Shown: positions 1-64,000 of the stretch, piece by piece
Layout of the letters: each line of letters opens with the position of its first letter
Position numbering within the stretch: position 1 is the first letter of the stretch
DNA from: an uncultured Gammaproteobacteria bacterium
GTDB taxonomy: Bacteria; Patescibacteriota; Patescibacteriia; UBA11705; JABHMO01
Assembly: GCA_964486065.1 (NCBI GenBank)
Contig: CAZAKN010000004.1
Span: 15,705-79,704, forward strand
Length of the DNA stretch: 64,000 bases
Direction of reading: 5' to 3'
Notes under the pieces: model-generated
Told to the model about the DNA's origin: nothing
Database searches by the model: none
Seen by the model: the letters and a program-made list of their open reading frames with translations, nothing else
Program-made: the position numbers and the translations under genes

Positions 1-3
1 GAA

Positions 4-468
4 GTGAAGCTGGTTTATAATGTTGAAACGGGCGGTCATGAATTATGCGCTCTGAATCTAAATGATCAGAACGACAACAAGGTTCTGGTTTTATGGAAGA
101 TCTTTTCCGGTAAAAACGGCTTGGCCAGATTTCGCTTCAGCGATGAGGTAGAAGTGATTTCTCGCGTGGATTTGGAACAAGCCGATTTCGCGCGTCGCGG
201 TTTTGCTCCGCACGAGCTTTATGAAGAAAGATCTTATCTTTTCATGCTTGTTCCGGGACAAGGGTTAATCGCTGAAGCTGATGGACGAGGAATAAAACCT
301 TATCCTTACAGAGCCATGCTGCATTATTCACAAAAGCTACAATTGGAATTGCATTACTTTAAACTGAAAAAAAATTTGAGCGACAATCCCGAAGTCAGAG
401 AATCAGACTTTTATTTGCGAGCCATGGGAGAAAGCGGTGAAGTTCAGATTATCCCCAAACATGCATAA
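4..468 (+). CDS. hypothetical protein (may continue upstream of window; GTG start at 4)
   Basis: ORF track 154 aa; followed by a clear intrinsic terminator; no recognisable motifs. Confidence 0.4.
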   Translation: MKLVYNVETGGHELCALNLNDQNDNKVLVLWKIFSGKNGLARFRFSDEVEVISRVDLEQADFARRGFAPHELYEERSYLFMLVPGQGLIAEADGRGIKPYPYRAMLHYSQKLQLELHYFKLKKNLSDNPEVRESDFYLRAMGESGEVQIIPKHA

Positions 469-497
469 CCCCTTGTCAAAGACAAGGGGTTTTTTAT
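469..497 (+). terminator. rho-independent terminator
   Basis: cccttgtc-aaa-gacaagggg stem followed by T-run (ttttttattt). Confidence 0.6.
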
Positions 498-519
498 TTA
501 AGTAGAAAGTTGAAAATTA

Positions 520-1761
520 CTATTCGCCTCGTAACGCGTCAATCGGATTGAGCAGAGCGGCTTTGCGGGCTGGGTATAAACCGAAAATAAGTCCGACGAT
601 TATTGACATGCCCACGGCCAAAATCATGCCTTGCCAAGAAATTGAAAAAGTCCAATCAAAACCCTGCGAGCGGGCGATAATGGAGACCAGATATGTTAAA
701 CCGCCACCGCAAATAATACCGACTAGACCGCCCAGAGAAGTTATGATGATTGATTCCCATAGGAATTGCCATAAAATATTGGAATAGGTGGCACCTACTG
801 ATTTGCGCAGACCGATTTCATAAGTTCTTTCAGTGACTGAAACATACATGATGTTCATAATGCCCACGCCACCCACGATAAGTGAAATTGAGCCGAGTAA
901 AACCAGTAACAATTGAATACCGATAATAATGGTATCCAACATTTGCATGGCTTCTTGCATGGTGGTAACCGCGAAATCATCTTTGTCCGGATCGCTGATA
1001 TTGTGGAGATCACGCAATGTGTATTCAATGTCAATGGCGGTTTCCTCGGAATAATCCGGGTCATGAACTTGTGCCAAAATGAAACTGACATAATCAATCC
1101 CCAAAATTCTTTTTTGTAAAGTACTGACGGGTAGGATGACCATATTGTCCATGTCAAACATAAGTGAAGCACCGCGTTCTTTTATGACACCGATTACTTG
1201 AAATTTTTCATTTTTAATCTTTACATATTTACCGATCGGGTCGGATTGTCCGAATAAACGATCAATCACTTTCGGACCGAGTATCGCGACTTTGGCAAGA
1301 GAGTTATTTTCTTCTTTCGTGTAGAAGCGACCATAATCAATTTCACTTTGATCAATATTAATGAATTCCGATCCCACGCCGAAAAGCATGGTTTTTTTTA
1401 TTTCACCTTGATAACTGATGATTTCCTGTCCCATGACCGCGGAATAATGCCGAGCGATATTGGGATGCTTGGCTATTTCTTCACCATCACTTTTTTTAAG
1501 TGTAGTTATAACGGTGCCTCCCACCATACTGAACGCGTTTTCCGTGGAAGTCTGTGAAACCGAAGGAACTTTTACTTCAATTTGAATATAGTTTGAACCG
1601 AAACCTTCAATCTCCGCCAAAATAAAATCGGAAATGGCCGCGCCGGTTGATAGAACGGTGATTACCGCAGTTATGCCGATAACAATGCCGAGCAGAGTTA
1701 AAGCACTGCGTCCTTTGTTGCGTTTCAGACTGCGAACAGCCAATCTGATATTTGCTTTCAT
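520..1761 (-). CDS. ABC transporter permease, FtsX/MacB family
   Basis: 413 aa; N-terminal TM, large periplasmic loop, C-terminal 3-TM FtsX-like region; adjacent to a second permease and an ABC ATPase. Confidence 0.8.
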   Translation of the reverse strand: MKANIRLAVRSLKRNKGRSALTLLGIVIGITAVITVLSTGAAISDFILAEIEGFGSNYIQIEVKVPSVSQTSTENAFSMVGGTVITTLKKSDGEEIAKHPNIARHYSAVMGQEIISYQGEIKKTMLFGVGSEFINIDQSEIDYGRFYTKEENNSLAKVAILGPKVIDRLFGQSDPIGKYVKIKNEKFQVIGVIKERGASLMFDMDNMVILPVSTLQKRILGIDYVSFILAQVHDPDYSEETAIDIEYTLRDLHNISDPDKDDFAVTTMQEAMQMLDTIIIGIQLLLVLLGSISLIVGGVGIMNIMYVSVTERTYEIGLRKSVGATYSNILWQFLWESIIITSLGGLVGIICGGGLTYLVSIIARSQGFDWTFSISWQGMILAVGMSIIVGLIFGLYPARKAALLNPIDALRGE

Positions 1762-1764
1762 AAA

Positions 1765-3000
1765 TTATTCGTATCTTAAAGATTCAATAGGATCCAAGTT
1801 GGCCGCTCTGCGAGCCGGATAAATGCCGAAAAGCAAACCGATTCCAATACTGACCGAACAAGCCAGAATTATTGATCCGGGCGTAATGACGAAATCCCAA
1901 TCATACCCCGCGTTGCGAACCAAAATCGCTACCAGCAGAGAAAAAAGCACGCCGAATACGATACCGATAATCGCACCGAATAGCGAAATGAGTACGGTTT
2001 CCGTGAGAAATTGGGTAATAATGTGCGAGCGTTTTGCTCCCACGGCTTTGCGCAAACCAATTTCCTTGATTCTTTGCGTGACCGAGGCCAGCATGATATT
2101 CATGATGCCGATCCCGCCGACAATTAAAGAAATCGCGGAAATGGCGGTTAAAAATAAAGTTAACGCGCCGGTTACCGAACCCAATGACTCTATGGCTTGA
2201 TTGGAATTGCCCACATTGAAATCATCTTTGGCGGGATTATCAATATTATGTCTGTCGCGCAGGAGTTCAGTGATTTTATCAACCGCGATATCAATGTTTT
2301 CCTCGGAATTTGCTTTGGCTCGGATATAGCCGAGAGAATTTATTCCCAATAATTTTTTCTGTACATTACCGACCGGTATAAAAATCATATTGTCCACATT
2401 TTGAAAACCGGAAACACCTTTCGGCTCCATTACTCCGATAACGCGATAGCGTTGTTTACCTACTTTGATTTTTTCACCGATCGGGTCTTCGCCATTAAAC
2501 AAATCCTCACGCACTTGCGAACCTAGAACCGCCACATTGGCTTCGGATTTTTCTTCTTGTTCAGTGAAAAAGTGTCCGTTTACCACCGTGCTTTCCGTTA
2601 CTTCGGGATAGCCGGCTGAAGTTCCGGTAATACCGGCTTGTGTTTTATTATTATTCCAAACCACGGTTTCATTGGCCGTAACATAAGACGCCGCGGCGGA
2701 AATTTCAGGAATTTGATCTTCAATGGCTTCACGATCTTCATCAGTTAAAGTGGTGATAACAATACCAAAGACCGCGGCTGGCGGGCCATCTTCCTCGGCT
2801 TTACCCGGTAAAATACCGATTAAATTAGTGCCGACACTGCGCAATTGATTTAGGATCAAGCTTTCCGCGCCCGCTCCGACCGAAAGAACGATGATAACCG
2901 AAGAAATACCTATGATCATGCCGAGCATAGTTAAAAATGAGCGCATTTTGTTTGCGCGCATATTTTTTAACTGAGTTTTAAAACCTGATCTGATCAGCAT
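1765..3000 (-). CDS. ABC transporter permease, FtsX/MacB family (paralog of 520..1761)
   Basis: 411 aa, same architecture as 520..1761 (MRANKMRSFLTMLGMIIGI... C-terminal FtsX-like TM bundle). Confidence 0.8.
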   Translation of the reverse strand: MLIRSGFKTQLKNMRANKMRSFLTMLGMIIGISSVIIVLSVGAGAESLILNQLRSVGTNLIGILPGKAEEDGPPAAVFGIVITTLTDEDREAIEDQIPEISAAASYVTANETVVWNNNKTQAGITGTSAGYPEVTESTVVNGHFFTEQEEKSEANVAVLGSQVREDLFNGEDPIGEKIKVGKQRYRVIGVMEPKGVSGFQNVDNMIFIPVGNVQKKLLGINSLGYIRAKANSEENIDIAVDKITELLRDRHNIDNPAKDDFNVGNSNQAIESLGSVTGALTLFLTAISAISLIVGGIGIMNIMLASVTQRIKEIGLRKAVGAKRSHIITQFLTETVLISLFGAIIGIVFGVLFSLLVAILVRNAGYDWDFVITPGSIILACSVSIGIGLLFGIYPARRAANLDPIESLRYE

Positions 3001-3002
3001 AT

Positions 3003-3731
3003 TTATTTTTTTATGCTTTCGCCATTTTTGGTAAAAATACGATTTTTAACTTGTTCATCGCTTTCCACCACGCCATCTCCCAAACGAATTATTCGTGTCG
3101 CGTGGCGGGCCGTATCATATTCATGAGTTACCAGAAGGATGGTGATGCCTTGCCGATCAAGGTTTTGCAAAGTGGTCATGATTTGCCCGGCGGTTTTGGA
3201 ATCAAGATTACCTGTCGGTTCATCGGCAAAAACAACTGATGGTTTGTTGACCAAAGCACGAGCAATGGCCACGCGTTGTTTTTCACCACCGGAAAGTTGA
3301 TTGGATAAATAATCAATTCTATCGCTCAAGCCCACTGTGGCCACGGCTTTTTTTACAATCTTCGGATGTTCGGCGGGAGGTCTTTTGCTATATGCCAGTG
3401 GCAGAGCGACATTGTCATAAACCGAGGTTCTGGGTAACAAGTTGAAAGATTGAAAAATAAAGCCGATCTCGCTATTGCGCAGTTCGGCTAATTCATCCTC
3501 GCTTAATTTTTCCGTATGTTTACCGTTGTATTTATACTCACCTTCGGTGGGACGATCCAAGAAGCCGAGAATATTCATAAGTGTGGATTTACCCGAACCT
3601 GAACGCCCCATAATGGCTACGAATTCGCTTTTTTGTATTTCAAAACTTACTCCGTGCAAAACTTTGGTTACCACACCATCATTTTCAAATTGTTTTTTTA
3701 TGTTTTTTATTTCAATCAAAGGAAAAGGCAT
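3003..3731 (-). CDS. ABC transporter ATP-binding protein (MacB/LolD-type)
   Basis: Walker [13 protein letters not shown] signature [15 protein letters not shown], Walker [14 protein letters not shown]-loop. Confidence 0.9.
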
Positions 3732-3733
3732 AT

Positions 3734-5602
3734 TTAATCCAAATTTTTTTCATAAGTTACAATTCTTTGACCTTGTTCCAAACCGGAAGTTATTTCCACG
3801 AGTCCGTCATCCGCTCGTAGGCCTGTGGTAACTTCCACTTCTTCCGGTGAGCCCATTTGAAAAAGCTTAACCCATTTTTTACCGTTTTTTTCAATCACCG
3901 CGCGACGGGGAACATGTAAAGCGTCTTTTCTTTCATCGGTATGAATTGTTACATTGGCGGTCATGCCCGGTTTTACGCCATTGATTTTATTGTCCGGTTT
4001 TATTTTAACTTGGTAGTAAATCACATCCTGAATAACCGTCTGCGCCGGATCAATATTGATCACCGTGCCGGCATAAACAAAGTCATCCCCGAAAGCGTCA
4101 AAATCAATATCAACTATATCATTCAATTCAATTTTGGCGATATCGGTTTCGGAAATATCAACATTGATTTCAAAATTATCCAAAGAAACCATACTCAAGG
4201 CAGTCAATGAAGTGGTAATCTTGGCGTTCAACTGTTCACCTTGTTCATAATTTATTTTCGTAATCGTGCCGTCCATCGGCGCTTTTAAATAAGCATGATT
4301 TAAATTATTTAAAGTTAAATCGCGAGCCGCGCGAGCTTGGTTGACTTGGGCTCTTTTGGCGGCAATATCAACTTCTCGCGGATCGGCTGTTTTTAATCCC
4401 AATTCCGCTTCATTGATATTGATTCCGGCTTGACCGGCTTGCAGATTATTTTCCGCCGTCAGTAATTGCGTTTCACGACCGGCTAATGCTAATTGATAAT
4501 TGGCTTCGGCAATGGCCAAATAATTTTCAGCCGAATCAAGATTGGCCGAAGCCGTATTGATAGCCGAATTTTGGTTGATTCTACCGTTTTTCAAAGCTTG
4601 ATCGGCTGATTTAACGGAATTTAGAGCCGCCGATATGGAAATTTGTTGATTGCTGATATTTGTTTTCAAACCGTTCAAAGTGCTTTCAGGTAAATTATTG
4701 ATTGAAGTGGTGGTGTTGACCAAAACTGTATAAAACTTTTTTAATTCATCAAACATATCATCTAAAGCGGTTATGCCCGCGGTTAACGCGTTATCCAAAT
4801 TTTGATCATCTAAATCGTTTTTGGCTACTTCATAAGCGACGTTCGCTTGTTCAAGGCTTTGTTCAGCGCGCGCGCGAGTTTTCCTTTCCGCGATTTGTGA
4901 GCCGGTATTTTTCACTCCCAGATAATCTTCATAATCATTTTCGTCAGCGATTTTTTCCACTTCATGCAGAGCGATATCCGCGTCGGCCAAGGCCTTGTCC
5001 AGCGAGGTTAAGGCGGAGCTGTTTAAATTTTTAATGTTTTGCTCTTGCAGAGTGCTGACATCTTGGAGGTTTTGCTCCGCATTGGCCAAATCGGCGCGAG
5101 CTTTGTTCAGTGAGGATAGGGAAGTGGCAACTTGTTTATCAAGCTCGGTTTGTAATCTTGTTAAAGATTCAGAGGCGTTCTCATAATCCAGACGCGCTTT
5201 GACCAATGATTGTTCACTAATATTGATTTCTTCATCACGCAGACCGGCCAAGGATTGATTGAGCAAGGCTTGAGCTTGCGCCAGATTGGCTTCGGCTTGC
5301 GCCACCTGCAAATTCAAATCCGAAGTGTCAAGTATCATCAAAGTTTGTCCTTGAACAACTTTTTCACCGACCACCACGCTTACGGTGGCAACAGTGCCGG
5401 TTATTTCAAAATTAAGATCAATTTCTCTGGCCGGATCAATACTGCCGGTGGCTTCCACGGTTTGCTTTAAATCTCCCATTTTTACCGTGTCGGTGGTGTA
5501 TTCCACTGCCGGGGCTGAGTCTTTGAATACAAAAATCATAACAATTGTCAAAATTGTTACCATAAGCCATAGCCACCAGTATTTTTTCACTAAATTCAGC
5601 AT
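3734..5602 (-). CDS. efflux periplasmic adaptor subunit (HlyD/MacA family)
   Basis: 622 aa; N-terminal TM anchor, very long coiled-coil (Q/A/L/N-rich) region, C-terminal beta-barrel/MP domains; heads the operon with the ABC ATPase and two permeases. Confidence 0.75.
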   Translation of the reverse strand: MLNLVKKYWWLWLMVTILTIVMIFVFKDSAPAVEYTTDTVKMGDLKQTVEATGSIDPAREIDLNFEITGTVATVSVVVGEKVVQGQTLMILDTSDLNLQVAQAEANLAQAQALLNQSLAGLRDEEINISEQSLVKARLDYENASESLTRLQTELDKQVATSLSSLNKARADLANAEQNLQDVSTLQEQNIKNLNSSALTSLDKALADADIALHEVEKIADENDYEDYLGVKNTGSQIAERKTRARAEQSLEQANVAYEVAKNDLDDQNLDNALTAGITALDDMFDELKKFYTVLVNTTTSINNLPESTLNGLKTNISNQQISISAALNSVKSADQALKNGRINQNSAINTASANLDSAENYLAIAEANYQLALAGRETQLLTAENNLQAGQAGININEAELGLKTADPREVDIAAKRAQVNQARAARDLTLNNLNHAYLKAPMDGTITKINYEQGEQLNAKITTSLTALSMVSLDNFEINVDISETDIAKIELNDIVDIDFDAFGDDFVYAGTVINIDPAQTVIQDVIYYQVKIKPDNKINGVKPGMTANVTIHTDERKDALHVPRRAVIEKNGKKWVKLFQMGSPEEVEVTTGLRADDGLVEITSGLEQGQRIVTYEKNLD

Positions 5603-5794
5603 ATTTTATTTTATTTATTGTACCATTTTTTGACGTTTTTTATAAGTTTTGCTTGTGGAAAGATTATGTGTTGGAAATACGATAATTTGTTAATTGTCAA
5701 AACGGGTTTTCCGTGGTAGTTTTGAGATAGGAGAAGTTCATTTCAAACGGTCAAAGTCGTGAAGACAAGGCCACCAACACTAAGGAGACAAGTC

Positions 5795-6631
5795 ATGAGC
5801 ACAAGTCAACCCAAAGGTCTGTGGACGATGCCTTTCAGCAAAATCGCTTCCTGCTTGGGAGCCTTGAATAAGCAAGGCGTAACACCCGAGCAATTCGGAA
5901 AACTGGATTCGGATCCTGATTTTGTCAGACAAATCGCGGAAAGCTTTAAATCCTCGGGCCGGCAACTCTCGGAAAAACAGGAGTTGAAATATGATTACCC
6001 CAAAGGGTTTTGGCACAGGCAACCTGCGGATCAAGTATATGCACATCTGCAAGATCTGATTTTTTTAGATTTTAAAACTATTGATGATTCTCGTGTACAA
6101 GATCTTTGTTCAAGAAAATTGCCTAACGCGTCGGAAGCATGGGCAGTGATTCCCAAAACACCTTTTATGTCTGAAGATGGTTTTCAAACATATTTGTATA
6201 TTATGAACGAAGCAATACGCCAAGGATTGATGGTTGTAAAGGATATTGATCTTGAAAATCTGCTAATGCGGATTCCGAAATCCACAATTAAGTCAATTCT
6301 TACATTGAAAGAGAAACAAAAAGGAGACTTTTGCGTGATGCCGTATCAGTTCGGTAAGCGCTGGCTCGCGTCAAACAAGTCTTTGTTTAAAAATGAAGAT
6401 TGTTTGCCCAGTGGGGAATTCATTCTTGTTTTTCATCAGCTTTTCGCTCTTTTTCTAACGCATCATCATCGTTTGACTAATGATGAGAATTGTTTGGGCG
6501 TGTTTTGTTATGGATTAACCGTTGATGGGAAACAAATCGGTTTTACGCGAGAAAATGATCAGTTGACTTTGCGACCGGTGGAAGATCACGAGCTGGATCG
6601 TTTCGGTGTTCCGACCGGATGGATCATTTAA
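5795..6631 (+). CDS. hypothetical protein, paralog A (C-terminus ...FGVPTGWII)
   Basis: ATG at 5795 preceded by AGGAG RBS (track start 5759 is an upstream GTG); shares N-terminal T.EQF...P....IA, central W.AVPK and QxGxRW motifs and the identical C-terminal GVPTGWII with 6746..7621. Confidence 0.6.
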   Translation: MSTSQPKGLWTMPFSKIASCLGALNKQGVTPEQFGKLDSDPDFVRQIAESFKSSGRQLSEKQELKYDYPKGFWHRQPADQVYAHLQDLIFLDFKTIDDSRVQDLCSRKLPNASEAWAVIPKTPFMSEDGFQTYLYIMNEAIRQGLMVVKDIDLENLLMRIPKSTIKSILTLKEKQKGDFCVMPYQFGKRWLASNKSLFKNEDCLPSGEFILVFHQLFALFLTHHHRLTNDENCLGVFCYGLTVDGKQIGFTRENDQLTLRPVEDHELDRFGVPTGWII

Positions 6632-6640
6632 AAAACAAAG

Positions 6641-6665
6641 CTCCCGCCAAAGGCGGGGGCTTTTT
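6641..6665 (+). terminator. rho-independent terminator
   Basis: ctcccgcc-aaa-ggcggggg stem + TTTTT. Confidence 0.65.
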
Positions 6666-6745
6666 GATTATTGACAAACGATATTTGTGCTGATAAATTA
6701 AATTGAATTGTTCATTGAAAAACCGATTATACCAAGGAGGAGGTT

Positions 6746-7621
6746 ATGTTTGAAGATATTATGGAAAAATTGGCACAAGAAGACGAGTATTGCGTTGGTA
6801 ATTTAATCAGATTTTTAGGGGAACATGGTTTAACCATGGAGCAGTTTATACGAACTCCCAATAATCCCGAGCTGATTGCCAAAATTGCTCAATTGATCAG
6901 GGACGAAACGGAAAAAGATGAAACTTTCATCAAATACGCCAGCTGTCAACAACATTGGTTGATTAAACAGCTTGAAAGATATAAAGAGTATTTTCCGCAT
7001 TTGGATGACTCTTACGCTCTGGATTTTTGTTATAAAGATAATTTACGAGTTATGTCCGAGAAGTGGTGCGCGGTTCCAAAACCTTTAAAAATCGCTGATA
7101 CTTACGCTGAAGCGATTTTGAAAATTTTGGAATTGATGAATGTTCCATTTGATGTTGGTGAATCTAACTGGCTTAATTTGGAGGATGCTTACAAGGACAG
7201 CTATTTGTCGGAAGAAGAATGCGCCAAAAGAGGAAGAATTCATTTTATTACCAGTGAAAGCTATGAACATTTCAGCAAACTTGATAAATTGCCCGGAGAT
7301 TTTTGGTTGTTTCCCGGACAACTTGGAATCAGATGGCAAGGAGCGTCAATTGAACAGGTTGAAAGATACAAAGAACCGAATGAGCATATAATGGGGATTT
7401 ACGAATTTGCCGCTTTAATGTTGATACACCCCATAATGATTCGCGGACCAAGAACTTTAGGTGTCAGATTAGCCGCTGAAATATTCGGTTATTCGGGTAG
7501 TCAAAAGTTATATAAGGTTATTAAAAATTCCGTACACCTGAAGAACAGCGCCGTTATAAGGGATTCTCAGAAGAATTCCAAGCACATAACCATGGGCGTT
7601 CCGACCGGCTGGATTATTTAA
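6746..7621 (+). CDS. hypothetical protein, paralog B (C-terminus ...MGVPTGWII)
   Basis: AGGAGG RBS; own promoter-like TTGACA-17-TAAATT upstream and own terminator; paralogous to 5795..6631. Confidence 0.6.
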   Translation: MFEDIMEKLAQEDEYCVGNLIRFLGEHGLTMEQFIRTPNNPELIAKIAQLIRDETEKDETFIKYASCQQHWLIKQLERYKEYFPHLDDSYALDFCYKDNLRVMSEKWCAVPKPLKIADTYAEAILKILELMNVPFDVGESNWLNLEDAYKDSYLSEEECAKRGRIHFITSESYEHFSKLDKLPGDFWLFPGQLGIRWQGASIEQVERYKEPNEHIMGIYEFAALMLIHPIMIRGPRTLGVRLAAEIFGYSGSQKLYKVIKNSVHLKNSAVIRDSQKNSKHITMGVPTGWII

Positions 7622-7630
7622 AAATCAAAA

Positions 7631-7657
7631 GCCCCCACCAAAGGCGGGGGCTTTTTT
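7631..7657. terminator. rho-independent terminator (A-run upstream, T-run downstream; probably bidirectional, also serving gatB on the minus strand)
   Basis: gcccccacc-aaa-ggcgggggc stem flanked by A-run and T-run. Confidence 0.6.
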
Positions 7658-7668
7658 GATTGTATGGA

Positions 7669-9198
7669 TTATTTATTTAAAAGTTTTTCTAAAAGTTTCT
7701 CGGTTTTTTGCGGATTAGCTTTGCCTTGAGTTTTTTTCATGACCGCACCCAAGAAAAATTTGATCAGTGGCTCTTTGCCGGCGCGATATTCGTCCGCTTG
7801 TTCGGGATGTGCGTCTATGACTTGTTTGGCGATTTTTTCCAATTCTTTATTATTGTCAATTTGTGATAAATCTTTTTCATCCATAACATGGCTTGGATCA
7901 GCTCCTGTTTTGGCCATTTCCGGCAAAATGATCTGCGCTGCGGAACTGTTTATTTTATTTTTAAAAATCAAGGTAATGAATTCAGCGAAGTTTTCCGCGG
8001 TAATTTTATTATCTTTAAATTTGATTTTTAATTCATCCAGCAAAGGAATCAGTTTATTGATCAACCAATCGGCGACCAGCTTGGCCAGCTTTTTTTTGTT
8101 TTTATTCCAAATCTCTTCAGCTGTGCCACTTTCCACATGTTGCAACCAATTTTTCAGCTCACTGATAACTTGTTCCGCGTAGTCGGCGAGAATAGTATCG
8201 CTTGATAAAATTTTAGCGTTAACCGGAGTGAATTCATATTCATCAATAAAACGGCGTCGCTTCATTTGAGGCAATTCGGGTAAAGTTTGTTTTATTTCCG
8301 CCACATCTTCCGGCGCGATATTCAAAGGCGGGATATCGGGTTCGGGAAAATAGCGATAATCAGCTTCAGCTTCTTTGTCTCTTTGCGCCACGGTTTCTTG
8401 CAGTTTTTCATTCCAGCCACGAGTTTGTTCCAGCTCGGGAGGAGTATTGTTTTTCCAGAGTACGGATTGTCGCTTGATTTCAAATTCCAAAGCTTTTTCC
8501 AACGCGTTAAAAGAGTTGATATTTTTAATTTCCGTTTTCGGATAAAGTTTATTGTCGCCTTCGGGGCGCAAAGAAATATTCGCGTCACAGCGAAGTTGAC
8601 CGAGTTCCATGTTAGCTTCGGAAATATTGAGCTGTTTCATGATCAATTGCAGTTCGCGGGCGAAAGTTTTCGCTTCATGAGGTGAGCGCATATCGGGGTA
8701 AGTTACGATTTCAATTAACGGCGCGCCACCACGATTGAAATCAATCAAACTTTTGTTTTTTTCATGTAAAGATTTACCTGAGTCTTCTTCTAAATGCAAG
8801 CGTAAAACACGGATTTCTTTCAGATCATCTTCATCGGTCAGTGAACCGGCCAGACCGTCAGTCGCCTTGAAATTTATTATCAGTCTTCCCTCCGAGGCCA
8901 GCGGTTTATCGTATTGGGAAATTTGATAACCTTTCGGCAGGTCGGGATAAAAATAGTTTTTGCGATCAAATTTTATAAAATCGGCAACTTTGCATTCCAG
9001 AGCCAAAGAGGCTTTAATGCCTAGGCGCAAGGCTTCTTTGTTTAATGTCGGTAAAGTGCCGGGATGTCCCAAACAAATCGGACAAACATGTTGATTTGGT
9101 TTCGTCGCCGCGAATTTATTCTTGCAGGCGCAGAACATTTTTGTTTTTGTGTTCAGCTGGACATGGAATTCCAGCCCGATTATGGTTTGCAATTTCAT
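7669..9198 (-). CDS. gatB: Asp-tRNA(Asn)/Glu-tRNA(Gln) amidotransferase subunit B
   Basis: N-terminus MKLQTIIGLEFHVQLNTKTKMFCAC... and C-terminal GatB/YqeY domain; 509 aa. Confidence 0.9.
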   Translation of the reverse strand: MKLQTIIGLEFHVQLNTKTKMFCACKNKFAATKPNQHVCPICLGHPGTLPTLNKEALRLGIKASLALECKVADFIKFDRKNYFYPDLPKGYQISQYDKPLASEGRLIINFKATDGLAGSLTDEDDLKEIRVLRLHLEEDSGKSLHEKNKSLIDFNRGGAPLIEIVTYPDMRSPHEAKTFARELQLIMKQLNISEANMELGQLRCDANISLRPEGDNKLYPKTEIKNINSFNALEKALEFEIKRQSVLWKNNTPPELEQTRGWNEKLQETVAQRDKEAEADYRYFPEPDIPPLNIAPEDVAEIKQTLPELPQMKRRRFIDEYEFTPVNAKILSSDTILADYAEQVISELKNWLQHVESGTAEEIWNKNKKKLAKLVADWLINKLIPLLDELKIKFKDNKITAENFAEFITLIFKNKINSSAAQIILPEMAKTGADPSHVMDEKDLSQIDNNKELEKIAKQVIDAHPEQADEYRAGKEPLIKFFLGAVMKKTQGKANPQKTEKLLEKLLNK

Positions 9199-9206
9199 AT
9201 TTTTAT

Positions 9207-10190
9207 TTAGTATTTCAAAAAATCCAGTTCCGATTTTAGTAATGTCATGATTTCTTCAGCCGGACCGGAATTGATTTTTTGTAATTTTTTAAAAGAATTC
9301 AAGTTTAACGAAATGATCGCCAGTTGACGGAAAGTGCGGGGAATTATATAAAAATTTTGAGTTTCAAAATAATAATTTTTGATTTTTTCCATAACGGTCA
9401 AATATGCTTCATGATGCGCGGAATTGATGATTTTACTAGGAGTGTTGAAGCCGAGGCCGGCGTTCGGATTTTGCAGAAGTATATTGAATTCCGGAGCTAA
9501 CAGTGTTTCCAAAGCGTTTAAATCATTGATTATTTTTATGGTGCAGAAAATATGATTGGTGATGATTTTCGGCAAAAGAGAGATTTGATCTTTTTCAAAA
9601 ATATTTTCCAAAATTTCTCCTTTTTTAGCGAAAGACAGAAATTCAACTTTGTCGGTTATCCGAGGAAGCGGATCATAATCATTTTGGAAAAAATTGTAAA
9701 ACAATAATTTATTTTCAAAAGAATTATCAATATCCAAAATTTGCAATTGGTTTTTCCTCGCGTCATATTCATGTCGTTCAATTTCCATTTCAGATAAATT
9801 ATTTTGTTTCTCCGGTTCAATTTTTAGTTCTTTAGCGGCGAGTTCCGCGATGGTTCTTAATTCAGGAAAAAAACTTCGGCTGGCGATTAAAACAAGATTT
9901 TTAATTGTTTCGGGCGTGCCGGCGAATTCAGCGTTTATGAGCCGCCCGCAGGGCCACACATCTTTCAAAGTTGTTTGTTTTCGCAAATGACGCAATTCAT
10001 GTAACAGGCTTTGGTATTTATGATCGTTTTGTAAATTATCGCCCGCGTAAAATTGATCGGTTGTTTTTTTAATTTGATAAAAGCAATTAACGCGTCCCGC
10101 CAAAAACAAAAAAGCAAAATGCGAGATGTTTTCCAGCTGCAGTTTGCCGAGCGACCCCTCCTTGGTGTAATGCAGGCTTGGCTCAGCCAT
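9207..10190 (-). CDS. hypothetical protein (first gene downstream of kinase in dTMP operon)
   Basis: 327 aa ORF, tightly coupled (4-nt gaps) to flanking genes; no motif recognised. Confidence 0.5.
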   Translation of the reverse strand: MAEPSLHYTKEGSLGKLQLENISHFAFLFLAGRVNCFYQIKKTTDQFYAGDNLQNDHKYQSLLHELRHLRKQTTLKDVWPCGRLINAEFAGTPETIKNLVLIASRSFFPELRTIAELAAKELKIEPEKQNNLSEMEIERHEYDARKNQLQILDIDNSFENKLLFYNFFQNDYDPLPRITDKVEFLSFAKKGEILENIFEKDQISLLPKIITNHIFCTIKIINDLNALETLLAPEFNILLQNPNAGLGFNTPSKIINSAHHEAYLTVMEKIKNYYFETQNFYIIPRTFRQLAIISLNLNSFKKLQKINSGPAEEIMTLLKSELDFLKY

Positions 10191-10193
10191 AAT

Positions 10194-10748
10194 TTATTGC
10201 GCGTATTTTTTTATCAGCTTGTCAATTTGCGCGTAAGTTTCACGCAAATCATCATTATTGTCCACGAATTCGTCGGCCATATCCAGAATTTTGGGAATAT
10301 CCGTTTCTGTTGAAAGGGCTTCATCTTTTTGAAACTGTTCGCGCGTTTTAGTTTCATCGTCCAAGTTTTCTCGTCGTTCGGTTAAGCGTTTGTACCGAAT
10401 TTCAGGCTTTGTTTTTACTCCCACCAGCACGAAATTGGACAAAGTTTTCAAAGCCTCCACATCTTCCAGCGTGCGTATGCCTTCCACGATAACAATTTCT
10501 TTGTCGCTGTTATTGATATCTTTGAGCATGGCTTGACTTAAAATAGCATTTCCGAGAGAATCGCGCAAAGCCACGGACAGTTTTACCAAATTTTTCCTGC
10601 TGATATCGGTATGCAATCTACTCAAAGTGTCTCTTAAAATTTGTGAAAACTTAAATGCTTCAACATCATAATTTTTTTTGATATATTCGGTGCAAGAGGT
10701 TTTGCCTGAGGCGGGGAGTCCGGTGAAGCCGAAAATAACTTTTGCCAT
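10194..10748 (-). CDS. P-loop nucleotide kinase (dNMP/dephospho-CoA-kinase-like)
   Basis: Walker A GLPASGKTS near N-terminus, ~180 aa, located in thymidylate synthesis operon. Confidence 0.55.
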   Translation of the reverse strand: MAKVIFGFTGLPASGKTSCTEYIKKNYDVEAFKFSQILRDTLSRLHTDISRKNLVKLSVALRDSLGNAILSQAMLKDINNSDKEIVIVEGIRTLEDVEALKTLSNFVLVGVKTKPEIRYKRLTERRENLDDETKTREQFQKDEALSTETDIPKILDMADEFVDNNDDLRETYAQIDKLIKKYAQ

Positions 10749-10765
10749 AATTGTTTTATTATAAA

Positions 10766-11758
10766 TTAATAACCACCGACATTGGCGATTTCCGCTTTCA
10801 GCGGTGGATGAGGATCATAGCCCTCCAAAGTGAAATCCTCGTATTTGAAATCATTGATATTTTTAATTTCCGGATTAAGTTTCATAATCGGTAAAGGACG
10901 AGGTTCGCGAGCAAGTTGTTCTTTGCATTGTTCAAAATGATTGGAATAAATATGAACATCGCCGAAAGTATGAACAAAGTCTCCCACTTCCAAACCGGTA
11001 ATTTGCGCCACCATTTGCAAAAGCAAGGCGTAGCTGGCGATATTGAACGGTACGCCGAGGAAAGTATCGGCGCTTCTTTGATAAAGCCCCAAATTTAATT
11101 TGTTACCATCCGTAACGGCAAATTGATAAGTTGTGTGACAAAATGGAGGAACTTCGTTTTTGTTTTTTTCTGATGCCATGGCGTAGATGAAGTCCGGATT
11201 CCAAGCGGAAACCACATAAGATTTACGGAACGGTTTATCTTTTAACCCATCAATCACCCAGCCAAGTTGATCAATTTCTCGTCCATCGCTGGCCGGCCAA
11301 CGGCGCCACATCCTGCCGTATATTGTCGTTAAATCTCCCCATTTTTGCACAAAAGGATCATCCGCCGGCAAATCTTTCAGTTTGGCGATAAATTCTTTTT
11401 GTTCCATGTCTTTGGTCGGATCATTGGCCAAGCAATATTTATGATATTTTTTCCAAGCCCATTCATCCCAGATATGAACATCACGATCAACCAAATATTT
11501 AATATTTGAACTACCACTTAAAAACCAAATCAATTCTTCAATAATACCGCGAATAAATGTTTTTTTTGTAGTTAAAAGAGGGAAGCCTTTATTCAAATTA
11601 AAACGAATTTGTCTGCCAAAAACCGAACGAATATATGGTGGTTCCACACCTCTTTGTTTATATTGTTCCAAAACTTCCGGAGTGAAAAATAATTTTTTGT
11701 CACTGCCATTATCCATGATGTCTTGCAGTAAGTTTAAATATTGTTGTTCAGGATGCAT
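10766..11758 (-). CDS. thyA: thymidylate synthase
   Basis: conserved ThyA segments incl. ...GVPFNIASYALLLQMVAQ... and C-terminal ...HTFGDVHIYSNH... Confidence 0.9.
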   Translation of the reverse strand: MHPEQQYLNLLQDIMDNGSDKKLFFTPEVLEQYKQRGVEPPYIRSVFGRQIRFNLNKGFPLLTTKKTFIRGIIEELIWFLSGSSNIKYLVDRDVHIWDEWAWKKYHKYCLANDPTKDMEQKEFIAKLKDLPADDPFVQKWGDLTTIYGRMWRRWPASDGREIDQLGWVIDGLKDKPFRKSYVVSAWNPDFIYAMASEKNKNEVPPFCHTTYQFAVTDGNKLNLGLYQRSADTFLGVPFNIASYALLLQMVAQITGLEVGDFVHTFGDVHIYSNHFEQCKEQLAREPRPLPIMKLNPEIKNINDFKYEDFTLEGYDPHPPLKAEIANVGGY

Positions 11759-11854
11759 AGTATTTGAAATTAGGAATTTGATATAAGAAATTTGAACGGG
11801 TTTGGTAATTAGAGGCTGAAACTGAGAGATTTTAATTTCACCGATTACATTTTG

Positions 11855-12403
11855 TTATACTTGTGTTTCCATTCTTTCGGTGGCAACGCGACCACCTTGC
11901 CATTGTCCGCGATATTGATTGCCTTCACCAAGCACTTCGTGAAAAGTGATATGAACAACTCTGGCACCAAAAGAAACGGTTATGTTTGATTTACCCAGAT
12001 TGCAAATACCAAAAGTCAATTCGCCGGAATAACCGGGTTGAACTATACCGTTGAACAAACCCAAACCGGAACGGAAAAGTGTGGTTCGTGGGAAAATAAT
12101 ACCGGAAACAGTAGTAGGTAAATTAACTTTTTCCATGGTTTTGATTAAATAATATTTTCCGGGTTCAAAAGTAAAAGAGTTTTCCCGTTCAGATTTTGTT
12201 TCATCATTTTTTGCTACAAGTTTTACATTTGGTGTATCTCTTTCTTCCACGCCGAGGAAACCGTCGCCTTCCAATTCATAAACTTCGCTCATTCGTAAAT
12301 CAAAGCCGGCACCTTCCGGATTGTTTTTTTCCCGATCGCAAAGATTTTCTACCAAATTATTTTTTTTTACCAATTCGTGAAGTGTTTTTATGCCCAAGAT
12401 CAT
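11855..12403 (-). CDS. dcd: dCTP deaminase / dUTPase-superfamily protein
   Basis: GFDLR..., PRTTLFRSGL..., IVQPGYSGELTFG motifs typical of dCTP deaminase. Confidence 0.7.
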   Translation of the reverse strand: MILGIKTLHELVKKNNLVENLCDREKNNPEGAGFDLRMSEVYELEGDGFLGVEERDTPNVKLVAKNDETKSERENSFTFEPGKYYLIKTMEKVNLPTTVSGIIFPRTTLFRSGLGLFNGIVQPGYSGELTFGICNLGKSNITVSFGARVVHITFHEVLGEGNQYRGQWQGGRVATERMETQV

Positions 12404-12421
12404 ATGTGTATAATTAATTGA

Positions 12422-13015
12422 TTATTTTCCGCAATTGGCGCAAACCGGAGGTTGTGAATCACTTTCTTTTACTTCGCCCGTGGTATTGGCCAATTTTTCT
12501 TCATCAAAATATAGTTTCCCATCATATTTGCGAATCAGAATATCGCTTTTTTCCGCCAATTCCCATGCTTCATTTTCCGCCACATTATCTTTACCTCCTT
12601 TGGTAATTCTTTTATATTCAACTAAATACACTATTTCTTTTACACCGGCATTATTCAAGGATTTCATACAGTCATAACAAGGGAAAAGCGCGGTATACAT
12701 GGTCGCGCCTCTTAATCTAGTTGTATCTTGGCAATTGATAATGGCGTTAACTTCCGCGTGAGCGCCACGACATCTTTTCAATTCGCCGGTTTCCGGATCA
12801 CCATCCACTTTGGCGCAACCGACTTCAATGCAATGCACATCATTTTCTGTGGGACCGTTGTAACCAACGGAGATAACGCGATGATTTTTATCCACCAAAA
12901 CCGCGCCGGCTTCATGGAATTTGCAAGCCGCTCTTTTGGTCATCAAATATGCTAAGTTCATGAAAAGTTCGTCCCATGAAAGTCTGTTTTTCTTTGGATT
13001 TTCTAAGTTATACAT
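12422..13015 (-). CDS. dCMP deaminase (CMP/dCMP-type zinc deaminase) with C-terminal zinc ribbon
   Basis: HAEVNAI and PCYDCMK zinc-binding motifs; C-terminal CANCGK. Confidence 0.8.
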   Translation of the reverse strand: MYNLENPKKNRLSWDELFMNLAYLMTKRAACKFHEAGAVLVDKNHRVISVGYNGPTENDVHCIEVGCAKVDGDPETGELKRCRGAHAEVNAIINCQDTTRLRGATMYTALFPCYDCMKSLNNAGVKEIVYLVEYKRITKGGKDNVAENEAWELAEKSDILIRKYDGKLYFDEEKLANTTGEVKESDSQPPVCANCGK

Positions 13016-13033
13016 ATAATTTAAGTAAAAAGT

Positions 13034-13618
13034 TTATTTTTTAACTCTATAAAGTAGGTTAATTGTATTATTATTCATTTTTTTTATTTCCATAAGTTCC
13101 AGATCAAGTTCAGTATCCACTTGGTCAAAAATACGCATACCCGATGCGAAAATCTTTGGTTCAACGGTGATTTGGATTTCATCAATCAGATTTTCTTTCA
13201 AAAACAAAGAATTGACAAAAGTACCGCCACAAATTAAAACTCGTTCAAAACCACGATCTTCCAATTCTTGTAAAATCGGTTTTAAATCACCTTGTTTATG
13301 CTCCAAAAGTCCGGGTTGATTATCACGATTTTCACGCGTTAACACAATATTTAAACGGCCGGGCAGGGGAGAACCGATAGCGTCATAAGTGGCTTGTCCC
13401 ATGATCATGACGCCGGCTTGTTTGGAAGTTTGTTTGAACAATTCTTTATCTTCTTTGGAAGTCCATTGCATGGGATTATGTTCGGGATTTTTGGCGATTA
13501 CGCCGTCAGCGCTCATCACCATAACCAATCTGGTTTTCATATTTTTCGTAAATAAAAAGTCAATTACAGGTATGAATATTTTAGCAAATTTGGGCGTTGG
13601 AAGCAAAACTTTTGACAT
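13034..13618 (-). CDS. dihydrofolate reductase family protein (alternative start at 13540)
   Basis: RibD-C/DHFR-like: MVMSADGVIAK..., GQATYDAIG..., NIVLTR; sits in thyA operon. Confidence 0.65.
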   Translation of the reverse strand: MSKVLLPTPKFAKIFIPVIDFLFTKNMKTRLVMVMSADGVIAKNPEHNPMQWTSKEDKELFKQTSKQAGVMIMGQATYDAIGSPLPGRLNIVLTRENRDNQPGLLEHKQGDLKPILQELEDRGFERVLICGGTFVNSLFLKENLIDEIQITVEPKIFASGMRIFDQVDTELDLELMEIKKMNNNTINLLYRVKK

Positions 13619-13694
13619 TTTTTCAAATATGGCATAATATTAAATGTTCACCATAACATCATTCGTTCATTTAAGCATCAAAAGGTAGAGCGTC

Positions 13695-13919
13695 ATGGAA
13701 AAAAACGAAAAAATTTGTCCCTTTGTTACTGGTAATGTGCCATGCGAAAAAATTCGTTTGATTTGTGATAATCCGGAATGTAAGCAACCGGTTTTGTGCG
13801 AATTTGATGAGGAAGCAAAGACTTGCTTGGTGCGAGGTCATTACAAAATCAATCAATGGGCAGTTTTGTGCGATAAATGTTATCAAGATTTTCGCAAAAA
13901 ACAAAAAGGCTTTGCCTAA
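13695..13919 (+). CDS. small Cys-rich hypothetical protein (74 aa, 10 Cys)
   Basis: ORF followed immediately by an intrinsic terminator; CxxxxxC / CxxC spacing suggests zinc-binding. Confidence 0.45.
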   Translation: MEKNEKICPFVTGNVPCEKIRLICDNPECKQPVLCEFDEEAKTCLVRGHYKINQWAVLCDKCYQDFRKKQKGFA

Positions 13920-13935
13920 CGGCAAAGCCTTTTTT
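13908..13935. terminator. rho-independent terminator (bidirectional: + small ORF and - rplA)
   Basis: ggctttgcc-taac-ggcaaagcc + TTTTTT. Confidence 0.6.
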
Positions 13936-13948
13936 AATACGAGTGTAA

Positions 13949-14626
13949 TTAAATTTGAACTTTGATTCCCGGTCCCATGGTTGAGCAAACAGTCAGATTT
14001 TTGACATAAATACCTTTCATGGCTTCCGGTTTGGCTTTTTCCACGGCTTCATTTACGGCATTGAAGTTTTCCAGCAATTCTTTTTCATTGTTTGCGGTTT
14101 TCCCAATGGCGATGTGCAGATTGGCTGAATCATCATTTTTAAAAGCCATTTTCCCTTTTTTTAATTCACCGATGGTTTTGGCCAAATTGGTGGTGATGGT
14201 GTCGTTTTTCGGTGAAGGCATCAATCCTTTCGGTCCCAGAATTCTGGCCAAAGGCGCCAAGTTTTTCATGATTTCCGGAACGCCCACGGCGATATCAAAA
14301 TCCATTTTTCCGGTTTTGATCAATTCCGCGATTTCTGGTTCGGTGTAAACAACATCCGCGCCGGCTTCTTTGGCATCGGATTTTTTATCTTCCGGCACGA
14401 AAGCCGCCACTTTTTTGGCTTTGCCGAAAGTGTGAGGCAAAACCACGGTTGAGCGGACTTGTTGGTCACCTTTCTTCGGATTTATGCCCAAGCGGTAATG
14501 TAATTCAACCGTTTCGTCAAATTTTTTCTTGCCGAGATCTTTTACCAGTTTTAAGGCTTCTTCTACCGGATACATTTTTTCTTTGTCAAAATGTTTCATT
14601 AAGTTGTTAATTCTTTTTGATGGCAT
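13949..14626 (-). CDS. rplA: 50S ribosomal protein L1
   Basis: ...FDETVELHYRLGINPKKGDQQVRSTVVLPH... typical L1. Confidence 0.9.
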   Translation of the reverse strand: MPSKRINNLMKHFDKEKMYPVEEALKLVKDLGKKKFDETVELHYRLGINPKKGDQQVRSTVVLPHTFGKAKKVAAFVPEDKKSDAKEAGADVVYTEPEIAELIKTGKMDFDIAVGVPEIMKNLAPLARILGPKGLMPSPKNDTITTNLAKTIGELKKGKMAFKNDDSANLHIAIGKTANNEKELLENFNAVNEAVEKAKPEAMKGIYVKNLTVCSTMGPGIKVQI

Positions 14627-14769
14627 ATTGTTTCATTATTTATAATTAATTATGAAAAAAACGGGGCAGACACGACCCGTTTTTTTATAACAAAATTTGC
14701 TATTATATCGGATCGTGGTGCGCGCGATGAATTGTTTTATAAATTCATCTCCCACAATTTTCAAATTTT

Positions 14770-15192
14770 TTAATCTACTATTTTAACGCCCATTTGTCTG
14801 GCGGTACCTTTCACTATTTTCATGGCCGCTTCAATATCATTGGCGTTTAAATCAGGCATTTTTACTTCCGCGATTTCTCTGACTTTATCTTTGCTCAATT
14901 TGCCGGCGGTTTCCGTCAAGGGATTATGAGCTCCTTTTTTAATGCCGGTAGCTTTTTTAATCAATTCCGAAGTCGGAGGAGTTTTCATGATAAAGTCAAA
15001 ACTTCTGTCTTCAAAAACCGTAATCACCACCGGAACAACATCGCCTTTTTTATCTTTGGTGGCGTCATTGAAACGATTACAGAAATCTTGAATGGCAATG
15101 CCGTGTTGGCCCAGTGCCGGACCGACCGGCGGAGCCGGGGTAGCGCCTCCCGCAGGGATTTGCAGTTTAATTTTAGTCAATTCTTTAGGCAT
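14770..15192 (-). CDS. rplK: 50S ribosomal protein L11 (start at internal MPKEL; longest ORF extends to 15231)
   Basis: [25 protein letters not shown]... L11 signature. Confidence 0.9.
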
Positions 15193-15308
15193 ACATTTTG
15201 CGCCCGGGTATCTCGCTTGGCGATTATTCAATCAACTTCGCGAAAATCCAAGCAACAATTATTTATCTAATGTCGGTAAGATTAGGTTAATTTTCCATTT
15301 TTGTCAAG

Positions 15309-15854
15309 TTAGATCTTTTTCACTTGCAAATAATCAAGTTCCACTGGAGTCTCTCTGCCAAACATGGAAACCAGCACTTTGATTTTACCTCGTTCTTCGT
15401 CAACATCAGCGACCTTACCTTCAAAGTTTTTAAACGGTCCATCGGTGATTTTAACCGGGGTATCCACTGTAACATCAATGGTGTATTTGGGTTCTTCCAC
15501 GCCCATGCGTTTTTGCAGAGATTTGACTTCCTCGTCGGAAACCGGAGTGGGAGTGGTTCCCGTGCCGATAAAGCCGGTAACATTTGGCGTATTGCGAACC
15601 ACATACCAAGAATCATCGGTTACGATCATTTCCACGAAAACATAACCTGGAAAGATTTTTTCAGTGGTAATTTTTCTTTTGCCGTTTTTGATTTTGATTT
15701 TTTTTTCGGTGGGGATCATGATATTGAAAATCTTGTCTTCCATGTCCATGGATTCAATTCTTTGTTTAAGATTTTCGGCCACATTTTCCTCGTATCCCGA
15801 ATAAGTATGTATAACATACCAGCGTTTGCCTCGTTCGGCGACTTGTTTCGGCAT
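15309..15854 (-). CDS. nusG: transcription termination/antitermination factor NusG
   Basis: NGN domain WYVIHTYSGYE... and C-terminal KOW (FEGKVADVDEERGKIKVLV). Confidence 0.9.
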   Translation of the reverse strand: MPKQVAERGKRWYVIHTYSGYEENVAENLKQRIESMDMEDKIFNIMIPTEKKIKIKNGKRKITTEKIFPGYVFVEMIVTDDSWYVVRNTPNVTGFIGTGTTPTPVSDEEVKSLQKRMGVEEPKYTIDVTVDTPVKITDGPFKNFEGKVADVDEERGKIKVLVSMFGRETPVELDYLQVKKI

Positions 15855-15885
15855 ATTGATTTATCTTATTTATTTTATTTTTATT

Positions 15886-16077
15886 TTAAACGAATAAAGC
15901 CAAAACTTTTGAAAAAGCGAAATCCAGCGCGCCCAAAAAAGCGGCGGTGAATAAACTGACGCTAACCACGATCATGGTGTGCTTTAAAGTTTCTTGCTTG
16001 GTCGGCCAAGTAACCTTTTTCAATTCGGTTTTGGAATCAATTAAATACTTGATTAAGCGATTATTTTTGATAGACAT
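15886..16077 (-). CDS. secE: preprotein translocase subunit SecE
   Basis: 63 aa, ...ELKKVTWPTKQETLKHTMIVV + single TM; precedes nusG as usual. Confidence 0.8.
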   Translation of the reverse strand: MSIKNNRLIKYLIDSKTELKKVTWPTKQETLKHTMIVVSVSLFTAAFLGALDFAFSKVLALFV

Positions 16078-16226
16078 ATAAGCTGTTAATTAAGCTATTT
16101 TAAAAAGGCCTTTTGGCCTTGATCAAATATATTGTAAAGGATTTTATTGTTTTTTGCAAGAGATAAGGTAAATAAAAACTTTTAACACGGTTATGAGTAC
16201 AAATCGTAAATTATGCTTTACTCGCC

Positions 16227-18377
<2,151 letters not shown>

Positions 18378-18504
18378 TTACAAATACATACTATCACGGT
18401 TTAGTATTTTTGTGAATATTTTTTCTTAATATCAAGATATGAAAGTGTGCATAAATTCCAGTGTCTTTTGTTTATATAACTCGCTTTTTGTGATATAATT
18501 AACT

Positions 18505-19419
18505 TTGTACAAAAAACAAAAACAACGCGAAAGTCGCGAAAATAGCATGACTGACATTTATAAAAATTTAAGTGAAAAGGAAATGAAATTGGGGTATTGG
18601 TTTGTTACGAACAAGATCTTGCTGAGACGCATGGTCATAGTTGTCTTGTTGATATTTACCATTTCCACCATGTTTTACGGTTTATTTGGTTTGATCAAAC
18701 ACTATCTTTGGAGTAGCGGTGATATTGAAAAATCAATCAACCGAATCGGACAGCCGAAATTGAATTATGAATTATTGGTGGAACTGAACACGCCCCAATC
18801 TTTAACCATTAAAGATCCAGCGGTTATCAAATCCAATGGAACTTTGAATTTGGCTGTGGAAGTGTTCAATCCCAATGCCAGCTGGTTTTTGGAGTCATTT
18901 GATTATTATTTCAAATCCGGCGCTCAAGAAACGGAAAAACGCACGGATTTTGTTTTGCCGGGACAGAATAAAATGTTGTATAAATTGAATTACTCTGATC
19001 AGCCGACTTTCAATAATCCGCAGTTGGTGGTGGAAAATCCGCGTTGGCGCAAGGTGGCCAATTATCGCAGTTTGGAAGAGAAGTTTATTGATTTCCGGAT
19101 CAGCGATGTGGTTTTGCGTCGTGAACAAAGCTCAGATGGTTCCGTAAGTTTTACCAACTTGCAATTTGAAATCAGCAATCTCACGGCTTTCAGTTATTTT
19201 GAACCGAAATTTACGGCCATGATTTACAAAGGTAATCGTCTGGTGGGGATCGCGCCGATATTTTTGCAAGAACTGAATTCCGGGCAAAAAGTGCGCAAAA
19301 ACATAAATTTTTTCATGTCTTATGATCCGAACGCTAAAGTTTTGATTGAGCCGGACATAAATATACTGGCTCCGGACTCGTTCAAGGCGGTGGGTTTTGA
19401 TTCCGGAGAACTTAAATGA
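18505..19419 (+). CDS. hypothetical membrane-anchored protein
   Basis: 304 aa; single N-terminal TM (IVVLLIFTISTMFYGLFGLI). Confidence 0.5.
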   Translation: MYKKQKQRESRENSMTDIYKNLSEKEMKLGYWFVTNKILLRRMVIVVLLIFTISTMFYGLFGLIKHYLWSSGDIEKSINRIGQPKLNYELLVELNTPQSLTIKDPAVIKSNGTLNLAVEVFNPNASWFLESFDYYFKSGAQETEKRTDFVLPGQNKMLYKLNYSDQPTFNNPQLVVENPRWRKVANYRSLEEKFIDFRISDVVLRREQSSDGSVSFTNLQFEISNLTAFSYFEPKFTAMIYKGNRLVGIAPIFLQELNSGQKVRKNINFFMSYDPNAKVLIEPDINILAPDSFKAVGFDSGELK

Positions 19420-19493
19420 TGAGTTGCCCTGCGGGCGGCTGATTGCGGAGAATCGTATAAATGTTAAAATAACGGAGGGAAACCTCTGTTTTT

Positions 19494-20597
19494 ATGTTGA
19501 ATCATATTGTTAGGAATTTAAAAAAGTTTGACTGGGTTTTGTTGGCCGCGGTTTTTTTGTTATTTTGTCTCGGACTATCGGCGATTTACAGTGTCAGCTT
19601 GAGTGAAACGGATAATGACTTTTCAGATTTCAAAAAACAATCGGTTTTCGGTTTATTGGGTTTCGCGGTTTTGCTGATTTTGGGATTGAAGAATTATTCT
19701 TGGCTCAGAGTTTACAGTAAAACCATTTATACCATAGCTTTACTGTTACTGATTTTGGTTTTATTTATCGGGACGGATATTCGTGGCACTCGCGGTTGGT
19801 TTTCCGTTTTTGGCTTGGGCATTCAGCCCGTGGAATTGGCCAAAGTGGCGTTATTGATTTCCTTGGCAAAATTTTTCAGTAATCGTTTTTATCAATTCAA
19901 AGTTTGGAAACATATTTTGATCGGGTTTTTTCTGACAACAATTTTCGCAGTCGCGGTCATGCTACAACCTGATCTGGGGTCGGCCATGGTTTTGATGGGA
20001 TTGTGGCTTGGTTTGCTGGTTTTGTCGGGAACACCGAAAAAATTCCTGATATTTTTGTTGATCATATTCGTTGTTACGGCTTTGTTGGGATGGCAATTTT
20101 TCCTGCAAGATTATCAGAAAGACAGGATTGTTTCATTTATCAATCCCGAAGCTGACCCCCGCGGTAGCGGTTATAATGTTTCTCAATCCGTAATCGCCAT
20201 CGGATCCGGTGGCGTGTGGGGCAAAGGGTTGGGCTTCGGTTCGCAGAGTCAATTGCGTTTTATTCCGGAAAGTCGGACGGATTTTATTTTCGCGGTGATA
20301 GCGGAAGAATTGGGTTTTTTCGGCGTGAGTTTGATGCTTTTTTTGTATGGGGTAATTTTTTATCGTCTTTTTCTCATCGCTCGTTCGGCTTACAATGATT
20401 TCGGCTTATATTTGGTTGTGGGTGTGATTATTCTATTGTTTTTGCATTTGATAATTAATGTGGGGATGAATATGGGAATTATGCCGGTTACCGGTTTGGC
20501 TTTGCCGTTTCTCAGTTATGGCGGTAGTTTTTTAATGATTTGTTTGGTTTTGATCGGTATAGCTCAAAGCGTGAGAGTTCGCGGTCGTTTTAACTGA
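19494..20597 (+). CDS. SEDS-family peptidoglycan glycosyltransferase (FtsW/RodA)
   Basis: 10-TM profile, conserved ...PDLGSAMVL..., ...SDFIFAVIAEELGF..., ...LSYGGSS-like C-terminus. Confidence 0.85.
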   Translation: MLNHIVRNLKKFDWVLLAAVFLLFCLGLSAIYSVSLSETDNDFSDFKKQSVFGLLGFAVLLILGLKNYSWLRVYSKTIYTIALLLLILVLFIGTDIRGTRGWFSVFGLGIQPVELAKVALLISLAKFFSNRFYQFKVWKHILIGFFLTTIFAVAVMLQPDLGSAMVLMGLWLGLLVLSGTPKKFLIFLLIIFVVTALLGWQFFLQDYQKDRIVSFINPEADPRGSGYNVSQSVIAIGSGGVWGKGLGFGSQSQLRFIPESRTDFIFAVIAEELGFFGVSLMLFLYGVIFYRLFLIARSAYNDFGLYLVVGVIILLFLHLIINVGMNMGIMPVTGLALPFLSYGGSFLMICLVLIGIAQSVRVRGRFN

Positions 20598-20692
20598 TTT
20601 ATTTAAAATAAGAAAAAATAATCCATAAATCATCACTTATTAACTCTTGACTAAAAGCTTATTTTTGTTATGATTACCGCATAATTGAATCT

Positions 20693-21013
20693 ATGAACTC
20701 AAATTTTCAAAACTCTTTAAAAGCCATCAGTGAATGTCCGGTTTGTCGCAAAAAACATTTTGCCGCGGATATTAAATTGATTGAAGAAAATGAAAACGGA
20801 CATTTATTGCATATTCGTTGCAAAGAATGTCAAGCCGCTTTGTTGGTGTTGGTTTCTTTGTCCGAGAGTGGCATGAACTTGATCGGCGTATTAACCGATT
20901 TGAGCGGTGATGAAGTAAAAAAATACTTGGATTCACCGACCATAGATTCAGAACAAATTTTAAACTTATACGAAAAATTCAATAATAATAAATATCTTGA
21001 AATAATCAAATAA
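20693..21013 (+). CDS. small zinc-ribbon hypothetical protein
   Basis: CPVCRKK...24 aa...CKECQ; 106 aa. Confidence 0.45.
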   Translation: MNSNFQNSLKAISECPVCRKKHFAADIKLIEENENGHLLHIRCKECQAALLVLVSLSESGMNLIGVLTDLSGDEVKKYLDSPTIDSEQILNLYEKFNNNKYLEIIK

Positions 21014-21014
21014 T

Positions 21015-21689
21015 ATGATTTACGAGTTAAAGGCAAAAGCCAGAAAAGCGGGGGAGGGAGCTGATGATCCCAAAATTGTTCCGGGTGTTGTTTACGGTCC
21101 GGATGTTAAAGAAAATATTTTAATTTATTTGGACGCGGTGGAATTTGATAAAATTTATGAAGAAGCCGGTTCCAGTGCTATCATTAAATTACAAGTGGAA
21201 GGGGATGACACCGAGCGAGAAGTTTTGATCAAAGCCGTTCAGAATCATCCGGTAAAAGAACAATATTTGCATGTTGATTTTTATCACATTAAAAAAGGTC
21301 ATAAGATTGAGGTGGAAGTTGAATTGGAATTCTTCGGAACTCCGCCGGCTATTAAAACTCTTAACGGTATTTTGGTAAAACAGATTGAAGAAGTTAAGGT
21401 CAAATGTTTGCCAAAAGATATTATTTCCGAAATTAAAGTTGATCTGAGCGGTTTGAAAACTTTTGATGATAAAATTTTGGTCAGAGATTTACAAGTGCCG
21501 GAAGCCGTGGAAATTTTGGAAAATGAAGATGTTTTGGTCGCTGCGATCAGTGAACCTCGCAAAGCGGAAGAAGAAAAGCCGGTTGAAGAAGAAGGTGCGG
21601 CAGGGGAAGGTGAAGCCAAAGAAGGAGAAGACAAGCCCGAAGGAGAAGGGAAAGAAGGCGAGAAAAAATCCGCTGAAATTAAAAAATAA
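21015..21689 (+). CDS. rplY: 50S ribosomal protein L25 / general stress protein Ctc, with acidic E/K-rich C-terminal tail
   Basis: N-terminus ...KAKARKAGEGADDPKIVPGVVYG... characteristic of L25/Ctc. Confidence 0.85.
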   Translation: MIYELKAKARKAGEGADDPKIVPGVVYGPDVKENILIYLDAVEFDKIYEEAGSSAIIKLQVEGDDTEREVLIKAVQNHPVKEQYLHVDFYHIKKGHKIEVEVELEFFGTPPAIKTLNGILVKQIEEVKVKCLPKDIISEIKVDLSGLKTFDDKILVRDLQVPEAVEILENEDVLVAAISEPRKAEEEKPVEEEGAAGEGEAKEGEDKPEGEGKEGEKKSAEIKK

Positions 21690-21711
21690 TTGGCTTAAAA
21701 TAAAGCAAAAA

Positions 21712-21735
21712 CAGTCGCCGATAAGCGACTGTTTT
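21712..21735 (+). terminator. rho-independent terminator
   Basis: cagtcgc-cgataa-gcgactg + TTTTT. Confidence 0.65.
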
Positions 21736-21811
21736 TGCTTGTATTGATTGACAAAAAGGCGGTGATGTAGTAAATATGATATAATAATTTTAATTGAAAT
21801 AATTTATATTT

Positions 21812-22981
21812 ATGCAGAATGAACAACAGCATCATAACCATGAACAGAAGCGGGAAACGGAACATAAACATGATTCAGCGCCCGAACATTCTCATGCGAC
21901 CAATGATGCCCCCAAAGAACAACTTTATGAAGATTTGACTTCGGAATTGAAAAAACCGAATAAACGCGGTTGGCAACCTTATGTTATCGGTTCTGTCGCT
22001 TTGATTATTGTCGCTGTGGTGGTTTTTTTCCTAATCAATAACCAACCGGCTGAAGCTCCGGAAGCGGAAAGTGAACCGGAAGCGGAAGTTGTTTGTGAAA
22101 CTTTGCGAAAAATTGACGGGACTTGTTATGAAGGCGAAAATGAACCCGGAGTTTACGCGATTATGATTGACAATCATTCAGTGGCCAGACCTAGTAGCGG
22201 ATTAGCCGAAGCTTCACTTGTTTACGAAACCTTGGCTGAAGCGCCGATTACCAGATTTTTGGCTTTTTATTCAATCGATCAAGAAGTTGAGGAAATCGGT
22301 CCGGTGCGTTCCGCCAGGAAATATTTCGTGGAATGGGCTGAAGAATTTCAAGCTCCGTATTTTCATGTGGGAGGTAGTCCGGAAGCATTGTTAATGTTAA
22401 AAAGCTATGATTATGATGTGAACGAATTTTATAATGGTAACATTTTCTGGCGTGATAACAGCAAGGTTCGTCCGCACAATACTTATACTTCTTCGGAAAA
22501 AGTTTTAAGCTTTTTCAATAAACAAGGCTGGGAACCGAATAGTGATTTTGAAATGTGGTCTTACGGGGAAGAATTGCCCCTTGAAGAAAGAGTTGCTTCA
22601 CAAAGCGTAAAAATTGATTTTACCAATCCTTATTATAATGTGAAATGGGTTTATAACGCGGAAAATAATCATTATGATCGTTATGTCGGAGATGAAAAAG
22701 TTGAAGAGCAAGACGGTGATAATTTATCAGCTAAAAATATTATCGTGGTTTACGCCGAAAGCAGAGTAATTGATAATCTGGGACGCCGAAAAACTCAAGT
22801 TTTGGGCAAAGGTGAAGCCGTTGTTTTCACGCAAGGACAAGCGATTGAAGCCGAATGGCGCAAAGAAAAACCTGAAGACAGAATCAGATTTTATGACAGT
22901 GAAGGAGTGGAAATTTCTTTATTAGCAGGGCCTACTTGGTTGGAAATAATTCCAAATCATTACGAAAAAGCCGAATACTAA
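21812..22981 (+). CDS. DUF3048-like secreted/lipoprotein-type protein
   Basis: N-terminal TM; MIDNHSVARPSSGLAEASLVYE...PITRFLAFYS resembles the DUF3048 (YerB-like) family; my recollection only. Confidence 0.45.
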   Translation: MQNEQQHHNHEQKRETEHKHDSAPEHSHATNDAPKEQLYEDLTSELKKPNKRGWQPYVIGSVALIIVAVVVFFLINNQPAEAPEAESEPEAEVVCETLRKIDGTCYEGENEPGVYAIMIDNHSVARPSSGLAEASLVYETLAEAPITRFLAFYSIDQEVEEIGPVRSARKYFVEWAEEFQAPYFHVGGSPEALLMLKSYDYDVNEFYNGNIFWRDNSKVRPHNTYTSSEKVLSFFNKQGWEPNSDFEMWSYGEELPLEERVASQSVKIDFTNPYYNVKWVYNAENNHYDRYVGDEKVEEQDGDNLSAKNIIVVYAESRVIDNLGRRKTQVLGKGEAVVFTQGQAIEAEWRKEKPEDRIRFYDSEGVEISLLAGPTWLEIIPNHYEKAEY

Positions 22982-22997
22982 AGGGTTTTTTAAAAAA

Positions 22998-23023
22998 CAT
23001 CTCTCGCGGGAGATGTTTTTTAT
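22998..23023 (+). terminator. rho-independent terminator
   Basis: acatctc-tcgcgg-gagatgt + TTTTTT. Confidence 0.7.
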
Positions 23024-23090
23024 TCGGTTAATTTCCAAGTATTCTTCGTAACTTGCTTGCCTCGGCGGATTATAATACAATTTAAAAACT

Positions 23091-23540
23091 ATGGAACAAC
23101 AAACAAAACAAACCGTTGCTTTAATCGCTTTGATAATTATTTTCACCGCGGGAGTTTTGATTTACGGTTGGAATCGCATGAGAGGAATTGATTCCGCGCG
23201 AGTTTCCGGAGAATTTGAAATCAATGAATTTATGAAGCAAGTGATGCCTTCAGCCCCTGATTCACCCAAAGATGAAGAAATTTCTTTGAAGTGGGACAAA
23301 TATTTAAATTTAAGTTCGGGTTATGTGTATTATGATGAGGCTTTTGCCGGTGCGGAGGAAGAAAGTTTGCCGGAAAATATTCGTCAATTCATGCAAGAAA
23401 ATGGTTTACCGATTGTTGATATTGAGATAGTCAATGATTCCGCGTTCGTGGCCAGAACAAAAATTTCTCCGGCTTGGGAAAAGGAAAAACTTGATTTAAT
23501 CGCAGAAAAATATGCTAATTTGATTTATGTTAAAAAATGA
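23091..23540 (+). CDS. hypothetical membrane-anchored protein
   Basis: 149 aa, N-terminal TM; overlaps thiI start by 14 nt. Confidence 0.45.
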   Translation: MEQQTKQTVALIALIIIFTAGVLIYGWNRMRGIDSARVSGEFEINEFMKQVMPSAPDSPKDEEISLKWDKYLNLSSGYVYYDEAFAGAEEESLPENIRQFMQENGLPIVDIEIVNDSAFVARTKISPAWEKEKLDLIAEKYANLIYVKK

Positions 23541-24726
23541 ACCGACAATTGATTATTTGGTGGCGCATTATGATGAAATAACTTTAAAACGAGGTAATAA
23601 AAGTTTTTTTGTGGGGCGACTTCTGGATAATGTCCGACAAATTCTCGGTAAAGGCTTTGAAATTGAAAGTGGTGCCAATAAATTGGTAATTAAATTGATT
23701 GATAAAAAATTTGATGAAGTCGCTTCAAGATTGAAAAAAGTTCCCGGTATTGCCAATCTGGCTCCGGCTGTGAAAGCCGAGCCGGACATGGATTCAATTA
23801 ACCGCGCGGCTTTGTTTATATTCAAAAAATATCAGCCCGCGACTTTTAAAATGGAAACCAGTCGCACGAATAAGCAATTCGCTTTGACTTCACCTGAAAT
23901 CAGCCGACAAGCCGGCGGATACATTCTCAGTAAATTTGAAGTTAATCAAAATATTAAAGTTGATGTGAAAAATCCGGAATTGGTTATTAAAATTGAATTG
24001 GAAAAAAGTTCGGCTTTGATTCTCGGTAAAAAAGAACAAGGCATGGGTGGTCTTCCTGTGGGAACCGCCGGCAAAGCGATTTGTTTGCTTTCAGGCGGAA
24101 TAGACAGTCCGGTGGCCGCTTTTCAAATGATGCGCAGGGGAGTGAAAGTTAATTTTGTGCATTTTCACAATCAAACCATCAATAAACAAAATGTAAAAAA
24201 CAAAATCAGAAACTTGGTAAAAATTTTGGCGGAGATTCAAGGTGAAGCAAAACTTTATATCGTGCCTTTCGCGGAATTGCAAAAGCGAGTGATCGCCGGT
24301 ACTCCGGCTGAACAGCGCATGATAATTTACAAAAGACTTATGTTTAAGCTCGCACAAATAATCGCCAAACGCTTGAAGGCCGACGCTTTGATCAGCGGTG
24401 ACAGTTTATCTCAAGTCGCTTCACAGACCATGGATAATTTAAAAGTTATTTATCAAGCCGTGGACATGCTCCATTTCGCTCCTCTAATCGGTCAGAATAA
24501 GATTCAAATTATGAACGAAGCGCGACTTATTGGTACCTACCAAGCGTCTTCCGAACCATATGAAGATTGTTGCAGTTTACTTATTGCCAAACATCCGGAA
24601 ACGCACGCCAAACTTCCGCAAATTTTACAAATTGAACAAGCTTTGGCTTTGGATGAGCTGATTGATGAGACCGCTCGGGCCGCGGAGGCCGAAGTTATAA
24701 AACCTGATTTTAAAATTGACAAATAA
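23527..24726 (+). CDS. thiI: tRNA 4-thiouridine(8) synthase / tRNA sulfurtransferase
   Basis: THUMP-like N-terminus; PP-loop LLSGGIDSPVAA. Confidence 0.85.
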   Translation: MLKNEPTIDYLVAHYDEITLKRGNKSFFVGRLLDNVRQILGKGFEIESGANKLVIKLIDKKFDEVASRLKKVPGIANLAPAVKAEPDMDSINRAALFIFKKYQPATFKMETSRTNKQFALTSPEISRQAGGYILSKFEVNQNIKVDVKNPELVIKIELEKSSALILGKKEQGMGGLPVGTAGKAICLLSGGIDSPVAAFQMMRRGVKVNFVHFHNQTINKQNVKNKIRNLVKILAEIQGEAKLYIVPFAELQKRVIAGTPAEQRMIIYKRLMFKLAQIIAKRLKADALISGDSLSQVASQTMDNLKVIYQAVDMLHFAPLIGQNKIQIMNEARLIGTYQASSEPYEDCCSLLIAKHPETHAKLPQILQIEQALALDELIDETARAAEAEVIKPDFKIDK

Positions 24727-24800
24727 AAGATTTTCAGTTAATAATAAAAAGTCGCATGCAGGGTGCGACATGTTCATTAACTTCTGCGAAAGGGAATGCA

Positions 24801-25037
24801 ATGGGAAGAAGAACAGCGAAAATGTGGTTGGGAGTTTTCCGACAAAGCAATGGTGATTTCCGTACTTTGTTGACGAATAGGGGTAAACCTCAAAAAAAGG
24901 CCAATGAAAAACAGATATTTATCATCACCAGTAGTGGTCTTGACGAGGACAGCGCCAAAAGTGCTTTGCTGAACAAGGCTCAGAAAAAGCTGAACGAACA
25001 AAAAATCCCAACCAACATCTTGGTTAATTTGGTGTAA
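24801..25037 (+). CDS. possible small basic protein (78 aa); alternatively a non-coding transcript
   Basis: ATG at 24801 with AAGGGA 6 nt upstream; transcript bounded by hairpin at 24744-24762 and a strong terminator at 25066-25092; no recognisable domain. Confidence 0.3.
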   Translation: MGRRTAKMWLGVFRQSNGDFRTLLTNRGKPQKKANEKQIFIITSSGLDEDSAKSALLNKAQKKLNEQKIPTNILVNLV

Positions 25038-25065
25038 TTCCACCAAACGAACTGAGTTTTTCGCG

Positions 25066-25092
25066 AGGAGTCAAATAAGACTCCTCTTTTTA
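25066..25092 (+). terminator. rho-independent terminator
   Basis: gaggagtc-aaataa-gactcctc + TTTTTATTT. Confidence 0.75.
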
Positions 25093-25224
25093 TTTGCCAA
25101 ATTTTTATGAATTGATAAAATACATTGGCTTTAAGTGATTTATGAAAAATTTGGCTTAATTTAGGTGAATAGTTAATTTTATTTTAAAAATCAAGCAAGA
25201 AATCTCTTTTTTATAGTTTTACAA

Positions 25225-25253
25225 TTGACAAAATCTCAGTATTGTGCTAATGT
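25225..25253 (+). promoter_or_regulatory. sigma70-type promoter for glycosyltransferase gene
   Basis: TTGACA (25225-25230) - 17 nt - TGc-TAATGT extended -10 (25245-25253), ~25 nt upstream of ATG. Confidence 0.55.
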
Positions 25254-25278
25254 TTAACATTGAATATTGAGTAAATTT

Positions 25279-26439
25279 ATGAAAATCGCATTAATCGGAC
25301 AAAAAGGAATTCCCATGAAATTCGGTGGCATTGAAAAACATGTTGAAAGATTGGCTGTGGGCTTGGTCAAACGCGGACATGAAGTATATGTTTATACCAG
25401 ACCGTGGTATACCGCGCCGAGCAAGAAAAAATATCAAGGAGTGAAATTGATCAGTCTTAAATCTTTGAATACCAAACATTTGGATGCCATTTCACATACT
25501 TTGTTTGCCACTTTGCATGCTTTGCGCCAAGATTATGATATTATTCATTATCATGGCGTGGGGCCAGCATTATTGGCCTGGATTCCCAGAATTTTCAAAC
25601 CCAATACAAAAGTGATTTCCACTTTTCATTGTATTGATAGATTTCATCAGAAATGGGGTTTGCTCGCCAGATTGGCTTTGCATTTGGGTGAATTGGCTTC
25701 GGTTAAATTCAGTCATGATACGATTACGGTTTCTCGCGTTTTGCAAAGATACAGTTCGGATAATTATCGTACCAATACGATTTATGTTCCGAATGGAGTT
25801 GATTTACATAAATCAGTTAAACCTCAAATTATTAAAAAGAAATACGGTTTGCAAAAAGGAAATTACCTTTTGTTTATTTCTCGTTTGGTTAGACACAAAG
25901 GTGCGCATTATTTAATTGATGCATATAATTCACTTAAAACCGATAAAAAATTGGTGATTGCCGGAGGTTCGGCTTTTACTGATGCTTATATTGAATTTTT
26001 AAAGAAAAAAGCCCAAGGAAATCCCAATATTATTTTTACCGGTAATGTAGAAGGCGAAAGTCGCGAGTGGCAAGAGCTTTACGCAAACGCACATATGTTC
26101 GTGCATCCTTCGGAAAGTGAAGGTTTGCCGGTGGTTGTTTTGGAGGCATTGAGCTTTGGCTTGCCGGCTTTGGTTTCCGATATTCCGGAAAATATGGAAG
26201 CCATTGAAAATGGTGAATTTGGTTTTTATTTTAAAAACAGAAGTGTTAAAGATTTAAAAAATAAAATAGCCAAATTATTGAAAAATCCGCGTAAACTTGC
26301 CAAAGTCGCGCAAACCACGCAAAATCATGTAGCGGAAGAATACAATTGGTTGGATATTTGTCGTGGCGTGGAAAAAGTCTATGAAGATAGTTTGCAAGAG
26401 CAAAAAGTAAAAGCAAAATTGAAAACCGTTAAAATATAA
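25279..26439 (+). CDS. glycosyltransferase family 4 (GT-B, group 1)
   Basis: MKIALIGQKGIP... N-terminal GT4 domain; C-terminal ...HPSESEGLPVVVLEALSFGLPALVSD... E-x7-E motif region. Confidence 0.8.
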   Translation: MKIALIGQKGIPMKFGGIEKHVERLAVGLVKRGHEVYVYTRPWYTAPSKKKYQGVKLISLKSLNTKHLDAISHTLFATLHALRQDYDIIHYHGVGPALLAWIPRIFKPNTKVISTFHCIDRFHQKWGLLARLALHLGELASVKFSHDTITVSRVLQRYSSDNYRTNTIYVPNGVDLHKSVKPQIIKKKYGLQKGNYLLFISRLVRHKGAHYLIDAYNSLKTDKKLVIAGGSAFTDAYIEFLKKKAQGNPNIIFTGNVEGESREWQELYANAHMFVHPSESEGLPVVVLEALSFGLPALVSDIPENMEAIENGEFGFYFKNRSVKDLKNKIAKLLKNPRKLAKVAQTTQNHVAEEYNWLDICRGVEKVYEDSLQEQKVKAKLKTVKI

Positions 26440-26460
26440 TTCCAATAAGTATAATAAAAA

Positions 26461-26487
26461 CTCCTCGTTTATAGCGAGGAGTTTTTA
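26461..26487. terminator. bidirectional rho-independent terminator
   Basis: aaaaactcctcg-tttatag-cgaggagttttt. Confidence 0.7.
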
Positions 26488-26511
26488 TTTATCTCCACTG
26501 AATTATGCGCA

Positions 26512-26814
26512 CTAATGATCGTTATTTTTCTTTATCAATTCCGGATGAGGACTGTATTTTTTGTTATTTATTTTCCATTTATCCACGAATTGACCAAGTC
26601 CTTTTTTGTTCATTTTATTGTTGATGGTGGTTTTATCTTGTGACCACGCCAGCAAACTTTCAAAATTCAGTTTGTAGCGTCCTTTGACAATGATATATTT
26701 GATCTCTTGATTTTTAATGGCGCGACGAATGGTTTGCTGTTCCACGCCAAAAAGTCTGGCCGCTTCGGATATGGAAACGCGGATTGGGAAAATAGGTTTT
26801 TCTTGATTTTGCAT
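26512..26814 (-). CDS. helix-turn-helix DNA-binding protein (excisionase/MerR-like small HTH)
   Basis: ISEAARLFGVEQQTIRRAIKNQEI typical HTH; 100 aa. Confidence 0.5.
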   Translation of the reverse strand: MQNQEKPIFPIRVSISEAARLFGVEQQTIRRAIKNQEIKYIIVKGRYKLNFESLLAWSQDKTTINNKMNKKGLGQFVDKWKINNKKYSPHPELIKKNNDH

Positions 26815-27135
26815 ATTTTTGAATAGGATAGTCTATACAAACAGGTATATTTATACGATAAAAATTTTATATGATTTTGTCAAAGGATTGCGAAATATAT
26901 TATTTTGTGGTGTTGATAACTTTGGCATTTACTTTTGAGATTATATGTTTTATAATCTAATTATGTGCTTAATTTAGGAAATACGGTTTAAGCACGATTT
27001 TTAATTTTATTTATTAATTAACTCCGGGGGATAGTTAAATATTTTAATTATGCTTAATTTTTATGTTACGAAAGTAATTTTATTTCCGTATTTGTAACAT
27101 AATCTTAATTAAATCGTCATAATAAGTGAGGCAAA

Positions 27136-27690
27136 ATGGCCAAGATTTCATTAAAAGAAAAATACCTGATATACAAAGTGCGCCAGAATAAAGATCCGGA
27201 AGCTTACGGCGAACTTTACGACTTTTATGTAGAGAAAATTTACAGATTTATCTATTTTAAAGTCAAAACCAAAGAAGAAGCGGAGGATTTAACTTCGGAA
27301 GTATTTTTAAAAACTTGGGAATATATCAAGGGCACCAATAAAAAAATTGAAAATTTGAACGCCTTGTTTTACAGAGTTGCCAGAAATAGAGTTATTGATC
27401 ATTATCGCAGTAGAAGACAAGATGAAGTTTTGACAGATCAAGAACAAATGGCTCGGATTGAGGAAAAAAGAGATTTAATGAAGCAAGCCGAAGCTAAAGT
27501 TGAATTGGAACGAGCGGAAGAGTATTTGGCTCAATTAAAAGATATTTACAAAGAAGTGGTAATCCTGCGACATGTGGAAGGATTTTCCATAAAAGAAATA
27601 GCGGAAATTACACAAAAAACTCCGGGCAATGTGAGAGTTGTCCTGCATAGAGCGGTGAGCGCTCTTAAAGAGTTAAATGATGAAAAATAA
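27136..27690 (+). CDS. RNA polymerase sigma factor, ECF (sigma-70 region 2/4) family
   Basis: region 2 ...FYRVARNRVIDHYRSRR..., region 4 HTH ...GFSIKEIAEITQKTPGNVRVVLHRAVSALK. Confidence 0.85.
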   Translation: MAKISLKEKYLIYKVRQNKDPEAYGELYDFYVEKIYRFIYFKVKTKEEAEDLTSEVFLKTWEYIKGTNKKIENLNALFYRVARNRVIDHYRSRRQDEVLTDQEQMARIEEKRDLMKQAEAKVELERAEEYLAQLKDIYKEVVILRHVEGFSIKEIAEITQKTPGNVRVVLHRAVSALKELNDEK

Positions 27691-27742
27691 GTGAGAGAGG
27701 GACTTGCAATTTTCCAAATTGTAAATCTCCGCATTTTTCCAA

Positions 27743-29152
27743 ATGATTAAAATATTGGATCAAATTAAGGATCTTAGGAATATTAAACCCAATAAGGACT
27801 GGGCTCGCGCCGAGCGTGAAGTTTTGTTGTCGCAGATAACAAAACAGTCTTCGGCTCAACCCCGGTCTTTTTTGGTTGATGGATATTATTTATTGAAAAG
27901 TTTCATACCGGGGAATTTATTGCAGTTTTTGGCTAGGCCGATCGGAGTTTTTTTAATCGCTGTTTTAATAATTTCCGGTAGCGGTATTTTAAGTGTCAGC
28001 GCGGCTAAAAACAGTTTGCCCGGAGATTTGCTTTACAGTATTAAATTAGCGACGGAGAAAGTAACTGTAACTCTGACCAAAGATGAAAAGAAAGCGGAAA
28101 AACATATTGAATTCGCCGCCAATAGAGTTCAGGAAATTGAGGAAATAAATTTACAAGAAGATAATAAAGAAGATAAAAGGGAAAAAATAACCGTGGCGAC
28201 CGAAGGTTTAACCAAAGAAATGTCCAAAGTGAAAGAGGTTCTAGAAACTTCCAGGAAAAATCAAGATGCTAAAAAAGCCGGTGAAATCGTAGAAGCCGCG
28301 AAAAATGTGGATCGCAAGGCCGAAGAAATAAAACAAAAAATTGAGCATAGTATGATAACTTTGGCGAGTCAGGATGAAGAAATTTTACAGGATTTGGGAG
28401 AAGTGGAAGATTTGGTGGGTGAAATACTGGTTGTTGTCGTAGATGTTTTAGTTGAAAAATATGATAAAGGAGATGTGGAATTGAATGAAAAAGAGTTAGT
28501 GGAGTCAATCACGGAAATAATACAATCCATAAAGGAAAACATGACGGAAATAAATAATAAAAAACAAAAAATTGAAAAGCTGGCGGAAGAAAAATGGCTT
28601 GATAAAGAGAATGAAACAACTGTCAATGAAACCACTTCAGATTCCAATGAAGTGAGTTTAGAGGGAGAAATTGAAGCTGTTGAAGATGAAGATAAGGTGA
28701 AAGAAGAGATTGATAAACAAGAAATCGCGGAAGACGCGGAGGAAATGAGTGAAAGTCAAGATGATGATGAAAAAATCGATCAATTGGTCAAGGAGGCTGA
28801 AGAATTAGTAAGTCAAGGAGATATGACTAATGCAATGAACAAAATAAAACAAAGTAAAGTTTTGGTAAAACAAATCAGAAAGGTGGCTCGCGATATTGAA
28901 ATTGAAAAACAAGAAGCGGAAAAGGAAGAAAGTGTTGAACTAGCTGAAGAAACTGCCACAGAATCGGAAACTGTTGAAATCAATGAATCAAACGACGAAG
29001 ATTCAGATATTGAAAATGGAGAAACAGAACAAGAACCGAGTGAATCGGAAGCTGCTTCAGTTATTTCGGCAAGCTCTTCGGTAGGTGTGGAACAAGCGGA
29101 AGAAGCCTCTTCAGCAAATGAAGTTAAAAACCAAGAACAAGCAAAATATTAG
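27743..29152 (+). CDS. anti-sigma-like membrane protein (DUF5667-like) with long acidic C-terminal tail
   Basis: immediately downstream of ECF sigma; single TM (IGVFLIAVLIISGSGILSV) then LPGDLLYSIKLATEKV... domain seen next to sigma factors; highly E/D-rich C-terminus. Confidence 0.5.
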   Translation: MIKILDQIKDLRNIKPNKDWARAEREVLLSQITKQSSAQPRSFLVDGYYLLKSFIPGNLLQFLARPIGVFLIAVLIISGSGILSVSAAKNSLPGDLLYSIKLATEKVTVTLTKDEKKAEKHIEFAANRVQEIEEINLQEDNKEDKREKITVATEGLTKEMSKVKEVLETSRKNQDAKKAGEIVEAAKNVDRKAEEIKQKIEHSMITLASQDEEILQDLGEVEDLVGEILVVVVDVLVEKYDKGDVELNEKELVESITEIIQSIKENMTEINNKKQKIEKLAEEKWLDKENETTVNETTSDSNEVSLEGEIEAVEDEDKVKEEIDKQEIAEDAEEMSESQDDDEKIDQLVKEAEELVSQGDMTNAMNKIKQSKVLVKQIRKVARDIEIEKQEAEKEESVELAEETATESETVEINESNDEDSDIENGETEQEPSESEAASVISASSSVGVEQAEEASSANEVKNQEQAKY

Positions 29153-29356
29153 ATAATAATCTCGGACGCGGGTGAGTTTATGTTACTCGCGGCCGAACTT
29201 ATTATCTAAATCCTAAATACTCTTTAGGTTGTGGGAGTCTTAAAAGGTCGGGCGAGACAACTCGCGACCCTCACATAAATTAAAATAATGGGAAACGGGT
29301 TTATCAGTTAAATATTATTATTTGATTGTATGGATCAAGTTTCCGGAGATTAATTT

Positions 29357-32300
29357 ATGAGAAAATTATTATCTATCGCTCTAGTATTTACTACAGTACT
29401 ATGGGCAATGGGATTTGGCGCTTTTATCCCGGTCGCTTCAGCTACTGCCAATTTGGAAGCAGGTGATTTGATTAAGGGTAGCCACGCAGCCGTTTATTAT
29501 TATGCGACTGATGGGAATAGATACACTTTCCCGACCCAGTCAACTTACATGACTTGGTACACCGATTTTTCAGGTGTAAAAACAATTACTGATGATGAAT
29601 TGGCAGCCATTGATTTGGCCGGTAATATCGTTGTCAGACCCGGTACCAATTTGGTTAAAATCCAAAGTGTGCCGAAAGTTTTCGCTGTTGAACCTAATGG
29701 AATGTTAACTTGGGTTGAAACAGAAGAAGTTGCTGAAGCTCTTTATGGTGAAAACTGGGCTCAGAGAGTTATTGATGTTCCGGATGGCTTCTGGGTAAAC
29801 TACACAGATTCAGGAGAAGCTTTGGACGGAACTGAATTCCCTGAAGGATCTTTGATCCAATATGAAGGAACCAGCGATGTTTATTATGTAAGTGGTGATG
29901 GCACTCAAAGAAGAATTGCCAACGAATCCGCTTTTGACGCCAATGGTTTCCAATGGGATTATATCTTAACCGCTCCTTCAGGCCTTGGTTTAACCGATGG
30001 TCCTGAAATCAATGGTTATGATGAAGATCTTTATGATCCTTCACAAGGTGGTGGAGCCGGATCAATTCCTCCGGCATCAGTTGGAGGTGCTTTGACCGTT
30101 TCTTTTGCCGGTGATAATCCGATGGGAATGGCTATTCCTGCCAACAGCACAGCTGAATTCGTAAAATATGATTTGATGGCCGGCAGTGATGCTGTAAAAA
30201 TTAACGCTATCAAGATTTCAGCCGGTGGTTTATCAACCGCTACAAACATCAAAAATGTAACTTTGTATGTTGCTGGTTCAAAAGTTGGTTCAAGCAAGAA
30301 TATTAATTCTTCCAAGGAAGCAACTTTCAATTTCTCTGATCCTATCATGATTTCGGCAGGCGCAACCAAAGAATTGGTTGTTAAAGCTACAGTTATTGCG
30401 AATGGTTATTACGCTTTGGGTATTAATGAAGCAAGTGATATTACCACTAATGCTTCAAGCTTGAACGGTTCTTTCCCGTTGATGGGTAACAGCCATCAAG
30501 CTGCAGCCAACTCAGCTATCGGTTCAGTTGAAGTTGATGGTGTTGATACCGTTTCTAATTCTAATGTCGCTTTTGGTGAAGATGATGTATTGGTCGCGGC
30601 TTTTGATTTGACTGCCAAAGAAGAACCGGTATTGTGGGAATCTATGCGCATGCGTAATGGTGGAACCAATGATGACGAATTGATCAATAATTGTAGAATC
30701 TTGGTAAATGGTGATGAAATCGCCACAGGTGATTATTATGATCGCTATTTAGAAGCTGACTTGAACAATTATCGTATTGATAAGAGTGATAAGGTTAATG
30801 TGGAAGTTTATTGTGACATGGGATTGGGCAATGTAGGAAATAAAGTTATTTTCTATGTTAAAGATCGTGATGATTTCGCTTTCTTGGGCGAAGATTACGG
30901 TTTTGGAGTTCAATTCGTTGACGGTTCATCTACCGCTAAAGCTTGGAATAATTCAGGTACCGGTTTCAGCAATACAACCAACGCTAAAAACATTACTTTA
31001 ACCGCGGGCAGTGTATCCATGGATATGGATAAATCAGCTACTCCGGCTAAAGATGTTAAACCTGATACCAGTGATGTAGTATTGGCAACTTTCTCTATTG
31101 TTTCCAATGGAGAAAACGCAACCATTAATTCAATTGCGGATGCCGGAGCAACCAAAAAATTCAGATTGGAAGGTAGCGGATTACAAACTGCTGAAATTGA
31201 AAATGTGGAAATGAGAGATGTGGCTACAGGCGCTCTGTATGATATCGCAGCAACTTTTACCACTGATCATTATACATTGTCAATAACTGATGAAATTTCA
31301 TTGGCTAAGGGAGTTGAAAAGACTTATGAAATCAGAGCTGATTTGACTGATATTATTGACAATACAAATACCGTTAAAGTAGTTTTGGATTCAGGTGCTA
31401 TCTCTATTGAAGGCGATACTTCCAGTGCCAACTTGCAAGGAGAAATTACGCCGAGTAATGTTTCTTCAGCCATTACAACCGTTAAAGATGCTTCTTTGAT
31501 TCTTTCAGCAACTTCTTTAACCAGTAAAACAGTTGTATCTAGTACGGAAGATGTTGTGGTTTATCAAGCTACTGTTGAAGCGGGTAATGCTGATGATGTT
31601 AAATTGAAAAGTTTGAAATTAACAACTGATACAGCTGACGCTAGAACTTTTGATGATGCTAATATCAGTGAATTGAAATTGTATCTGGATGGTGTATTGC
31701 TAAAAACTTCTTCAAATGACATTGTGGAAGCTGCTGATGCTACATCCTCAGGTACAATTACATTCAATTCTTTGTCAACAACCAATGATGCCAATGTGAT
31801 TGAAGCAGGTGAAACTGTTAATTTGATGGTTAAAGCCAGCTTTTCATCAAGTTTCACACTAACTGGAGATAAGAACTGGCTTTTGAAAGTAAATGCCTCC
31901 GGTGATCTTTCCGCCAGATCGGTAGTGGGTAACAAGGTCGTGCTACCTACAGGTTCAAGTCTTACTGCTACTTCCAGAACGGTTACTTTGGCTGAAACCG
32001 GTAAGTTAAAGGTTGATTTGCAAACAACCGGAACCAAGGTTGATGAAGATTCCTATTTGTTAGCCGGCAGTGAAACCGAAGCTGACAAATATTTGGCTGA
32101 ATTGGTATTTACCACTCAAAACGAAGCTGTTAAAGTTAAGACTTTAACTTTGACTGATAGCGGTTCAGCAACCGGTGATGATATCGCCAAAGTTAAATTG
32201 GTTGAAGGTGACGGAACCGTAGTGGCTGAAAAAGTTCCAACTTCTAATGGAAGTGTTACTTTTGATCCGTTTGATGTGGTATTCCCGGCAGACGAAGCAA

Positions 32301-33025
32301 CTTCATTGTACTTGGCTATTGAAGCCAAAGGTATGAATGTTAACGGAGATCCTACCTCAACTGCGAATTATGGTGCTACCATGAGTTATAAGATCAGTGC
32401 CGTAACAGCTGAAGGTTACTCAGGAACAGCTTTGACTGTAGGGGCTGCAGGTGACGGAAGTCCTTCTTTTGAGGAATACGATGATACTGATGCTTCAAAG
32501 CAACATATCGTTGTAGGTTCTGTATTAAAATCATTGGAAAATGATATGGCCAACGGTACCTTAACCGGTGGAGACGGTAAGATTGTCGGCAAATACAACT
32601 TGGTATTTGATAACGGCTCAAACAGAACTTCCGGTAATTCCGAATTGAAAGCTCAATTGAATGAAGCTGTTTTCGCAGTTGCTAAGAGTGACGCTGTTAG
32701 ATTAGCGACAGTATCCATGTATGTTGAAGGAACAACTACTGAAGTAGGTACAACCGCTAATACATGTAATGCTGCTGGTACAAGCTGTACGCTTACTTTT
32801 GCTTCAGATAGATTGAACAGTTTGGCTGAATCAGGTCTGGTTGACGGTGAAGTAGTATTGGTCTTGAAAGGTAATATTGTTACCACTACTGATCAATATT
32901 TGCAAACTTCAATCTCTGACTTGAGTTCAGTCTTTAACTATAATGGTAATCATGGTACCGGTTCTGACTTGACTAACATGTTGTTAGGCAAGACTAGTGA
33001 ATCAGGTGCTACTCTATCTAACTAA
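29357..33025 (+). CDS. giant secreted T/S/G/A-rich repeat surface protein (putative S-layer/adhesin-like)
   Basis: 1222 aa, signal peptide MRKLLSIALVFTTVLWAMGFGAFIPVASA, repetitive Ig/beta-sandwich-like low-Cys composition. Confidence 0.6.
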   Translation: MRKLLSIALVFTTVLWAMGFGAFIPVASATANLEAGDLIKGSHAAVYYYATDGNRYTFPTQSTYMTWYTDFSGVKTITDDELAAIDLAGNIVVRPGTNLVKIQSVPKVFAVEPNGMLTWVETEEVAEALYGENWAQRVIDVPDGFWVNYTDSGEALDGTEFPEGSLIQYEGTSDVYYVSGDGTQRRIANESAFDANGFQWDYILTAPSGLGLTDGPEINGYDEDLYDPSQGGGAGSIPPASVGGALTVSFAGDNPMGMAIPANSTAEFVKYDLMAGSDAVKINAIKISAGGLSTATNIKNVTLYVAGSKVGSSKNINSSKEATFNFSDPIMISAGATKELVVKATVIANGYYALGINEASDITTNASSLNGSFPLMGNSHQAAANSAIGSVEVDGVDTVSNSNVAFGEDDVLVAAFDLTAKEEPVLWESMRMRNGGTNDDELINNCRILVNGDEIATGDYYDRYLEADLNNYRIDKSDKVNVEVYCDMGLGNVGNKVIFYVKDRDDFAFLGEDYGFGVQFVDGSSTAKAWNNSGTGFSNTTNAKNITLTAGSVSMDMDKSATPAKDVKPDTSDVVLATFSIVSNGENATINSIADAGATKKFRLEGSGLQTAEIENVEMRDVATGALYDIAATFTTDHYTLSITDEISLAKGVEKTYEIRADLTDIIDNTNTVKVVLDSGAISIEGDTSSANLQGEITPSNVSSAITTVKDASLILSATSLTSKTVVSSTEDVVVYQATVEAGNADDVKLKSLKLTTDTADARTFDDANISELKLYLDGVLLKTSSNDIVEAADATSSGTITFNSLSTTNDANVIEAGETVNLMVKASFSSSFTLTGDKNWLLKVNASGDLSARSVVGNKVVLPTGSSLTATSRTVTLAETGKLKVDLQTTGTKVDEDSYLLAGSETEADKYLAELVFTTQNEAVKVKTLTLTDSGSATGDDIAKVKLVEGDGTVVAEKVPTSNGSVTFDPFDVVFPADEATSLYLAIEAKGMNVNGDPTSTANYGATMSYKISAVTAEGYSGTALTVGAAGDGSPSFEEYDDTDASKQHIVVGSVLKSLENDMANGTLTGGDGKIVGKYNLVFDNGSNRTSGNSELKAQLNEAVFAVAKSDAVRLATVSMYVEGTTTEVGTTANTCNAAGTSCTLTFASDRLNSLAESGLVDGEVVLVLKGNIVTTTDQYLQTSISDLSSVFNYNGNHGTGSDLTNMLLGKTSESGATLSN

Positions 33026-33056
33026 CTAAGACTAGTTTAGATTGGACAGTTACCAT

Positions 33057-33092
33057 AGAAAACCGTTCCCGCCGTAAGGCGGGGCGGTTTTT
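33057..33092 (+). terminator. rho-independent terminator
   Basis: cccgcc-gtaa-ggcggg(gcgg) stem + TTTTTGTTTT. Confidence 0.6.
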
Positions 33093-33392
33093 GTTTTATA
33101 AATAAAGCTATGAGTTATCCACATTTTTAAAAACTTGTTGAAGAAATTCAACAAGTTTTTTTAGTTAACTGATTTTTTTTGTAAAAATTAAATGTTTTTT
33201 TGTTGATAGTTTTTGTCAAAATCTGTTTTTATTTGAAGATTGTGTTTGCCATAATAAATGTAGAAGCGTTGGGGGATTGAGGAGATGTTTACAAAATAAA
33301 TAATTGCGAATCTCACCTTCCGCAAGTCAGAATGCAATAAATAATTTCAAGCGGTTGAAATTATAAATTAAGCTCTTAGAAGCAAAAAATGT

Positions 33393-34115
33393 ATGACTAA
33401 CAAAAAAACAAACAAACAGCCGGAAGAAGCTGTTCAAGAAAAAAATGAAAAAAAGTTTGACAAACCGTTCAAGCAAAAAGGAGGCATTTATTTTCATGCG
33501 GGAGCGATTATCGGTCGCAAGAATGTATTTGTTACCAATGAGTACATTGATCTTTTGGTCAATGCAATTAAATTGGCTGAATTGAAATTTGATGTAAAAA
33601 ACATCGGATATTTAATCATGCCGAACTTTTTCTATTGGATGTTTAAATTGAGTGATAATCAGGATAATCCCGGTCGCGTTTACGGTGAAGTGAAAAAAGA
33701 TGTGGGAGGTGAAATTATCAAGTATTTACTGGAGGAAACAAGAGAAAGTAAGCAATTTGACTTGGTGGATTTATTCAAAAATGCTGAAACCGTCGGGCGT
33801 TCCAATCCTCAAAAAATTCTTTGGACATTTGAAGAACATGGTAAAAGGTTCAAAGAAACAAAAAGATTTCGCGTCTGGGCGCCGAAAACCGAAGTGCGTT
33901 TGATTGATTCAGCGGAAGTTCTGCAACAAAAACTGGAAGTGATGATGAAAGCTCCGGGTAATGATCGTTGGCAATTGGTGAAAGATGGCAGAGATTATCC
34001 TTATCTTTACATAGATGAAGAATATTTGGACGGTGGAAAAGCGGAAGAAGAAAATAAAGAAAAAACTTATGTGCCGGTAACCGAGCCGGCCGGTAATGCC
34101 ATGGCAACCGCTTGA
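33393..34115 (+). CDS. IS200/RAYT-like (HUH, COG1943-type) transposase-related protein with degenerate HuH motif
   Basis: YLIMPNFFYWMF aligns with the MxNHxHLLx HuH motif of RAYT/IS200 proteins but both His are replaced (F,Y); GRSNPQKILWTFEEHGKRFK resembles the GRSGxLWQxRFK block; C-terminal ...DGRDYPYLY resembles the ...dYpwSS tail. Confidence 0.4.
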   Translation: MTNKKTNKQPEEAVQEKNEKKFDKPFKQKGGIYFHAGAIIGRKNVFVTNEYIDLLVNAIKLAELKFDVKNIGYLIMPNFFYWMFKLSDNQDNPGRVYGEVKKDVGGEIIKYLLEETRESKQFDLVDLFKNAETVGRSNPQKILWTFEEHGKRFKETKRFRVWAPKTEVRLIDSAEVLQQKLEVMMKAPGNDRWQLVKDGRDYPYLYIDEEYLDGGKAEEENKEKTYVPVTEPAGNAMATA

Positions 34116-34176
34116 TTGAATACTTAAAAACTAATTCCGCCGCGGGCATACCCGCGGCGGAGAAAGGAGGACCTTT

Positions 34177-36429
34177 ATGAAAACATTAAAAAATATATCA
34201 GCCATAGTGATAATATCATGTTTAATTCTCGGATTACCGGTGTCTGCCGGCGAGGGCGGGAATTCACAGCTGATACAAAACACTTTCCATGATAGCCAAG
34301 TTCAGCAATACTATTTCATTAATTGCGGGGAAGAGTGTGAAGCCGTATTTGAACAAATGGGTATGTTTATGGGACAAGGAATATCCGCGCCCGCTGAAAC
34401 TGATGATGAGCAAGAGGAAGAGAATTTGACAGACTTGGAAATCGGCGAAAATCCTTTTGAAAACGAGAATTCACAAACTGAAGAAGAACCAAGTGAAGAT
34501 AATCTTCCAAGCGAAGAAGATGATAATTTAAATCAAGGAAACGAAGAACAAGACAATTCTGAAAGTGAAGAAAGTGAAAGCCCTCCGCAGGAGCCTGAAG
34601 AACTTGAAGAAAATGAACCGGAAAACTCGGTCGTCGTTGGTTATCATGATTTGCGGATAAACGAATTTATGCCCGATCCGGAGAGTGGAGCTGATGAATT
34701 GGTGGAGATTTACAATACTTTGGAAACAGCGGTTGATTTGACCGGTTGGGTGGTGGAAGAAGGTGGTGGCAAACAAACCGATCTTAGCGGAGAAATCGTC
34801 GCTGGCGGATATGTGGTGGTTGAGAGAAAATATCTGAATAATTCCGGTGATATCTTGTTTTTACGCGACGCGGAAGGGACCATGATTGATCAAGTTACTT
34901 ATGGTAATTGGGATGATGGTATTATTGAAGATAATATTCCCGCGCCGAAAAAAGGAAATACAATAATTCTGCATCAAGGAGAATATAAGGAAACAATTAT
35001 CAGCAGTTTTGGCGAGATGAATGTTTACACGGCAAAACAAGATTCTTCAGACGCTAATCAAGAATCGGACAATAATGATCAAGAGACGACGGATCCGGTT
35101 GATAATTTGCAAGAAGATGAGGTTATTGAAAACAACCAAGATGCTGAAGAGCAAGACGGCGCGGAAGATGATTTGCCGGGCGTGGAGCAGGAAGAAGAGG
35201 AAGTAAATAATGATCAACAAACTGTAAATTACGACTATTCGGATGAAATCGCGATCAGCGAATTGCTACCCAATCCCGAGGGTAGTGATGATTCTGAATG
35301 GATCGAATTACATAATATGGGTGAAACAACCGTTAATTTAAAGGGTTGGAGCCTGGATGACGGCGAAGGGGGAAGCTCCCCCTTCACCGTGGAAGAAGAT
35401 TTGTTTATTGAAGCCGGACAATATTTGATAATTGACAGAGCCATGAGCGGGTTGGCATTGAATAATTCCGGTGACGCGTTGAGATTGATGGATCCTGACG
35501 GTGTAATAGTTTCCGAGTATACTTATGTGACTTGTCATGAAGGGAAAAGCTGGGCTTGGATAAATTCGGAATGGATTGAAACCATGGATATTACTCCCGG
35601 AGCGGAAAATATTGTCAGCGTGCAAACCGCGGAATTTTTAGACGAAGCTTCTGATAATCCGGAGGATTATGATGAATCAACATATTTGACGGTCAATCTT
35701 CAAGAGGCGCGGAATTTACCATTACAAAGTAAAATTGTAACTCAAGGACAAGTTTCCGTTTTACCCGGAGTTCTGGGCAAGCAGATTATGTATGTCAGCG
35801 GAAGCGGTATGCAAGTGTATTTTTCCAAAGCTTTGTGGCCGGAATTGTCTTTGGGCGACAGAATATCTTTGAAAGGTAGTTTATCTGAATCCCGAGGAGA
35901 GAGAAGAATTTTGATCAAAGAAACACAAGATATAGAAAAAATAAGTGGTGGCGAGCTATCGCCACCACTGGAAATCTCTTTGACTCAGGTGGGTGAAGAA
36001 TATGAAGGCAATTTGGTTAAGGTCAAAGGTGAAATTATTGAAAAAAACGGTTCAAAACTTTATTTATTAAGCGGATCTGAAGAAGCTGTCTTGAAGATCA
36101 AAAAAGGCACGGAAATTAATTTGGCTTCATTTGAAAATGGCGATGAGATTGAAGCCGTGGGAATAGTCAGCCAATATGATGAGAATTATTTCGTTTTGCC
36201 TCGCCGGCAAGAAGATTTGGTCAATATAACCAAGCAAAATTTGCCCGTAGTCGGAGATTTGGCGGAAAATGAAACCATTGCTTCAGAACCGATTAAATTA
36301 CAGGCTCGTTGGGTTTTGGCGGTTTTAGCCGTGGGATTATTGTTCGTTAACGCGATTTATGCCTATAAGAACAGAGAAAAACTATTCACTTTGCTCAAAT
36401 TAAAACTTAATTCAGCGGATTCCGATTAA
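34177..36429 (+). CDS. lamin-tail-domain (LTD) surface protein, two LTD repeats, C-terminal TM anchor
   Basis: signal peptide; acidic linker; two LTD-like repeats (LRINEFMPDPESGADELVEIYN...GW... and ISELLPNPEGSDDSEWIELHN...GW...); C-terminal TM VLAVLAVGLLFVNAIYAY. Confidence 0.65.
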   Translation: MKTLKNISAIVIISCLILGLPVSAGEGGNSQLIQNTFHDSQVQQYYFINCGEECEAVFEQMGMFMGQGISAPAETDDEQEEENLTDLEIGENPFENENSQTEEEPSEDNLPSEEDDNLNQGNEEQDNSESEESESPPQEPEELEENEPENSVVVGYHDLRINEFMPDPESGADELVEIYNTLETAVDLTGWVVEEGGGKQTDLSGEIVAGGYVVVERKYLNNSGDILFLRDAEGTMIDQVTYGNWDDGIIEDNIPAPKKGNTIILHQGEYKETIISSFGEMNVYTAKQDSSDANQESDNNDQETTDPVDNLQEDEVIENNQDAEEQDGAEDDLPGVEQEEEEVNNDQQTVNYDYSDEIAISELLPNPEGSDDSEWIELHNMGETTVNLKGWSLDDGEGGSSPFTVEEDLFIEAGQYLIIDRAMSGLALNNSGDALRLMDPDGVIVSEYTYVTCHEGKSWAWINSEWIETMDITPGAENIVSVQTAEFLDEASDNPEDYDESTYLTVNLQEARNLPLQSKIVTQGQVSVLPGVLGKQIMYVSGSGMQVYFSKALWPELSLGDRISLKGSLSESRGERRILIKETQDIEKISGGELSPPLEISLTQVGEEYEGNLVKVKGEIIEKNGSKLYLLSGSEEAVLKIKKGTEINLASFENGDEIEAVGIVSQYDENYFVLPRRQEDLVNITKQNLPVVGDLAENETIASEPIKLQARWVLAVLAVGLLFVNAIYAYKNREKLFTLLKLKLNSADSD

Positions 36430-36496
36430 ATGTGCATAAAGTCTTAGTTAAAGGTTGCTAAATGTGGTATAATAAAAAAGAACTTAATTTAGATAA

Positions 36497-39238
36497 ATGG
36501 CCACTAATTTTGGTAAAATAGTGTCTCTTTTTGTGAATAGACTTAAACACATTTTTGAGTTTACGACTTTTTATGTTTTGAAATACAAAAAAAGTTTAAT
36601 TTTTGTATTACTTTTATTGATTATCGCCACAAGCTGGTTTGGTTTTTCGGAAACTCCTTTGGCTCATGCTGCAGATGGTGGCGGTAAAGGCGATATTGAA
36701 ATTATGGGCTTGAAAATCACCTTGGATGATGTTTTGGATGTTGTAAATCGTTTATTGTTCGTGGTGGCCTATGCTTTAGGTTGGGTGGCTTCATTTTTAT
36801 TCGGAGCGGTGGTTTATGTTGCTTCTTTTCAAGAAATTGTTGATTCTTTGGCCGTTACCAGAGCTTGGACTTTGGTTCGCGATTCCATGAACATGTTTTT
36901 TGTGATTATTCTTTTGGTGATCGCTTTCGCGGAAATTTTACAAATTAAACAATATTCCATAAAAGCTGTTCTGCCCAAGGTTTTGTTGGCCGCCATTTTG
37001 GTTAATTTCAGCAAGCTGATTTGCGCCATTGCCATTGATTTCGCTCAAGTGGTGATGATGACCTTTGTTAACGGTTTCGCGCAAACCGCCGGTGGAAATT
37101 TGGCTTCAGGTCTGGGTTTGACTCGGCTGATGGAATTGAATACTTCCAGCCAATGTGAAGCTAATACCGATATGACATGGACGCAATTAACCGGCTTGGT
37201 ATTGGCGGTTTTTTATTTAGTAATGGTAGTGGTTGTGGTGATGTTTATTTTGTTGATCTTGGTTTTCAGGATCGCCGCTTTATGGCTTTTGGTGGTTTTA
37301 TCTCCGGCTGCTTTTATTTTTCACGCTATGCCTTCGGGAACCAAAATGAAAAACAAAGCTAATGAATGGACGGATAAATTCGTAAATTATGTGTCTATCG
37401 GTCCCATCATGGCGTTCTTTTTGTGGATGTCTTTATTGGTAATGGGTAATGCCGGCGGAGTTATACAAAAAGATAAAAGTTTGGAATTTATTTGCCAGCA
37501 AGGCGCGACGGGTATGCAGGGTTTTGATCAATTCACCAGTTCCATGGTTGGTTTGGCTTTGTTGGCGGCCAGTTTGTTGGCGGCTCAGGAAGTCGGTGGA
37601 GTGGCCGGGCAGATTGCTTCAAAAGGATTGAGTACGGCTAAAAAAGTGGCTACTTCCATGCCTTTATCAGTAGCAAAGTTTGCTGATGATAGAACAATGG
37701 GGTTACGAAATAAAGCGATCGGTTTTAGAGAGCAAATGAGAGCCAAGAGTGAGAGAAGAACCGCCTCACAAAAAGAAGCCGGCGCGGGATTGTATGCTAA
37801 AAAAGAAAGATTGGTGGCCGGAGCCAAGGAAAAAATGCATGACCTTAAAGAGGGGACATTGAGTTTGGCTGGTTTGGACACGGGTTCCAGAGCCTATCGT
37901 AAGGCTATTGCCGAAGGAGCTTCCGAAGAAGAAGCTCAACAAGCAAAAGAAAGCGTCAAGAAAACCAGAAAAAGCATGGTGGGCTTGGAAAATAAAACTA
38001 CAGCTTCAGCCATAGAGTCAAGTAGAAAAAAGAAAGCTATGGAAGAAGCTGAAAAAAATCTCGCCGCCATGGGATTGGATACCAAGGAAGACAGGCAACA
38101 AGCATTGTCATCAGGTCAAGTTAAAGGTGAAGAATTTAAGGCTTTGAATTTGAAAATGGCGGAAAAAGGAGAATTTGAAACAAATGAGCAAGTGGCTAAT
38201 GCGCGCAAACAGTTGTCCGGAGATGATTTGAAAGCATTTGAAGATAATCTGAAGAAAAACCAAAAATCAATGTATTACTCCAAAGAGGATGGAACGATTG
38301 ATGAAACAAAAATTGAAAAAGATATTGATAGCGGAGATTTGGATATTAGAAGATTTTCAGTTGATGATTTGGGCAACGAAGATTTGATGGTTAGCATCGC
38401 CAATCAAATGGGAGCAGGTAATTTGTCAAAATCATTGGCCAAAGCTGGAGAAAGAAGTGATAATCACAATGAAGCAGCTCAAACATCAATGAAAGCGGTA
38501 CTTGAACAAGCCAAACAACAAAAAGGTGAAAATCCTGAAGAATACGAAAAAGCGCAAAAAGCTTATGCCGGGATGACGGGAGATATAAAAGAAGCGTTTA
38601 CCGGAGATGATGGTGAAATTGACACCATTCAATTGAAATCATATTTGGCGGGAGCATCACAAAAACAATTGGAGAAAACTAAAATTGATGAAAGTGATAA
38701 TAACACAATGCAAGCCTTTGCCTCCGCGATTCAAAGATCAAGTTTGAAGCGTTTAGCCAGATCAAACGAGGGGCAAGCCCATAATTTGATGAATACCGTG
38801 ATTTCGCAAAAAATAGACAGCAATCCCGATGATCCGGCATTGGTTAAAATTGCTTCAGATCATGATATTTCAGCAATTTTAACTGAAGAAAATTCGAAAA
38901 AAATAAAACAAATGGAGATAAAAGTAACAAAGGAAAAGAGTGAGGCTACGGGACAAAGTCGCCAGATTGATAATAAGATTTCCGATTTTGCCGGAGAAAA
39001 AATCGCTTCTGCCATGAAGTTTGAAAATAAACCGGCCTCCGCTTTCAGCGATCAGGACATTGACCAGTTGAAAAATCAGGTTATGAATCAGCTTAAAGGA
39101 GAAATGAAAGATAATATGAAGATTGAGGAGGAAGAAATCAATAAAATGGAAAAAGAATTGGATGAAAAAATCGCGCAAGCCATGCAAGAAGCCAAAACCA
39201 AGGCGGAAAGACAAGCCTCGGGCGGAACCCAAACATAA
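36497..39238 (+). CDS. VirB6/TrbL-like polytopic membrane protein with long charged C-terminal domain
   Basis: 913 aa; >=7 predicted TM helices in the first 400 aa, then hydrophilic K/E-rich coiled-coil-like tail; located in the cluster with PrgI-like and VirB4-like genes. Confidence 0.5.
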   Translation: MATNFGKIVSLFVNRLKHIFEFTTFYVLKYKKSLIFVLLLLIIATSWFGFSETPLAHAADGGGKGDIEIMGLKITLDDVLDVVNRLLFVVAYALGWVASFLFGAVVYVASFQEIVDSLAVTRAWTLVRDSMNMFFVIILLVIAFAEILQIKQYSIKAVLPKVLLAAILVNFSKLICAIAIDFAQVVMMTFVNGFAQTAGGNLASGLGLTRLMELNTSSQCEANTDMTWTQLTGLVLAVFYLVMVVVVVMFILLILVFRIAALWLLVVLSPAAFIFHAMPSGTKMKNKANEWTDKFVNYVSIGPIMAFFLWMSLLVMGNAGGVIQKDKSLEFICQQGATGMQGFDQFTSSMVGLALLAASLLAAQEVGGVAGQIASKGLSTAKKVATSMPLSVAKFADDRTMGLRNKAIGFREQMRAKSERRTASQKEAGAGLYAKKERLVAGAKEKMHDLKEGTLSLAGLDTGSRAYRKAIAEGASEEEAQQAKESVKKTRKSMVGLENKTTASAIESSRKKKAMEEAEKNLAAMGLDTKEDRQQALSSGQVKGEEFKALNLKMAEKGEFETNEQVANARKQLSGDDLKAFEDNLKKNQKSMYYSKEDGTIDETKIEKDIDSGDLDIRRFSVDDLGNEDLMVSIANQMGAGNLSKSLAKAGERSDNHNEAAQTSMKAVLEQAKQQKGENPEEYEKAQKAYAGMTGDIKEAFTGDDGEIDTIQLKSYLAGASQKQLEKTKIDESDNNTMQAFASAIQRSSLKRLARSNEGQAHNLMNTVISQKIDSNPDDPALVKIASDHDISAILTEENSKKIKQMEIKVTKEKSEATGQSRQIDNKISDFAGEKIASAMKFENKPASAFSDQDIDQLKNQVMNQLKGEMKDNMKIEEEEINKMEKELDEKIAQAMQEAKTKAERQASGGTQT

Positions 39239-39250
39239 TAAAATCAATTT

Positions 39251-40840
39251 ATGCCGGAAAAGAAAAACACAAAAAACAAAAATAATAAAAAAAATTCCAA
39301 TAGCGGATTGAGTGAGGAATTGGCCTTTTATTTGAAATCACCGATAGCCGCGGAAATAAACGCGGGCATTGCGGCGGAACATGAATTAACGGTGGGGCAA
39401 TTGGCACGCATGACCGAATTGATCAGCTCGGTTTATGATAAAAAAATGCCTCCCGCCAATTTGCCTGAAGCTTTAAAAAATTCTTTGGAAATTGAACAAA
39501 AGAAAGCGCAAAAGATCGCCAAAGAAATCGCCGGAAAAAGATTATTGGTGGTTGATGAGTTGGCTTTTGGCGGACAAATAGCGAAATTGCTACAAGAGTG
39601 GGGAGGACAAGGCACTGATTATGAAAAACTGATTGAAGAATACAGGGATCAAGTTGAAAGAGATAAACAAAAGGCGGAAGATGAAAAACTGAATCAAGAA
39701 TATGAACAAATGATGGTGGAAAAACAAGAACAAGCCGAAGAGGCGGTTGAAGATGTGGGTGAAAAATTAACCGATGCTTTGCTCAGTAATCCGGAAAAAG
39801 AAAAAAAACAATTGAAGGATTCCATGAAATCCGATTTATTGTATTTATTGACCACGGATGATTATAAACTGAAAGCCGAATTGAATTATCGTATCGCTTT
39901 TTTGGTGGCCGCTGATGATGAAGGCAAATTTGTTCGTGATTTAACGGATGAATTGTATAAAAACAAAGAAATTTTAACTGAAACAAAAGTGCAAATGAAA
40001 GATGAGAAGTTACCCGGTACGATCGGAAATTGGCTTAAAGATTATGTTGCTTATGTGGGATTGGAAGAAACTGTTAGCAGTATCAAAAAAGCTCAGTATT
40101 TCACGGAAGCTCCCAATGCTAAAAAACTAAAACAAGAAGAGAAAAACAAATTGGATAATTTACTGGATTTTTTCGTTAATTTACAAAAAGTATATACCAA
40201 TATAAGTAAATACGATTTGTCGGAAGTTCAGATTTTACCGATCAGCGAAGCTGAACGAGCCAAATTTATCGCGGAAATTGAACAAGCCGAACAAAAGAAA
40301 ATAACCAAGACAAGTAAAGTGAAAAAAACTACGGACCAAGCGCAAGAAGATAAGCAAGAAATTGACATTGGCGCCATGTATGAAGGCGATCCTGATGAAA
40401 GATTGGCGATTGATAAGCATAAGAAAGATTTGATCATGGAAACGCGCAAAGAGTATCATAAAATCGCCGATAAATTGGAAGATTATTTATTGCGTCGTAA
40501 AAGAGTGCCGATTTTGGCGTCACTTGAACTTTTGGCCGAGATCGGAGCGTTGGATAATTTGCTGGCCAATGATCAACGATATCAAGACTTTTTGTTCGGT
40601 TATTTGAAGCGCAATAATATGTCCAAATTACAAGATGAATTTAAAGCCAATCCATATCAAAGTCGTTTTTTAAAATTTTTTCTTCGTTTCGTGTTGGAAG
40701 AACGGCTGGGTATTCGCGAGGAAGAAGCGGCTCGTATCGCCGCTAAGCTTAGCATGATTTTCCAAGAAAAGGGCGCTGAGGAATACGGCGAAATGGCTTA
40801 TTTGGATTTGGCGGAAGGTAAATTTAAATGGAGTGAATAA
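39251..40840 (+). CDS. hypothetical protein (T4SS-like cluster)
   Basis: 529 aa, K/E-rich; translationally coupled (8-nt overlap) to next ORF. Confidence 0.5.
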   Translation: MPEKKNTKNKNNKKNSNSGLSEELAFYLKSPIAAEINAGIAAEHELTVGQLARMTELISSVYDKKMPPANLPEALKNSLEIEQKKAQKIAKEIAGKRLLVVDELAFGGQIAKLLQEWGGQGTDYEKLIEEYRDQVERDKQKAEDEKLNQEYEQMMVEKQEQAEEAVEDVGEKLTDALLSNPEKEKKQLKDSMKSDLLYLLTTDDYKLKAELNYRIAFLVAADDEGKFVRDLTDELYKNKEILTETKVQMKDEKLPGTIGNWLKDYVAYVGLEETVSSIKKAQYFTEAPNAKKLKQEEKNKLDNLLDFFVNLQKVYTNISKYDLSEVQILPISEAERAKFIAEIEQAEQKKITKTSKVKKTTDQAQEDKQEIDIGAMYEGDPDERLAIDKHKKDLIMETRKEYHKIADKLEDYLLRRKRVPILASLELLAEIGALDNLLANDQRYQDFLFGYLKRNNMSKLQDEFKANPYQSRFLKFFLRFVLEERLGIREEEAARIAAKLSMIFQEKGAEEYGEMAYLDLAEGKFKWSE

Positions 40841-42083
40841 TATGTCCGACAAAAAACAAATTAAAGGTTATGCTTTGGTCCGTGACAAGGATGGTGTTTT
40901 AAAATATTACAAGGACGGCAAGTTTTTTACCAAAAAAGAAATTCAAGAAGCCGTTGCGCGGAGCTCAAAAAAAGAATCAGAAAATTCGCCGAAAAAAGTT
41001 TTAAAACCGGTTTTAAGCTATCAAAAGAAATCAGAACCGAAAAAGAAAATTGATATTGAAGAGGCTTTGGAACAAGATTGGGCAGAACTTAATTCCGGCT
41101 CGGATTTGACCAAAGCAAGAGAAGAAGATAAAAAAAATATTGAAAAAAAAGTCCAAGAAGTCATAAAAAGATTGAAGATTTCTTTTAGCGATGAAAAGAT
41201 CAAACAAAGATTTATCAATATTTTGATCACTTATTTCCGAGGCATCAGATCCCGCAAAGAAATAGAATATGCTTTGGCTTTGCCCAAGATGAGTGGAGGT
41301 TTGGAAATATCGGGAGAAAAAGCTCGCCTGATTGGTAAGGTTTTGGAAAATTATCAAGAAGAAGTTCATAATGGCAGAAAAAAAACCGTGGAAAAAGTGG
41401 AGCAAAAGCCGATAGTGAGAAAGGAAACCGTTGATTTGCGCCACCGAATCGCGCCACCGCCACCGGCTGTAAATAGGGAAAAAAATGATGGCTTAAAAAA
41501 GTTGGATCAATTGATCAAGCAAGAGAGCGCCCAGCAATATGTTTTCAGCAAAAATAAGGTAAAATCGGTTTCTGAGCCGGCGGAACGCTCATCTTCTATT
41601 AAACAACAAACAAAAAACAAAGAATTGTCGCGAAATAGTCGTATTGAAAAACAAAAAATGAAAACCATGATCAAACCGAAACCGGAAAAACCTTCCTTAA
41701 AACAAAGTGACGCAAAAGAGCGACCGGTGATGAATGATGTAAAAAGAGCTTCGCGATATTTGACCGGACCTTTGGAAGAATTGGAATACATGGATTTAAA
41801 AGGTTTTCGTTTACTTGGAAAAACCAATGACGCGATGATTGACGCCATGAAAAACAAGTTGAATATACTGGTCGAGCAATCATTGCCCCAAAAAATACAA
41901 GGAATCAAAGCATGGAGAAGATCCCCGGTTTTTCAATTGTATTTGGACATGAATTTACAAGGGATTCGTGAAGATAAATCTTTGCAAGAAGTGATTGAAG
42001 CGCGACAATTCGCCAATCAAGAAACGCTTTCTTTGAGCGAATATGAAACAATTGGTCAATTAAACACCATTTACACCATATGA
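40833..42083 (+). CDS. hypothetical protein (T4SS-like cluster)
   Basis: 416 aa, lysine-rich; overlaps neighbours by 8 and 4 nt. Confidence 0.5.
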   Translation: MNNMSDKKQIKGYALVRDKDGVLKYYKDGKFFTKKEIQEAVARSSKKESENSPKKVLKPVLSYQKKSEPKKKIDIEEALEQDWAELNSGSDLTKAREEDKKNIEKKVQEVIKRLKISFSDEKIKQRFINILITYFRGIRSRKEIEYALALPKMSGGLEISGEKARLIGKVLENYQEEVHNGRKKTVEKVEQKPIVRKETVDLRHRIAPPPPAVNREKNDGLKKLDQLIKQESAQQYVFSKNKVKSVSEPAERSSSIKQQTKNKELSRNSRIEKQKMKTMIKPKPEKPSLKQSDAKERPVMNDVKRASRYLTGPLEELEYMDLKGFRLLGKTNDAMIDAMKNKLNILVEQSLPQKIQGIKAWRRSPVFQLYLDMNLQGIREDKSLQEVIEARQFANQETLSLSEYETIGQLNTIYTI

Positions 42084-42550
42084 AGCAGTTTTTAGTACCG
42101 CAATTTATTGATGTGGAAGACAAAATACTTGGGCCGATAACCATGAGGCAATTTATTTTAATGTTAGTATCGGCGCTTTTATTGTTTATTTTATACAAAT
42201 TGCTTTCATTTTTTTACTTTATCGCGGCCGGACTTTTGGATTTGGGAATGTTCGCGACTTTGGCTTTCGCCAAAATTAATGGTCGTCCGATTCATTTTTT
42301 TCTGTTGAACTTTTTGCAAACTTCACGAAGACCCAATTTTCGCGTTTGGAGTAAATCCGCTTTCGTGCGTGATGTGCAAGATGAAAAATCGGAGATTAAA
42401 GAAAAAACAAAACAAAAGAAAAACAAAGAACCTATTTCAGGATCACGATTGCAAGATGTATCATTGGTTGTAAACACGGGAGGGTTATATGAAGGAGAAA
42501 ATGAAGATTTTACCGCGGAAGAAAGATTAAAAGAAAAGCCTATCGGTTAA
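42080..42550 (+). CDS. PrgI-family (VirB3-like) small membrane protein
   Basis: N-terminus VPQFIDVEDKILGPITMRQFILMLV + two TM helices matches the Gram-positive PrgI pattern (vPkdl..K..fgLTkRQ). Confidence 0.55.
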   Translation: MKQFLVPQFIDVEDKILGPITMRQFILMLVSALLLFILYKLLSFFYFIAAGLLDLGMFATLAFAKINGRPIHFFLLNFLQTSRRPNFRVWSKSAFVRDVQDEKSEIKEKTKQKKNKEPISGSRLQDVSLVVNTGGLYEGENEDFTAEERLKEKPIG

Positions 42551-42577
42551 TATATTTAAAAATGATATTAGTTTCAT

Positions 42578-43258
42578 ATGCAAGATAAAAAATTGGCGGG
42601 CAATAAAATTCAGCAATCCACTCAGCTGTTCATGGATATTGCCGAAATTAAAAACGATACCGTTATTTTAAAAAACGGAACTTTAAGAGCGGTTCTCATG
42701 ACCTCCAGTATTAATTTCGCTTTGAAATCAGACGATGAGCAAGAGGCGTTGGTTTCCAGTTATGTCAGTTTTTTGAATTATCTTGATTTTCCTATCCAGA
42801 TAGTGGTGCAATCGCGCAAATTGGATATCGGTAATTATTTAAACCGTATTTCCGAAGCGGAAAAAGAATTGACCAATGATTTATTAAAAAGAGTGGTGGT
42901 TAATTACAAAGCATATGTTAAAGAATTGGTTGATTTGGGTGATATTATGACCAAGCAATTTTTTATCGTAGTGCCTTACAGTCCGGTGGAAAATAAATCC
43001 GAAGGATTTTGGTCCAAGTTGGGAGCGGTTTTCACTCCCGCGAAAATAGTGCGTTTAAAACAAGAAAAATTTAAAAAGTATTCGCATGCGTTGGATCAGC
43101 GCGTCAATCATGTGAAAATGAATATTTCCAGCTTGGGATTGACCACGGCCAGATTGGACACGCAAAGTTTGATAGAGCTTTATTACAATGTATATAATCC
43201 TCATTTGGCACAAACGCAAAAAATGGTGGATACGGATAAATTGCGAATAGAAGAATAA
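42578..43258 (+). CDS. VirB4/TrsE-like conjugative ATPase, N-terminal domain fragment
   Basis: ...RAVLMTSSINFALKSDDEQEALVSSYVSFLNYLDFPIQIVV... matches N-terminal region of Gram-positive VirB4 homologs; ends at TAA in same frame as next ORF. Confidence 0.65.
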   Translation: MQDKKLAGNKIQQSTQLFMDIAEIKNDTVILKNGTLRAVLMTSSINFALKSDDEQEALVSSYVSFLNYLDFPIQIVVQSRKLDIGNYLNRISEAEKELTNDLLKRVVVNYKAYVKELVDLGDIMTKQFFIVVPYSPVENKSEGFWSKLGAVFTPAKIVRLKQEKFKKYSHALDQRVNHVKMNISSLGLTTARLDTQSLIELYYNVYNPHLAQTQKMVDTDKLRIEE

Positions 43259-43270
43259 TTCAAATATTAT

Positions 43271-45175
43271 ATGTTTAAAACATCGGATATTAATAAAAAA
43301 TCTCTGCTTTCAGAAAAAAAAGAAGAAAAACCAGAGATTAAGGAAGAAGAAAAACAAAAACAAATCGCTCAAAAATCAGCAGAATCGCAAAAAGCTTTGG
43401 AGCAGGAAAAAACATATCGCAAAGGTATAACTTCGGTTTTGGATATTGTCGCGCCGGATGCAATGGAAATAAAACCCAGTTTGATCCATCTCGGCGATAG
43501 GGTGGCCAGAACTATGTTTATTATGGGGTATCCGAGATATATTTCCGTGGGCTGGTTTTCACCGATTTTGAATTACAGTGCGGCTCTTGATGTGAGTATG
43601 TATTTTTATCCCATGGAATCGGAAGTGGTTTTAAAACAGTTGAAAAACAAAGTTGGTATTTTGCAGGCGACTTTGGCCACGGACGCGGAAAAAGGCGCTC
43701 CTCGCGACCCATTGAGAGAAACCGCTTTGCGTGATATTGAAAAATTGCGTGATGATTTAACTCAAGGTATAGAAAAATTTTTTCAATTCGGTTTATACAT
43801 CACTTTGTATGAAAAAGATGAAGAAAAACTTGATATGCTGACAGCGGACATTGAATCTTTGTTGGGATCAAGGTTGATTTTTTCCAAACGCGTGCTTTAT
43901 CAAGCCGAACAAGGTTTCAATTCCTGTATTCCGCTCGGTAATGATGAGCTTATGATTACCGCCAATTTGAATTCTTCTCCCATTGCCGCGTCTTTTCCTT
44001 TTATTTCTTCCGATTTAACTTCTGATGAAGGAATTTTGTTCGGAATTAATCGTCACAATAACAGTTTGATAATTTTTGATCGTTTTTCTTTGCAAAACGC
44101 TAATGCTTGCGTTTTTGCGACTTCCGGTGCCGGTAAAAGTTATACCATTAAATTGGAAGTTTTGCGTTCCATGATGCTTGGTACGGATGTTATCATTATT
44201 GATCCGGAAAAAGAATACAAAAATTTATGTGACGCGGTGGGCGGAACTTATGTAAATATTTCTTTAAATTCGGATGTGAAGATCAATCCTTTTGATTTAC
44301 CTCGCAAAGTCGGAGATATGTCAACGGAAGATATTATCCGTAGCGCGGTTATTTCATTGAAAGGACTCCTGAGAATCATGCTTGGCGAGTTGACCTTTCA
44401 AGAAGATTCTTTGCTGGATCGCGCTTTGATTGAAACTTACGCCAAAAAAGACATCACCGCGGACAGTGATCTGTCAAAAGTGGAACCGCCGACCATGATT
44501 GATTTGTATCAAGTTTTGGATGGCATGGAAGGCGCGGATGATCTGGCTTTGCGACTTAAGAAATTCACGGATGGAACTTTTTCCGGTTTGTTCACTTCGC
44601 CGACAAATGTGGAGATGAATAATCAATTGGTTATTTTTTCAGTTCGTGATCTGGAAGACGAATTGCGTCCCATGTCCATTTATTCAATTGTCAATTACAT
44701 TTGGAATGTGGTGCGTTCGGAAATGAAAAAAAGGATTCTGGTGATTGATGAAGCTTGGTGGCTAATGCAACATGAAGATTCAGCCAGATTTATTCACGCT
44801 TTGGTGAAACGGTGTCGTAAATATTATCTCGGTGTTACCACCATTACACAAGATGTTAATGATTTTTTGCTTTCACAATACGGTCAAGCCATTGTTACTA
44901 ATTCGGCCATGAAAGTTTTACTTAAACAATCCAACGCCTCCATTGATCTTTTGCAAAAGACTTTTATGTTGACCGAAGGTGAGAAATATTTACTGTTGGA
45001 AAGTAATGTGGGTGAAGGCATCTTTTTTGCGGGTAATCGTCACGCGGCCATTCGCGTGGTGGCTTCAACCTTGGAAGATCGTCTGGTAACCTCCGATCCG
45101 CGACAACTTTTGGAAGAAGAAAAGCGTAAAAAAAAGAAAAAACAAGAATTGGAAGAAGCCGAAGGCGCGGTTTAA
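43271..45175 (+). CDS. VirB4/TrsE-like conjugative ATPase, central + ATPase domain
   Basis: ...HLGDRVARTMFIMGYPRYISVGW...; Walker A FATSGAGKSYT; Walker B ILVIDEAWWLM. Confidence 0.8.
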   Translation: MFKTSDINKKSLLSEKKEEKPEIKEEEKQKQIAQKSAESQKALEQEKTYRKGITSVLDIVAPDAMEIKPSLIHLGDRVARTMFIMGYPRYISVGWFSPILNYSAALDVSMYFYPMESEVVLKQLKNKVGILQATLATDAEKGAPRDPLRETALRDIEKLRDDLTQGIEKFFQFGLYITLYEKDEEKLDMLTADIESLLGSRLIFSKRVLYQAEQGFNSCIPLGNDELMITANLNSSPIAASFPFISSDLTSDEGILFGINRHNNSLIIFDRFSLQNANACVFATSGAGKSYTIKLEVLRSMMLGTDVIIIDPEKEYKNLCDAVGGTYVNISLNSDVKINPFDLPRKVGDMSTEDIIRSAVISLKGLLRIMLGELTFQEDSLLDRALIETYAKKDITADSDLSKVEPPTMIDLYQVLDGMEGADDLALRLKKFTDGTFSGLFTSPTNVEMNNQLVIFSVRDLEDELRPMSIYSIVNYIWNVVRSEMKKRILVIDEAWWLMQHEDSARFIHALVKRCRKYYLGVTTITQDVNDFLLSQYGQAIVTNSAMKVLLKQSNASIDLLQKTFMLTEGEKYLLLESNVGEGIFFAGNRHAAIRVVASTLEDRLVTSDPRQLLEEEKRKKKKKQELEEAEGAV

Positions 45176-45196
45176 AAAATAATTGATTTTATATAT

Positions 45197-45787
45197 ATGC
45201 ATTGGACATTTATTTCCCGTAAAAAGAAAATAATTTTAATCACGGCGACTGTTTTGTTGGTGGTGGCTTTGATTTTAGCTGTGATCATGAATTCGGAAGA
45301 CATGGAAAGCGAAAAACATGGCTCCGAAGGAGCCGGTACCGTTAGGCAAGCTTTGCCCGGAGAATCGGAAACTTTGACAGCCAGACCCGTCCCCGTTCAA
45401 GAGAAACAAGAGGCTTCGCTTAAACAGCAAGTGAAAAATTTTATGGAGAGATACGGCACTTATTCCAATCATGCCGGATTTGCCGGTTTGTATGAATTGG
45501 AGCCCATGATGAATAGTAAGATGCGCGATTGGTTTTACAATTCATATTTACCGAAACTAAGACAAGATCATCCGATTGACGGATTTTATTACAGTGTCAG
45601 TACCATGGCGCCGTCCATTGAATTGTTGCGAGAAGAAGAAGGTCTGAAAGTTTACAAAGTCTCCACGCAACGCACGGAAATGATTCAAAAAAACGAAGAC
45701 ACTTTTATTCAAGACGCGGAATTAACCATGGTAGAGCAGTCGGGAACTTGGTTGGTTGATGGTGTTTTCTGGCAAGGAAAAAGGTAA
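45197..45787 (+). CDS. hypothetical membrane-anchored protein (possible VirB8-like)
   Basis: N-terminal TM then ~160-aa soluble domain; position after VirB4; no motif. Confidence 0.4.
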   Translation: MHWTFISRKKKIILITATVLLVVALILAVIMNSEDMESEKHGSEGAGTVRQALPGESETLTARPVPVQEKQEASLKQQVKNFMERYGTYSNHAGFAGLYELEPMMNSKMRDWFYNSYLPKLRQDHPIDGFYYSVSTMAPSIELLREEEGLKVYKVSTQRTEMIQKNEDTFIQDAELTMVEQSGTWLVDGVFWQGKR

Positions 45788-45789
45788 AT

Positions 45790-46491
45790 ATGGATTGGCG
45801 AAAAACATTGGATTCAATTTTGGATTATGTTTTTCCTAAACAGTGTTTCGGATGTGGCGCCGAGGGAGAGTATTTGTGTAAGGATTGTTTCACGCGAATT
45901 GAATATTTGCGTCCGGATCAATGCTATTTTTGTGAAAAACCGGGCTTTGAAAAAGGTATTTGTCCGGCTTGTGCCGAGCAAACTAATGTTAAGTTGATTG
46001 TACCGGCTTGTGCTTACACGGATACGGCGGTAGGGCAATTGGTGGAAAGTTTCAAATATAATTTTATGGAGAGCGCGTCCATGATTTTAAATAAAGTTTT
46101 AGCCACTCAAATTGAAAATTTAAGATTGAAAAACCATATTTACGGAATTCCCGTCGTGCCGATCCCTTTGCATAAAAAAAGATATCTTGAAAGAGGTTTC
46201 AATCAAAGCGAAAAATTGTGTGATTTTTTAACCAAACGCTATGACTCGCGATTAAAAAGCGAATTGTTGCAAAGACAAAAATACACGGCACAACAGGCTA
46301 AATTGAAAAGAAAGGAAAGATTGGCCAATTTAAAAGATTGTTTTGCGGTCAATTTGACGGAAAAAATACCTGAAAGCGTTATCATCGTTGATGATGTTTT
46401 AACTACGGGCGTGACTATGCGCGAAGCGTCTCAAGCTTTGAAAAAAGCGGGAGTGAAAAACATTATTTGTTTGGCGGTTTGCCATGGATAA
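45790..46491 (+). CDS. comFC: ComF-family competence protein (double zinc ribbon + phosphoribosyltransferase domain)
   Basis: CFGCG...CKDCF...C..C...CPAC N-terminal ribbons; C-terminal PRT motif VIIVDDVLTTGVTM. Confidence 0.8.
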   Translation: MDWRKTLDSILDYVFPKQCFGCGAEGEYLCKDCFTRIEYLRPDQCYFCEKPGFEKGICPACAEQTNVKLIVPACAYTDTAVGQLVESFKYNFMESASMILNKVLATQIENLRLKNHIYGIPVVPIPLHKKRYLERGFNQSEKLCDFLTKRYDSRLKSELLQRQKYTAQQAKLKRKERLANLKDCFAVNLTEKIPESVIIVDDVLTTGVTMREASQALKKAGVKNIICLAVCHG

Positions 46492-46510
46492 AAATAAAAA
46501 TGAATATATT

Positions 46511-47590
46511 ATGAAAGTTTTATTTACCGGCGGAGGCACGATCGGCGGAGTCAGTCCGCTTATCGCCGTAAAAAATGATTTACAGGAAAAATATCCCGAC
46601 ATGCAAAGTTTGTGGATAGGTTCGGAGCATGGCGTGGAAAAAGATTTTGTTAAAAAACAAGGCATTGAATACCGCGCCATAAAAACAGGTAAGTTGAGGA
46701 GATATTTCAGTTGGCAAACTTTTGTGGAGCCATTCCGTATTTTTTATGGGACAATACAAGCTCGTAAAATTATAAAAAATTTCCAACCCGACTTGATTTT
46801 ATCAGCCGGCGGATTTGTTTGCGTTCCCGCGGTTTTGGCGGGCAATTGGTTAAAAATCAAAACCGTGGTTCATCAGCAAGATGTTCGTAAGGGTTTGGCC
46901 AATAAAATCTTGACCCGCTTCGCCACCAAGGTAACAGTTACTTTTGAAGATTCAATGAAAGATTTTCCGGAAAACAAAACCGTTTTGACGGGCAATCCGG
47001 TTCGTCAAAATATTTTCCGAGGAGATCGCGAGCAAGCTTTGGCGAAGTTCAATTTACAAAAAGATTTACCCACCTTGTTTATTTGCGGTGGCAGTCTGGG
47101 AGCGCAAAAAATCAATGAACTGATGACCGAAAGCATCACTCGCCTGATTGAATTTTGTCAGATCGTGCATTTGACCGGCAAAGATAATTTGATTGAATGG
47201 GTTGACCGAGACAAATTTTCCAAAGCGGACAGATATCACGCCTATGAATTTTTCAATGAAGAAATGCCCGATGCTTACGCGATCGCGGATTTAGTGGTCG
47301 CCCGAGCGGGACTTTCCACTTTGACCGAATTAACCGCTTTGACAAAACCGGCGATTATTGTGCCCATCCCGAATAATCAACAAGAAGATAATGCCAATTA
47401 TTTTGTCAGTAAAAACGCGGTCATGTCTTTGTCGCAAAAGTCCGTAACGGCGGATGAATTCGTGGAATTGATCCATGATTTGTTTGATACTCCCAGCAGT
47501 TTGCAAAGGTTGAGCAATAATATTAAAGATATGATGCCACGAAACGCCAATGAGAATTATTTAAAATTGATTGAAGATTTAATGCAATAA
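46511..47590 (+). CDS. murG: undecaprenyldiphospho-muramoylpentapeptide beta-N-acetylglucosaminyltransferase
   Basis: MKVLFTGGGTIGGVSPLIAV... N-terminus and GT28 C-terminal domain (...GGSLGAQKIN...); longest ORF starts 46484. Confidence 0.85.
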   Translation: MKVLFTGGGTIGGVSPLIAVKNDLQEKYPDMQSLWIGSEHGVEKDFVKKQGIEYRAIKTGKLRRYFSWQTFVEPFRIFYGTIQARKIIKNFQPDLILSAGGFVCVPAVLAGNWLKIKTVVHQQDVRKGLANKILTRFATKVTVTFEDSMKDFPENKTVLTGNPVRQNIFRGDREQALAKFNLQKDLPTLFICGGSLGAQKINELMTESITRLIEFCQIVHLTGKDNLIEWVDRDKFSKADRYHAYEFFNEEMPDAYAIADLVVARAGLSTLTELTALTKPAIIVPIPNNQQEDNANYFVSKNAVMSLSQKSVTADEFVELIHDLFDTPSSLQRLSNNIKDMMPRNANENYLKLIEDLMQ

Positions 47591-47595
47591 TAAGA

Positions 47596-50202
47596 ATGTC
47601 AAAGCAGTTTTACAATCTAAACAAAGAACAATCTTTGAAAAAATTAAAAAGCTCAAAAATCGGTCTCAAGCAAAGCCGGATAAAGGCGCTTCGCAAAAAA
47701 TACGGTCCCAACGCTTTGCCGAAAGACAAGAAGATGAGCTTTTTTAGAATATTTTTCCGTCAATTCGCCAGTGTTTTGATTTATATTTTATTGGCGGCGA
47801 GCGGAATATCCGTTTTTTTGCGAGAATGGGTTGACGCCACCGTGATCGGATTGGCGATTTTGATCAATGTGATTGTCGGATTTATCCAAGAAGCCAAAGC
47901 GGAAAAATCATTGGAAAAACTTCAAGAAAATTTGCGTCAAGAAGCCAAAGTTTTGCGTGACGGGCGTGAAGTATTGATTCCGGTTGAAAATATCGTGCCC
48001 GGTGATATCTTAATTTTGGAAGCGGGGGATATGGTGCCGGCTGATGCCAGAATTATTCAAGACATTCATTTGGAAGTCAGTGAAGCGGTTTTAACCGGAG
48101 AATCAGAACCTCAAGCCAAGCATTCACGCAAATTGAAATCAACCGAGGTTATTCTGCCCGAGCGGGATAATATGGTTTTCAAGGGAACCTTGGTTTCCTC
48201 GGGCAAAGGGCAAGCCGTGGTTGTGGCCATCGGTTTGAACACGGAATTGGGCGCGATCGCCAAAATTCTTAAGCAAAGTAAAGACCGATTGACGCCTTTG
48301 CAAAAAAAAATGAATAATTTCAGTAAGATATTGGGTCTGGCGGTTTTGTTTTTCGCTACCATCATTGTTGCCATCGGTTTGTATAAAGGACAAGATTTTT
48401 GGGAAATATTTTTAGTGGCGGTGGCAGTGGCGGTTTCAGCGGTGCCCGAAGGTTTGATGGTGGGAATTACCGTTATTTTGGCCGTGGGTATGCAGAGAAT
48501 TTTGAAAAGAAAGGCTTTGGTACGGCGCTTGGTGGCCACGGAAACGCTGGGATCCACATCCGTGGTTTGCGTGGATAAAACCGGAACTTTAACCAAAGGT
48601 GAAATGGAAGTCAGAGAATGGATTACGGCCGGCGCTTCTTTCACTCAAAGCAAGAAACATAAAATGAAGCCGGAAATTGAGATTATGATACGCAACGCGG
48701 TTTTGTGCAACGATGCCGCGGTTTCCGATGGAGATTTGATTATTGGTAGCGCGACCGAGGCGGCTATCGTTAGGGCGTCCGAAGACGCGGGGATTGACAT
48801 TGATTCTTTAAAAAAAAGAAATCCTCGGGTGGAGGAGCGACCGTTTGACTCAAAAGAAAAAAGCATGATTACGGTGCATAAAGACGGTAAACGGTTTCTT
48901 CATATTCAAAAAGGCGCGCCGGAAAAGATTCTTTCTTTGTCGGACAGGTATATTAAATCCGGCAAGCCGGCCAAGCTGAGCCCCGCGCAAGCGGAAAAAT
49001 TTCAAAAGCAATTTAATAAATATAGCAAGCAAGGTTATCGTCTTTTGGCGGTGGCGTATAAATATGAGGAAGATAAAAAAATCACGAATACGAAAAATTA
49101 CATTTTTCAAGGATTTATAATTATTCGTGATCCCATGCGTGAACAGGTGAAAAATACGGTCAAGCTGGCCAAGGAGGCGGGGTTACGCACGATTATGATT
49201 ACCGGCGATCATAAATTGACGGCGGTGGCCATCGCGCGAGAGGCGGGGATTGACGCGCAAGCGGATAAAATAATGGAGGGTTCGGAAGTTGACGCTTTGA
49301 GCGACGCGGGATTGAAAAACAAAGTAAAAAAAATAACCGTTTACGCCAGAGTTTCACCGGAACATAAATTACGCATTGTTAAAGCTTGGCAAGCTCACGG
49401 GCAAGTGGTGGCCATGACGGGTGATGGGGTGAATGACGCGCCGGCTTTGAAAATCGCAGATATCGGTATTGCCGTGGGTTCGGGAACCGATGTAACCAAA
49501 CAAACCGCGGATATGGTGCTTTTGGATAGTAATTTTTCCGTGATTATTGAAGCGATCAGACAAGGCCGTTTGATATTTCAAAATATAAAAAAATTGATAG
49601 TGTATTTATTGGCGGACGCTTTCAGTGAGGTGATCTTGGTGGTCGGTAGTTTGTTCATGGGGTTGCCTTTGCCGATTACTGCGGCGCAAATCCTCTGGAT
49701 TAATATCGTGACTGACGGTTTCCCGGCCATGGCTCTAACGCAAGAAAAAGCGCATGAAGATGTGATGAAAGAAAAACCGCGCCCCAGAGAAGCGAGTGTT
49801 TTGGACACGGAGATGAAAGCTTTGATTTTTATTATCGGCGTGGTAACGGATCTTGTTTTACTCGGTTTGTTCTATTATTTGTATAATTTTACCGGTCATG
49901 ATATCGCTCATATCAGAACCATAATTTTCGCCGCTTTGGCCTTGGATTCTTTGCTTTATGTGTTCAGTTGTAAAAGTTTGAAAAAAGGCATTTGGCAAGT
50001 GAATATATTTGACAATAAATATTTGTTGGGTGGCGTGGCTCTGGGGTTGGCGGTGCAATTGTCGGCCATGTATGTGCCGGTTTTGCGAGAAATTTTTGAA
50101 TTATCACTTTTGAACGCCGGCGAATGGCTATTGATCGCGGGCTTGGCCGTATTTAAATTGATTTTGATAGAAATAACCAAACATCATTATAATAAAAAGT
50201 AA
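47596..50202 (+). CDS. cation-transporting P-type ATPase (type IIA, Ca2+/Mg2+ family)
   Basis: DKTGTLT phosphorylation motif, TGDGVNDAPALK hinge, 868 aa with 10-TM topology. Confidence 0.9.
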   Translation: MSKQFYNLNKEQSLKKLKSSKIGLKQSRIKALRKKYGPNALPKDKKMSFFRIFFRQFASVLIYILLAASGISVFLREWVDATVIGLAILINVIVGFIQEAKAEKSLEKLQENLRQEAKVLRDGREVLIPVENIVPGDILILEAGDMVPADARIIQDIHLEVSEAVLTGESEPQAKHSRKLKSTEVILPERDNMVFKGTLVSSGKGQAVVVAIGLNTELGAIAKILKQSKDRLTPLQKKMNNFSKILGLAVLFFATIIVAIGLYKGQDFWEIFLVAVAVAVSAVPEGLMVGITVILAVGMQRILKRKALVRRLVATETLGSTSVVCVDKTGTLTKGEMEVREWITAGASFTQSKKHKMKPEIEIMIRNAVLCNDAAVSDGDLIIGSATEAAIVRASEDAGIDIDSLKKRNPRVEERPFDSKEKSMITVHKDGKRFLHIQKGAPEKILSLSDRYIKSGKPAKLSPAQAEKFQKQFNKYSKQGYRLLAVAYKYEEDKKITNTKNYIFQGFIIIRDPMREQVKNTVKLAKEAGLRTIMITGDHKLTAVAIAREAGIDAQADKIMEGSEVDALSDAGLKNKVKKITVYARVSPEHKLRIVKAWQAHGQVVAMTGDGVNDAPALKIADIGIAVGSGTDVTKQTADMVLLDSNFSVIIEAIRQGRLIFQNIKKLIVYLLADAFSEVILVVGSLFMGLPLPITAAQILWINIVTDGFPAMALTQEKAHEDVMKEKPRPREASVLDTEMKALIFIIGVVTDLVLLGLFYYLYNFTGHDIAHIRTIIFAALALDSLLYVFSCKSLKKGIWQVNIFDNKYLLGGVALGLAVQLSAMYVPVLREIFELSLLNAGEWLLIAGLAVFKLILIEITKHHYNKK

Positions 50203-50213
50203 ATAATAAGTAT

Positions 50214-50753
50214 ATGCTTGGAATAAAAGATTTCAATCTGCGTGAAGGGGAGCGCATTAAAAAATTGGTAAAACATCATCGTATTGTTTTGATTCCCGGA
50301 CTGGTGATCAGTTTTTTAATTTTAATTTTGGATTTTTTCTTATTTTTTTGGCTTATGTTGCAGGGGTGGTGGGGAATGGTTTTGTTCGCGTCGGTGGTTT
50401 TCGCGGTGGTTTTTTATGTTTCTCGTTTGATATTTTTATTTAATAACAATTTGTTGATTATTACGGATCAAAGGATTTTGGATTTTGAACAAGTCGGATT
50501 TTTTAAAAAATTTACCAATGAATTCGGTTTTTACGAAATAAATAAAGCTCATTCGGTAACCAAAGGTGTTTTCGGGACGATTTTTCGTTATGGCAGTTTA
50601 AAGTTGGATTTACGCAATAAAACCAATGATTTTGAAATATTCAAAGTTCCCAAACCGGACAAGGTGCAAAGCGTGATAAATGAATTGGTGGAAAGAGAAA
50701 CACGGAGTTTTGATCGTGAAGCAATTCGTCAGGACGAGACCGGTGAAGCATAG
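50214..50753 (+). CDS. bacterial PH-domain (YdbS/DUF304-like) membrane protein
   Basis: two N-terminal TMs followed by ~100-aa beta-rich domain; pattern of the membrane-flanked bPH_2 family. Confidence 0.45.
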   Translation: MLGIKDFNLREGERIKKLVKHHRIVLIPGLVISFLILILDFFLFFWLMLQGWWGMVLFASVVFAVVFYVSRLIFLFNNNLLIITDQRILDFEQVGFFKKFTNEFGFYEINKAHSVTKGVFGTIFRYGSLKLDLRNKTNDFEIFKVPKPDKVQSVINELVERETRSFDREAIRQDETGEA

Positions 50754-50849
50754 AAAACGAAACATTATTATTCATTACATTCCATATTTTAAAGCTATGC
50801 AATGTAAGCCAATGTTCCGTGTTTAACGAATCTATGCTATAATCTTGTT

Positions 50850-51266
50850 ATGAAGAAAAATGCCTTAAATAAGGATAAAAAATCGTTTTTTTCCAGATTC
50901 GCGGTGGTTTTTACTGTTTTGGTTTTTGTTATCTTTATCAGTGGCATTATTCGCGAGGCTTGGCGGATTAGAAGTTTTAATAATGAAATAGATGAATTGC
51001 AACAAGAATTGGAAAATTTAAAAATGGATAGGCAAGAATTTCTCAGTTCCATTGATCTTTATGAAAGTGAATTGTTTGTGGAGCAGGAAGCGCGAACCAA
51101 ATTTAATTTGCAAAAGCCCGGAGAGGAAGTGGTGGTGATTCCCGTTGATGATCAAGATATTGTCGGCGCTTTGGGGGATAAAACCAAACCGCAGAATACT
51201 GAGCCGAAAAATTTAAGAGAAAGAATGAGTAAGAATTTAAATGATTGGTGGGCGTATTTCTTTTAA
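50850..51266 (+). CDS. FtsB/DivIC-like septum formation initiator
   Basis: N-terminal TM then coiled coil ...IDELQQELENLKMDRQE... and conserved-like ...ARTKFNLQKPGEEVVVIP. Confidence 0.55.
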   Translation: MKKNALNKDKKSFFSRFAVVFTVLVFVIFISGIIREAWRIRSFNNEIDELQQELENLKMDRQEFLSSIDLYESELFVEQEARTKFNLQKPGEEVVVIPVDDQDIVGALGDKTKPQNTEPKNLRERMSKNLNDWWAYFF

Positions 51267-51383
51267 ATTGTCCGAATAAACTTCGGAAGTAGCAATTGAT
51301 AAAATTTAAAATAAGCTTTAGCGGTCGTTGCTCGCTTTGATTGACGCTCCGCGTTAAAAATAAATAATACGAATAAATTTTTT

Positions 51384-52391
51384 ATGAATCAAGAAGAAAA
51401 TCAATCTCGGGAGGGAGAAGAAAAAAAACAAGTTAAAACCGAACGATTTAAACAAAACAGTTTTGTTAAATTTTTAAAAACCGGCAAAGGTTTGGCTTTG
51501 GTGGCGATTGTCAGTGTGTTATTGGTGGTGATTTGTTTCGTCGGTGCTGTCGGTGTGGGGTATTATAAACTCGGTTGGCGTAGTTCTTTCGTTAGTTCGG
51601 TTATGAGCGCTTTGCCTTATCCCGTGGCTTCGGTTGATGGACATTATGTTTATTATGATGATTGGCGTTTTGAAATTGAAGCGGTTCAACATTTAAATAA
51701 TGCCAGACAAGCGGGTTTGACGGACGAACAGATTGAAAGTGATGTGATGAATAAGTTGATTGATGATGTGATTTTGAAAAAATTGGCCGGTAGATTTGGT
51801 GTTACGGTGAGTGAGCAAGAAATTGATGAACATGTGGCCAAGCTGGCGGAACAATCCGGCGGAGAACAGGCATTCAGAGCCAGTGTGAGAGATTTTTTCA
51901 ATTGGGATTTGGAAACATTCAAAAAACATGTTTTGCGCAGTGAATTGCTGGGACAAAAATTGGTGGAACAAGCACCTCAAAGCGAGGAAGCTTTAAATGA
52001 AATCAAAGGCCAAGCCGAGGATATTTTAAATAAAATAAAAAATGAAGAAATGTCATTTGAAGTGGCGGCCAAAGAATACAGCGAAGATGCCGGTTCGGCG
52101 GAAGAAGGTGGAGATTTGGGTTGGTTCCCGCGCGGAGTGATGGTGCCGGAATTTGAAGAAGCGGCTTTCGCTCTGGAACCAGGACAAGTCAGTGAATTGA
52201 TCCCGACTCAGTTCGGATATCACATAATCAAATTGGAAGATCGTCGCAAAGTGCAAGACGCGGAAAGCGGTGATGAAGTTGAAGAAATCAAAGCGCGACA
52301 TATTTTGATCCGTAGCAAAACTTTTTCCGATTATTACACCGAATATCGTGATTCCATCAAAATACGCAAATTTGTTGATTTGCAAAAATAA
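51384..52391 (+). CDS. PpiC-type peptidyl-prolyl cis-trans isomerase (PrsA/SurA-like), membrane-anchored
   Basis: parvulin domain ...[38 protein letters not shown]...[11 protein letters not shown]. Confidence 0.75.
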
Positions 52392-52433
52392 AAAAGCTCT
52401 CCGCAGGAGAACTTAATCAAATAGCCGAATTTT

Positions 52434-52509
52434 TGGAGCCACCTGTGGGACTTGAACCCGCAACCTACGGTTTACGATACCGTTGCTCTACCAATTGAGC
52501 TAAGGTGGC
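52434..52509 (-). tRNA. tRNA-Thr (anticodon CGU), CCA encoded
   Basis: minus-strand read GCCACCT-TA-GCTC-AATTGGTA-GAGC-A-ACGGT-ATCGTAA-ACCGT-AGGTT-GCGGG-TTCAAGT-CCCAC-AGGTGGC-T-CCA; perfect 7-bp acceptor, one C-A mismatch in T-stem. Confidence 0.8.
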
Positions 52510-52568
52510 TCGGAAAAGCCGGTTATGAAGTGATTTTAGCAAAAAATTTTTCAAAAAACAAATGCAAT

Positions 52569-53249
52569 ATGATTAAATTCAGAAATGTTACCAAACATTA
52601 TCCGCCGGATACTTACGCGCTCAAGGGCGTTAATTTGCATATTGAGCCGGGTGAATTCGTGTCTATCATCGGTCAAAGTGGTAGCGGGAAAAGCACGCTG
52701 GTTAAACTTCTGACCGGTGAGACCAAGCTGACGCAAGGCAGTATAATTCTGGGTGGCTGGGATATTTCCAATATTAATTATTCGGAAAGACCGATTTTAA
52801 GGCGACAGATAGGCGTGATTTTTCAAGATTTTAAACTTTTACCGCAGAAAACCATTTTTGAAAATATCGGATTTGCTTTGGAAGTGTGCGGATCTTCTCG
52901 TCGCAAGGTGCGCGCCATTGTGCCACAAATATTAAAAATCGTGGGATTGTGGGGGAAAGCGGAAAGATATCCTTATCAAATTTCAGGAGGCGAGCAACAA
53001 CGCGTGGCGATCGCTCGCGCTTTGATTCATCGTCCGAAGATTTTGGTGGCGGATGAACCGACCGGTAATCTTGATTTGAACAATACACGGGAAATTATAA
53101 ATTTACTCAAGAAAATAAATGAATTGGGAACTACGGTGCTGATGGTAACTCACAATAAAGAAGTTGTTAATATGCTTAAGAAGCGCGTGATTACCATTGA
53201 TCGCGGAGAATTGGTTAGCGACAAAAAGGTCGGTCGTTATGTTTTGTAA
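52569..53249 (+). CDS. ftsE: cell division ATP-binding protein FtsE
   Basis: MIKFRNVTKHY..., Walker A GQSGSGKST, signature [15 protein letters not shown]; followed by ftsX. Longest ORF (52452) overlaps the tRNA and is rejected. Confidence 0.85.
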   Translation: MIKFRNVTKHYPPDTYALKGVNLHIEPGEFVSIIGQSGSGKSTLVKLLTGETKLTQGSIILGGWDISNINYSERPILRRQIGVIFQDFKLLPQKTIFENIGFALEVCGSSRRKVRAIVPQILKIVGLWGKAERYPYQISGGEQQRVAIARALIHRPKILVADEPTGNLDLNNTREIINLLKKINELGTTVLMVTHNKEVVNMLKKRVITIDRGELVSDKKVGRYVL

Positions 53250-53284
53250 ATCAAAATAAAAACAAATAATTATTTTCACAAGAT

Positions 53285-54199
53285 ATGAATTATTCATTTT
53301 TCCGAGCTCTTAAATTCGCGTTCCAGGATTTTTGGCGCAATATTTGGCTATCTTTGGTAACCATTACGGTTCTGGTTTTGGCTTTTTTGTCGGTTAATAT
53401 TTTGATTTCTTTGCAAGCTGTTTCCAAGGAGATCGTGGCGTCCGTGGAAGAAAAAGTTGATGTCAGCGTATTTTTCAAAGCTGAAGCGGAGCGCGCGGAA
53501 ATTGATAATTTCACCGAAAGATTAAAAAGTATCCCCGAAGTTAAAGAAACTCGTTTTATTTCTCGGGAAGAAGCTTTGAATAAGTTTAAACAAGATCATC
53601 AAGATGAACCCAAGTTGTTACAAGCCATTGAAGAGTTGGAAGAAAATCCATTGGTGGATGTTTTGGTGATAAAAGCAAATTCAATTGAAGAATATAATCA
53701 AATATTGCCGGTTATACAACTGGAGGAGAATCAAGCCTTGATTGAATATCAAGATTTCACGGACCACCAAAAAATTATTGAGCGCGTAAAAATTATCAGT
53801 AATAAAGTCCGGCAAGCCGGTATAGTATTAACCGCGATTTTCGCATTTATCGCCATTTTAATCGTTTATAACGCCATTAGAGTTAATATTTACATACACA
53901 AAGAAGAAATTGGCGTGATGCGTTTGGTTGGCGCCGGCAACGGATTTATCAGATCGCCGTTTATTTTGGAAAGTTTTATTTACGCCACTGTTTCTTTGGT
54001 GGTGTCTTTGGTCATATTATACGCGACTTTCGGCGCGATCAGTCCTTACATCGCTGAATTCTTAAAATCTTATGATTTCAATTTAATCGCGTATTACAAT
54101 CAAAATTTCATCAAAATTTTCGGAGTGCAATATTTGGCTGTTTTACTTTTGACCATTATCAGCTCAGGATTGGCGATCGGCAAATACATGCGAGTGTAA
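53285..54199 (+). CDS. ftsX: cell division permease FtsX
   Basis: N-terminal TM, periplasmic domain, C-terminal 3-TM FtsX region; directly after ftsE. Confidence 0.85.
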   Translation: MNYSFFRALKFAFQDFWRNIWLSLVTITVLVLAFLSVNILISLQAVSKEIVASVEEKVDVSVFFKAEAERAEIDNFTERLKSIPEVKETRFISREEALNKFKQDHQDEPKLLQAIEELEENPLVDVLVIKANSIEEYNQILPVIQLEENQALIEYQDFTDHQKIIERVKIISNKVRQAGIVLTAIFAFIAILIVYNAIRVNIYIHKEEIGVMRLVGAGNGFIRSPFILESFIYATVSLVVSLVILYATFGAISPYIAEFLKSYDFNLIAYYNQNFIKIFGVQYLAVLLLTIISSGLAIGKYMRV

Positions 54200-54265
54200 T
54201 CTTTACAAAGCCTTGATATTTTGCTAAAATCTGCCATATTGAATATTGAAAAGATGATTATTTAT

Positions 54266-54356
54266 GGAGAGGTGGCTGAGTGGTCGAAGGCGGCGGTCTT
54301 GAAAACCGTTGAGGGTTCATAGCCCTCCGTGGGTTCGAATCCCACCCTCTCCGCCA
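54266..54356 (+). tRNA. tRNA-Ser (anticodon UGA), long variable arm, CCA encoded
   Basis: GGAGAGG acceptor ... anticodon loop CTTGAAA ... GGTTCGAATCC T-arm ... CCTCTCC-G-CCA. Confidence 0.85.
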
Positions 54357-54480
54357 AAAAAAGGTGCGAAAAATTTAATTGTGTCGCGACTAGTTCGGCG
54401 TTATCAAACAGTTAAGTCGGTTCATGGCGCAACTCGGAAAGCCAAGTATTTAGGGAGTTAAAAGATTAAATTGTATTATA

Positions 54481-54507
54481 AGACGGTGTAAGCCGTCTTT
54501 TTTTTTG
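54481..54507 (+). terminator. rho-independent terminator
   Basis: agacgg-tgtaag-ccgtct + T9. Confidence 0.7.
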
Positions 54508-54552
54508 CTAAAATGTATAAAAAATATTATGATATGAATATTGCAAGAATAT

Positions 54553-54641
<89 letters not shown>

Positions 54642-54881
54642 TTTTAATATTTTTGTTGTTGGCTCCGCTAGGGGAAGGAAAGAAATGTTAAGTTGATGAA
54701 ATATATAGTGTAAATGAGTTAGACGAAATGACGCTCACTTACATTGTGCAAAATAATTACATCGCACAACAGCGTGTATGAGATTAAGAAAAATGTGCGT
54801 TAATAGTATTCCAAAGTTGCACTTACTTTGCCATTTTTCCAAAATAAAAACCTCTTAAAAAATAATAATTAAATAAACTTT

Positions 54882-55442
54882 ATGTCACAAACAACAAAAA
54901 TTATACTTGCGGTAATCGCAGTTGTGATAATGGTGATTTTGGCTGTGTTGATCGCCGGTCAAACCGGTTTCTTTGCAAAAGATAAAATTATTGAAAGCGA
55001 TCCATTAATTTATTCCGTGGAAGGTATTGCTGCTTCTGTTAATAAAAAAGCGGTTTCTTTTGATTATACCGCGGAACAATTAGTCGCAATGGCGCGAGAA
55101 TGCGGTCATGATATTGATCAAGACTATATCAATGATTTGGTGGCCAAGTTCGCCGGAACCGATAAACTTGTTTATGAATTTGAATATCAAGGCGAAAGTC
55201 AAAATCCCGACACTTACACGGTTACATTATTGCCAAACAAGCCCGATTACGCTTCATTTGAGCAGTTTGAAAAAGATTTTGATATTTGTTCAGCGGGTGA
55301 AGATGCTTATCCGCATATGTTGAATGATGATTGGCTTGTTTTTGTCAGTTCATGCGGGACAGGTTATGAGGACGATTCCGGTAAACCGGTCGGTTGCCAA
55401 GAGATCCGTGAAGCTGTTGAATCAAGTTTGAAACTGAAATAG
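54882..55442 (+). CDS. hypothetical membrane-anchored protein
   Basis: 186 aa, N-terminal TM; terminator 55511-55535 downstream. Confidence 0.45.
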   Translation: MSQTTKIILAVIAVVIMVILAVLIAGQTGFFAKDKIIESDPLIYSVEGIAASVNKKAVSFDYTAEQLVAMARECGHDIDQDYINDLVAKFAGTDKLVYEFEYQGESQNPDTYTVTLLPNKPDYASFEQFEKDFDICSAGEDAYPHMLNDDWLVFVSSCGTGYEDDSGKPVGCQEIREAVESSLKLK

Positions 55443-55577
55443 TAATAGGGAATAGGTGATAGTTTTACCGTTATAAATTTACCAATTATAATTTGATAAA
55501 TAGCAATTAAGGAAACGGAAAACCGTTTCCTTTTTAATTAAAAAAGCTCGCGCGAAGACGCGAGCTTTAAAATCTGT

Positions 55578-56006
55578 TTAGAAAGCAGGCACATTGAAGA
55601 TTTCCGGTGGGGCTTTCGTGAGCATGCAGGTGGCCGGAGCTTTCATGTCGGGATTGTCAAGGAAATAGTATTCTCCGATCCAGATGTCGCCTACTTTTTT
55701 GGCGAAAACATATTGAATCCTTTCATCCAAGTGGAGGTATTTCTTTATGAATTTCAGCTGATTGTTTTTTAAAACAATATTTGAAAGTTTTGCCTCTCCG
55801 TGAATATCGTGAGTTTGTCCTTGCCAGTTGTCAAAAGGAAAATCAAAGGCGCTGGCATTGGCGTCGGGAATGATGCCTTGAAACATGAATCGGTACGGTG
55901 TGTCAACATTCACGAAACCGGCCACATTACCGTTTTCGTCCAAATCAGGATACATTTCCGACATCAGTCGTTGAAAGAAAAAACCTTGGATGAAATATGC
56001 TTTCAT
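55578..56006 (-). CDS. hypothetical protein
   Basis: 142 aa ORF with minus-strand terminator hairpin at 55547-55566. Confidence 0.45.
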   Translation of the reverse strand: MKAYFIQGFFFQRLMSEMYPDLDENGNVAGFVNVDTPYRFMFQGIIPDANASAFDFPFDNWQGQTHDIHGEAKLSNIVLKNNQLKFIKKYLHLDERIQYVFAKKVGDIWIGEYYFLDNPDMKAPATCMLTKAPPEIFNVPAF

Positions 56007-56130
56007 GAGAATCTCCCACTATGTTTGGTTAATGAACAGTGATGAAACCTTACATAAATGATGAATAAATGTCAATAATGTGGAGGTATTTTTGCGCTAA
56101 ATAATTGCTGTTTATTTAAGCGCGTTCCGC

Positions 56131-56160
56131 TTTATGTTATAATAAAGTTGTAATAATATT
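56131..56160 (+). repeat. 28-nt direct repeat, left copy (TTTATGTTATAATAAAGTTGtAATAATA); right copy at 63456-63483
   Basis: 27/28 identity between the two copies; each contains an extended -10-like TGTTATAAT. Confidence 0.6.
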
Positions 56161-56165
56161 GAAGC

Positions 56166-56195
56166 CCAGCCGTATGTTCGGCTGGGCGTTTTTAT
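56166..56195 (+). terminator. rho-independent terminator immediately after left repeat copy
   Basis: gcccagccg-tatgtt-cggctgggc + TTTTT. Confidence 0.6.
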
Positions 56196-56392
56196 ATACT
56201 AAAAAACCGGCAGATAACCGAGGAGCATAGAATGGTGTATATAGGTCATTCTACAACGGATTCAAGAGAGTATTTATTTCTTGGAGAGAGATAAAAAATT
56301 CCCTTGAGTTTGTTGTTGCTCCGCGAATGTCTACCGGCTTCGCGAATAGTTTTATTTGTTATACCATATATATTTATAAAATTCATTCCAAA

Positions 56393-56472
56393 TTTTCCGT
56401 TTCGGCCTTTTGGCCTCATCAGTGCTGATACACATCAGCAGACAGAAGGAAGTTTTTTGTTGAGAAACTTCC
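56393..56472 (-). ncRNA. type III hammerhead self-cleaving ribozyme (copy A) plus conserved 5' hairpin
   Basis: minus-strand: GGAAGTTTctcaacaaaAAACTTCC-TTCTGTC|TGCTGA-tgtgta-TCAGCA-CUGAUGA-GGCC-aaaa-GGCC-GAAAC-GGAA; canonical core, G10.1-C11.1, GUC cleavage triplet. Confidence 0.85.
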
Positions 56473-56617
56473 GAAAACTCGTAATCCAATCCCGAAGTGC
56501 GTTCGGGACACCGGTAACCCTACCGGATTTGAAAGAACGATGCTTCTGAGTTGACCTCCACTCTGAAGCGGTAGAGGAGTGTTCTGTTAAAGGTCAAACA
56601 CATAAAACCTTTCAGAT

Positions 56618-58741
56618 CTAGTGGCTACCCCATTTTAGCTTCAAGGCGTCCAGGGCGGATTCCATGCTCTGGTCATCGGTTTCATCCGAATCTTGAGCCG
56701 TGTTATCCGACACCTTGCCTTTGGCGCTACAGGTCGAGCAGGTGATTTCGAGCGTTCCGCCGGACTTGTATGACCGCATCTCACTCTTGGTCACTCGCTC
56801 CTTACATCCGCAGGTGCACTTGAAGTAGCGACCGCCGATGAAGGTGAAGTTACCATTATCTTGAGTCGTTTCCTTAATGTGCTCTGCCAATTCTTCCTCC
56901 GCGAACTTCCTTAGGCGAAGATTGATGTTCCACCCGCCCCACTTTTCGTAGGCGAGAGCTTCAATCATGCCGTTGGAGGTGCGCTTGGATGCGACGACCT
57001 GTGCGTCGCGACCTTCCGTGTACTGATCGAACGGCTTGTTCCAGTTCACCAGTCGGGAGATGCGATGATCATCCTGACAGATCTGGATACCGTATTCGCC
57101 AGTCATGGAGAGGTAAGTGCTTTCGTCGTAGACGAGCTTCTCACCGCAGGCCGGACAGTAGGGGAAAGCACTTGCGGCTTCGGCGATCACTTTGGCCTGA
57201 CGCTCGGCAGCCTCGGGGTCGAGTCCGAAGGAATTCTCGGTGGTACCGATATCCTCCAATTCGATCCGTCGGACAGCTTCGCGCTGGGCTTCGGTGAGAC
57301 CGTTGACGGGCATCTTCGCCACGATGAACTCGCTGGAGCCGGCGATGTCTCGCATAGTCCCGCAAGACCACTTGAGAGCCAGCTCATCCTCGTTAACATA
57401 GTTCCAACGATAGTTGCCATCGCTCTTGTAACGACATACATCATCGGAATCACGATCACGAAGCGATCCATCGGGTCGGATGACCCAGCCATCACCATTG
57501 CCACTCATACCGCCTCGGCGATGCCACGTCTCGAAGTTGATCAGGATTTCTCCACCATCCACTCGAGCCTGACGCTGTGCGATCCGGTCTTGCGCCTGTT
57601 GCCAGACAGTTTCGACCTTCTCACTCTTCGCTTTGGCGTCCGCGTATGATCCAACGGCCAGTGCTTCTTCAGCCTCTTGGATGAGCTTGCGTGCCTCCTT
57701 GATCTCCGAGTTGACGAAGCCCTTGTCGTCGAGGGAAGCGATCTTCCCTTCGAGAGTAGTCTTCGCTTCTTCGACGATCGCCTTGGTGCTCTCGTGCTCA
57801 CCGCCGATCTCGGTCTTCGCCGCTTCCATCGCCACCTTGAGTGCCTCGATCTTCTCCTCGATGTTATTCGAGGTCAGACCTTCGGCGTGCTCGCGAACGA
57901 GTTGCTCGTAACGGCCTTGGAGCGCATTACCCAGATCGGTGAAAGACCACCTGACATACCAGCCGGAGCTCTTCTCCTGCCACGGCTCCTCTTTAGGTAC
58001 TGCGAGGTTTTCCTCCACGGCTTTCTTCATGATCCCCTCGAGAGACTTTTGAGTTTCCTCAGTTGCCTTCTCTTGGGAATCTGCCAAGAAGATCTGCCAT
58101 TTGAAATACCCCGAGTACTTCTTGAGGCCGACGAATCCATTGATTGGGTCGCCGTTACCGTTTTCCGTACGGGTAATCTCGATGCTCGAGCCCACGCGAT
58201 CCAGCCAGCCGATGACCTTTGCAGTATCACTCGTATAGCTGGTTTCATGTTCACTGCGAGCCTCCGACCAGGATCGTTCGATCCGCGACTTCTCGAGCTT
58301 TTTCACCAATTCCGCGAAGGACTTGGCAGAGTGCCCGGAGCAACGAATCTCCACAGTGCGTCCGCTTGGGAGAATAACCGCTTCGACGGTCGTCTTGCGA
58401 GCGAATTCTTCCTCGACCGAGGTGCGGACATAAGTCTCACGGTAGTACTCCTTGCCGTACTCGATTTCCAGCGTAACGCCTTCAATCTCGACGGTATTGG
58501 GGTTATCAGTGATGACTAACTGCACCAGCTTGGGGTCAAGTTGCGGAAGTTTGAGGCTCTCGAAGTCAATCACTTCCATTGCAGAGCGTGCGCCATTAAG
58601 TCGTAAGACCAGCCAATCGCGCCATTCCGAATGTGTCATCAACTTGAAAATCTCTTTGCCCGCCCGAATGTTGAGCTGGCGGGCTTTTTCTTGTATCTGG
58701 CGGTTCTCAGTGATGACCGCCTGCAACATTTTTTGAGGCAT
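56618..58741 (-). CDS. large hypothetical protein with C-terminal Cys4 zinc-ribbon motifs (G+C-rich island)
   Basis: 707 aa; CPACGEK...CQDDH and CTCGCKER...CSTCSAKGK clusters near C-terminus; codon usage clearly G+C-rich unlike rest of window. Confidence 0.6.
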   Translation of the reverse strand: MPQKMLQAVITENRQIQEKARQLNIRAGKEIFKLMTHSEWRDWLVLRLNGARSAMEVIDFESLKLPQLDPKLVQLVITDNPNTVEIEGVTLEIEYGKEYYRETYVRTSVEEEFARKTTVEAVILPSGRTVEIRCSGHSAKSFAELVKKLEKSRIERSWSEARSEHETSYTSDTAKVIGWLDRVGSSIEITRTENGNGDPINGFVGLKKYSGYFKWQIFLADSQEKATEETQKSLEGIMKKAVEENLAVPKEEPWQEKSSGWYVRWSFTDLGNALQGRYEQLVREHAEGLTSNNIEEKIEALKVAMEAAKTEIGGEHESTKAIVEEAKTTLEGKIASLDDKGFVNSEIKEARKLIQEAEEALAVGSYADAKAKSEKVETVWQQAQDRIAQRQARVDGGEILINFETWHRRGGMSGNGDGWVIRPDGSLRDRDSDDVCRYKSDGNYRWNYVNEDELALKWSCGTMRDIAGSSEFIVAKMPVNGLTEAQREAVRRIELEDIGTTENSFGLDPEAAERQAKVIAEAASAFPYCPACGEKLVYDESTYLSMTGEYGIQICQDDHRISRLVNWNKPFDQYTEGRDAQVVASKRTSNGMIEALAYEKWGGWNINLRLRKFAEEELAEHIKETTQDNGNFTFIGGRYFKCTCGCKERVTKSEMRSYKSGGTLEITCSTCSAKGKVSDNTAQDSDETDDQSMESALDALKLKWGSH

Positions 58742-58819
58742 TCGTATCTCCTTTCGTGCCCGTGTCCCGCAACCAACTCTTGCGAGTGGTGCGGAACTTG
58801 GGCGTGGCAGGGTTTTTGG

Positions 58820-60766
58820 TCAGATACACATTTGACCGGCGAGCCAGTCGGCAAAAACCTCGGCCGCCTTCTCATGCTCCGGCGTCGCGACCTGCTCTTC
58901 TTTGACCTGCTGGCCGTTGAAGTGGGTGCGAGTGGTCGAAATGCATGAGTCCTTCTCGCTGTCGAATTCGGGGTTGAGCCCTTCCTCGGTATAAGCAAGC
59001 TGGGGAGCGACTTCGGCGAGCCATGCCGGATCGACTTTCGACGCCAATTCGATAAGACGCAGAGTTAGCATGCCTCTGCTCGTCTTGATTTGGAGGTCAA
59101 AAGGCTTCCCGACCAGCCATTTGGCGTTGCGGACAAGTGAAGCTGTCCCCAGTTCACGGTCAACTGTTTCACCATTTCGGTAAACATTGTATTGCCCGTG
59201 ATACAGGTGATCAACCATTCCCGCGCAGACAGCCTTGAGGATGTCCTCGCGTTTTCCGGTTGAACCGAATCGGAAGTACTTCTTGACGGCATTGGCGAGA
59301 TGATGTCGGATTTCTTTTGCCCGGAAATATTTCCGGATGCCGATACCTTTCTCGCGCATTTCGTCTTTCGACATCGAATTAGCCAACTGCCAAACGGCGA
59401 GTTGACCCATGACATCGGACTCATTTTCATGAGTCACCATGTATCTCCAATCCGGCCTTTCCGGACGGTTGCGACTCGGAGGCGGAACGGTAATTCCGCT
59501 TACTTCCATGATGGCTGCGACTGTCAGAACATCGTCTATGACGCCGAGCCGATCAGCTTCTACTAACATCCGAGCATACTTCACCGAAACAGGAAGGCGG
59601 TTTACCAGCCTGCCGATGGGCGTAACTTCCCCGGACTCAGTCATGCAACCGAGCCCGATCAGCGTCTGCCTGGCATCCTTGATATCCGACTTTGAGGGTT
59701 GATGGAAAAAATCCATCTCCTCCATGTCGAATCCGGCAATCGCTAAACGCAGAACAGTCTGATCAAGGCGTTTGCGCATGATTTCTGCGACCGGAAACTC
59801 ACGACGCGAACCACCGCAGTGGTCGATGTAGATTCCTTCTTTAGTCCGACCGGCGCGTCCTTTTCGTTGAGTGGCATCAGCGATGGAAATTGGCTTGAGA
59901 TACAAGCCTTCAACGCCATCCACCAGCTCGATTCGGCGCTCCATTCCGGAATCCACGACCGCATCGATGTCGTCGATCGTCACACTGGTCTGCGCGACAT
60001 TCGTCGACACTACGCATTTCGGACGGCCGTAATGTTTGAAACACTTGGCCTGATCCTCCGGCGTGAGTTGTCCGTGGAGAGGAAGGATTTCCGCATCCAC
60101 TCCCGTTTCTTTGATCTCGAAGATCGTCTCTTCGATTTCCTGCTTGCCCGGTTGGAACACTAGGACGTTCCGACCCTCGCGAATGAGTGCCGTTACATCA
60201 TCAACCAACCGATATGCAGGTTTACGGGATTCCACCGGGAAGAGTCGACCGGGAACCGAGATCACCGGCGCGCCGTTGTAGTAGGCGGACAGCTTTTCGG
60301 CTTCCATGGTTGCGCTCATAATCACAACCTTGAAATCGACGCCTTCCTGGATCTGATGCTTGGCCCATGCCACGAGGACTTCCATATTCTCGTTCCATTC
60401 ATGGACTTCGTCCAGAACCAGTACGCCTTTGTTCTGCCCCATCAGTTCGCGCACCAGCGCAAGTCCGTCGGTGCAGAACAAGCAACGGGTTGCAGGCGAG
60501 TCCTGCCGATCCACCGCAGTGCGGTAACCGACAGTGCCACCAAGATCCTTGCCGATTTCTTCGGCTACGCGCTGTGCCACCGTTCGGGCGGCCAGTCTGC
60601 GTGGCTGGGTCACGACAAGATCGTAACCTTCATCCAGCAGGTACTGGAGCACTTGCGTGCTTTTCCCTGCCCCGGTTTCGGCCGTGATGACGGTTACAGG
60701 ATTTTTGCGAACCGTTTCGACGATTGTCTTGCGGAACGCAGAGATAGGAAGTTCTTGATTGTTCAT
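58820..60766 (-). CDS. DEAH-box ATP-dependent helicase (HrpA/HrpB-like)
   Basis: motif I TGAGKSTQV, Ia VVTQPRRLAARTVAQR, DEVH (LVLDEVHE), SAT (MSATM), motif VI QRKGRAGR, HA2-like C-terminal region. Confidence 0.85.
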   Translation of the reverse strand: MNNQELPISAFRKTIVETVRKNPVTVITAETGAGKSTQVLQYLLDEGYDLVVTQPRRLAARTVAQRVAEEIGKDLGGTVGYRTAVDRQDSPATRCLFCTDGLALVRELMGQNKGVLVLDEVHEWNENMEVLVAWAKHQIQEGVDFKVVIMSATMEAEKLSAYYNGAPVISVPGRLFPVESRKPAYRLVDDVTALIREGRNVLVFQPGKQEIEETIFEIKETGVDAEILPLHGQLTPEDQAKCFKHYGRPKCVVSTNVAQTSVTIDDIDAVVDSGMERRIELVDGVEGLYLKPISIADATQRKGRAGRTKEGIYIDHCGGSRREFPVAEIMRKRLDQTVLRLAIAGFDMEEMDFFHQPSKSDIKDARQTLIGLGCMTESGEVTPIGRLVNRLPVSVKYARMLVEADRLGVIDDVLTVAAIMEVSGITVPPPSRNRPERPDWRYMVTHENESDVMGQLAVWQLANSMSKDEMREKGIGIRKYFRAKEIRHHLANAVKKYFRFGSTGKREDILKAVCAGMVDHLYHGQYNVYRNGETVDRELGTASLVRNAKWLVGKPFDLQIKTSRGMLTLRLIELASKVDPAWLAEVAPQLAYTEEGLNPEFDSEKDSCISTTRTHFNGQQVKEEQVATPEHEKAAEVFADWLAGQMCI

Positions 60767-60795
60767 TTTTTCTCCTTTGTACCCTTGGTTTTTAC

Positions 60796-60810
60796 CGTGG
60801 GCGTAAAGTT
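60796..60810 (-). promoter_or_regulatory. conserved 15-nt upstream motif AACTTTACGCCCACG (minus-strand sense), copy 1, ~30 nt upstream of helicase RBS
   Basis: identical 15-mer also at 61144-61158 at the same distance from the 91-aa gene start, followed in both by CAAGGG...AAGGAG. Confidence 0.45.
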
Positions 60811-60840
60811 TGTGTATTTCGGTGGCTTCGGCACTGCGCC

Positions 60841-61116
60841 TCAGCTCACCATCTCTTTGAACTGCTCGTCTCCGTAGTCCCTGCGAATCATTGCAAGGAA
60901 CCTGGTGGCTTTGGCGTACTCACTGGCCAGACGAGCACCGAAGTGCTTGTCGGCGAGGTCGAACGCCTTTTCGTACGCCTGTGTCGGCGTCTCATTGCCA
61001 GCAATCTGGACGAACTGCTCGCACAGCTCCTTGTCAGACAGCTGGAGGATGGCCGAAGCTCTCCTCTCCAAGTCTTGTAGCTCCCGATTGGGAGACCTGT
61101 CCTGAGACTTCATCAT
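60841..61116 (-). CDS. hypothetical small protein (91 aa; island)
   Basis: ORF with AAGGAGG RBS; G+C-rich codon usage like neighbours. Confidence 0.45.
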   Translation of the reverse strand: MMKSQDRSPNRELQDLERRASAILQLSDKELCEQFVQIAGNETPTQAYEKAFDLADKHFGARLASEYAKATRFLAMIRRDYGDEQFKEMVS

Positions 61117-61143
61117 TCACCTCCTTGCCCTTGATCTTGCGAT

Positions 61144-61158
61144 CGTGGGCGTAAAGTT
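61144..61158 (-). promoter_or_regulatory. conserved 15-nt upstream motif AACTTTACGCCCACG, copy 2 (preceded by TTGACA)
   Basis: see 60796-60810. Confidence 0.45.
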
Positions 61159-61213
61159 GCCTATGTTGTCAAAGATACGATCCCAGCATTTAACAAGCTT
61201 TAGATACTGGGGA

Positions 61214-61294
61214 CTTTCTGTTTCGTCCTTTCGGACTCATCAGCATGGACAACACATCCATGGACAGAAGCAAGTTTTTTTGAGAGAAACTTGC
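61214..61294 (-). ncRNA. type III hammerhead self-cleaving ribozyme (copy B) plus conserved 5' hairpin
   Basis: minus-strand: GCAAGTTTctctcaaaaAAACTTGC-TTCTGTC|CATGGA-tgtgttg-TCCATG-CUGAUGA-GUCC-gaaa-GGAC-GAAAC-AGAA; every helix differs from copy A by compensatory substitutions. Confidence 0.85.
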
Positions 61295-61427
61295 AAAACT
61301 CTTTGTAATCATCTCGAGAATAAGTCTCGGAATCCTCTCCCCCTAGAGGGAATTTTTAATTGCGCCTTTATTTATCCTTGAGGAAAGGGGAAAGGCTAAA
61401 CCTTGTTCGAGTTGATAGTATTGGTGG

Positions 61428-62345
61428 TTAGCCGAGCCGGGACTCGAGCGCCGGGAGGATCGTCTCGTTCCAGACCTTCTCGTTGCAGTGCAGGAGAAAG
61501 GCCACGTTCGAGAGCAGACCCGCCTGTGGCGACGTTTCCGTCCCTTCGGGCACGAGGTTACGCAGATCGATCTCGTCCTGATGCTTGCGCACCACAGCGA
61601 GGGAGTACTGCGTACCGTGACCGCCCGGCTTGCCCGCGATCGGACCGAAGTCCTTACGAACGACCGTGACCTTGGCGCCTTCCGATTCCATCCCACGCGT
61701 GAGCGTGTTCAGATCGGAGCGCTCGGCGCCCACCGAGTCGATGAGGACGACACCCGTGCAGGGCTTGCTCATCTTCTCGGCAAGCAGTCGCTCGGCCTCG
61801 GCCACACCGGCCTCGTACTCCGCCACGCGTCCCTCGAGGTTCGCGCGCGCCTCGGTGTCACCCGAAGCGGCCTTGACGAACGAATCGAACAGCTCGTTTT
61901 TCGCGTTTTCGCTTACTTCCGGCCGCTCTTTGTTGAAGGGGGGCAGGGTTGCGAGAGCGCGGACGGCCGTCCAACCAAGCTCCGTCAGCGTCTCCGCGGA
62001 CTGCTTCGGCCGGACATCGAATACTTCGGCGTCGTCATCCATCCCTTCGTACGAGACACCCACGGCCTTCATGGCCGCGACGAGACCATCGTAGTCGGGG
62101 TCGGCGACGATCACGTCGTAGTCCGAGAACTCTCCAAGCGTGATCAGGGTCGCGCATCCGGGAGCCGTTTTGCGGTCGACGATCTGGGCATTGTCACCCA
62201 AGATCTGCTCGATGGTGTCGGCGGCCTCGGGGTTGCGACCCTCACCCTTGTGGTGGTCACGGATCGTCACGGAGATCCCTTTCTCGACGAGCGACTCGAT
62301 GGTCGCCACGAGATCGGGGGTGGCGCCGGTGTCCACGAAGAGCAC
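61428..62345 (-). CDS. hypothetical protein (305 aa, GTG start; island)
   Basis: long G+C-rich ORF; start uncertain (an ATG with good RBS at 62454 is in another frame). Confidence 0.45.
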   Translation of the reverse strand: MLFVDTGATPDLVATIESLVEKGISVTIRDHHKGEGRNPEAADTIEQILGDNAQIVDRKTAPGCATLITLGEFSDYDVIVADPDYDGLVAAMKAVGVSYEGMDDDAEVFDVRPKQSAETLTELGWTAVRALATLPPFNKERPEVSENAKNELFDSFVKAASGDTEARANLEGRVAEYEAGVAEAERLLAEKMSKPCTGVVLIDSVGAERSDLNTLTRGMESEGAKVTVVRKDFGPIAGKPGGHGTQYSLAVVRKHQDEIDLRNLVPEGTETSPQAGLLSNVAFLLHCNEKVWNETILPALESRLG

Positions 62346-62747
62346 CTTCTGAGCATCGGCCCGGAATGGCCTCGAGTACGTTGGCGGAATCGCTGGCGGA
62401 AAAGAATTTGGAGAAAAAAACGGTCGTGGTGTTGATGGTGGTCTGGATCATTTCTGATCTCCTTCCGTAATTGTGGCCGTGGTTTCTAACCTTGGCCAGA
62501 TTTTTGGATTGTCCTCTACATAGTGCACCATGCACCAGATTCAGACGTACCACTCCCCATGAGTAGCGTTCTGACTACAGTATTTCCCAGCACTCGGTAT
62601 TATTCTCAATACATATCTCGTAAAAGTGATTATTGTTAACACTTACGAAATAAATGAAAAAATTACTGAGTGCTGGGTGAATATAAGCAGAAAGCTACTC
62701 ATGGAATTTTAACCAGCACTCAACTTAGTCCTAAATTTGCTTTATAA

Positions 62748-63008
62748 TATAGATGTATATATTACTTCTATGTCTTACAAAACAAACAGGGTTTATATTA
62801 TGGCTCAACGAATAATCTGAAGCGTCGTCTTAAAGAACATAATCTTAAACAATCTCAAGGTTCGCAATGGAAACTTGTTTATTACGAAGCGTATTTGTCA
62901 GAAACAGACGCTCGTAATCGTGAATCTCAGATCAAACATCATGGTCAAGCCAAAAGTTGGCTCAAGGAACGAATTAAGAATTCCTTGTCCAGCATCTCAC
63001 GGATGTGA
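62748..63008 (+). pseudogene. GIY-YIG nuclease-family small protein, apparently lacking an in-frame start (frameshifted N-terminus)
   Basis: frame-0 translation ...YYFYVLQNKQGLYYGSTNNLKRRLKEHN...WKLVYYEAY...ESQIKHHG... matches the small GIY-YIG family; ATG at 62770 (MSYKTNRVYIMAQRII*) is in a different frame. Confidence 0.5.
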
Positions 63009-63455
63009 GTGCTGGAGGTAAGACCAAGTTGAGTGCTGGTTGTACCTCATTTTAAAAGAACATCTGTGATTCCCCGCGTGGCTAGCAATAAAAAAAGGTA
63101 ATAAATGTTGTAATGCTCTTCAATGCGTCGGAGAGTACCACAACACTTACTACCTTTATATTATATAACTGACCGAAATCGGTTATAAAATAAGTGTGTA
63201 TGTTTGCAATGTTTACCCTGCACTTTTATAGTGCACGGGTCTCTCTCCAGCATTGCTTCCTCATTTATATACGGAATGAGGAACTAGTTTTTAAATCTTT
63301 CATCTTGATTTTGAATTATATAATATTTACGCATTCTTGTCAAATCTTCGGGGTAATGTATACATACCTTTTGTATTTTTTGCACTAAAATAAGGAATTA
63401 TTATTGTGAAGGGGAAATTCAGGATTGCCGAATTTTATTAAACGAGATTATATAT

Positions 63456-63483
63456 TTTATGTTATAATAAAGTTGGAATAATA
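63456..63483 (+). repeat. 28-nt direct repeat, right copy; doubles as promoter (-10 TGTTATAAT) for downstream AhpD-like gene
   Basis: see 56131-56160; -10 lies ~30 nt upstream of ATG 63499. Confidence 0.6.
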
Positions 63484-63498
63484 AATAAAAAAGTAATT

Positions 63499-64000
63499 AT
63501 GTCTCTTCAACCCATTGTACACTTGGTGGCGGATGATGAAGCCAAAAATCAGGCCAAAGAAATTTATGAACAAATAAAAAAGTCCACCGGCAAAGTCCCG
63601 AAATGGATGCGAGTAATGGCCAATTGCGAAGATACCTTACACGGTTTTTTCTTGTTATTTAAATCGGTTATGGATGATGCGCCGACCGATAAATTGCTTA
63701 AATGGAAAATAGCTTTCGCGGTATCGGAAGTCAATAAATGTGAGTATTGCGTCAGTGTTTCCAAAATGCAGTTGAAAAATTTGGGATTGAGTGAAGAAGA
63801 AATGACAGGCATGGAGAAAGCCGGAAATGAAAAAGAACGCGTTGCGCTGGAATATGCCGAAGCCACGGCCAAATGCGCTTATAAAATTGATCCTGAATTG
63901 ATAAAAAAGATGAAAGAAAATTTTACTGATGAGCAAATTGTGGAAATTACCAGCGTTGTCGGTTTGTTCAGCTATATCAATCGTTTCAACGACGCATTAC
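63499..64000 (+). CDS. carboxymuconolactone decarboxylase / AhpD-like family protein (3' end beyond window)
   Basis: ...KWKIAFAVSEVNKCEYCVSV... CMD-family core with CxxC; ORF open to end of window. Confidence 0.65.
   Translation, partial: MSLQPIVHLVADDEAKNQAKEIYEQIKKSTGKVPKWMRVMANCEDTLHGFFLLFKSVMDDAPTDKLLKWKIAFAVSEVNKCEYCVSVSKMQLKNLGLSEEEMTGMEKAGNEKERVALEYAEATAKCAYKIDPELIKKMKENFTDEQIVEITSVVGLFSYINRFNDAL

Follow-up and report, generated by a model that had tools for sequence, protein, structure and literature searches.

The window analysed here, a stretch of 64,000 nucleotides (64 kb), contains between positions 34177 and 46491 a cluster of nine genes, all on the + strand, with intact reading frames throughout and with junctions that overlap or nearly touch. 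An open reading frame check recovered every gene listed in a previous sequence-only reading of this DNA, on the + strand and at the same coordinates, but that list was incomplete, as a 226-aa open reading frame at 42578-43258, between the PrgI and VirB4 genes, had been overlooked. The GC content within the cluster ranges from 0.37 to 0.42, compared with a background of ~0.39 for the window. On its flanks are the genes for ThiI, MurG, a P-type ATPase, DivIC, FtsEX, gyrB and ribosomal proteins, and a gene for a RAYT-like transposase (33393-34115) closely precedes it.

The gene at 43271-45175 encodes a 634-aa protein corresponding to the C-terminal two thirds of a VirB4 ATPase of the CD1110 / MPF_FATA-like type. 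In the NCBIfam scan this protein reached 349.1 bits with NF045971 (CD1110 family; cutoff 325) over model positions 172-730, bearing out its proposed identity as a VirB4/TrsE-like ATPase; the Pfam scan gave matches to P-loop_TraG, AAA_10 and DUF87, and the Walker A (SGAGKS) and Walker B (ILVIDEAW) motifs are both intact in the translation. Comparison of the family HMM with known transfer proteins matched TrsE of pSK41 (4.5e-56) and PrgJ of pCF10 (3.7e-51). The overlooked 226-aa protein resembles TrsD: it has a precomputed match to PF26593 (TraC-like), it matches NF041427 (TrsD) at 8.7e-7 with 28.9 bits, under the cutoff of 200, and its family HMM matches TrsD of pSK41 at 4.5e-10. On the VirB4_plasma model NF045975, the TrsD-like piece covers positions 92-284 (4e-11) and the 634-aa ATPase positions 277-887, that is, complementary halves of one VirB4 model, which indicates that VirB4 is split here and that the TrsD-like protein is its detached N-terminal domain. 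The preceding gene (42080-42550) encodes a membrane protein with a TM hairpin (residues 16-55) and a PF12666 match of 33.7 bits in the Pfam scan (gathering score 27), so its description as PrgI/VirB3-like is well founded.

Downstream of VirB4, the gene at 45197-45787 encodes a bitopic protein of 196 aa, in which a linker connects a single N-terminal TM helix to an NTF2-like domain. Its AF2 model (pLDDT 87.6 overall and about 97 over residues 67-196) found in Foldseek the VirB8 domain of PrgL as best PDB match (7aed, E 2.5e-4), with further matches to an IcmL-like structure (5cnl), CagV (6iqt, TMt 0.70) and R388 (8rtd_Y); TrwG, TraM and OrfG are among the matches. Profile alignment with PrgL in hhalign agreed (probability 86.6%, E 4.5e-6, 160 columns), and both results support what had been offered as a possible VirB8-like protein. 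Among 70 orthologues PF04335 was matched in one and SnoaL_4 in two, and since generic NTF2 proteins score similarly, the gene context contributes to the VirB8 call.

The 913-aa polytopic protein encoded at 36497-39238 has ~8 hydrophobic segments and a charged, coiled-coil-like, K/E/A-rich C-terminal tail of ~540 aa, for which no matches other than coiled-coil proteins (SMC, TolA and the like) were obtained and which, by the positive-inside rule, is probably cytoplasmic. Of its previous description as VirB6/TrbL-like, the polytopic layout with a charged tail stands, but the window protein itself has no TrbL/VirB6 Pfam match at E <= 0.1. PF04610 (TrbL) was matched in 9 of 43 orthologues (best 4.6e-5; in orthologue L047 16.6 bits, under the gathering score of 25.9), and in hhalign the protein was weakly alignable with TrsL, the TrbL-family VirB6 of pSK41 (probability 47%, P 2e-4), and gave no alignment with PrgH of pCF10 (probability 0.1%). 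Indirectly, through its orthologues, the 913-aa protein can be regarded as a putative divergent "extended" VirB6-like protein.

Between the VirB6-like and PrgI genes are encoded 2 lysine/glutamate-rich proteins from families without a name, KE1 (39251-40840; 529 aa) and KE2 (40842-42083; 413 aa). The most likely start of KE2 is the ATG at 40842, which has GGAG in front of it and lies one base past the KE1 stop; a GTG at 40833 is an alternative start that would give 416 aa. With the ATG as most likely start, the pair is tightly coupled without an 8-nt overlap, in keeping with the translational coupling described for it, and the KE2 stop is in turn overlapped by the PrgI start (ATGA). Both proteins are soluble, KE1 having no TM segment, and their comparison revealed no homology between them. 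Nothing was found for KE1 in Pfam, NCBIfam or PDB sequence searches, the KE2 sequence had no Pfam or PDB match, and neither matched any of the pCF10 and pSK41 transfer proteins. The AF2 model of KE2, whose conserved family comprises about 2,400-2,480 representatives at 50% identity, shows a small beta module (residues 14-32) followed by two helical parts, a domain at 88-190 and a C-domain at 313-415 (pLDDT about 94), with a disordered P/K-rich linker between them (192-306), and Foldseek against the PDB returned no match for it (best E 1.4). The pair therefore keeps its label of unknowns, both being unmatched in the families searched and the predicted structure of KE2 being without a PDB match. 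KE2 is present in 67 of 67 related loci, and KE1 in 32 of 54 loci anchored on VirB4 and in 14 of 17 anchored on KE2, including all of those with upstream flank. KE1 and KE2 are thus lineage-specific soluble proteins that travel always or mostly with the core, and we consider KE1, and especially KE2, uncharacterised core partners and first candidates for structural or interaction studies.

The operon is headed by a gene (34177-36429) for a 750-aa surface protein in which a signal peptide, acidic spacers, two LTDs, a C-terminal region of ~200 aa and a C-terminal TM anchor follow one another, with hydrophobic segments at residues 2-28 and 706-724. PF00932 was matched twice in the Pfam scan (E 6e-35), in accordance with the two-repeat lamin-tail-domain architecture read from the sequence. 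Its 11 orthologues all contain the LTD, 7 of them DUF5689 (2.4e-9) and 6 a tRNA_anti-codon OB-fold (1.1e-7), a profile that in the Pfam scan was matched in the orthologues only and not in the window protein; it is the C-terminal region of ~200 aa that resembles an OB-fold in the orthologues. ExeM/NucH-type extracellular nucleases combine LTD and OB-type domains with an endonuclease/exonuclease/phosphatase domain, whereas the window protein lacks the catalytic domain, and such an identity was rejected: ExeM scored 20 bits against a cutoff of 1300, over the LTD part only, and Pfam and NCBIfam scans found no nuclease domain. The architecture is consequently of a binding and not of a catalytic type. 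Linkage of the LTD gene with the cluster was seen in 7 of 8 close KE2-anchored loci but in only 3 of 80 VirB4-anchored loci (1 of 44 when only those with a full upstream flank are counted), so the proposed link between this protein and the secretion module holds in the window's own subclade and not elsewhere in relatives. Outside that subclade a giant Cys-rich secreted protein takes its slot, and in most ABY1 loci either such a protein or an M23 peptidase protein is encoded upstream of the VirB6-like gene.

At the other end, the ComFC-type gene (45790-46491) starts 2 nt past the end of its VirB8-like neighbour and shares 8 nt with murG. Its product combines a double zinc ribbon with a type-I phosphoribosyltransferase fold, the two features that define the family, and both domains were above their gathering scores (PF18912, DZR_2, 37.2 bits vs 27; PF00156, Pribosyltran, 37.3 vs 26.3), which upholds the ComFC assignment; TIGR00201 (95 bits, 4.5e-27) and GntX (97 bits, 1e-27) were matched under their curated cutoffs. 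ComF adjoins the cluster in 41 of 60 VirB4-anchored loci and, among the KE2-anchored ones, in each of the 9 with a flank that extends that far. It closes the run of genes on this strand, at a median distance of 3 nt from the gene before it, and the genes that follow are often convergent. In the 49 loci with downstream flank this position is occupied by ComF in 32 and by RadA in 6, tightly and on the same strand (38/49). The link to ComFC that had been read from this single locus is therefore found in about two thirds of loci and not in the remaining third, where pilin-domain proteins and DsbA follow instead.

This order of genes was found again in other assemblies, in 80 loci anchored on VirB4 and 17 anchored on KE2. 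A core consisting of the VirB6-like protein, KE1 in part of the loci, KE2, PrgI, TrsD, VirB4 and the VirB8-like protein is kept in ~100 loci of Falkowbacteria, Magasanikbacteria and Uhrbacteria-type genomes, with TrsD present in 76/76, PrgI in 72/72, the VirB8-like protein in 73/73 and the VirB6-like protein in 40 of the 47 loci with enough flank; the complete order from LTD to ComF was seen in KE2-anchored metagenome loci. This arrangement is far beyond chance. One could suppose that the T4SS, LTD and ComF genes came together fortuitously and that the module is non-functional, a view to which the limited generality of the LTD link and the overlap of ComF with murG lend something; the nine intact frames with their overlapping or near-touching junctions, the intact Walker motifs and the synteny counts, with the core kept in 67-76 of 67-76 loci, contradict it, and we regard it as hardly credible. 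The sequence-only reading had made its interpretation depend on conservation of the cluster as a unit in relatives and on profile matches for VirB4, VirB6 and PrgI: the unit is conserved, and matches were obtained directly for VirB4 and PrgI and via orthologues for VirB6.

We next consider the components that accompany conjugation systems. Pfam and NCBIfam searches covering nearly all open reading frames of at least 120 aa in the 64 kb found no relaxase and no T4CP (VirD4/TcpA), no integrase was found in the window, and no VirB9 or VirB10 matches were obtained. Similarly, no VirB1-like hydrolase domain was detected in the cluster with Pfam and NCBIfam, and no T4SS_pilin homologue among window open reading frames of at least 35 aa (best E 0.5), so that the statement that relaxase, VirD4 and pilin are missing now extends to the open reading frames of the whole window. 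In Patescibacteria, VirB1-like hydrolases and/or VirB2-like pilins are frequent near virB4 without being universal, and in some relatives of the present locus pilin-domain proteins or an M23 peptidase protein are encoded close by.

Two plasmid systems are among the closest known. The Trs system of pSK41/pGO1 (Staphylococcus; MPF_FATA, pGO1 subclass) has in common with the window the order TrsC(VirB3)-TrsD-TrsE(VirB4) and a VirB4 that is split likewise, but pSK41 is a plasmid and additionally encodes a relaxase, a T4CP (TrsK), a CHAP hydrolase (TrsG), a topoisomerase and an SSB, all of which the window cluster lacks, and it has no counterpart of KE1 and KE2. In the Prg/Pcf system of pCF10 (Enterococcus faecalis), the corresponding window proteins find their best matches: PrgI (VirB3), PrgJ (VirB4, CD1110 family) and PrgL (VirB8-like). 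Its VirB4 is a single protein, and pCF10 also has the hydrolase PrgK, the T4CP PcfC, the relaxase PcfG and the LPXTG adhesins PrgA, PrgB and PrgC. The homology of VirB4, TrsD, PrgI and the PrgL-like protein to these transfer proteins, together with the upstream RAYT-like transposase gene (33393-34115), would suit a conjugative or mobilising element, or a decaying ICE or integrated-plasmid remnant, that donates DNA. Such an identity of the present cluster is very improbable in view of 64 kb without relaxase, T4CP or integrase, a GC content equal to background, housekeeping genes on the flanks, intact frames in ~100 loci of different candidate phyla with 66-79% VirB4 identity, and the rarity of relaxases in Patescibacteria (PMC12102498). 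The same features (no relaxase or T4CP, housekeeping flanks, host-like GC) sustain the earlier description of the cluster as a translocation device rather than a classical conjugative element.

Reduced T4SS-like clusters in ultrasmall episymbiotic bacteria, to which the sequence-only reading had alluded, have indeed been described already (PMC10633639, PMC12102498, PMC12857230). Wang et al. 2023 (Cell; PMC10633639) reported the T4SS cluster SEML1_0006-0019 of Southlakia epibionticum and showed that Saccharibacteria need their T4SS for epibiotic growth, and Quinonero-Coronel et al. 2025 (Microb Genom; PMC12102498) found a Patescibacteria VirB4 clade nested in MPF_FATA, with TrsD as commonest partner, VirB8 matches almost only in ABY1, and comF, recG and radA near ABY1 clusters, so that the comF association in class ABY1 was already published. 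With the systems of Southlakia and ABY1 the window cluster shares a chromosomal location, a Gram-positive-type composition (VirB3, VirB4, a putative VirB6, a VirB8-like protein and TrsD), and the lack of a relaxase or T4CP in the cluster; with the ABY1 arrangement in particular, it has in common that comF or radA lies next to it and that VirB8/PrgL-like proteins can be detected. It differs in having neither a VirB2-like pilin array nor a VirB1-like hydrolase in the window, and in the LTD/OB protein at the head of the operon, the word "lamin" being absent from PMC12102498. With 66-79% identity to loci of Falkowbacteria, Magasanikbacteria and Uhrbacteria, its VirB4 would belong in the Patescibacteria clade. 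We are highly confident that the stretch encodes a patescibacterial T4SS, which is a system of an already known type, and on balance we lean towards the fuller description of a non-conjugative, vertically inherited chromosomal T4SS of ABY1 (Falkowbacteria-like), derived from MPF_FATA conjugation machinery and handling DNA.

A macromolecule translocon is very likely. In the working model, VirB4 would dock via VirB3 and TrsD onto a VirB6/VirB8 platform in a single membrane and would power macromolecule passage through membrane and wall where a host cell is contacted, while KE1, KE2 and the long cytoplasmic tail of VirB6 may form a cytoplasmic docking platform replacing the missing coupling protein. 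As for the cargo, which we infer from the neighbours, the previous proposal of DNA or effector fits as a translocon, with DNA only tentatively preferred. It is towards DNA handling or import that the neighbouring genes point, namely ComF as a tight same-strand neighbour and the OB-fold nucleic-acid-binding profiles in the LTD orthologues. The surface LTD/OB protein would capture DNA, the channel would move it inward, and the incoming strand would be handled by ComFC, or by RadA in sister lineages. That the cargo is DNA, imported rather than donated, is a tentative position, short of probable, which we nevertheless place ahead of each single alternative. Against the DNA reading count the lack of a downstream ComF in ~one third of loci, the restriction of the LTD/OB protein to one subclade, and the fact that adjacency in a small dense genome may mean co-transcription without common function, ComF here overlapping murG as well.

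Alternatively, the same machine could export proteins or build a host contact or attachment structure, with ComFC/RadA as co-transcribed passengers and KE1/KE2 as adaptors or substrates. Protein export or an alternative capacity was suggested for the Southlakia T4SS on account of its lack of coupling and relaxase proteins (Wang et al., PMC10633639). In Southlakia the T4SS is essential and comEC is not (PMC10633639, PMC12857230), so ComEC-dependent DNA uptake is not what makes the T4SS essential there. The T4SS_pilin-domain proteins and DsbA that replace ComF downstream in ~one fifth of ABY1 loci, the giant Cys-rich secreted or M23 peptidase protein before the VirB6-like gene in most of them, and the solubility and long disordered charged linkers of KE1 and KE2 are in line with this alternative. 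However, the window yielded neither an effector nor a toxin/immunity pair nor a pilin, ComF or RadA lies tight and on the same strand in 38/49 loci, and the surface protein of the window's subclade has DNA-binding-type domains, leaving export or attachment possible rather than probable. The most specific form of the import reading, in which the T4SS of this ABY1 subclade is a monoderm DNA importer with an LTD/OB receptor, a VirB6/VirB8/VirB3/split-VirB4 channel, KE1/KE2 plus the VirB6 tail in place of the coupling protein and ComFC as recipient of the strand, is rather unlikely to hold in all its parts. If import is true, it would run alongside the type IV pilus/ComEC pathway as a second route and might supply nucleotides to organisms unable to make them. 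Patescibacteria, which cannot make nucleotides, are a large part of bacterial diversity, and one genetically tractable lineage needs its T4SS to grow on its host; the present locus is a compact, pilin-less and hydrolase-less version whose neighbours give a concrete, testable cargo hypothesis.

Two DNA-importing machines deserve comparison. The ComB system of Helicobacter pylori is a T4SS without relaxase or VirD4 that imports DNA with ComEC, with ComFC acting downstream, and its likeness to the window cluster lies only in the proposed mechanism: ComB is diderm and has a VirB7, VirB9, VirB10 core that is missing here, and common descent is supported for VirB4, VirB3, VirB6 and VirB8 at most. 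The archaeal Ced system (CedA/CedB) likewise uses a VirB4-like ATPase, which drives DNA import in a single-membrane cell. A Ced-type identity was rejected, as the CedB score of 44.7 bits is far under the cutoff of 700 and CedD reached 32.2 bits (cutoff 600), with no CedA-type proteins. Given that the best matches of the window's VirB4 are bacterial MPF_FATA VirB4s and that VirB7/9/10 and CedA are missing, the resemblance to ComB and Ced is functional only.

ORF calling resolved the cluster into nine tightly spaced genes on the + strand (34177-46491). In profile searches the first product matched the lamin-tail domain (LTD; PF00932) twice (E 6e-35), another product scored 33.7 bits with the PrgI/VirB3 family PF12666 (gathering score 27), and a 634-aa product reached 349 bits with the CD1110 family of VirB4, whose curated cutoff is 325; SGAGKS (Walker A) and ILVIDEAW (Walker B) can be read in its translation. 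By the same searches, the last product joins a ComF-type double zinc ribbon to a phosphoribosyltransferase. The eight ORFs listed by the sequence-only reading were all recovered and its observation was confirmed overall, except that it had overlooked a ninth gene, at 42578-43258. The 226-aa product of this ORF matches the TrsD/TraD family and also aligns to positions 92-284 of the same VirB4 model that the 634-aa protein covers at positions 277-887, and since the two match complementary parts of one model, VirB4 is split. VirB4 of the staphylococcal plasmid pSK41 is likewise split, as TrsD/TrsE, and the local order TrsC-TrsD-TrsE is identical. When one genome was scanned for each species, 307 VirB4 relatives were found, and loci were taken from the best 80; the split is kept in 76/76 of the loci so obtained and is therefore not a frameshift artefact.

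Identity to these best 80 relatives is 66-79%, and the titles of their assemblies name Falkowbacteria, Magasanikbacteria, Uhrbacteria, Parcubacteria or Patescibacteria, groups that belong to the GTDB class ABY1. Many records are TPA entries titled 'uncultured Gammaproteobacterium', which we take to be mislabelled. Across the loci the order VirB6-like, (KE1), KE2, PrgI, TrsD, VirB4, VirB8-like, where KE1 and KE2 are two lysine/glutamate-rich proteins, is essentially invariant, which contradicts a chance juxtaposition of genes and makes it unlikely. ComF follows directly in 41/60 loci among the best 80, the median gap being 3 nt, and because it is usually the last gene ahead of convergent genes it travels with the cluster and not with murG. 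Among the 49 of these 80 loci with at least 4 kb of downstream sequence, the cluster is followed by ComF in 32, DsbA plus RadA in 6, DsbA plus T4SS_pilin-domain proteins in 9, DsbA alone in 1 and a pilin alone in 1. The pilin-domain proteins of ComF-less ABY1 relatives (250-700 aa) consist of a PF18895 domain extended at the C-terminus by a long Cys-rich region, as in the related locus L006 (13201-14472, 423 aa); similar ORFs occur in 14/80 loci, usually accompanied by a DsbA-like thioredoxin.

That the cluster is the remnant of a conjugative element, whether ICE or plasmid, is also unlikely, given that no homologue of a relaxase, coupling protein (T4CP) or integrase, nor of a pilin, was found within the 64-kb window, that the flanks are housekeeping genes of an ordinary chromosome (gyrB, L1/L11, nusG, gatB, thyA, ftsW, thiI, murG, a P-type ATPase, divIC and ftsEX) and that the GC content of the cluster equals the background.

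For the 196-aa protein encoded after VirB4, a single-sequence search of a set of 5.8 billion proteins returned only 2 matches, whereas an alignment-based search was productive. An AlphaFold2 model built on a 54-sequence alignment was confident (pLDDT 87.6, and ~97 over residues 67-196) and shows a transmembrane helix, a disordered linker, three helices and a curved four-stranded sheet. Its top PDB match was the VirB8 domain of PrgL from plasmid pCF10, and further matches comprised IcmL-like, CagV, R388 VirB8, TraM and OrfG structures plus generic NTF2-fold proteins. Together with a profile-to-sequence alignment of the family to PrgL (probability 86.6%, 160 columns) and a position directly downstream of virB4 in 73/73 loci among the best 80, this match supports the earlier suggestion that the protein is possibly VirB8-like. 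PDB sequence searches with the VirB8-like, KE2, KE1, LTD and VirB6-like families gave transmembrane, coiled-coil or compositional matches only.

In the 913-aa protein a charged tail of ~540 aa comes after about eight hydrophobic segments; by itself the protein had no TrbL/VirB6 match in Pfam at E <= 0.1. When its orthologues were scanned singly, PF04610 matched in 9/43 (best 4.6e-5), with no other recurrent membrane family among the 43; a profile of the membrane part aligned weakly with pSK41 TrsL (probability 47%) and did not align with pCF10 PrgH. We tentatively regard the protein as a putative, divergent "extended VirB6". Its tail resembles coiled-coil proteins only and, by the positive-inside rule, is probably cytoplasmic. 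Matches to Enterotoxin_a (8e-4) and NADase_NGA (1.3e-3), in one VirB6-like orthologue each, were marginal and were absent on rescanning of seven long-tailed loci (one of which, L074, lies outside the 43-orthologue alignment). In the related locus L083 (ENA ERZ1757541 contig_12241, 1301-4041) gene calling gave two VirB6-like ORFs, of 802 and 108 aa, with the break inside the charged tail, which may reflect either a tolerated truncation or an assembly error; on this contig the VirB8-like protein is identical to that of the window, and KE1, PrgI, the TrsD-like protein, VirB4 and ComF are equal in length.

KE1 (39251-40840) and KE2 (40842-42083) contain no transmembrane segment, have no match in Pfam, NCBIfam or PDB sequences or to any pCF10 or pSK41 transfer protein, and are related neither to each other nor to the VirB6 tail. 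KE2 most likely starts at the ATG at 40842, preceded by GGAG and 1 base past the KE1 stop, and its own stop overlaps the PrgI start. KE2 was found in 67/67 loci and KE1 in 32/54 (both among the best 80); the two are uncharacterised conserved partners. The KE2 family comprises 2,480 representatives at 50% identity. An alignment-based search with KE2 returned only 9 matches, because K/E-rich words saturated the candidate list, and the model built on this consequently shallow alignment predicts a small beta module, a helical domain, a long disordered Pro/Lys-rich linker and a confident helical C-terminal domain; Foldseek found no fold match for it in the PDB.

The LTD gene (34177-36429) encodes a protein with a signal peptide and a C-terminal anchor and no nuclease domain; among 11 orthologues, 7 match DUF5689 and 6 the tRNA_anti-codon OB-fold. 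It is linked to the cluster in only three of the loci anchored on VirB4 (among the best 80), and in 7/8 metagenome loci anchored on KE2, where the full order from LTD to ComF recurs; the latter were found with close sequences and sample the window's own subclade only. In other ABY1 lineages a giant Cys-rich protein family or an M23 peptidase protein lies directly upstream of the VirB6-like gene. The Cys-rich family, probably secreted and lacking a Pfam match (L031 88-3078, L007 131-2833, L047 24-2972 and ~20 further related loci), fills in most ABY1 loci the slot held here by the LTD/OB protein, and has no homologue in the window.

Several features of this upstream side were also observed. A 240-aa ORF (33393-34115) weakly resembles a REP-associated tyrosine transposase: NF047646 matches at 1.7e-10 with 41 bits, below its cutoff of 80. 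Between this ORF and the LTD gene, close to the latter, lies a perfect palindrome rich in GC (34136-34161, TCCGCCGCGGGTATGCCCGCGGCGGA); in the related locus L004 the same transposase-like gene likewise precedes the LTD gene. Directly upstream on the same strand (27136-33025) lie genes for an ECF-type sigma factor, a DUF5667 protein and a 1,222-aa secreted protein without a Pfam match, which has no homologue in any of the best 80 loci; the group ends at a strong terminator-like hairpin (33067-33084). A consensus promoter scan gave 52 sites against a shuffled expectation of 46.5, not above chance. The only notable site, a TGnTATAAT-like extended -10-like motif at 36464-36472 (TGGTATAAT) in the 67-nt spacer between the LTD and VirB6-like genes, suggests that the LTD gene may form a transcription unit of its own.

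Comparable systems have been described. A survey of 3,035 genomes placed a monophyletic Patescibacteria VirB4 clade within MPF_FATA, the monoderm conjugation machinery, with TrsD as the commonest partner, VirB8/PrgL-like matches almost only in ABY1, rare relaxases, and comF, recG and radA adjoining the cluster in ABY1 (Quinonero-Coronel et al. 2025, PMC12102498); that survey does not mention the LTD/OB head gene. A 2025 review regards such systems as a new branch that is by now established, and remarks that what extended VirB6 proteins do is unknown (PMC12857230). In a Saccharibacterium, a Gram-positive-like type IV secretion system (T4SS) without recognisable coupling or relaxase proteins was essential for epibiotic growth, and comEC was not (Wang et al. 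2023, PMC10633639). Our cluster thus exemplifies a kind of system already on record.

With the parts and their conservation established, the component profile matches, the VirB8 fold and the gene order kept in relatives support the proposal of the sequence-only reading, a DNA or effector translocation device rather than a classical conjugative element. VirB4 would dock through VirB3 and TrsD onto a VirB6/VirB8 platform in a single membrane and energise the passage of a macromolecule, while KE1, KE2 and the VirB6 tail would form the cytoplasmic side and stand in for a coupling protein. As the cargo we tentatively favour DNA, imported and not donated, with less than even confidence, because comF and radA, two different transformation-associated DNA-handling genes, share one operonic position in 38/49 loci, because a subclade-specific surface protein carries nucleic-acid-binding-type domains, and because a system devoid of relaxase and T4CP looks like ComB and Ced, DNA-import systems that also work without either. 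Protein export or contact formation toward a host, as suggested for Saccharibacteria, is the main rival and only slightly less likely; the pilin/DsbA variants and the Cys-rich surface proteins of sister lineages speak for it.

Gene orientation flips from mostly - to + at the gyrB/18505 junction (~18.3-18.5 kb), from which cumulative GC skew rises steadily to ~56 kb; no dnaA was seen in the window. If this junction is the replication origin, the cluster lies ~16 kb from it, which would agree with the frequent location of patescibacterial T4SS genes near the origin noted in the literature. A high-GC island (56131-63483; 50-65% GC against a background of ~39%) is flanked by a 28-nt direct repeat (56131-56158 and 63456-63483, 27/28 identical). 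Within it, two - strand matches to the type-III hammerhead ribozyme, at 61215-61270 (49.1 bits, above the gathering score) and 56394-56448 (45.0 bits, E 1.8e-7), enclose - strand genes for three proteins: one of 91 aa, an HrpA-like DEAH RNA helicase (58820-60766, 30% identical to HrpA) and one of 707 aa that matches nothing in Pfam and no phage protein. The island may be a foreign or mobile element, with a transcript that the ribozymes cleave. Two tRNA-Ser genes lie just upstream of it (54266-54640).

What the first reader, a model, noticed from the sequence alone, without database searches (positions are those of the whole stretch)
56131..63487. Compositionally foreign ~6 kb gene block inside a 7.3 kb segment bounded by 28-nt direct repeats
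Sampled 60-nt lines between 56.6 and 62.5 kb are 53-73% G+C, against roughly 32-50% in the rest of the window, and codon usage shifts accordingly. The block encodes, all on the minus strand:
- a DEAH/HrpA-like helicase;
- a 707-aa protein with C-terminal Cys4 ribbons;
- a 91-aa protein;
- a 305-aa protein.
It also holds both hammerhead copies and a GIY-YIG nuclease remnant. The segment is flanked by a near-identical 28-mer (TTTATGTTATAATAAAGTTGkAATAATA) at 56131-56160 and 63456-63483. The right copy is the promoter of the AhpD-like gene; the left copy is followed at once by a terminator. This looks like an orphaned promoter duplicate created by insertion, with the repeat acting as an attachment site or target duplication. 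Alternatives are lateral acquisition from a high-GC donor, or a chimeric metagenomic assembly join.
Basis: partly seen in the sequence, partly recalled or inferred. Interest (0 to 1): 0.75.

Follow-up and report, generated by a model that had tools for sequence, protein, structure and literature searches.

The report
Foreign ribozyme-punctuated helicase operon island
A GC-rich, laterally acquired operon sits in the promoter region of a host gene in a low-GC Patescibacteria (CPR) chromosome; it carries a two-piece HrpA-like RNA helicase bracketed by two hammerhead ribozymes, and this layout recurs in many CPR genomes, so it is a real but fairly ordinary island with an unusually consistent ribozyme-gene pairing.

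Summary
Window 56.6-62.5 kb is 53-57% G+C against about 39% elsewhere, and GC3 is 0.68 against 0.39. The 28-mer occurs exactly twice. Two type III hammerheads lie 4822 nt apart on the minus strand.

It is not a chimera. A Logan assembly is 100% identical over 54612-64000, across both junctions. The same GC-rich module also sits in at least five other low-GC CPR genomes.

Homology with independent copies (L025, L028) defines the unit as promoter to terminator, about 63343 to 56152. In order it holds:
- a perfect sigma-70 promoter;
- a leader hairpin;
- a DHH-like gene, frameshifted here;
- hammerhead 1;
- a 91-aa gene;
- a DEAH/HA2 helicase;
- a 707-aa protein whose N-terminal 400 residues resemble the HrpA C-terminal region, and which is fused to the helicase in L013;
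- hammerhead 2;
- terminators.

The left 28-mer abuts the end of family homology, with a 7-nt overlap. The right copy is the native AhpD promoter but lies 112 nt beyond the last homology. Complete relatives end in about 90-nt inverted repeats that this copy lacks. No recombinase and no empty site were found.

So insertion with duplication of host promoter sequence is plausible. A dedicated attachment site is not supported. The hammerheads most likely process the operon mRNA.

The parts
54759..54824 (-). 67-nt relic resembling an element end (contains GTTGTGCGATGTAATTATTTT), 119 nt from tRNA-Ser(CGA)
   Evidence: 86.6% identical to L028 8114-8179. The motif GTTAGGCGATGT marks the ends of the elements in L025 and L028.
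56131..56158 (+). Left copy of the 28-mer: a derived, orphan duplicate of the AhpD promoter. Its last 7 nt (AATAATA) overlap the end of element homology.
56164..56187 (.). G+C-rich terminator hairpin at the 3' end of the element, with its T tail on the + strand. It would stop the orphan promoter's transcript.
   Evidence: It is conserved in L025 with compensatory changes (GCCCAGCCG/CGGCTGGGC against GTCCAGCCG/CGGCTGGAC).
56207..56221 (-). Small hairpin followed by T6: candidate sense-strand terminator of the operon
   Evidence: Identical in L024 and L025.
56390..56479 (-). Conserved 8-bp hairpin plus type III hammerhead 2. Predicted cleavage is between 56441 and 56440.
   Evidence: Rfam 45.0 bits. 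Model R1 107.8 bits. Covariation.
56618..58741 (-). 707-aa protein. Its N-terminal 400 residues or so resemble the HrpA C-terminal region. It also has a conserved beta-rich core (WHRRGG...GDGWVIRPDG) and C-terminal Cys-rich ribbons.
   Evidence: Foldseek top hit is 9gft_B HrpA. It is fused to the helicase in L013.
58820..60766 (-). DEAH/HA2 RNA helicase equal to the HrpA core
   Evidence: Pfam DEAD, Helicase_C, HA2. TIGR01967 positions 63-716, E 1.3e-89. PDB HrpA and Prp hits, E about 1e-72.
60841..61116 (-). 91-aa gene of unknown function
   Evidence: Homologues sit at the same position in L008, L009, L025 and L028.
61211..61301 (-). Conserved hairpin plus type III hammerhead 1. Predicted cleavage is between 61263 and 61262.
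   Evidence: Rfam 49.1 bits. R1 106.1 bits. Covariation.
61428..62451 (-). Gene 1: weakly DHH-like phosphoesterase, frameshifted near 62360
   Evidence: tblastn against the intact 341-aa and 370-aa homologues. Weak DHH and RecJ hits.
62557..62704 (.). Element leader hairpin, split by a 92-nt MITE-like insertion (62586-62677) with CCCAGCACTC inverted ends
   Evidence: L001, L004 and L025 have the uninterrupted hairpin.
62711..63041 (+). Small element bounded by a 23-nt inverted repeat, carrying a decayed GIY-YIG gene (62811-63005). It is inserted into the operon leader.
63082..63299 (-). AT-rich leader conserved with L025 (80.7% identity) and L028
63315..63343 (-). Perfect sigma-70 consensus promoter (TTGACA, 17 nt, TATAAT) reading into the operon
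   Evidence: 12 of 12 matches. The -35 element is conserved in L025.
63344..63455 (.). 112 nt of unassigned AT-rich DNA between the promoter and the right 28-mer
   Evidence: No homology in any fetched copy.
63456..63483 (+). Right copy of the 28-mer: native extended -10 promoter of the AhpD/CMD-like gene (ATG at 63500)
   Evidence: AhpD relatives have a similar -10 region.

Best explanation
**What it is.** The segment is a laterally acquired operon-sized island in a low-GC Patescibacteria (CPR) chromosome. It belongs to a family of GC-rich mobile modules that circulate among CPR lineages.

**How it most likely works.**
- One promoter (63343-63315, minus strand) drives a polycistronic RNA.
- Two type III hammerheads, each preceded by a conserved hairpin, would cut that RNA at 61263|61262 and at 56441|56440.
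- Cutting would separate the gene 1 mRNA from a 4822-nt RNA that encodes the 91-aa protein and a two-piece HrpA-like RNA helicase (a 648-aa core plus the 707-aa C-terminal-region protein).
- That RNA would carry a 5'-OH end and a 2',3'-cyclic-phosphate end. The 3' trailer and terminators would be removed.

**How it got here.** This copy is a fragment running from promoter to terminator that lacks the family's terminal inverted repeats. It landed in the AhpD promoter region by an illegitimate or microhomology-assisted event that duplicated 28 nt of host promoter.

**Later changes.** Two small inverted-repeat elements were inserted and gene 1 was frameshifted. Both changes postdate divergence from the other copies compared; whether they arose in this host or earlier is not established.

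**Shown:** composition, homology limits, ribozyme structure and covariation, gene order, and assembly integrity.

**Inferred:** self-cleavage in vivo, the RNA end chemistry, helicase function, and the insertion mechanism.
For: **Foreign origin**
- GC and GC3 contrast with the host.
- The same module sits in other hosts: low-GC hosts L002, L008, L010, L024, L025, L027 and L028, and the 60% G+C hosts L001 and L004, where composition matches.
- Every genome hit with a CPR record title is Komeilibacteria, Paceibacterota, Saccharibacteria or Parcubacteria. L010 is the exception: it is titled Gammaproteobacteria, on a 1.0-Mb chromosome. There are no hits in viral contigs.

**Real junctions**
- L014 is 100% identical over 54612-64000.
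- L016 is 100% identical over 55089-56849.
- L017 is a 97.4% variant that carries the left junction.

**Unit limits**
- Homology to L025 and L028 runs from 63299 (promoter at 63343) to 56152.

**Hammerheads**
- The canonical core is present.
- A hammerhead pair or triplet flanks the helicase and 707-like genes in L001, L004, L002, L025 and L028; L008 also carries three copies.
- Across 15 copies, 97.6% of cells are paired and 18 of 24 pairs change on both sides. None of 500 shuffles reaches this.

**Split HrpA**
- The helicase matches TIGR01967 positions 63-716 of 1284.
- The only Foldseek match with high probability for both the full 707-aa model (E 1.4e-4, probability 1.0) and its N-terminal 405 residues (E 3.2e-3, probability 0.96) is E. 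coli HrpA in the disome structure 9gft.
- L013 has a fused 1466-aa ORF with a weak DUF3418 hit.
- The HrpA C-terminal region is needed for binding and splitting collided ribosomes (PMC11419001).

**Precedent**
- Hammerheads flanking gene blocks in bacterial mobile DNA cleave polycistronic RNA in vitro and in E. coli (PMC3088659).
Against: - No transcript data exist, so cleavage is inferred.
- Hammerhead 2 is 3.5 bits below the Rfam gathering score.
- The HrpA C-terminal-region assignment rests on fold similarity with low TM scores (0.14-0.23). There is no sequence signal.
- The C-terminal 300 residues of the 707-aa protein have no known relative.
- Gene 1 is frameshifted, so this copy may be partly decayed.
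- The helicase is dispensable in L025, where an 899-aa protein replaces it.
- The insertion mechanism is not established. The right boundary is 112 nt short of the repeat, no empty site was found, and 28 nt is long for a target duplication.
Confidence: 0.7

Rival explanations
1. A site-specific integrative element whose attL and attR are the two 28-mers. A tyrosine or serine recombinase, acting in trans or since lost, would have inserted a 7.3-kb circle into an attB inside the AhpD promoter.
For: - There is an exact 28-nt direct repeat with one mismatch, and none is expected by chance.
- The left copy abuts the element end.
- The island lies 1.5 kb from two tRNA-Ser genes.
- L001 and L004 carry the module a few kb from tRNA genes.
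Against: - No recombinase is present in the segment or its flanks.
- Other copies have no 28-mer or equivalent direct repeat at their ends. Instead they have about 90-nt inverted repeats.
- The right repeat is 112 nt from the last element homology.
Confidence: 0.12
2. Assembly chimera: a high-GC contig from another organism joined to a low-GC contig through AT-rich repeats.
For: - There is a sharp composition change, and short repeats sit near both edges.
Against: - A Logan assembly of SRR7048224 is identical across both junctions.
- SRR7048223 reproduces the left junction.
- A 97.4% strain variant from SRR33304595 also carries the left junction.
- AT-rich leader and terminator sequences are conserved together with the GC-rich genes in L025 and L028.
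- The same embedded arrangement occurs in at least five other assemblies.
Confidence: 0.02
3. An RNA-level element. The 4822-nt hammerhead-to-hammerhead RNA would be circularised, for example by an RtcB-type ligase. It would then act as a stable circular mRNA or as a retrozyme-like mobile intermediate, with the HrpA-like helicase acting on its own RNA.
For: - Two hammerheads in the same orientation have identical 5' stem III strands (CUUCUGUC). Ligating the ends would therefore rebuild an intact ribozyme.
- In L002 the hammerheads lie in LTR-like direct repeats of about 270 nt with 90-96% identity.
- The cargo is an RNA helicase, with a DHH-like phosphoesterase next to it.
- Retrozymes use this layout (PMC4918200).
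Against: - No reverse transcriptase or RNA-dependent RNA polymerase is present.
- Homology between copies includes the promoter and terminator, outside the hammerheads, so spread is at the DNA level.
- Perreault et al. looked for circular or spliced products from bacterial multi-hammerhead loci and found none.
- In this window the two hammerhead regions share only about 90 nt.
Confidence: 0.08
4. An anti-phage defence or anti-defence cassette, with the helicase and the 707-aa protein as sensor and effector, carried on a CPR conjugative or integrative element.
For: - It lies in an island and spreads horizontally.
- It has a mosaic, rapidly shuffling architecture.
- The neighbourhood of L001 holds restriction-modification systems and a type IV secretion (T4SS) pilin gene.
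- Known bacterial hammerheads flank ardA.
Against: - PADLOC gives only generic helicase-core hits, such as Cas3 at E 5e-9. It gives nothing for the other three proteins.
- The best matches point to HrpA, a ribosome and RNA factor.
Confidence: 0.08

Closest known systems
Clustered hammerhead ribozymes flanking gene blocks in bacterial prophages and mobile DNA (Perreault et al. 2011, PMC3088659)
   Same: - Several hammerheads in the same orientation lie within one transcription unit of horizontally acquired DNA and bracket one or a few genes.
- The expected outcome is processing of a polycistronic RNA.
   Different: - There the flanked genes are 'not constant'. Here the pairing with a helicase and 707-like cassette is conserved across CPR classes, at 50-80% protein identity.
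- Every copy has an extra covarying 8-bp hairpin directly 5' of stem III.
- The hosts are Patescibacteria. There is no phage context and there are no viral-contig hits.
E. coli HrpA (DEAH/RHA helicase with a DUF3418 C-terminal region; rescues collided ribosomes, PMC11419001)
   Same: - The helicase aligns to HrpA positions 63-716.
- The next gene's product has HrpA as its top structural match.
- The two are fused in one relative into a 1466-aa protein close to HrpA's size.
   Different: - It is split into two genes.
- There is no sequence-level DUF3418 match.
- The 707-aa protein has an extra conserved beta-rich core and Cys ribbons of about 300 residues that HrpA lacks.
- It is carried on a mobile island rather than as a core gene.
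Retrozymes (eukaryotic non-autonomous retroelements with type III hammerheads in direct repeats, PMC4918200)
   Same: - Two type III hammerheads in direct orientation delimit a unit whose ends could be ligated into a circle.
- LTR-like repeats occur in the L002 copy.
   Different: - Retrozymes are 0.6-1 kb, non-coding, eukaryotic and mobilised by reverse transcriptase.
- This unit is 4.8 kb, protein-coding and bacterial, and it spreads as DNA that includes the promoter and terminator.
Genomic islands acquired by lateral transfer with direct-repeat borders
   Same: - The composition is atypical for the host.
- It is flanked by a direct repeat.
- It lies near tRNA genes.
- It shows decay: a frameshift and secondary insertions.
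   Different: - It is GC-richer than the host; from general knowledge, islands are more often AT-richer.
- There is no integrase.
- The repeat is a duplicated host promoter, not a tRNA 3' end.
- The family's native ends are inverted repeats.

Membership tests
Hammerhead ribozyme, type III (Rfam RF00008) | Score at or above the family gathering threshold (48.5 bits) | tested here: met
   The copy at 61215-61270 scores 49.1 bits. The copy at 56394-56448 scores 45.0 bits, below threshold, so it does not meet this criterion on its own.
Hammerhead ribozyme, type III (Rfam RF00008) | Conserved catalytic core (CUGAUGA ... GAAA, GUC cleavage triplet) with three helices, stem III open | tested here: met
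   Both copies have CUGAUGAG, CGAAAC and GUC. All three stems are supported by covariation across 15 family copies.
Hammerhead ribozyme, type III (Rfam RF00008) | Self-cleavage activity | not testable with these tools
   Needs in vitro transcription or RNA end mapping.
HrpA (TIGR01967 / NF008348; helicase core plus DUF3418) | DEAH helicase core with HA2 domains | tested here: met
   Pfam DEAD, Helicase_C, HA2_N and HA2_C. TIGR01967 positions 63-716, E 1.3e-89. PDB HrpA E 8e-72.
HrpA (TIGR01967 / NF008348; helicase core plus DUF3418) | Full-length equivalog score (722.75 bits) as a single polypeptide | tested here: not met
   301 bits. The protein stops where the HrpA core stops.
HrpA (TIGR01967 / NF008348; helicase core plus DUF3418) | DUF3418 C-terminal region | tested here: inconclusive
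   There is no Pfam or hhalign signal for the 707-aa protein. The fused L013 relative has a weak DUF3418 hit (E 0.002, 17 bits, below the cut-off of 25). HrpA is the top Foldseek hit, but with TM 0.14-0.23.
Integrase-mediated integrative island (attL/attR) | Recombinase gene in or next to the island | tested here: not met
   No integrase or transposase domain in any ORF from 54.8 to 64 kb.
Integrase-mediated integrative island (attL/attR) | Direct repeats at both edges of the foreign DNA | tested here: inconclusive
   The left repeat abuts the end of homology (56152/56158). The right repeat is 112 nt beyond it.
Integrase-mediated integrative island (attL/attR) | Empty site with a single repeat in relatives | tested here: inconclusive
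   No syntenic relative was found. The 142-aa flank gene is an ORFan, and AhpD relatives have other neighbours.
TIR-bounded form of this element family (as in L025 and L028) | About 90-nt terminal inverted repeats starting GTTAGGCGATGT | tested here: not met
   They are present in L028 (327-416 / 7947-8038) and L025. The window has neither, only a 67-nt relic at 54759-54824.
Retrozyme | Short non-coding unit between hammerhead-bearing LTRs, mobilised by reverse transcriptase, in eukaryotes | tested here: not met
   The unit is a 4.8-kb coding unit in a bacterium. No reverse transcriptase is present. Only about 90 nt are shared between the two hammerhead regions.
GIY-YIG nuclease (PF01541) | Complete catalytic domain in an open frame | tested here: not met
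   The score of 23.4 bits passes the cut-off, but only profile positions 21-74 are present, and the upstream part is out of frame or stopped. It is a pseudogene.

The most novel reading that the evidence does not exclude
The conserved hammerhead, HrpA-like cassette, hammerhead unit is an RNA-level device. Double self-cleavage would release a 4.8-kb RNA with 5'-OH and 2',3'-cyclic-phosphate ends. That RNA would then be ligated into a circular or end-protected mRNA. The encoded helicase and the neighbouring DHH-like phosphoesterase would act on that RNA or on its ribozymes. This would be a bacterial, protein-coding counterpart of retrozyme or viroid-like circular RNAs.
Probability: 0.08. Interest if true: 0.85.

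Novelty: new member of a known kind. Interest (0 to 1): 0.45.

Why it matters
Bacterial hammerheads have been known since 2011, but their roles remain unclear, partly because the genes they flank vary. Here the same ribozyme, with an added covarying hairpin, brackets the same two-gene RNA-helicase cassette in many CPR genomes. That gives a defined and testable system for asking why an operon would cut its own mRNA.

The finding also documents three further points:
- a recombinase-less, GC-rich mobile module that moves between CPR lineages of very different base composition;
- a split (sometimes fused) HrpA-like helicase in these reduced genomes;
- an insertion junction with a duplicated host promoter and 7-nt microhomology.

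As a genomic island, it is ordinary.

Tried and rejected
- **Empty-site search.** The 142-aa flank protein has no relatives beyond its own cluster. AhpD relatives at 78-84% identity show no conserved neighbourhood.
- **28-mer as a common promoter.** There are only two copies in the 64-kb window plus the extra 4.7 kb of L014. The rest of the genome could not be checked.
- **Flanking direct repeats in other copies.** None is convincing.
- **Sequence and profile comparison of the 707 family with PDB and with an Acinetobacter HrpA.** Nothing was found.
- **PHROGs and PADLOC.** These gave only generic helicase hits.
- **Viral contigs.** No relatives.
- **Mobilising enzyme next to the complete copies.** The L028 329-aa and L025 137-aa proteins have no homologue in the window; they were not scanned here, and the precomputed Pfam column lists no domain for them.
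- **tRNA genes beside other copies.** None in L002, L008, L010, L024, L025, L027 or L028, so tRNA targeting is not a family trait.
- **AFDB fold library.** It was unavailable.
Full report
**1.

- 1-kb windows from 57 to 62 kb are 53-57% G+C. The other 58 kb range from 34% to 46%.
- Concatenated element genes have GC3 0.676, against 0.385 for ten host genes.
- The 28-mer TTTATGTTATAATAAAGTTG(T/G)AATAATA occurs at 56131-56158 and 63456-63483 and nowhere else at up to 3 mismatches. None is expected in shuffles.
- A strong hairpin with a T tail follows the left copy at 56164-56187.
- Rfam finds two type III hammerheads on the minus strand: 61215-61270 (49.1 bits, cut-off 48.5) and 56394-56448 (45.0 bits).
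- The host is a bacterial chromosome with GyrB, FtsW, MurG, ThiI, FtsX and three tRNAs.
- Relatives of its genes and of the island genes are labelled Patescibacteria.

**2. It is not an assembly artefact**

- The 707-aa protein is also encoded on a Logan contig from SRR7048224. That contig is 100% identical to the window over 54612-64000 and so spans both junctions. It probably comes from the same reads as the NCBI contig, but from a different assembler.
- A contig from SRR7048223 is identical over 55089-56849.
- A 97.4% strain variant from SRR33304595 carries the left junction up to 56265.

**3. Gene content, corrected**

All genes are on the minus strand.

- *Gene 1.* It starts at ATG 62451 and is frameshifted near 62360 relative to the intact 341-aa and 370-aa homologues. 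It gives only weak DHH and RecJ signals.
- *Hammerhead 1.*
- *A 91-aa gene.* It is conserved in L008, L009, L025 and L028.
- *A 648-aa DEAH/HA2 helicase.* It matches TIGR01967 HrpA positions 63-716 of 1284 (E 1.3e-89, below the equivalog cut-off) and solved HrpA and Prp structures at E about 1e-72.
- *A 707-aa protein with no Pfam family*.
- *Hammerhead 2.*

**4. The 707-aa protein belongs with the helicase**

- Its family is small: 41 clusters among 5.8 billion.
- In L013 it is fused to the helicase in one 1466-aa ORF. That fusion gives a weak DUF3418 hit (E 0.002, below cut-off).
- An AlphaFold model (pLDDT 83.7) has E. coli HrpA in the disome structure 9gft as its only significant Foldseek match (E 1.4e-4, probability 1.0).
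- A separate model of residues 1-405 (pLDDT 81.5) again ranks 9gft_B first (E 3.2e-3, probability 0.96).
- TM scores are low (0.14-0.23), and sequence and profile comparisons find nothing. I rate the 'split HrpA' reading at about 0.7.
- In E. coli the HrpA C-terminal region binds collided ribosomes and is required for splitting them (PMC11419001).
- The conserved beta-rich core (WHRRGG..GDGWVIRPDG..) and the Cys ribbons of residues 400-707 have no known relative.

**5. The ribozymes are a conserved feature of the module**

- Both window copies share an 8-bp hairpin directly 5' of stem III.
- A covariance model built from six copies finds hammerheads bracketing the cassette as follows:
  - the helicase and 707-like pair in L001, L004, L002 and L028;
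  - the 91-aa gene and an 899-aa protein in L025;
  - after the 707-like gene in L024 and L027;
  - three copies in L008.
- Across 15 copies, 97.6% of cells pair and 18 of 24 pairs show changes on both sides. None of 500 shuffles reaches the observed values, and sliding the register drops pairing to 37-46%. The alignment was fitted to the model, which favours the structure somewhat.
- Predicted cleavage after C61263 and after C56441 would release a 4822-nt RNA.
- Multiple hammerheads flanking gene blocks in bacterial mobile DNA are known, and they cleave polycistronic RNA in vitro and in E. coli. The authors noted that the flanked genes vary, and they found no circular products (PMC3088659).
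- No paper in the library links hammerheads with CPR bacteria.

**6. Limits of the foreign DNA**

- L001 and L004 (host about 60% G+C) share 62581-56239 with the window.
- Two closer copies in unrelated low-GC contigs, L025 and L028, extend this:
  - Upstream, they share the AT-rich leader 63082-63299 and the -35 element of a perfect sigma-70 promoter (63343-63315, 12 of 12 matches).
  - Downstream, they share everything through the terminator hairpin, with compensatory stem changes in L025, up to 56152.
- The unit therefore runs from promoter to terminator. Its 3' end lies 7 nt inside the left 28-mer, sharing AATAATA with it.
- The 331-nt GIY-YIG element with inverted repeats (62711-63041) and a 92-nt MITE with the same CCAGCACTC ends (62586-62677) are insertions into the leader, relative to L025, L004 and L001.

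**7. What the 28-mer means**

- AhpD relatives have a similar -10 region upstream of the gene. The right copy is therefore native and the left copy derived.
- Deleting 56159-63483 would restore a compact divergent intergenic region.
- These points favour an insertion that duplicated host promoter sequence.
- Against a dedicated attachment site:
  - there is no recombinase;
  - other copies show no comparable flanking repeat;
  - the family's complete form in L028 and L025 ends in about 90-nt imperfect inverted repeats beginning GTTAGGCGATGT, which the window copy lacks;
  - 112 nt between the promoter and the right 28-mer are unassigned.
- A 67-nt relic of an end-like sequence lies at 54759-54824, beside tRNA-Ser. 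The island may once have been larger and then been rearranged.
- No empty site could be found.

**8. Origin of the composition**

- Copies in low-GC hosts keep a high GC3: 0.676 in the window and 0.695 in L025.
- The more divergent L002 copy is 0.377, against a host value of 0.253.
- The L001 copy matches its 60% G+C host.
- This fits transfer from a high-GC CPR lineage followed by amelioration.
- The module is mosaic. The window helicase is nearer to the L002 and L028 type, while its flanks are nearer to L001 and L004.

**9. Verdict**

- This is a genuine laterally acquired island.
- Its interesting content is a hammerhead-punctuated operon that encodes a split HrpA-like helicase, conserved across CPR bacteria.
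- Ribozyme processing of the operon RNA is the most likely function.
- Circular-RNA and defence readings remain possible but unsupported.

Noticed in passing
window 60796-60808 and 61144-61156 (minus strand): An exact 13-mer, CTTTACGCCCACG, lies about 30 nt upstream of the ribosome-binding sites of the helicase and 91-aa genes. Related motifs precede genes in L008 (four copies) and L025. It may be an element-specific 5' UTR or promoter signal.
   Followed up: partly
window 62586-62677 and 62711-63041: Two small elements share CCAGCACTC inverted ends: a 92-nt MITE and a 331-nt unit with a decayed GIY-YIG gene. In this window they occur only here (five motif hits, all within 62587-63039).
   Followed up: partly
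window 63315-63343 (minus strand): A perfect 12-of-12 sigma-70 consensus promoter lies about 860 nt upstream of gene 1 and diverges from the AhpD promoter.
   Followed up: partly
window 29357-45175: A run of large + strand ORFs has no Pfam family (1222, 913 and 529 aa). It also holds a lamin-tail-domain protein and a VirB4/TraG-like ATPase (43271-45175). This may be a type IV secretion or conjugation-like cluster.
   Followed up: no
window 55578-56006 (minus strand): The 142-aa flank gene is an ORFan. Its only relative among 5.8 billion clusters is its own 99% cluster. The neighbouring 186-aa gene also has no family. Both lie between the island and the end-like relic at 54759-54824.
   Followed up: partly
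L002 7764-8038 and 12057-12329; also 4419, 5146, 5911: In the Komeilibacteria copy the two hammerheads lie in LTR-like direct repeats of about 270 nt (90-96% identity). These repeats also hold terminator hairpins and a promoter. An 80-nt repeat ending in a ribosome-binding site and ATG precedes three further ORFs.
   Followed up: partly
L010 5887-5944, 7447-7504, 10718-10775: A 58-nt G+C-rich hairpin repeat occurs three times between genes of a related module that has no detected hammerhead. It may be an alternative punctuation element.
   Followed up: no
L025 3157-5856: In this copy the helicase and the N-terminal half of the 707-aa protein are replaced by an unrelated N-terminal region, giving an 899-aa protein. 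It still lies between the two hammerheads.
   Followed up: partly
L001 19485-19574 and 12985-13323: A third hammerhead of the same subtype lies 7 kb downstream of the module. A type IV secretion (T4SS) pilin gene (PF18895, 33 bits) follows the module.
   Followed up: no
L028 8159-8191 / 9201-9233: A second unit bounded by inverted repeats, carrying a 329-aa gene of unknown function, sits directly after the hammerhead element. It starts with the same GTTAGGCGATGT motif.
   Followed up: partly
window 54266-54356 and 54553-54640: Two tRNA-Ser genes (anticodons TGA and CGA) lie 200 nt apart, just left of the island region.
   Followed up: no

What the first reader, a model, noticed from the sequence alone, without database searches (positions are those of the whole stretch)
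56393..61294. Pair of canonical type III hammerhead ribozymes on the coding strand bracketing a three-gene, ~4.8 kb cassette
Two minus-strand hammerhead motifs sit at 56393-56448 and 61214-61270. Both contain the complete hammerhead core in the correct order: stem III 5' strand TTCTGT, cleavage triplet GUC, a closed stem I hairpin, CUGAUGA, a 4-bp stem II beginning with G10.1 and closed by C11.1 with a tetraloop, GAAA with the A15.1-U16.1 pair, then the stem III 3' strand. Every helix differs between the copies by compensatory changes:
- stem I: TGCTGA/TCAGCA versus CATGGA/TCCATG;
- stem II: GGCC/GGCC versus GTCC/GGAC;
- an extra hairpin immediately 5' of the ribozyme on the minus strand: GGAAGTTT...AAACTTCC versus GCAAGTTT...AAACTTGC, with a conserved loop.
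Such covariation is a strong signature of a functional RNA rather than chance. The predicted self-cleavage sites are between 61263|61262 and between 56441|56440 on the minus strand. They sit in the 5' leader of the 91-aa gene and 3' of the 707-aa gene. A read-through transcript would therefore be cut into a 5'-OH / 2',3'-cyclic-phosphate RNA carrying the 91-aa gene, the DEAH helicase and the 707-aa zinc-ribbon protein. Paired hammerhead ribozymes are known to cluster near phage or mobile genes. A pair precisely bracketing a helicase-containing cassette in a compositionally foreign island was not something I could assign to a described system.
Basis: seen in the sequence. Interest (0 to 1): 0.9.

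Follow-up and report, generated by a model that had tools for sequence, protein, structure and literature searches.

The report
Hammerhead ribozyme pair flanking helicase operon
Two genuine, evolutionarily conserved self-cleaving hammerhead ribozymes flank an RNA-helicase gene block on a horizontally acquired island, an arrangement already described for phage gene clusters but here tied to one specific gene pair in candidate-phyla (Patescibacteria-type) bacteria.

Summary
Both minus-strand motifs are canonical type III hammerheads. Rfam RF00008 scores them 49.1 bits (above the 48.5 gathering score) and 45.0 bits (E=2e-7). Cores are intact and the cleavage sites are 61263|61262 and 56441|56440, as predicted.

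A model of hairpin plus hammerhead finds the same pair, in the same positions, around homologous helicase/"707" gene pairs in independent metagenomic loci. Some of these come from a Komeilibacteria genome. Across 17 distinct copies, 97.9% of cells pair and 20 of 24 pairs show double changes.

The 648-aa protein is a complete DEAH/RHA RNA-helicase core. The 707-aa protein is its obligate partner and is fused to it in many relatives. Similarity to HrpA is tentative.

The hammerheads are not the island boundaries. The GC-rich island (~56.16-63.45 kb) has its own consensus promoter, terminator, a 28-nt flanking direct repeat and further conserved structured RNAs.

The same hairpin plus hammerhead module occurs in arrays between genes in viral contigs, as Perreault et al. 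2011 described.

Most likely function: co-transcriptional cleavage of a ~7-kb transcript into three RNAs.

Verdict: real, functional, and a new member of a known kind. Interest is moderate.

The parts
61205..61304 (-). Proximal module. Upstream 8-bp hairpin at 61294-61270. Type III hammerhead at 61270-61215. Cleavage after C61263.
   Evidence: Rfam RF00008 49.1 bits. Own model R1 109.3 bits. MFE fold matches the expected structure. Orthologous copies in L001, L002 and L008 are 89% identical.
56384..56482 (-). Distal module. Upstream 8-bp hairpin at 56472-56448. Type III hammerhead at 56448-56394. Cleavage after C56441.
   Evidence: Rfam RF00008 45.0 bits, E=2e-7. R1 111.2 bits. MFE fold matches. 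Orthologous copies in L001, L002, L007 and L008 are 84-88% identical.
60841..61116 (-). 91-aa ORF of unknown function, the first gene after the proximal cleavage site.
   Evidence: ORF list. Homologues at the same position in L007 and L008 are 63-66% identical. No Pfam, PHROG, NCBIfam or PADLOC hit.
58820..60766 (-). 648-aa DEAH/RHA-type RNA helicase core (RecA1, RecA2, winged helix, helical bundle, OB).
   Evidence: Pfam DEAD, Helicase_C and HA2. PDB phmmer gives E~1e-74 to Prp22/Prp16-type helicases, DHX8 and HrpA over residues 4-590. NCBIfam HrpA scores 301 bits, below the equivalog cut-off.
56618..58741 (-). 707-aa partner protein with a C-terminal zinc ribbon. It always follows the helicase and is fused to it in many relatives.
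   Evidence: Gene order is conserved in every related locus. The profile search finds 647 representatives, many of 1200-1700 aa with an N-terminal DEAH helicase. The AF2 model has pLDDT 83.9. The best Foldseek PDB hit is E. coli HrpA, E=2.8e-5. No sequence-level support.
61428..62450 (-). DHH-motif phosphoesterase-like gene upstream of the proximal hammerhead. It is frameshifted in this genome by a 1-nt insertion near 62357-62363. The true ATG is at 62450.
   Evidence: Homologues are ~340 aa, some with Pfam PF01368, from Patescibacteria and Uhrbacteria MAGs. The frameshift shows against L001 and L002 and is identical in the independent assembly L022.
62452..62704 (-). Conserved structured 5' leader of the DHH-like gene, with mutually exclusive pairings of CAGAACGCUNCUC.
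   Evidence: Alignment with L001, L002 and L008. Inverted repeat I13.
63085..63343 (-). Island promoter: a perfect TTGACA-17-TATAAT at 63343-63315. A ~220-nt conserved structured RNA follows and ends in a long hairpin plus U7.
   Evidence: Promoter scan 12/12. Conserved with L008. MFE z=-6.6.
56201..56440 (-). RNA released 3' of the distal cleavage site. It comprises the ribozyme body plus a conserved ~145-nt multi-helix element (56345-56201) closed by a long stem and a U-run.
   Evidence: Alignments A8 and A9 with L001, L002, L007 and L008. Consensus fold. MFE z=-5.7. No Rfam family.
56164..56187 (.). GC-rich bidirectional terminator hairpin at the island's end.
   Evidence: Terminator scan. 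Conserved in L008.
56131..56158 (+). 28-nt direct repeat, copy 1. A possible att site or target duplication that abuts the island terminator.
   Evidence: the repeat finder family D1. Only two copies in the window, against 0 expected by chance.
63456..63483 (+). 28-nt direct repeat, copy 2 (27/28 identical), next to the flanking host gene.

Best explanation
Both elements are active type III hammerhead ribozymes that work in cis on the mRNA.

Proposed transcript. The GC-rich island is transcribed on the minus strand as one long unit. It runs from the consensus promoter at about 63.3 kb to the U-run and terminator at about 56.2 kb.

Proposed cleavage. Each hammerhead folds as it emerges from the polymerase and cuts after C17. 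The primary transcript becomes three RNAs:
1. leader plus the DHH-like mRNA, ending ...hairpin-UUCUGUC with a 2',3'-cyclic phosphate;
2. a 4,822-nt mRNA (61262 to 56441) for the 91-aa protein, the DEAH helicase and its 707-aa partner. It starts with a 5'-OH on the folded ribozyme body and ends in the same hairpin-plus-cyclic-phosphate structure;
3. a ~240-nt structured RNA, made of the ribozyme body plus a conserved multi-helix element.

Role of the hairpin. The hairpin that abuts stem III shields the ribozyme fold from upstream coding sequence. After cleavage it leaves a structured 3' end on the upstream product.

Net effect. The hammerheads act as operon punctuation or insulation. The helicase pair becomes independent of the variable upstream gene and of the downstream RNA in both stability and translation.

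What is shown: the motifs, their conservation, covariation, position and strand.
What is inferred: cleavage itself, the single transcription unit, and the stability consequences.
For: Intact catalytic cores and the Rfam matches.

Conservation of the module. A hairpin plus hammerhead covariance model finds the module in 10 distinct related loci. It is always on the coding strand and always intergenic.

Covariation. 97.9% of cells pair and 20/24 pairs show double changes. None of 500 shuffles reaches the observed value, and slid controls give 35-46%.

Selection on both copies. Proximal and distal copies are separately orthologous across loci. They are 84-89% identical in nucleotides, while the flanking genes are 60-78% identical. 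The two copies within the window are only 72% alike. Both are therefore under selection.

Position relative to genes. In L014, L019 and L021 a hammerhead lies between the helicase and the 707-like gene. In L001 a third copy ends an unrelated operon in a convergent intergenic region. This fits general transcript punctuation, not a fixed cassette boundary.

Viral contigs. The same module occurs 2-4 times per contig, directly after successive unrelated genes. Perreault et al. 2011 described this layout and showed cleavage of such arrays in vitro and in E. coli.

Transcription signals. The consensus promoter and the terminators bracket the whole island.
Against: No transcript data and no cleavage assay exist for this locus.

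The distal copy falls 3.5 bits below Rfam's gathering score.

Several related helicase/707 loci have no hammerhead or any other Rfam ribozyme: L010, L011, L016, L017 and L023. The ribozymes are therefore dispensable for the gene pair.

An extended -10-like TGGTATAAY is conserved just after the distal hammerhead. A promoter-like stretch follows both L003 copies. The downstream RNA may therefore have its own promoter, in which case the hammerhead would mainly trim read-through.

The terminator after the 5' structured RNA may stop most transcripts before they reach the genes.
Confidence: 0.72

Rival explanations
1. Circular RNA. The 4.8-kb RNA excised by the two hammerheads carries a 5'-OH and a 2',3'-cyclic phosphate. 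It is joined into a circle, either by RtcB-type ligation or by hammerhead reversal. The circle would be a stable or rolling-circle-translated mRNA, or a mobile RNA intermediate, as in retrozymes and viroid-like RNAs.
For: Both copies are in the same orientation. Within the window they share an identical stem III 5' strand (UUCUGUC). The 3' end of the excised RNA could therefore re-pair with the ribozyme body at its own 5' end. Perreault et al. raised this possibility for bacterial arrays.
Against: Perreault et al. looked for circular or spliced products and found none.

The arrangement is not constant. Some loci have a single hammerhead, some have one between the two genes, and L014 has a pair with incompatible stems III (CUGUU/AACAG versus UACUU/AAGUA).

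The island has no reverse transcriptase and no ligase gene. The window has no RtcB motif.

The unit is 4.8 kb and protein-coding, unlike known hammerhead circles.
Confidence: 0.06
2. DNA-level role. The ~100-nt direct repeats that contain the hammerheads are recombination or cassette-boundary sequences. They would let the helicase/707 module be excised, duplicated or exchanged between islands. On this view the RNA activity is secondary.
For: The conserved helicase/707 unit is what lies between the repeats, while upstream genes vary.

The helicase and 707 genes have mosaic histories. Against L001 the helicase is 50% identical (aa) and 707 is 73%. Against L008 the values are 81% and 48%.

In L003 the two copies plus ~275 nt downstream are 90-96% identical. 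This suggests gene conversion or recent duplication.
Against: Selection acts on RNA pairing, not on sequence. Compensatory double changes occur in all four helices and the catalytic core is invariant.

The two copies in the window are only 72% identical. The longest shared stretch is too short for efficient homologous recombination.

The island's real boundaries lie elsewhere.
Confidence: 0.08
3. Regulated ribozyme or feedback loop. The DEAH RNA helicase with its partner, or the DHH enzyme, remodels or acts on the hammerhead-containing RNAs. Cleavage efficiency would then set the helicase's own expression, or the processed structured RNAs would be substrates or cofactors of the proteins.
For: Hammerheads stay associated with one RNA-helicase gene pair across diverged loci. 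The island carries further conserved structured RNAs: a 5' element, a leader and a 3' element. All recognisable proteins are RNA- or nucleotide-directed.
Against: This rests on co-occurrence alone. The same hammerhead module serves unrelated genes in viral contigs. Many helicase/707 loci lack it.
Confidence: 0.1
4. Non-functional relics or chance matches.
For: The distal copy is below Rfam's gathering score.
Against: E-values are 1e-7 to 1e-8. The cores are intact. Covariation is strong and conservation exceeds that of the neighbouring coding DNA.
Confidence: 0.02

Closest known systems
Clustered hammerhead ribozymes flanking genes in bacterial prophages (Perreault et al. 2011, PMC3088659; e.g. 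the triple array around ardA in Agrobacterium tumefaciens)
   Same: Several canonical hammerheads lie on the coding strand in intergenic positions. They flank single genes or short blocks on horizontally acquired DNA. The proposed role is to cut long transcripts into gene-length mRNAs. I find the same hairpin plus type III module in such arrays in IMG/VR contigs.
   Different: No integrase and no phage gene is detectable here. In the described arrays the flanked genes are not constant. Here the association with a DEAH helicase and its partner recurs across diverged loci from candidate-phyla bacteria.
HHphage variant in haloviruses HF1/HF2, 13 nt upstream of a helicase gene (discussed in PMC3088659)
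   Same: A hammerhead sits in the 5' leader of a helicase gene that opens a polycistronic transcript. The mapped 5' end coincides with the cleavage site.
   Different: That is an archaeal virus with a variant hammerhead core, a DNA helicase and a single copy. Here the core is canonical, the helicase is a DEAH RNA helicase, the copies are paired, and the cleavage site is 146 nt from the first start codon.
RiboJ-type synthetic ribozyme insulators (sTRSV hammerhead plus hairpin); from my own knowledge
   Same: A type III hammerhead with an adjacent hairpin is used to cut off upstream RNA context and give a defined 5' end to the downstream mRNA. Loop I has the GAUGUG motif typical of sTRSV-like hammerheads.
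   Different: RiboJ is engineered and its extra hairpin lies 3' of the ribozyme. Here the conserved hairpin lies 5' and abuts stem III. A second hairpin follows the proximal copy only.
Retrozymes and viroid-like hammerhead circular RNAs; from my own knowledge
   Same: Two same-orientation hammerheads in direct repeats could release an RNA with ligatable ends.
   Different: Those units are non-coding or a few hundred nt, depend on a reverse transcriptase or an RNA replicase, and are eukaryotic or RNA-only. Here the unit is a 4.8-kb three-gene bacterial mRNA. No reverse transcriptase is present and the hammerhead layout varies among relatives.
HrpA, the bacterial DEAH helicase that splits collided ribosomes (PMC11419001)
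   Same: The 648-aa protein has the whole DEAH/RHA core. With the 707-aa partner, which is often fused, it reproduces the architecture of a core plus a long C-terminal region. Full-length HrpA is the best Foldseek PDB hit of the 707-aa model.
   Different: The protein is split into two genes. NCBIfam scores are far below the HrpA equivalog cut-off. Profile comparison of the 707 family with an HrpA C-terminal region is negative and TM-scores are low. The 707-aa protein has zinc ribbons that are not described for HrpA.

Membership tests
Hammerhead ribozyme, type III (Rfam RF00008) | Conserved catalytic core: C3-U4-G5-A6-N7-G8-A9, G12-A13-A14, the A15.1-U16.1 pair, and H17 at the cleavage site | tested here: met
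   Both copies have CUGAUGA ... GAAA with A15.1-U16.1 and C17. All 22 real hits in related loci keep CUGAUGA or CUGACGA, GAA-A and C17.
Hammerhead ribozyme, type III (Rfam RF00008) | Three helices around the core, with stems I and II closed by loops and stem III open | tested here: met
   cmscan alignments. MFE and centroid folds give exactly this junction.
Hammerhead ribozyme, type III (Rfam RF00008) | Covariance-model score at or above the curated gathering score (48.5 bits): proximal copy | tested here: met
   49.1 bits, E=9.2e-8 for the whole window.
Hammerhead ribozyme, type III (Rfam RF00008) | Covariance-model score at or above the curated gathering score (48.5 bits): distal copy | tested here: not met
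   45.0 bits, E=2e-7. The shortfall is small. It is offset by a full-length alignment, an intact core and orthologues.
Hammerhead ribozyme, type III (Rfam RF00008) | Helices supported by compensatory changes among homologues | tested here: met
   Among 17 distinct sequences, 97.9% of cells pair and 20/24 pairs show double changes. None of 500 shuffles reaches this, and slid controls give 35-46%. The alignment was fitted to the model, which favours the structure somewhat.
Hammerhead ribozyme, type III (Rfam RF00008) | Mg2+-dependent site-specific self-cleavage giving a 5'-OH and a 2',3'-cyclic phosphate | not testable with these tools
   Needs in vitro transcription and a cleavage assay.
Clustered hammerheads flanking genes on prophage or mobile DNA (Perreault et al. 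2011) | Two or more hammerheads close together, on the same strand as the genes, in intergenic positions flanking a gene or a short block | tested here: met
   Window. Also L001, L002, L003, L008 and L014.
Clustered hammerheads flanking genes on prophage or mobile DNA (Perreault et al. 2011) | Prophage context: integrase or phage genes nearby | tested here: not met
   No PHROG, PADLOC or integrase hits for the island proteins. tblastn of the 707-aa protein against phage genomes finds nothing. The helicase hits only bacterial hrpA/hrpB. The island is nonetheless compositionally foreign and flanked by a 28-nt direct repeat.
Clustered hammerheads flanking genes on prophage or mobile DNA (Perreault et al. 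2011) | The same ribozyme subtype is found in viral genomes in arrays | tested here: met
   35 IMG/VR contigs carry the loop I and core pattern. Model R1 gives 58 hits, up to 4 per contig, placed directly after consecutive genes.
Retrozyme / hammerhead circular RNA | Hammerheads embedded in long terminal direct repeats around a short non-coding unit, with reverse-transcription signals or a replicase | tested here: not met
   The repeats are ~100 nt and 72% identical. The unit is 4.8 kb with three ORFs. No reverse-transcriptase domain is present.
Retrozyme / hammerhead circular RNA | A circular RNA product | not testable with these tools
   Needs RNA-seq junction reads or a 2D-gel northern.
HrpA-type DEAH helicase | Complete DEAH/RHA core (RecA1, RecA2, winged helix, helical bundle, OB) | tested here: met
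   phmmer gives E~1e-72 to HrpA and 1e-74 to Prp22/Prp16-type helicases over residues 4-590. Pfam DEAD, Helicase_C and HA2.
HrpA-type DEAH helicase | NCBIfam HrpA equivalog score cut-off (TIGR01967, 722.75 bits) | tested here: not met
   301.3 bits.
HrpA-type DEAH helicase | DUF3418-like C-terminal region homologous to that of HrpA | tested here: inconclusive

The most novel reading that the evidence does not exclude
The island is an RNA-centred mobile module of candidate-phyla bacteria. In this reading the hammerheads do more than punctuate. They manufacture defined RNAs that are substrates or cofactors of the split HrpA-like helicase, its zinc-ribbon partner and the DHH phosphoesterase. These RNAs are the 4.8-kb mRNA with 5'-OH and cyclic-phosphate ends, which might circularise, and the ~240-nt structured RNA that keeps the ribozyme body. 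This would be a new ribozyme-dependent RNA-processing, ribosome-rescue or defence system. My evidence does not exclude it. The hammerhead association with this gene pair recurs, and three further conserved structured RNAs of unknown family sit on the same island.
Probability: 0.1. Interest if true: 0.8.

Novelty: new member of a known kind. Interest (0 to 1): 0.42.

Why it matters
What hammerhead ribozymes do in bacteria is still unsettled. Most known copies sit in prophages next to ever-changing genes, which makes function hard to test.

Here a pair of clearly selected hammerheads is tied to one definable operon. The operon encodes a DEAH RNA helicase, its partner and a DHH enzyme, and it recurs in several lineages of candidate-phyla bacteria. 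Natural variants exist with two, one, relocated or no ribozymes.

That gives a comparative and experimentally portable system. It can test whether bacterial hammerheads act as operon punctuation or insulators, and what 5'-OH and cyclic-phosphate ends do to mRNA fate.

The work also flags two further things. One is a split, possibly HrpA-like, helicase family. The other is a set of unclassified structured RNAs in organisms whose RNA biology is almost unknown.

Tried and rejected
- Defence system: PADLOC gives only generic Cas3/RecD-like helicase hits and no system.
- Phage origin: PHROGs finds nothing specific. tblastn of the 707-aa protein against 50,697 phage records finds no match. The helicase matches only bacterial hrpA/hrpB in mislabelled records. 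A viral-contig scan with the 707-aa protein finds no relative.
- Pfam and NCBIfam for the 707-aa, 91-aa and 142-aa proteins: nothing.
- 707 family against PDB by profile: nothing.
- hhalign against the HrpA C-terminal region: negative.
- The afdb50 library was unavailable.
- The first broad alignments were too divergent for the search for related loci.
- Other ribozyme classes in hammerhead-less relatives: no Rfam hit at E<=0.1.
- Hammerheads next to DHH-like genes in three further genomes (L023-L027): none.
- RtcB motif in the window: none, which is uninformative for the genome.
- Flanking direct repeats around the island in other loci: none convincing.
- Organism name for the window: not obtainable.
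- My first regex for hammerheads was faulty and missed known copies. The covariance model replaced it.
- Literature search for hammerheads in candidate phyla or Patescibacteria: nothing relevant.


Full report
**1. The observation**

I read the minus strand at both sites.

- Each site has an 8-bp hairpin that abuts stem III. The arms are GGAAGUUU/AAACUUCC in the distal copy and GCAAGUUU/AAACUUGC in the proximal copy.
- Then come UUCUGU, C17, a closed stem I, CUGAUGA, a 4-bp stem II with a tetraloop, GAAA and the 3' strand of stem III.
- Stems I and II and the hairpin differ between the copies by compensatory changes.
- By my count the scissile bonds are 61263|61262 and 56441|56440.

Rfam's Hammerhead_3 model matches 61215-61270(-) at 49.1 bits, just above the 48.5-bit gathering score, with E=9e-8 for the whole window. 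It matches 56394-56448(-) at 45.0 bits, E=2e-7.

Folded alone, each 87-88-nt segment gives exactly hairpin plus three-way junction as its MFE and centroid structure.

The three ORFs lie between the sites. The region 56.5-62.5 kb has GC 0.52-0.65, against 0.33-0.42 around it.

**2. Is it more than two good matches?**

The 707-aa protein belongs to a rare family in a word-based search, with 41 hits. I fetched related loci through encoding contigs and pattern scans. In every one a DEAH helicase gene directly precedes a gene whose product shares at least the N-terminal ~135 residues of the 707-aa protein.

I built a covariance model of hairpin plus hammerhead from seven copies and searched all loci with it.

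- Pairs in the same positions as in the window: L001, L002, L003/4/6 (a Komeilibacteria genome) and L008.
- A distal copy at the end of a short contig: L007.
- One copy upstream of the helicase: L009 and L020.
- A copy between the helicase and the 707-like gene: L014 (which has a second copy downstream), L019 and L021.
- None: L010-L013 and L016-L018.

Over 17 distinct sequences, 97.9% of cells pair and 20 of 24 pairs show double changes. No shuffle reaches these values, and slid registers pair at only 35-46%. Every real hit keeps the catalytic core and C17.

The proximal copies of different loci resemble each other, and so do the distal copies, at 84-89% nucleotide identity. This exceeds the identity of the two copies in the window (72%) and of the neighbouring genes (60-78%). 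Both copies are therefore old, separately maintained and under selection for RNA structure.

**3. What the hammerheads flank**

The 648-aa protein is a complete DEAH/RHA RNA-helicase core. It aligns at E~1e-74 to Prp22/Prp16-type helicases and DHX8, and at ~1e-72 to HrpA, over residues 4-590. It has the Pfam domains DEAD, Helicase_C and HA2. It scores far below the HrpA and HrpB equivalog cut-offs.

The 707-aa protein has no Pfam, NCBIfam, PHROG, PADLOC or PDB sequence match. An exhaustive profile search finds 647 cluster representatives. Many are 1200-1700 aa, with the 707-like part at the C-terminus. Five of the six long ones I checked start with a recognisable DEAH helicase domain. The two genes therefore encode one functional unit.

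An AlphaFold model of the 707-aa protein has mean pLDDT 83.9. Its best Foldseek PDB hit is full-length E. coli HrpA in the collided-disome structure (9gft_B, E=2.8e-5, prob 1.0). The next hit is an HrpA fragment. HrpA is a helicase core followed by a long C-terminal region that recognises collided ribosomes (PMC11419001).

This resemblance is tentative for three reasons:
- TM-scores are 0.10-0.15.
- A profile comparison with an HrpA C-terminal region is negative.

I therefore call the pair a split, HrpA-like-in-architecture helicase. I do not call it an HrpA orthologue.

**4. The island**

The gene upstream of the proximal hammerhead is a DHH-motif protein. Its ~340-aa homologues come from Patescibacteria and Uhrbacteria MAGs. 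In the window it carries a 1-nt frameshift, which is also present in an independent assembly.

The unit conserved with L008, L001 and L002 runs from a structured leader through both hammerheads to a ~145-nt multi-helix RNA and a terminator.

Further upstream there is a perfect TTGACA-17-TATAAT promoter. A ~220-nt conserved structured RNA follows it and ends in a hairpin plus U7.

A 28-nt direct repeat (27/28 identical) occurs only at 56131-56158 and 63456-63483. It brackets the whole unit.

The cassette is GC-richer than its flanks in most hosts. It is mosaic: helicase and 707 identities to L001 and L008 are reciprocal. The ORF between the leader and the proximal hammerhead is unrelated in L008.

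The island is therefore a horizontally moving module. The hammerheads lie inside it, not at its ends. No integrase is present.

**5. Comparison with what is known**

Perreault et al. 2011 reported that bacterial hammerheads often occur in groups flanking single genes or short blocks in prophages. The gene identities vary. The arrays cleave in vitro and in E. coli. The authors proposed processing of long transcripts and did not detect circular or spliced products.

I scanned IMG/VR with the loop I and core pattern of this subtype and found 35 contigs. Model R1 gives 58 hits, up to four per contig. In many the upstream hairpin pairs at 95%. In L030 and L036 the copies sit directly after consecutive genes, which include an ATPase, an HNH endonuclease and auxiliary genes. 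None of these contigs encodes the helicase or the 707-aa protein.

The ribozyme, the hairpin-plus-ribozyme module and the flanking arrangement are therefore all of a known kind. What is new is the recurrent association with this helicase pair in candidate-phyla bacteria and the RNA-rich island. I found no paper linking hammerheads with these bacteria.

**6. Mechanism**

The best-supported reading is co-transcriptional self-cleavage that divides a ~7-kb transcript into three RNAs:
- leader plus DHH mRNA;
- a 4,822-nt mRNA for the 91-aa protein, the helicase and the 707-aa protein;
- a ~240-nt structured RNA.

The 5' hairpin insulates the ribozyme fold and leaves a structured 3' end with a cyclic phosphate on the upstream product.

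Three observations favour general punctuation over a cassette-specific or circularising role: the relocated copies (L014, L019), the third L001 copy at the end of an unrelated operon, and the viral arrays. In addition, L014's two copies have incompatible stems III.

The rivals remain possible but less likely. They are a circular RNA, DNA-level recombination repeats (hinted at by the 90-96% identical 275-nt repeats of L003), and a helicase-ribozyme feedback loop. Cleavage, the transcript boundaries and the consequences for stability are inferred, not shown.

**7. Verdict**

The finding is real and its interpretation is essentially right. It belongs to a described class of arrangement, so it is a new member of a known kind. 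Interest is moderate (0.42). It offers a well-defined natural system for asking what bacterial hammerheads do, and it exposes an uncharacterised split helicase family and several unclassified structured RNAs.

Noticed in passing
window 56201-56345 (-), with the region up to 56440: A conserved ~145-nt multi-helix RNA lies just 3' of the distal hammerhead. It is closed by a long stem plus a U-run and has some covariation in L008. An extended -10-like TGGTATAAC precedes it. No Rfam family matches. The MFE z-score for the 240-nt cleavage product is -5.7.
   Followed up: partly
window 63085-63343 (-): A perfect sigma-70 consensus promoter is followed by a ~220-nt structured element that is conserved with L008. 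It ends in a long hairpin plus U7 (z=-6.6). It could be a small RNA or a terminator-controlled leader of the island.
   Followed up: partly
window 62452-62704 (-): The leader of the DHH-like gene is conserved. The segment CAGAACGCUNCUC can pair either upstream or downstream, giving an attenuator- or riboswitch-like alternative. The leader is conserved even where the downstream ORF is unrelated (L008).
   Followed up: partly
window ~62357-62363 (-): The DHH-like gene has a 1-nt insertion (CCGGGCC where relatives have CCGGCC). This separates the conserved N-terminal 31 codons (ATG at 62450) from the rest. The independent Logan assembly L022 has the same sequence. It may be a pseudogene or an assembly error.
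   Followed up: yes
window 62711-63041 (+): A small frameshifted GIY-YIG-like ORF (~62777-63010) is flanked by 23-nt inverted repeats (62711-62733 and 63019-63041). Several nearby hairpins share a CCAGCACTC motif. It looks like a decayed miniature mobile insert inside the island's long leader.
   Followed up: no
window 56131-56158 and 63456-63483 (+): A 28-nt direct repeat (27/28 identical) brackets the whole island and occurs nowhere else in the window. It is a possible att site or target duplication, yet the island has no integrase.
   Followed up: partly
L003 7764-8038 and 12057-12329; also 4419, 5146 and 5911: In the Komeilibacteria locus the two hammerheads plus ~275 nt downstream are 90-96% identical to each other, but their upstream hairpins differ. 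Three consecutive upstream genes each carry the same ~80-nt 5' UTR repeat.
   Followed up: partly
L001 19482-19580 (+): A third hairpin plus hammerhead module has a different stem III (CCUAU/AUGGG). It sits at the 3' end of an unrelated operon in a convergent intergenic region.
   Followed up: partly
L020 4666-4785 (-): A strong match to LOOT RNA (RF03000, 82 bits) lies about 3 kb upstream of the helicase cassette.
   Followed up: no
L023 and L024: Two syntenic Patescibacteria genomes carry the GC-rich DHH-like gene at the same chromosomal site. Only one has the helicase/707-like pair after it, and neither has hammerheads.
   Followed up: partly
L040 and L042 (IMG/VR records of 366 and 377 nt): These two tiny 'viral contigs' hit by the hammerhead pattern have the size of viroid-like or satellite RNAs that carry a type III hammerhead.
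   Followed up: no
window 54266-54356 and 54553-54640 (+); 52434-52509 (-): Two tRNA-Ser genes (UGA and CGA anticodons) and a tRNA-Thr gene lie 1.5-4 kb from the island, but they do not overlap the direct repeat.
   Followed up: no
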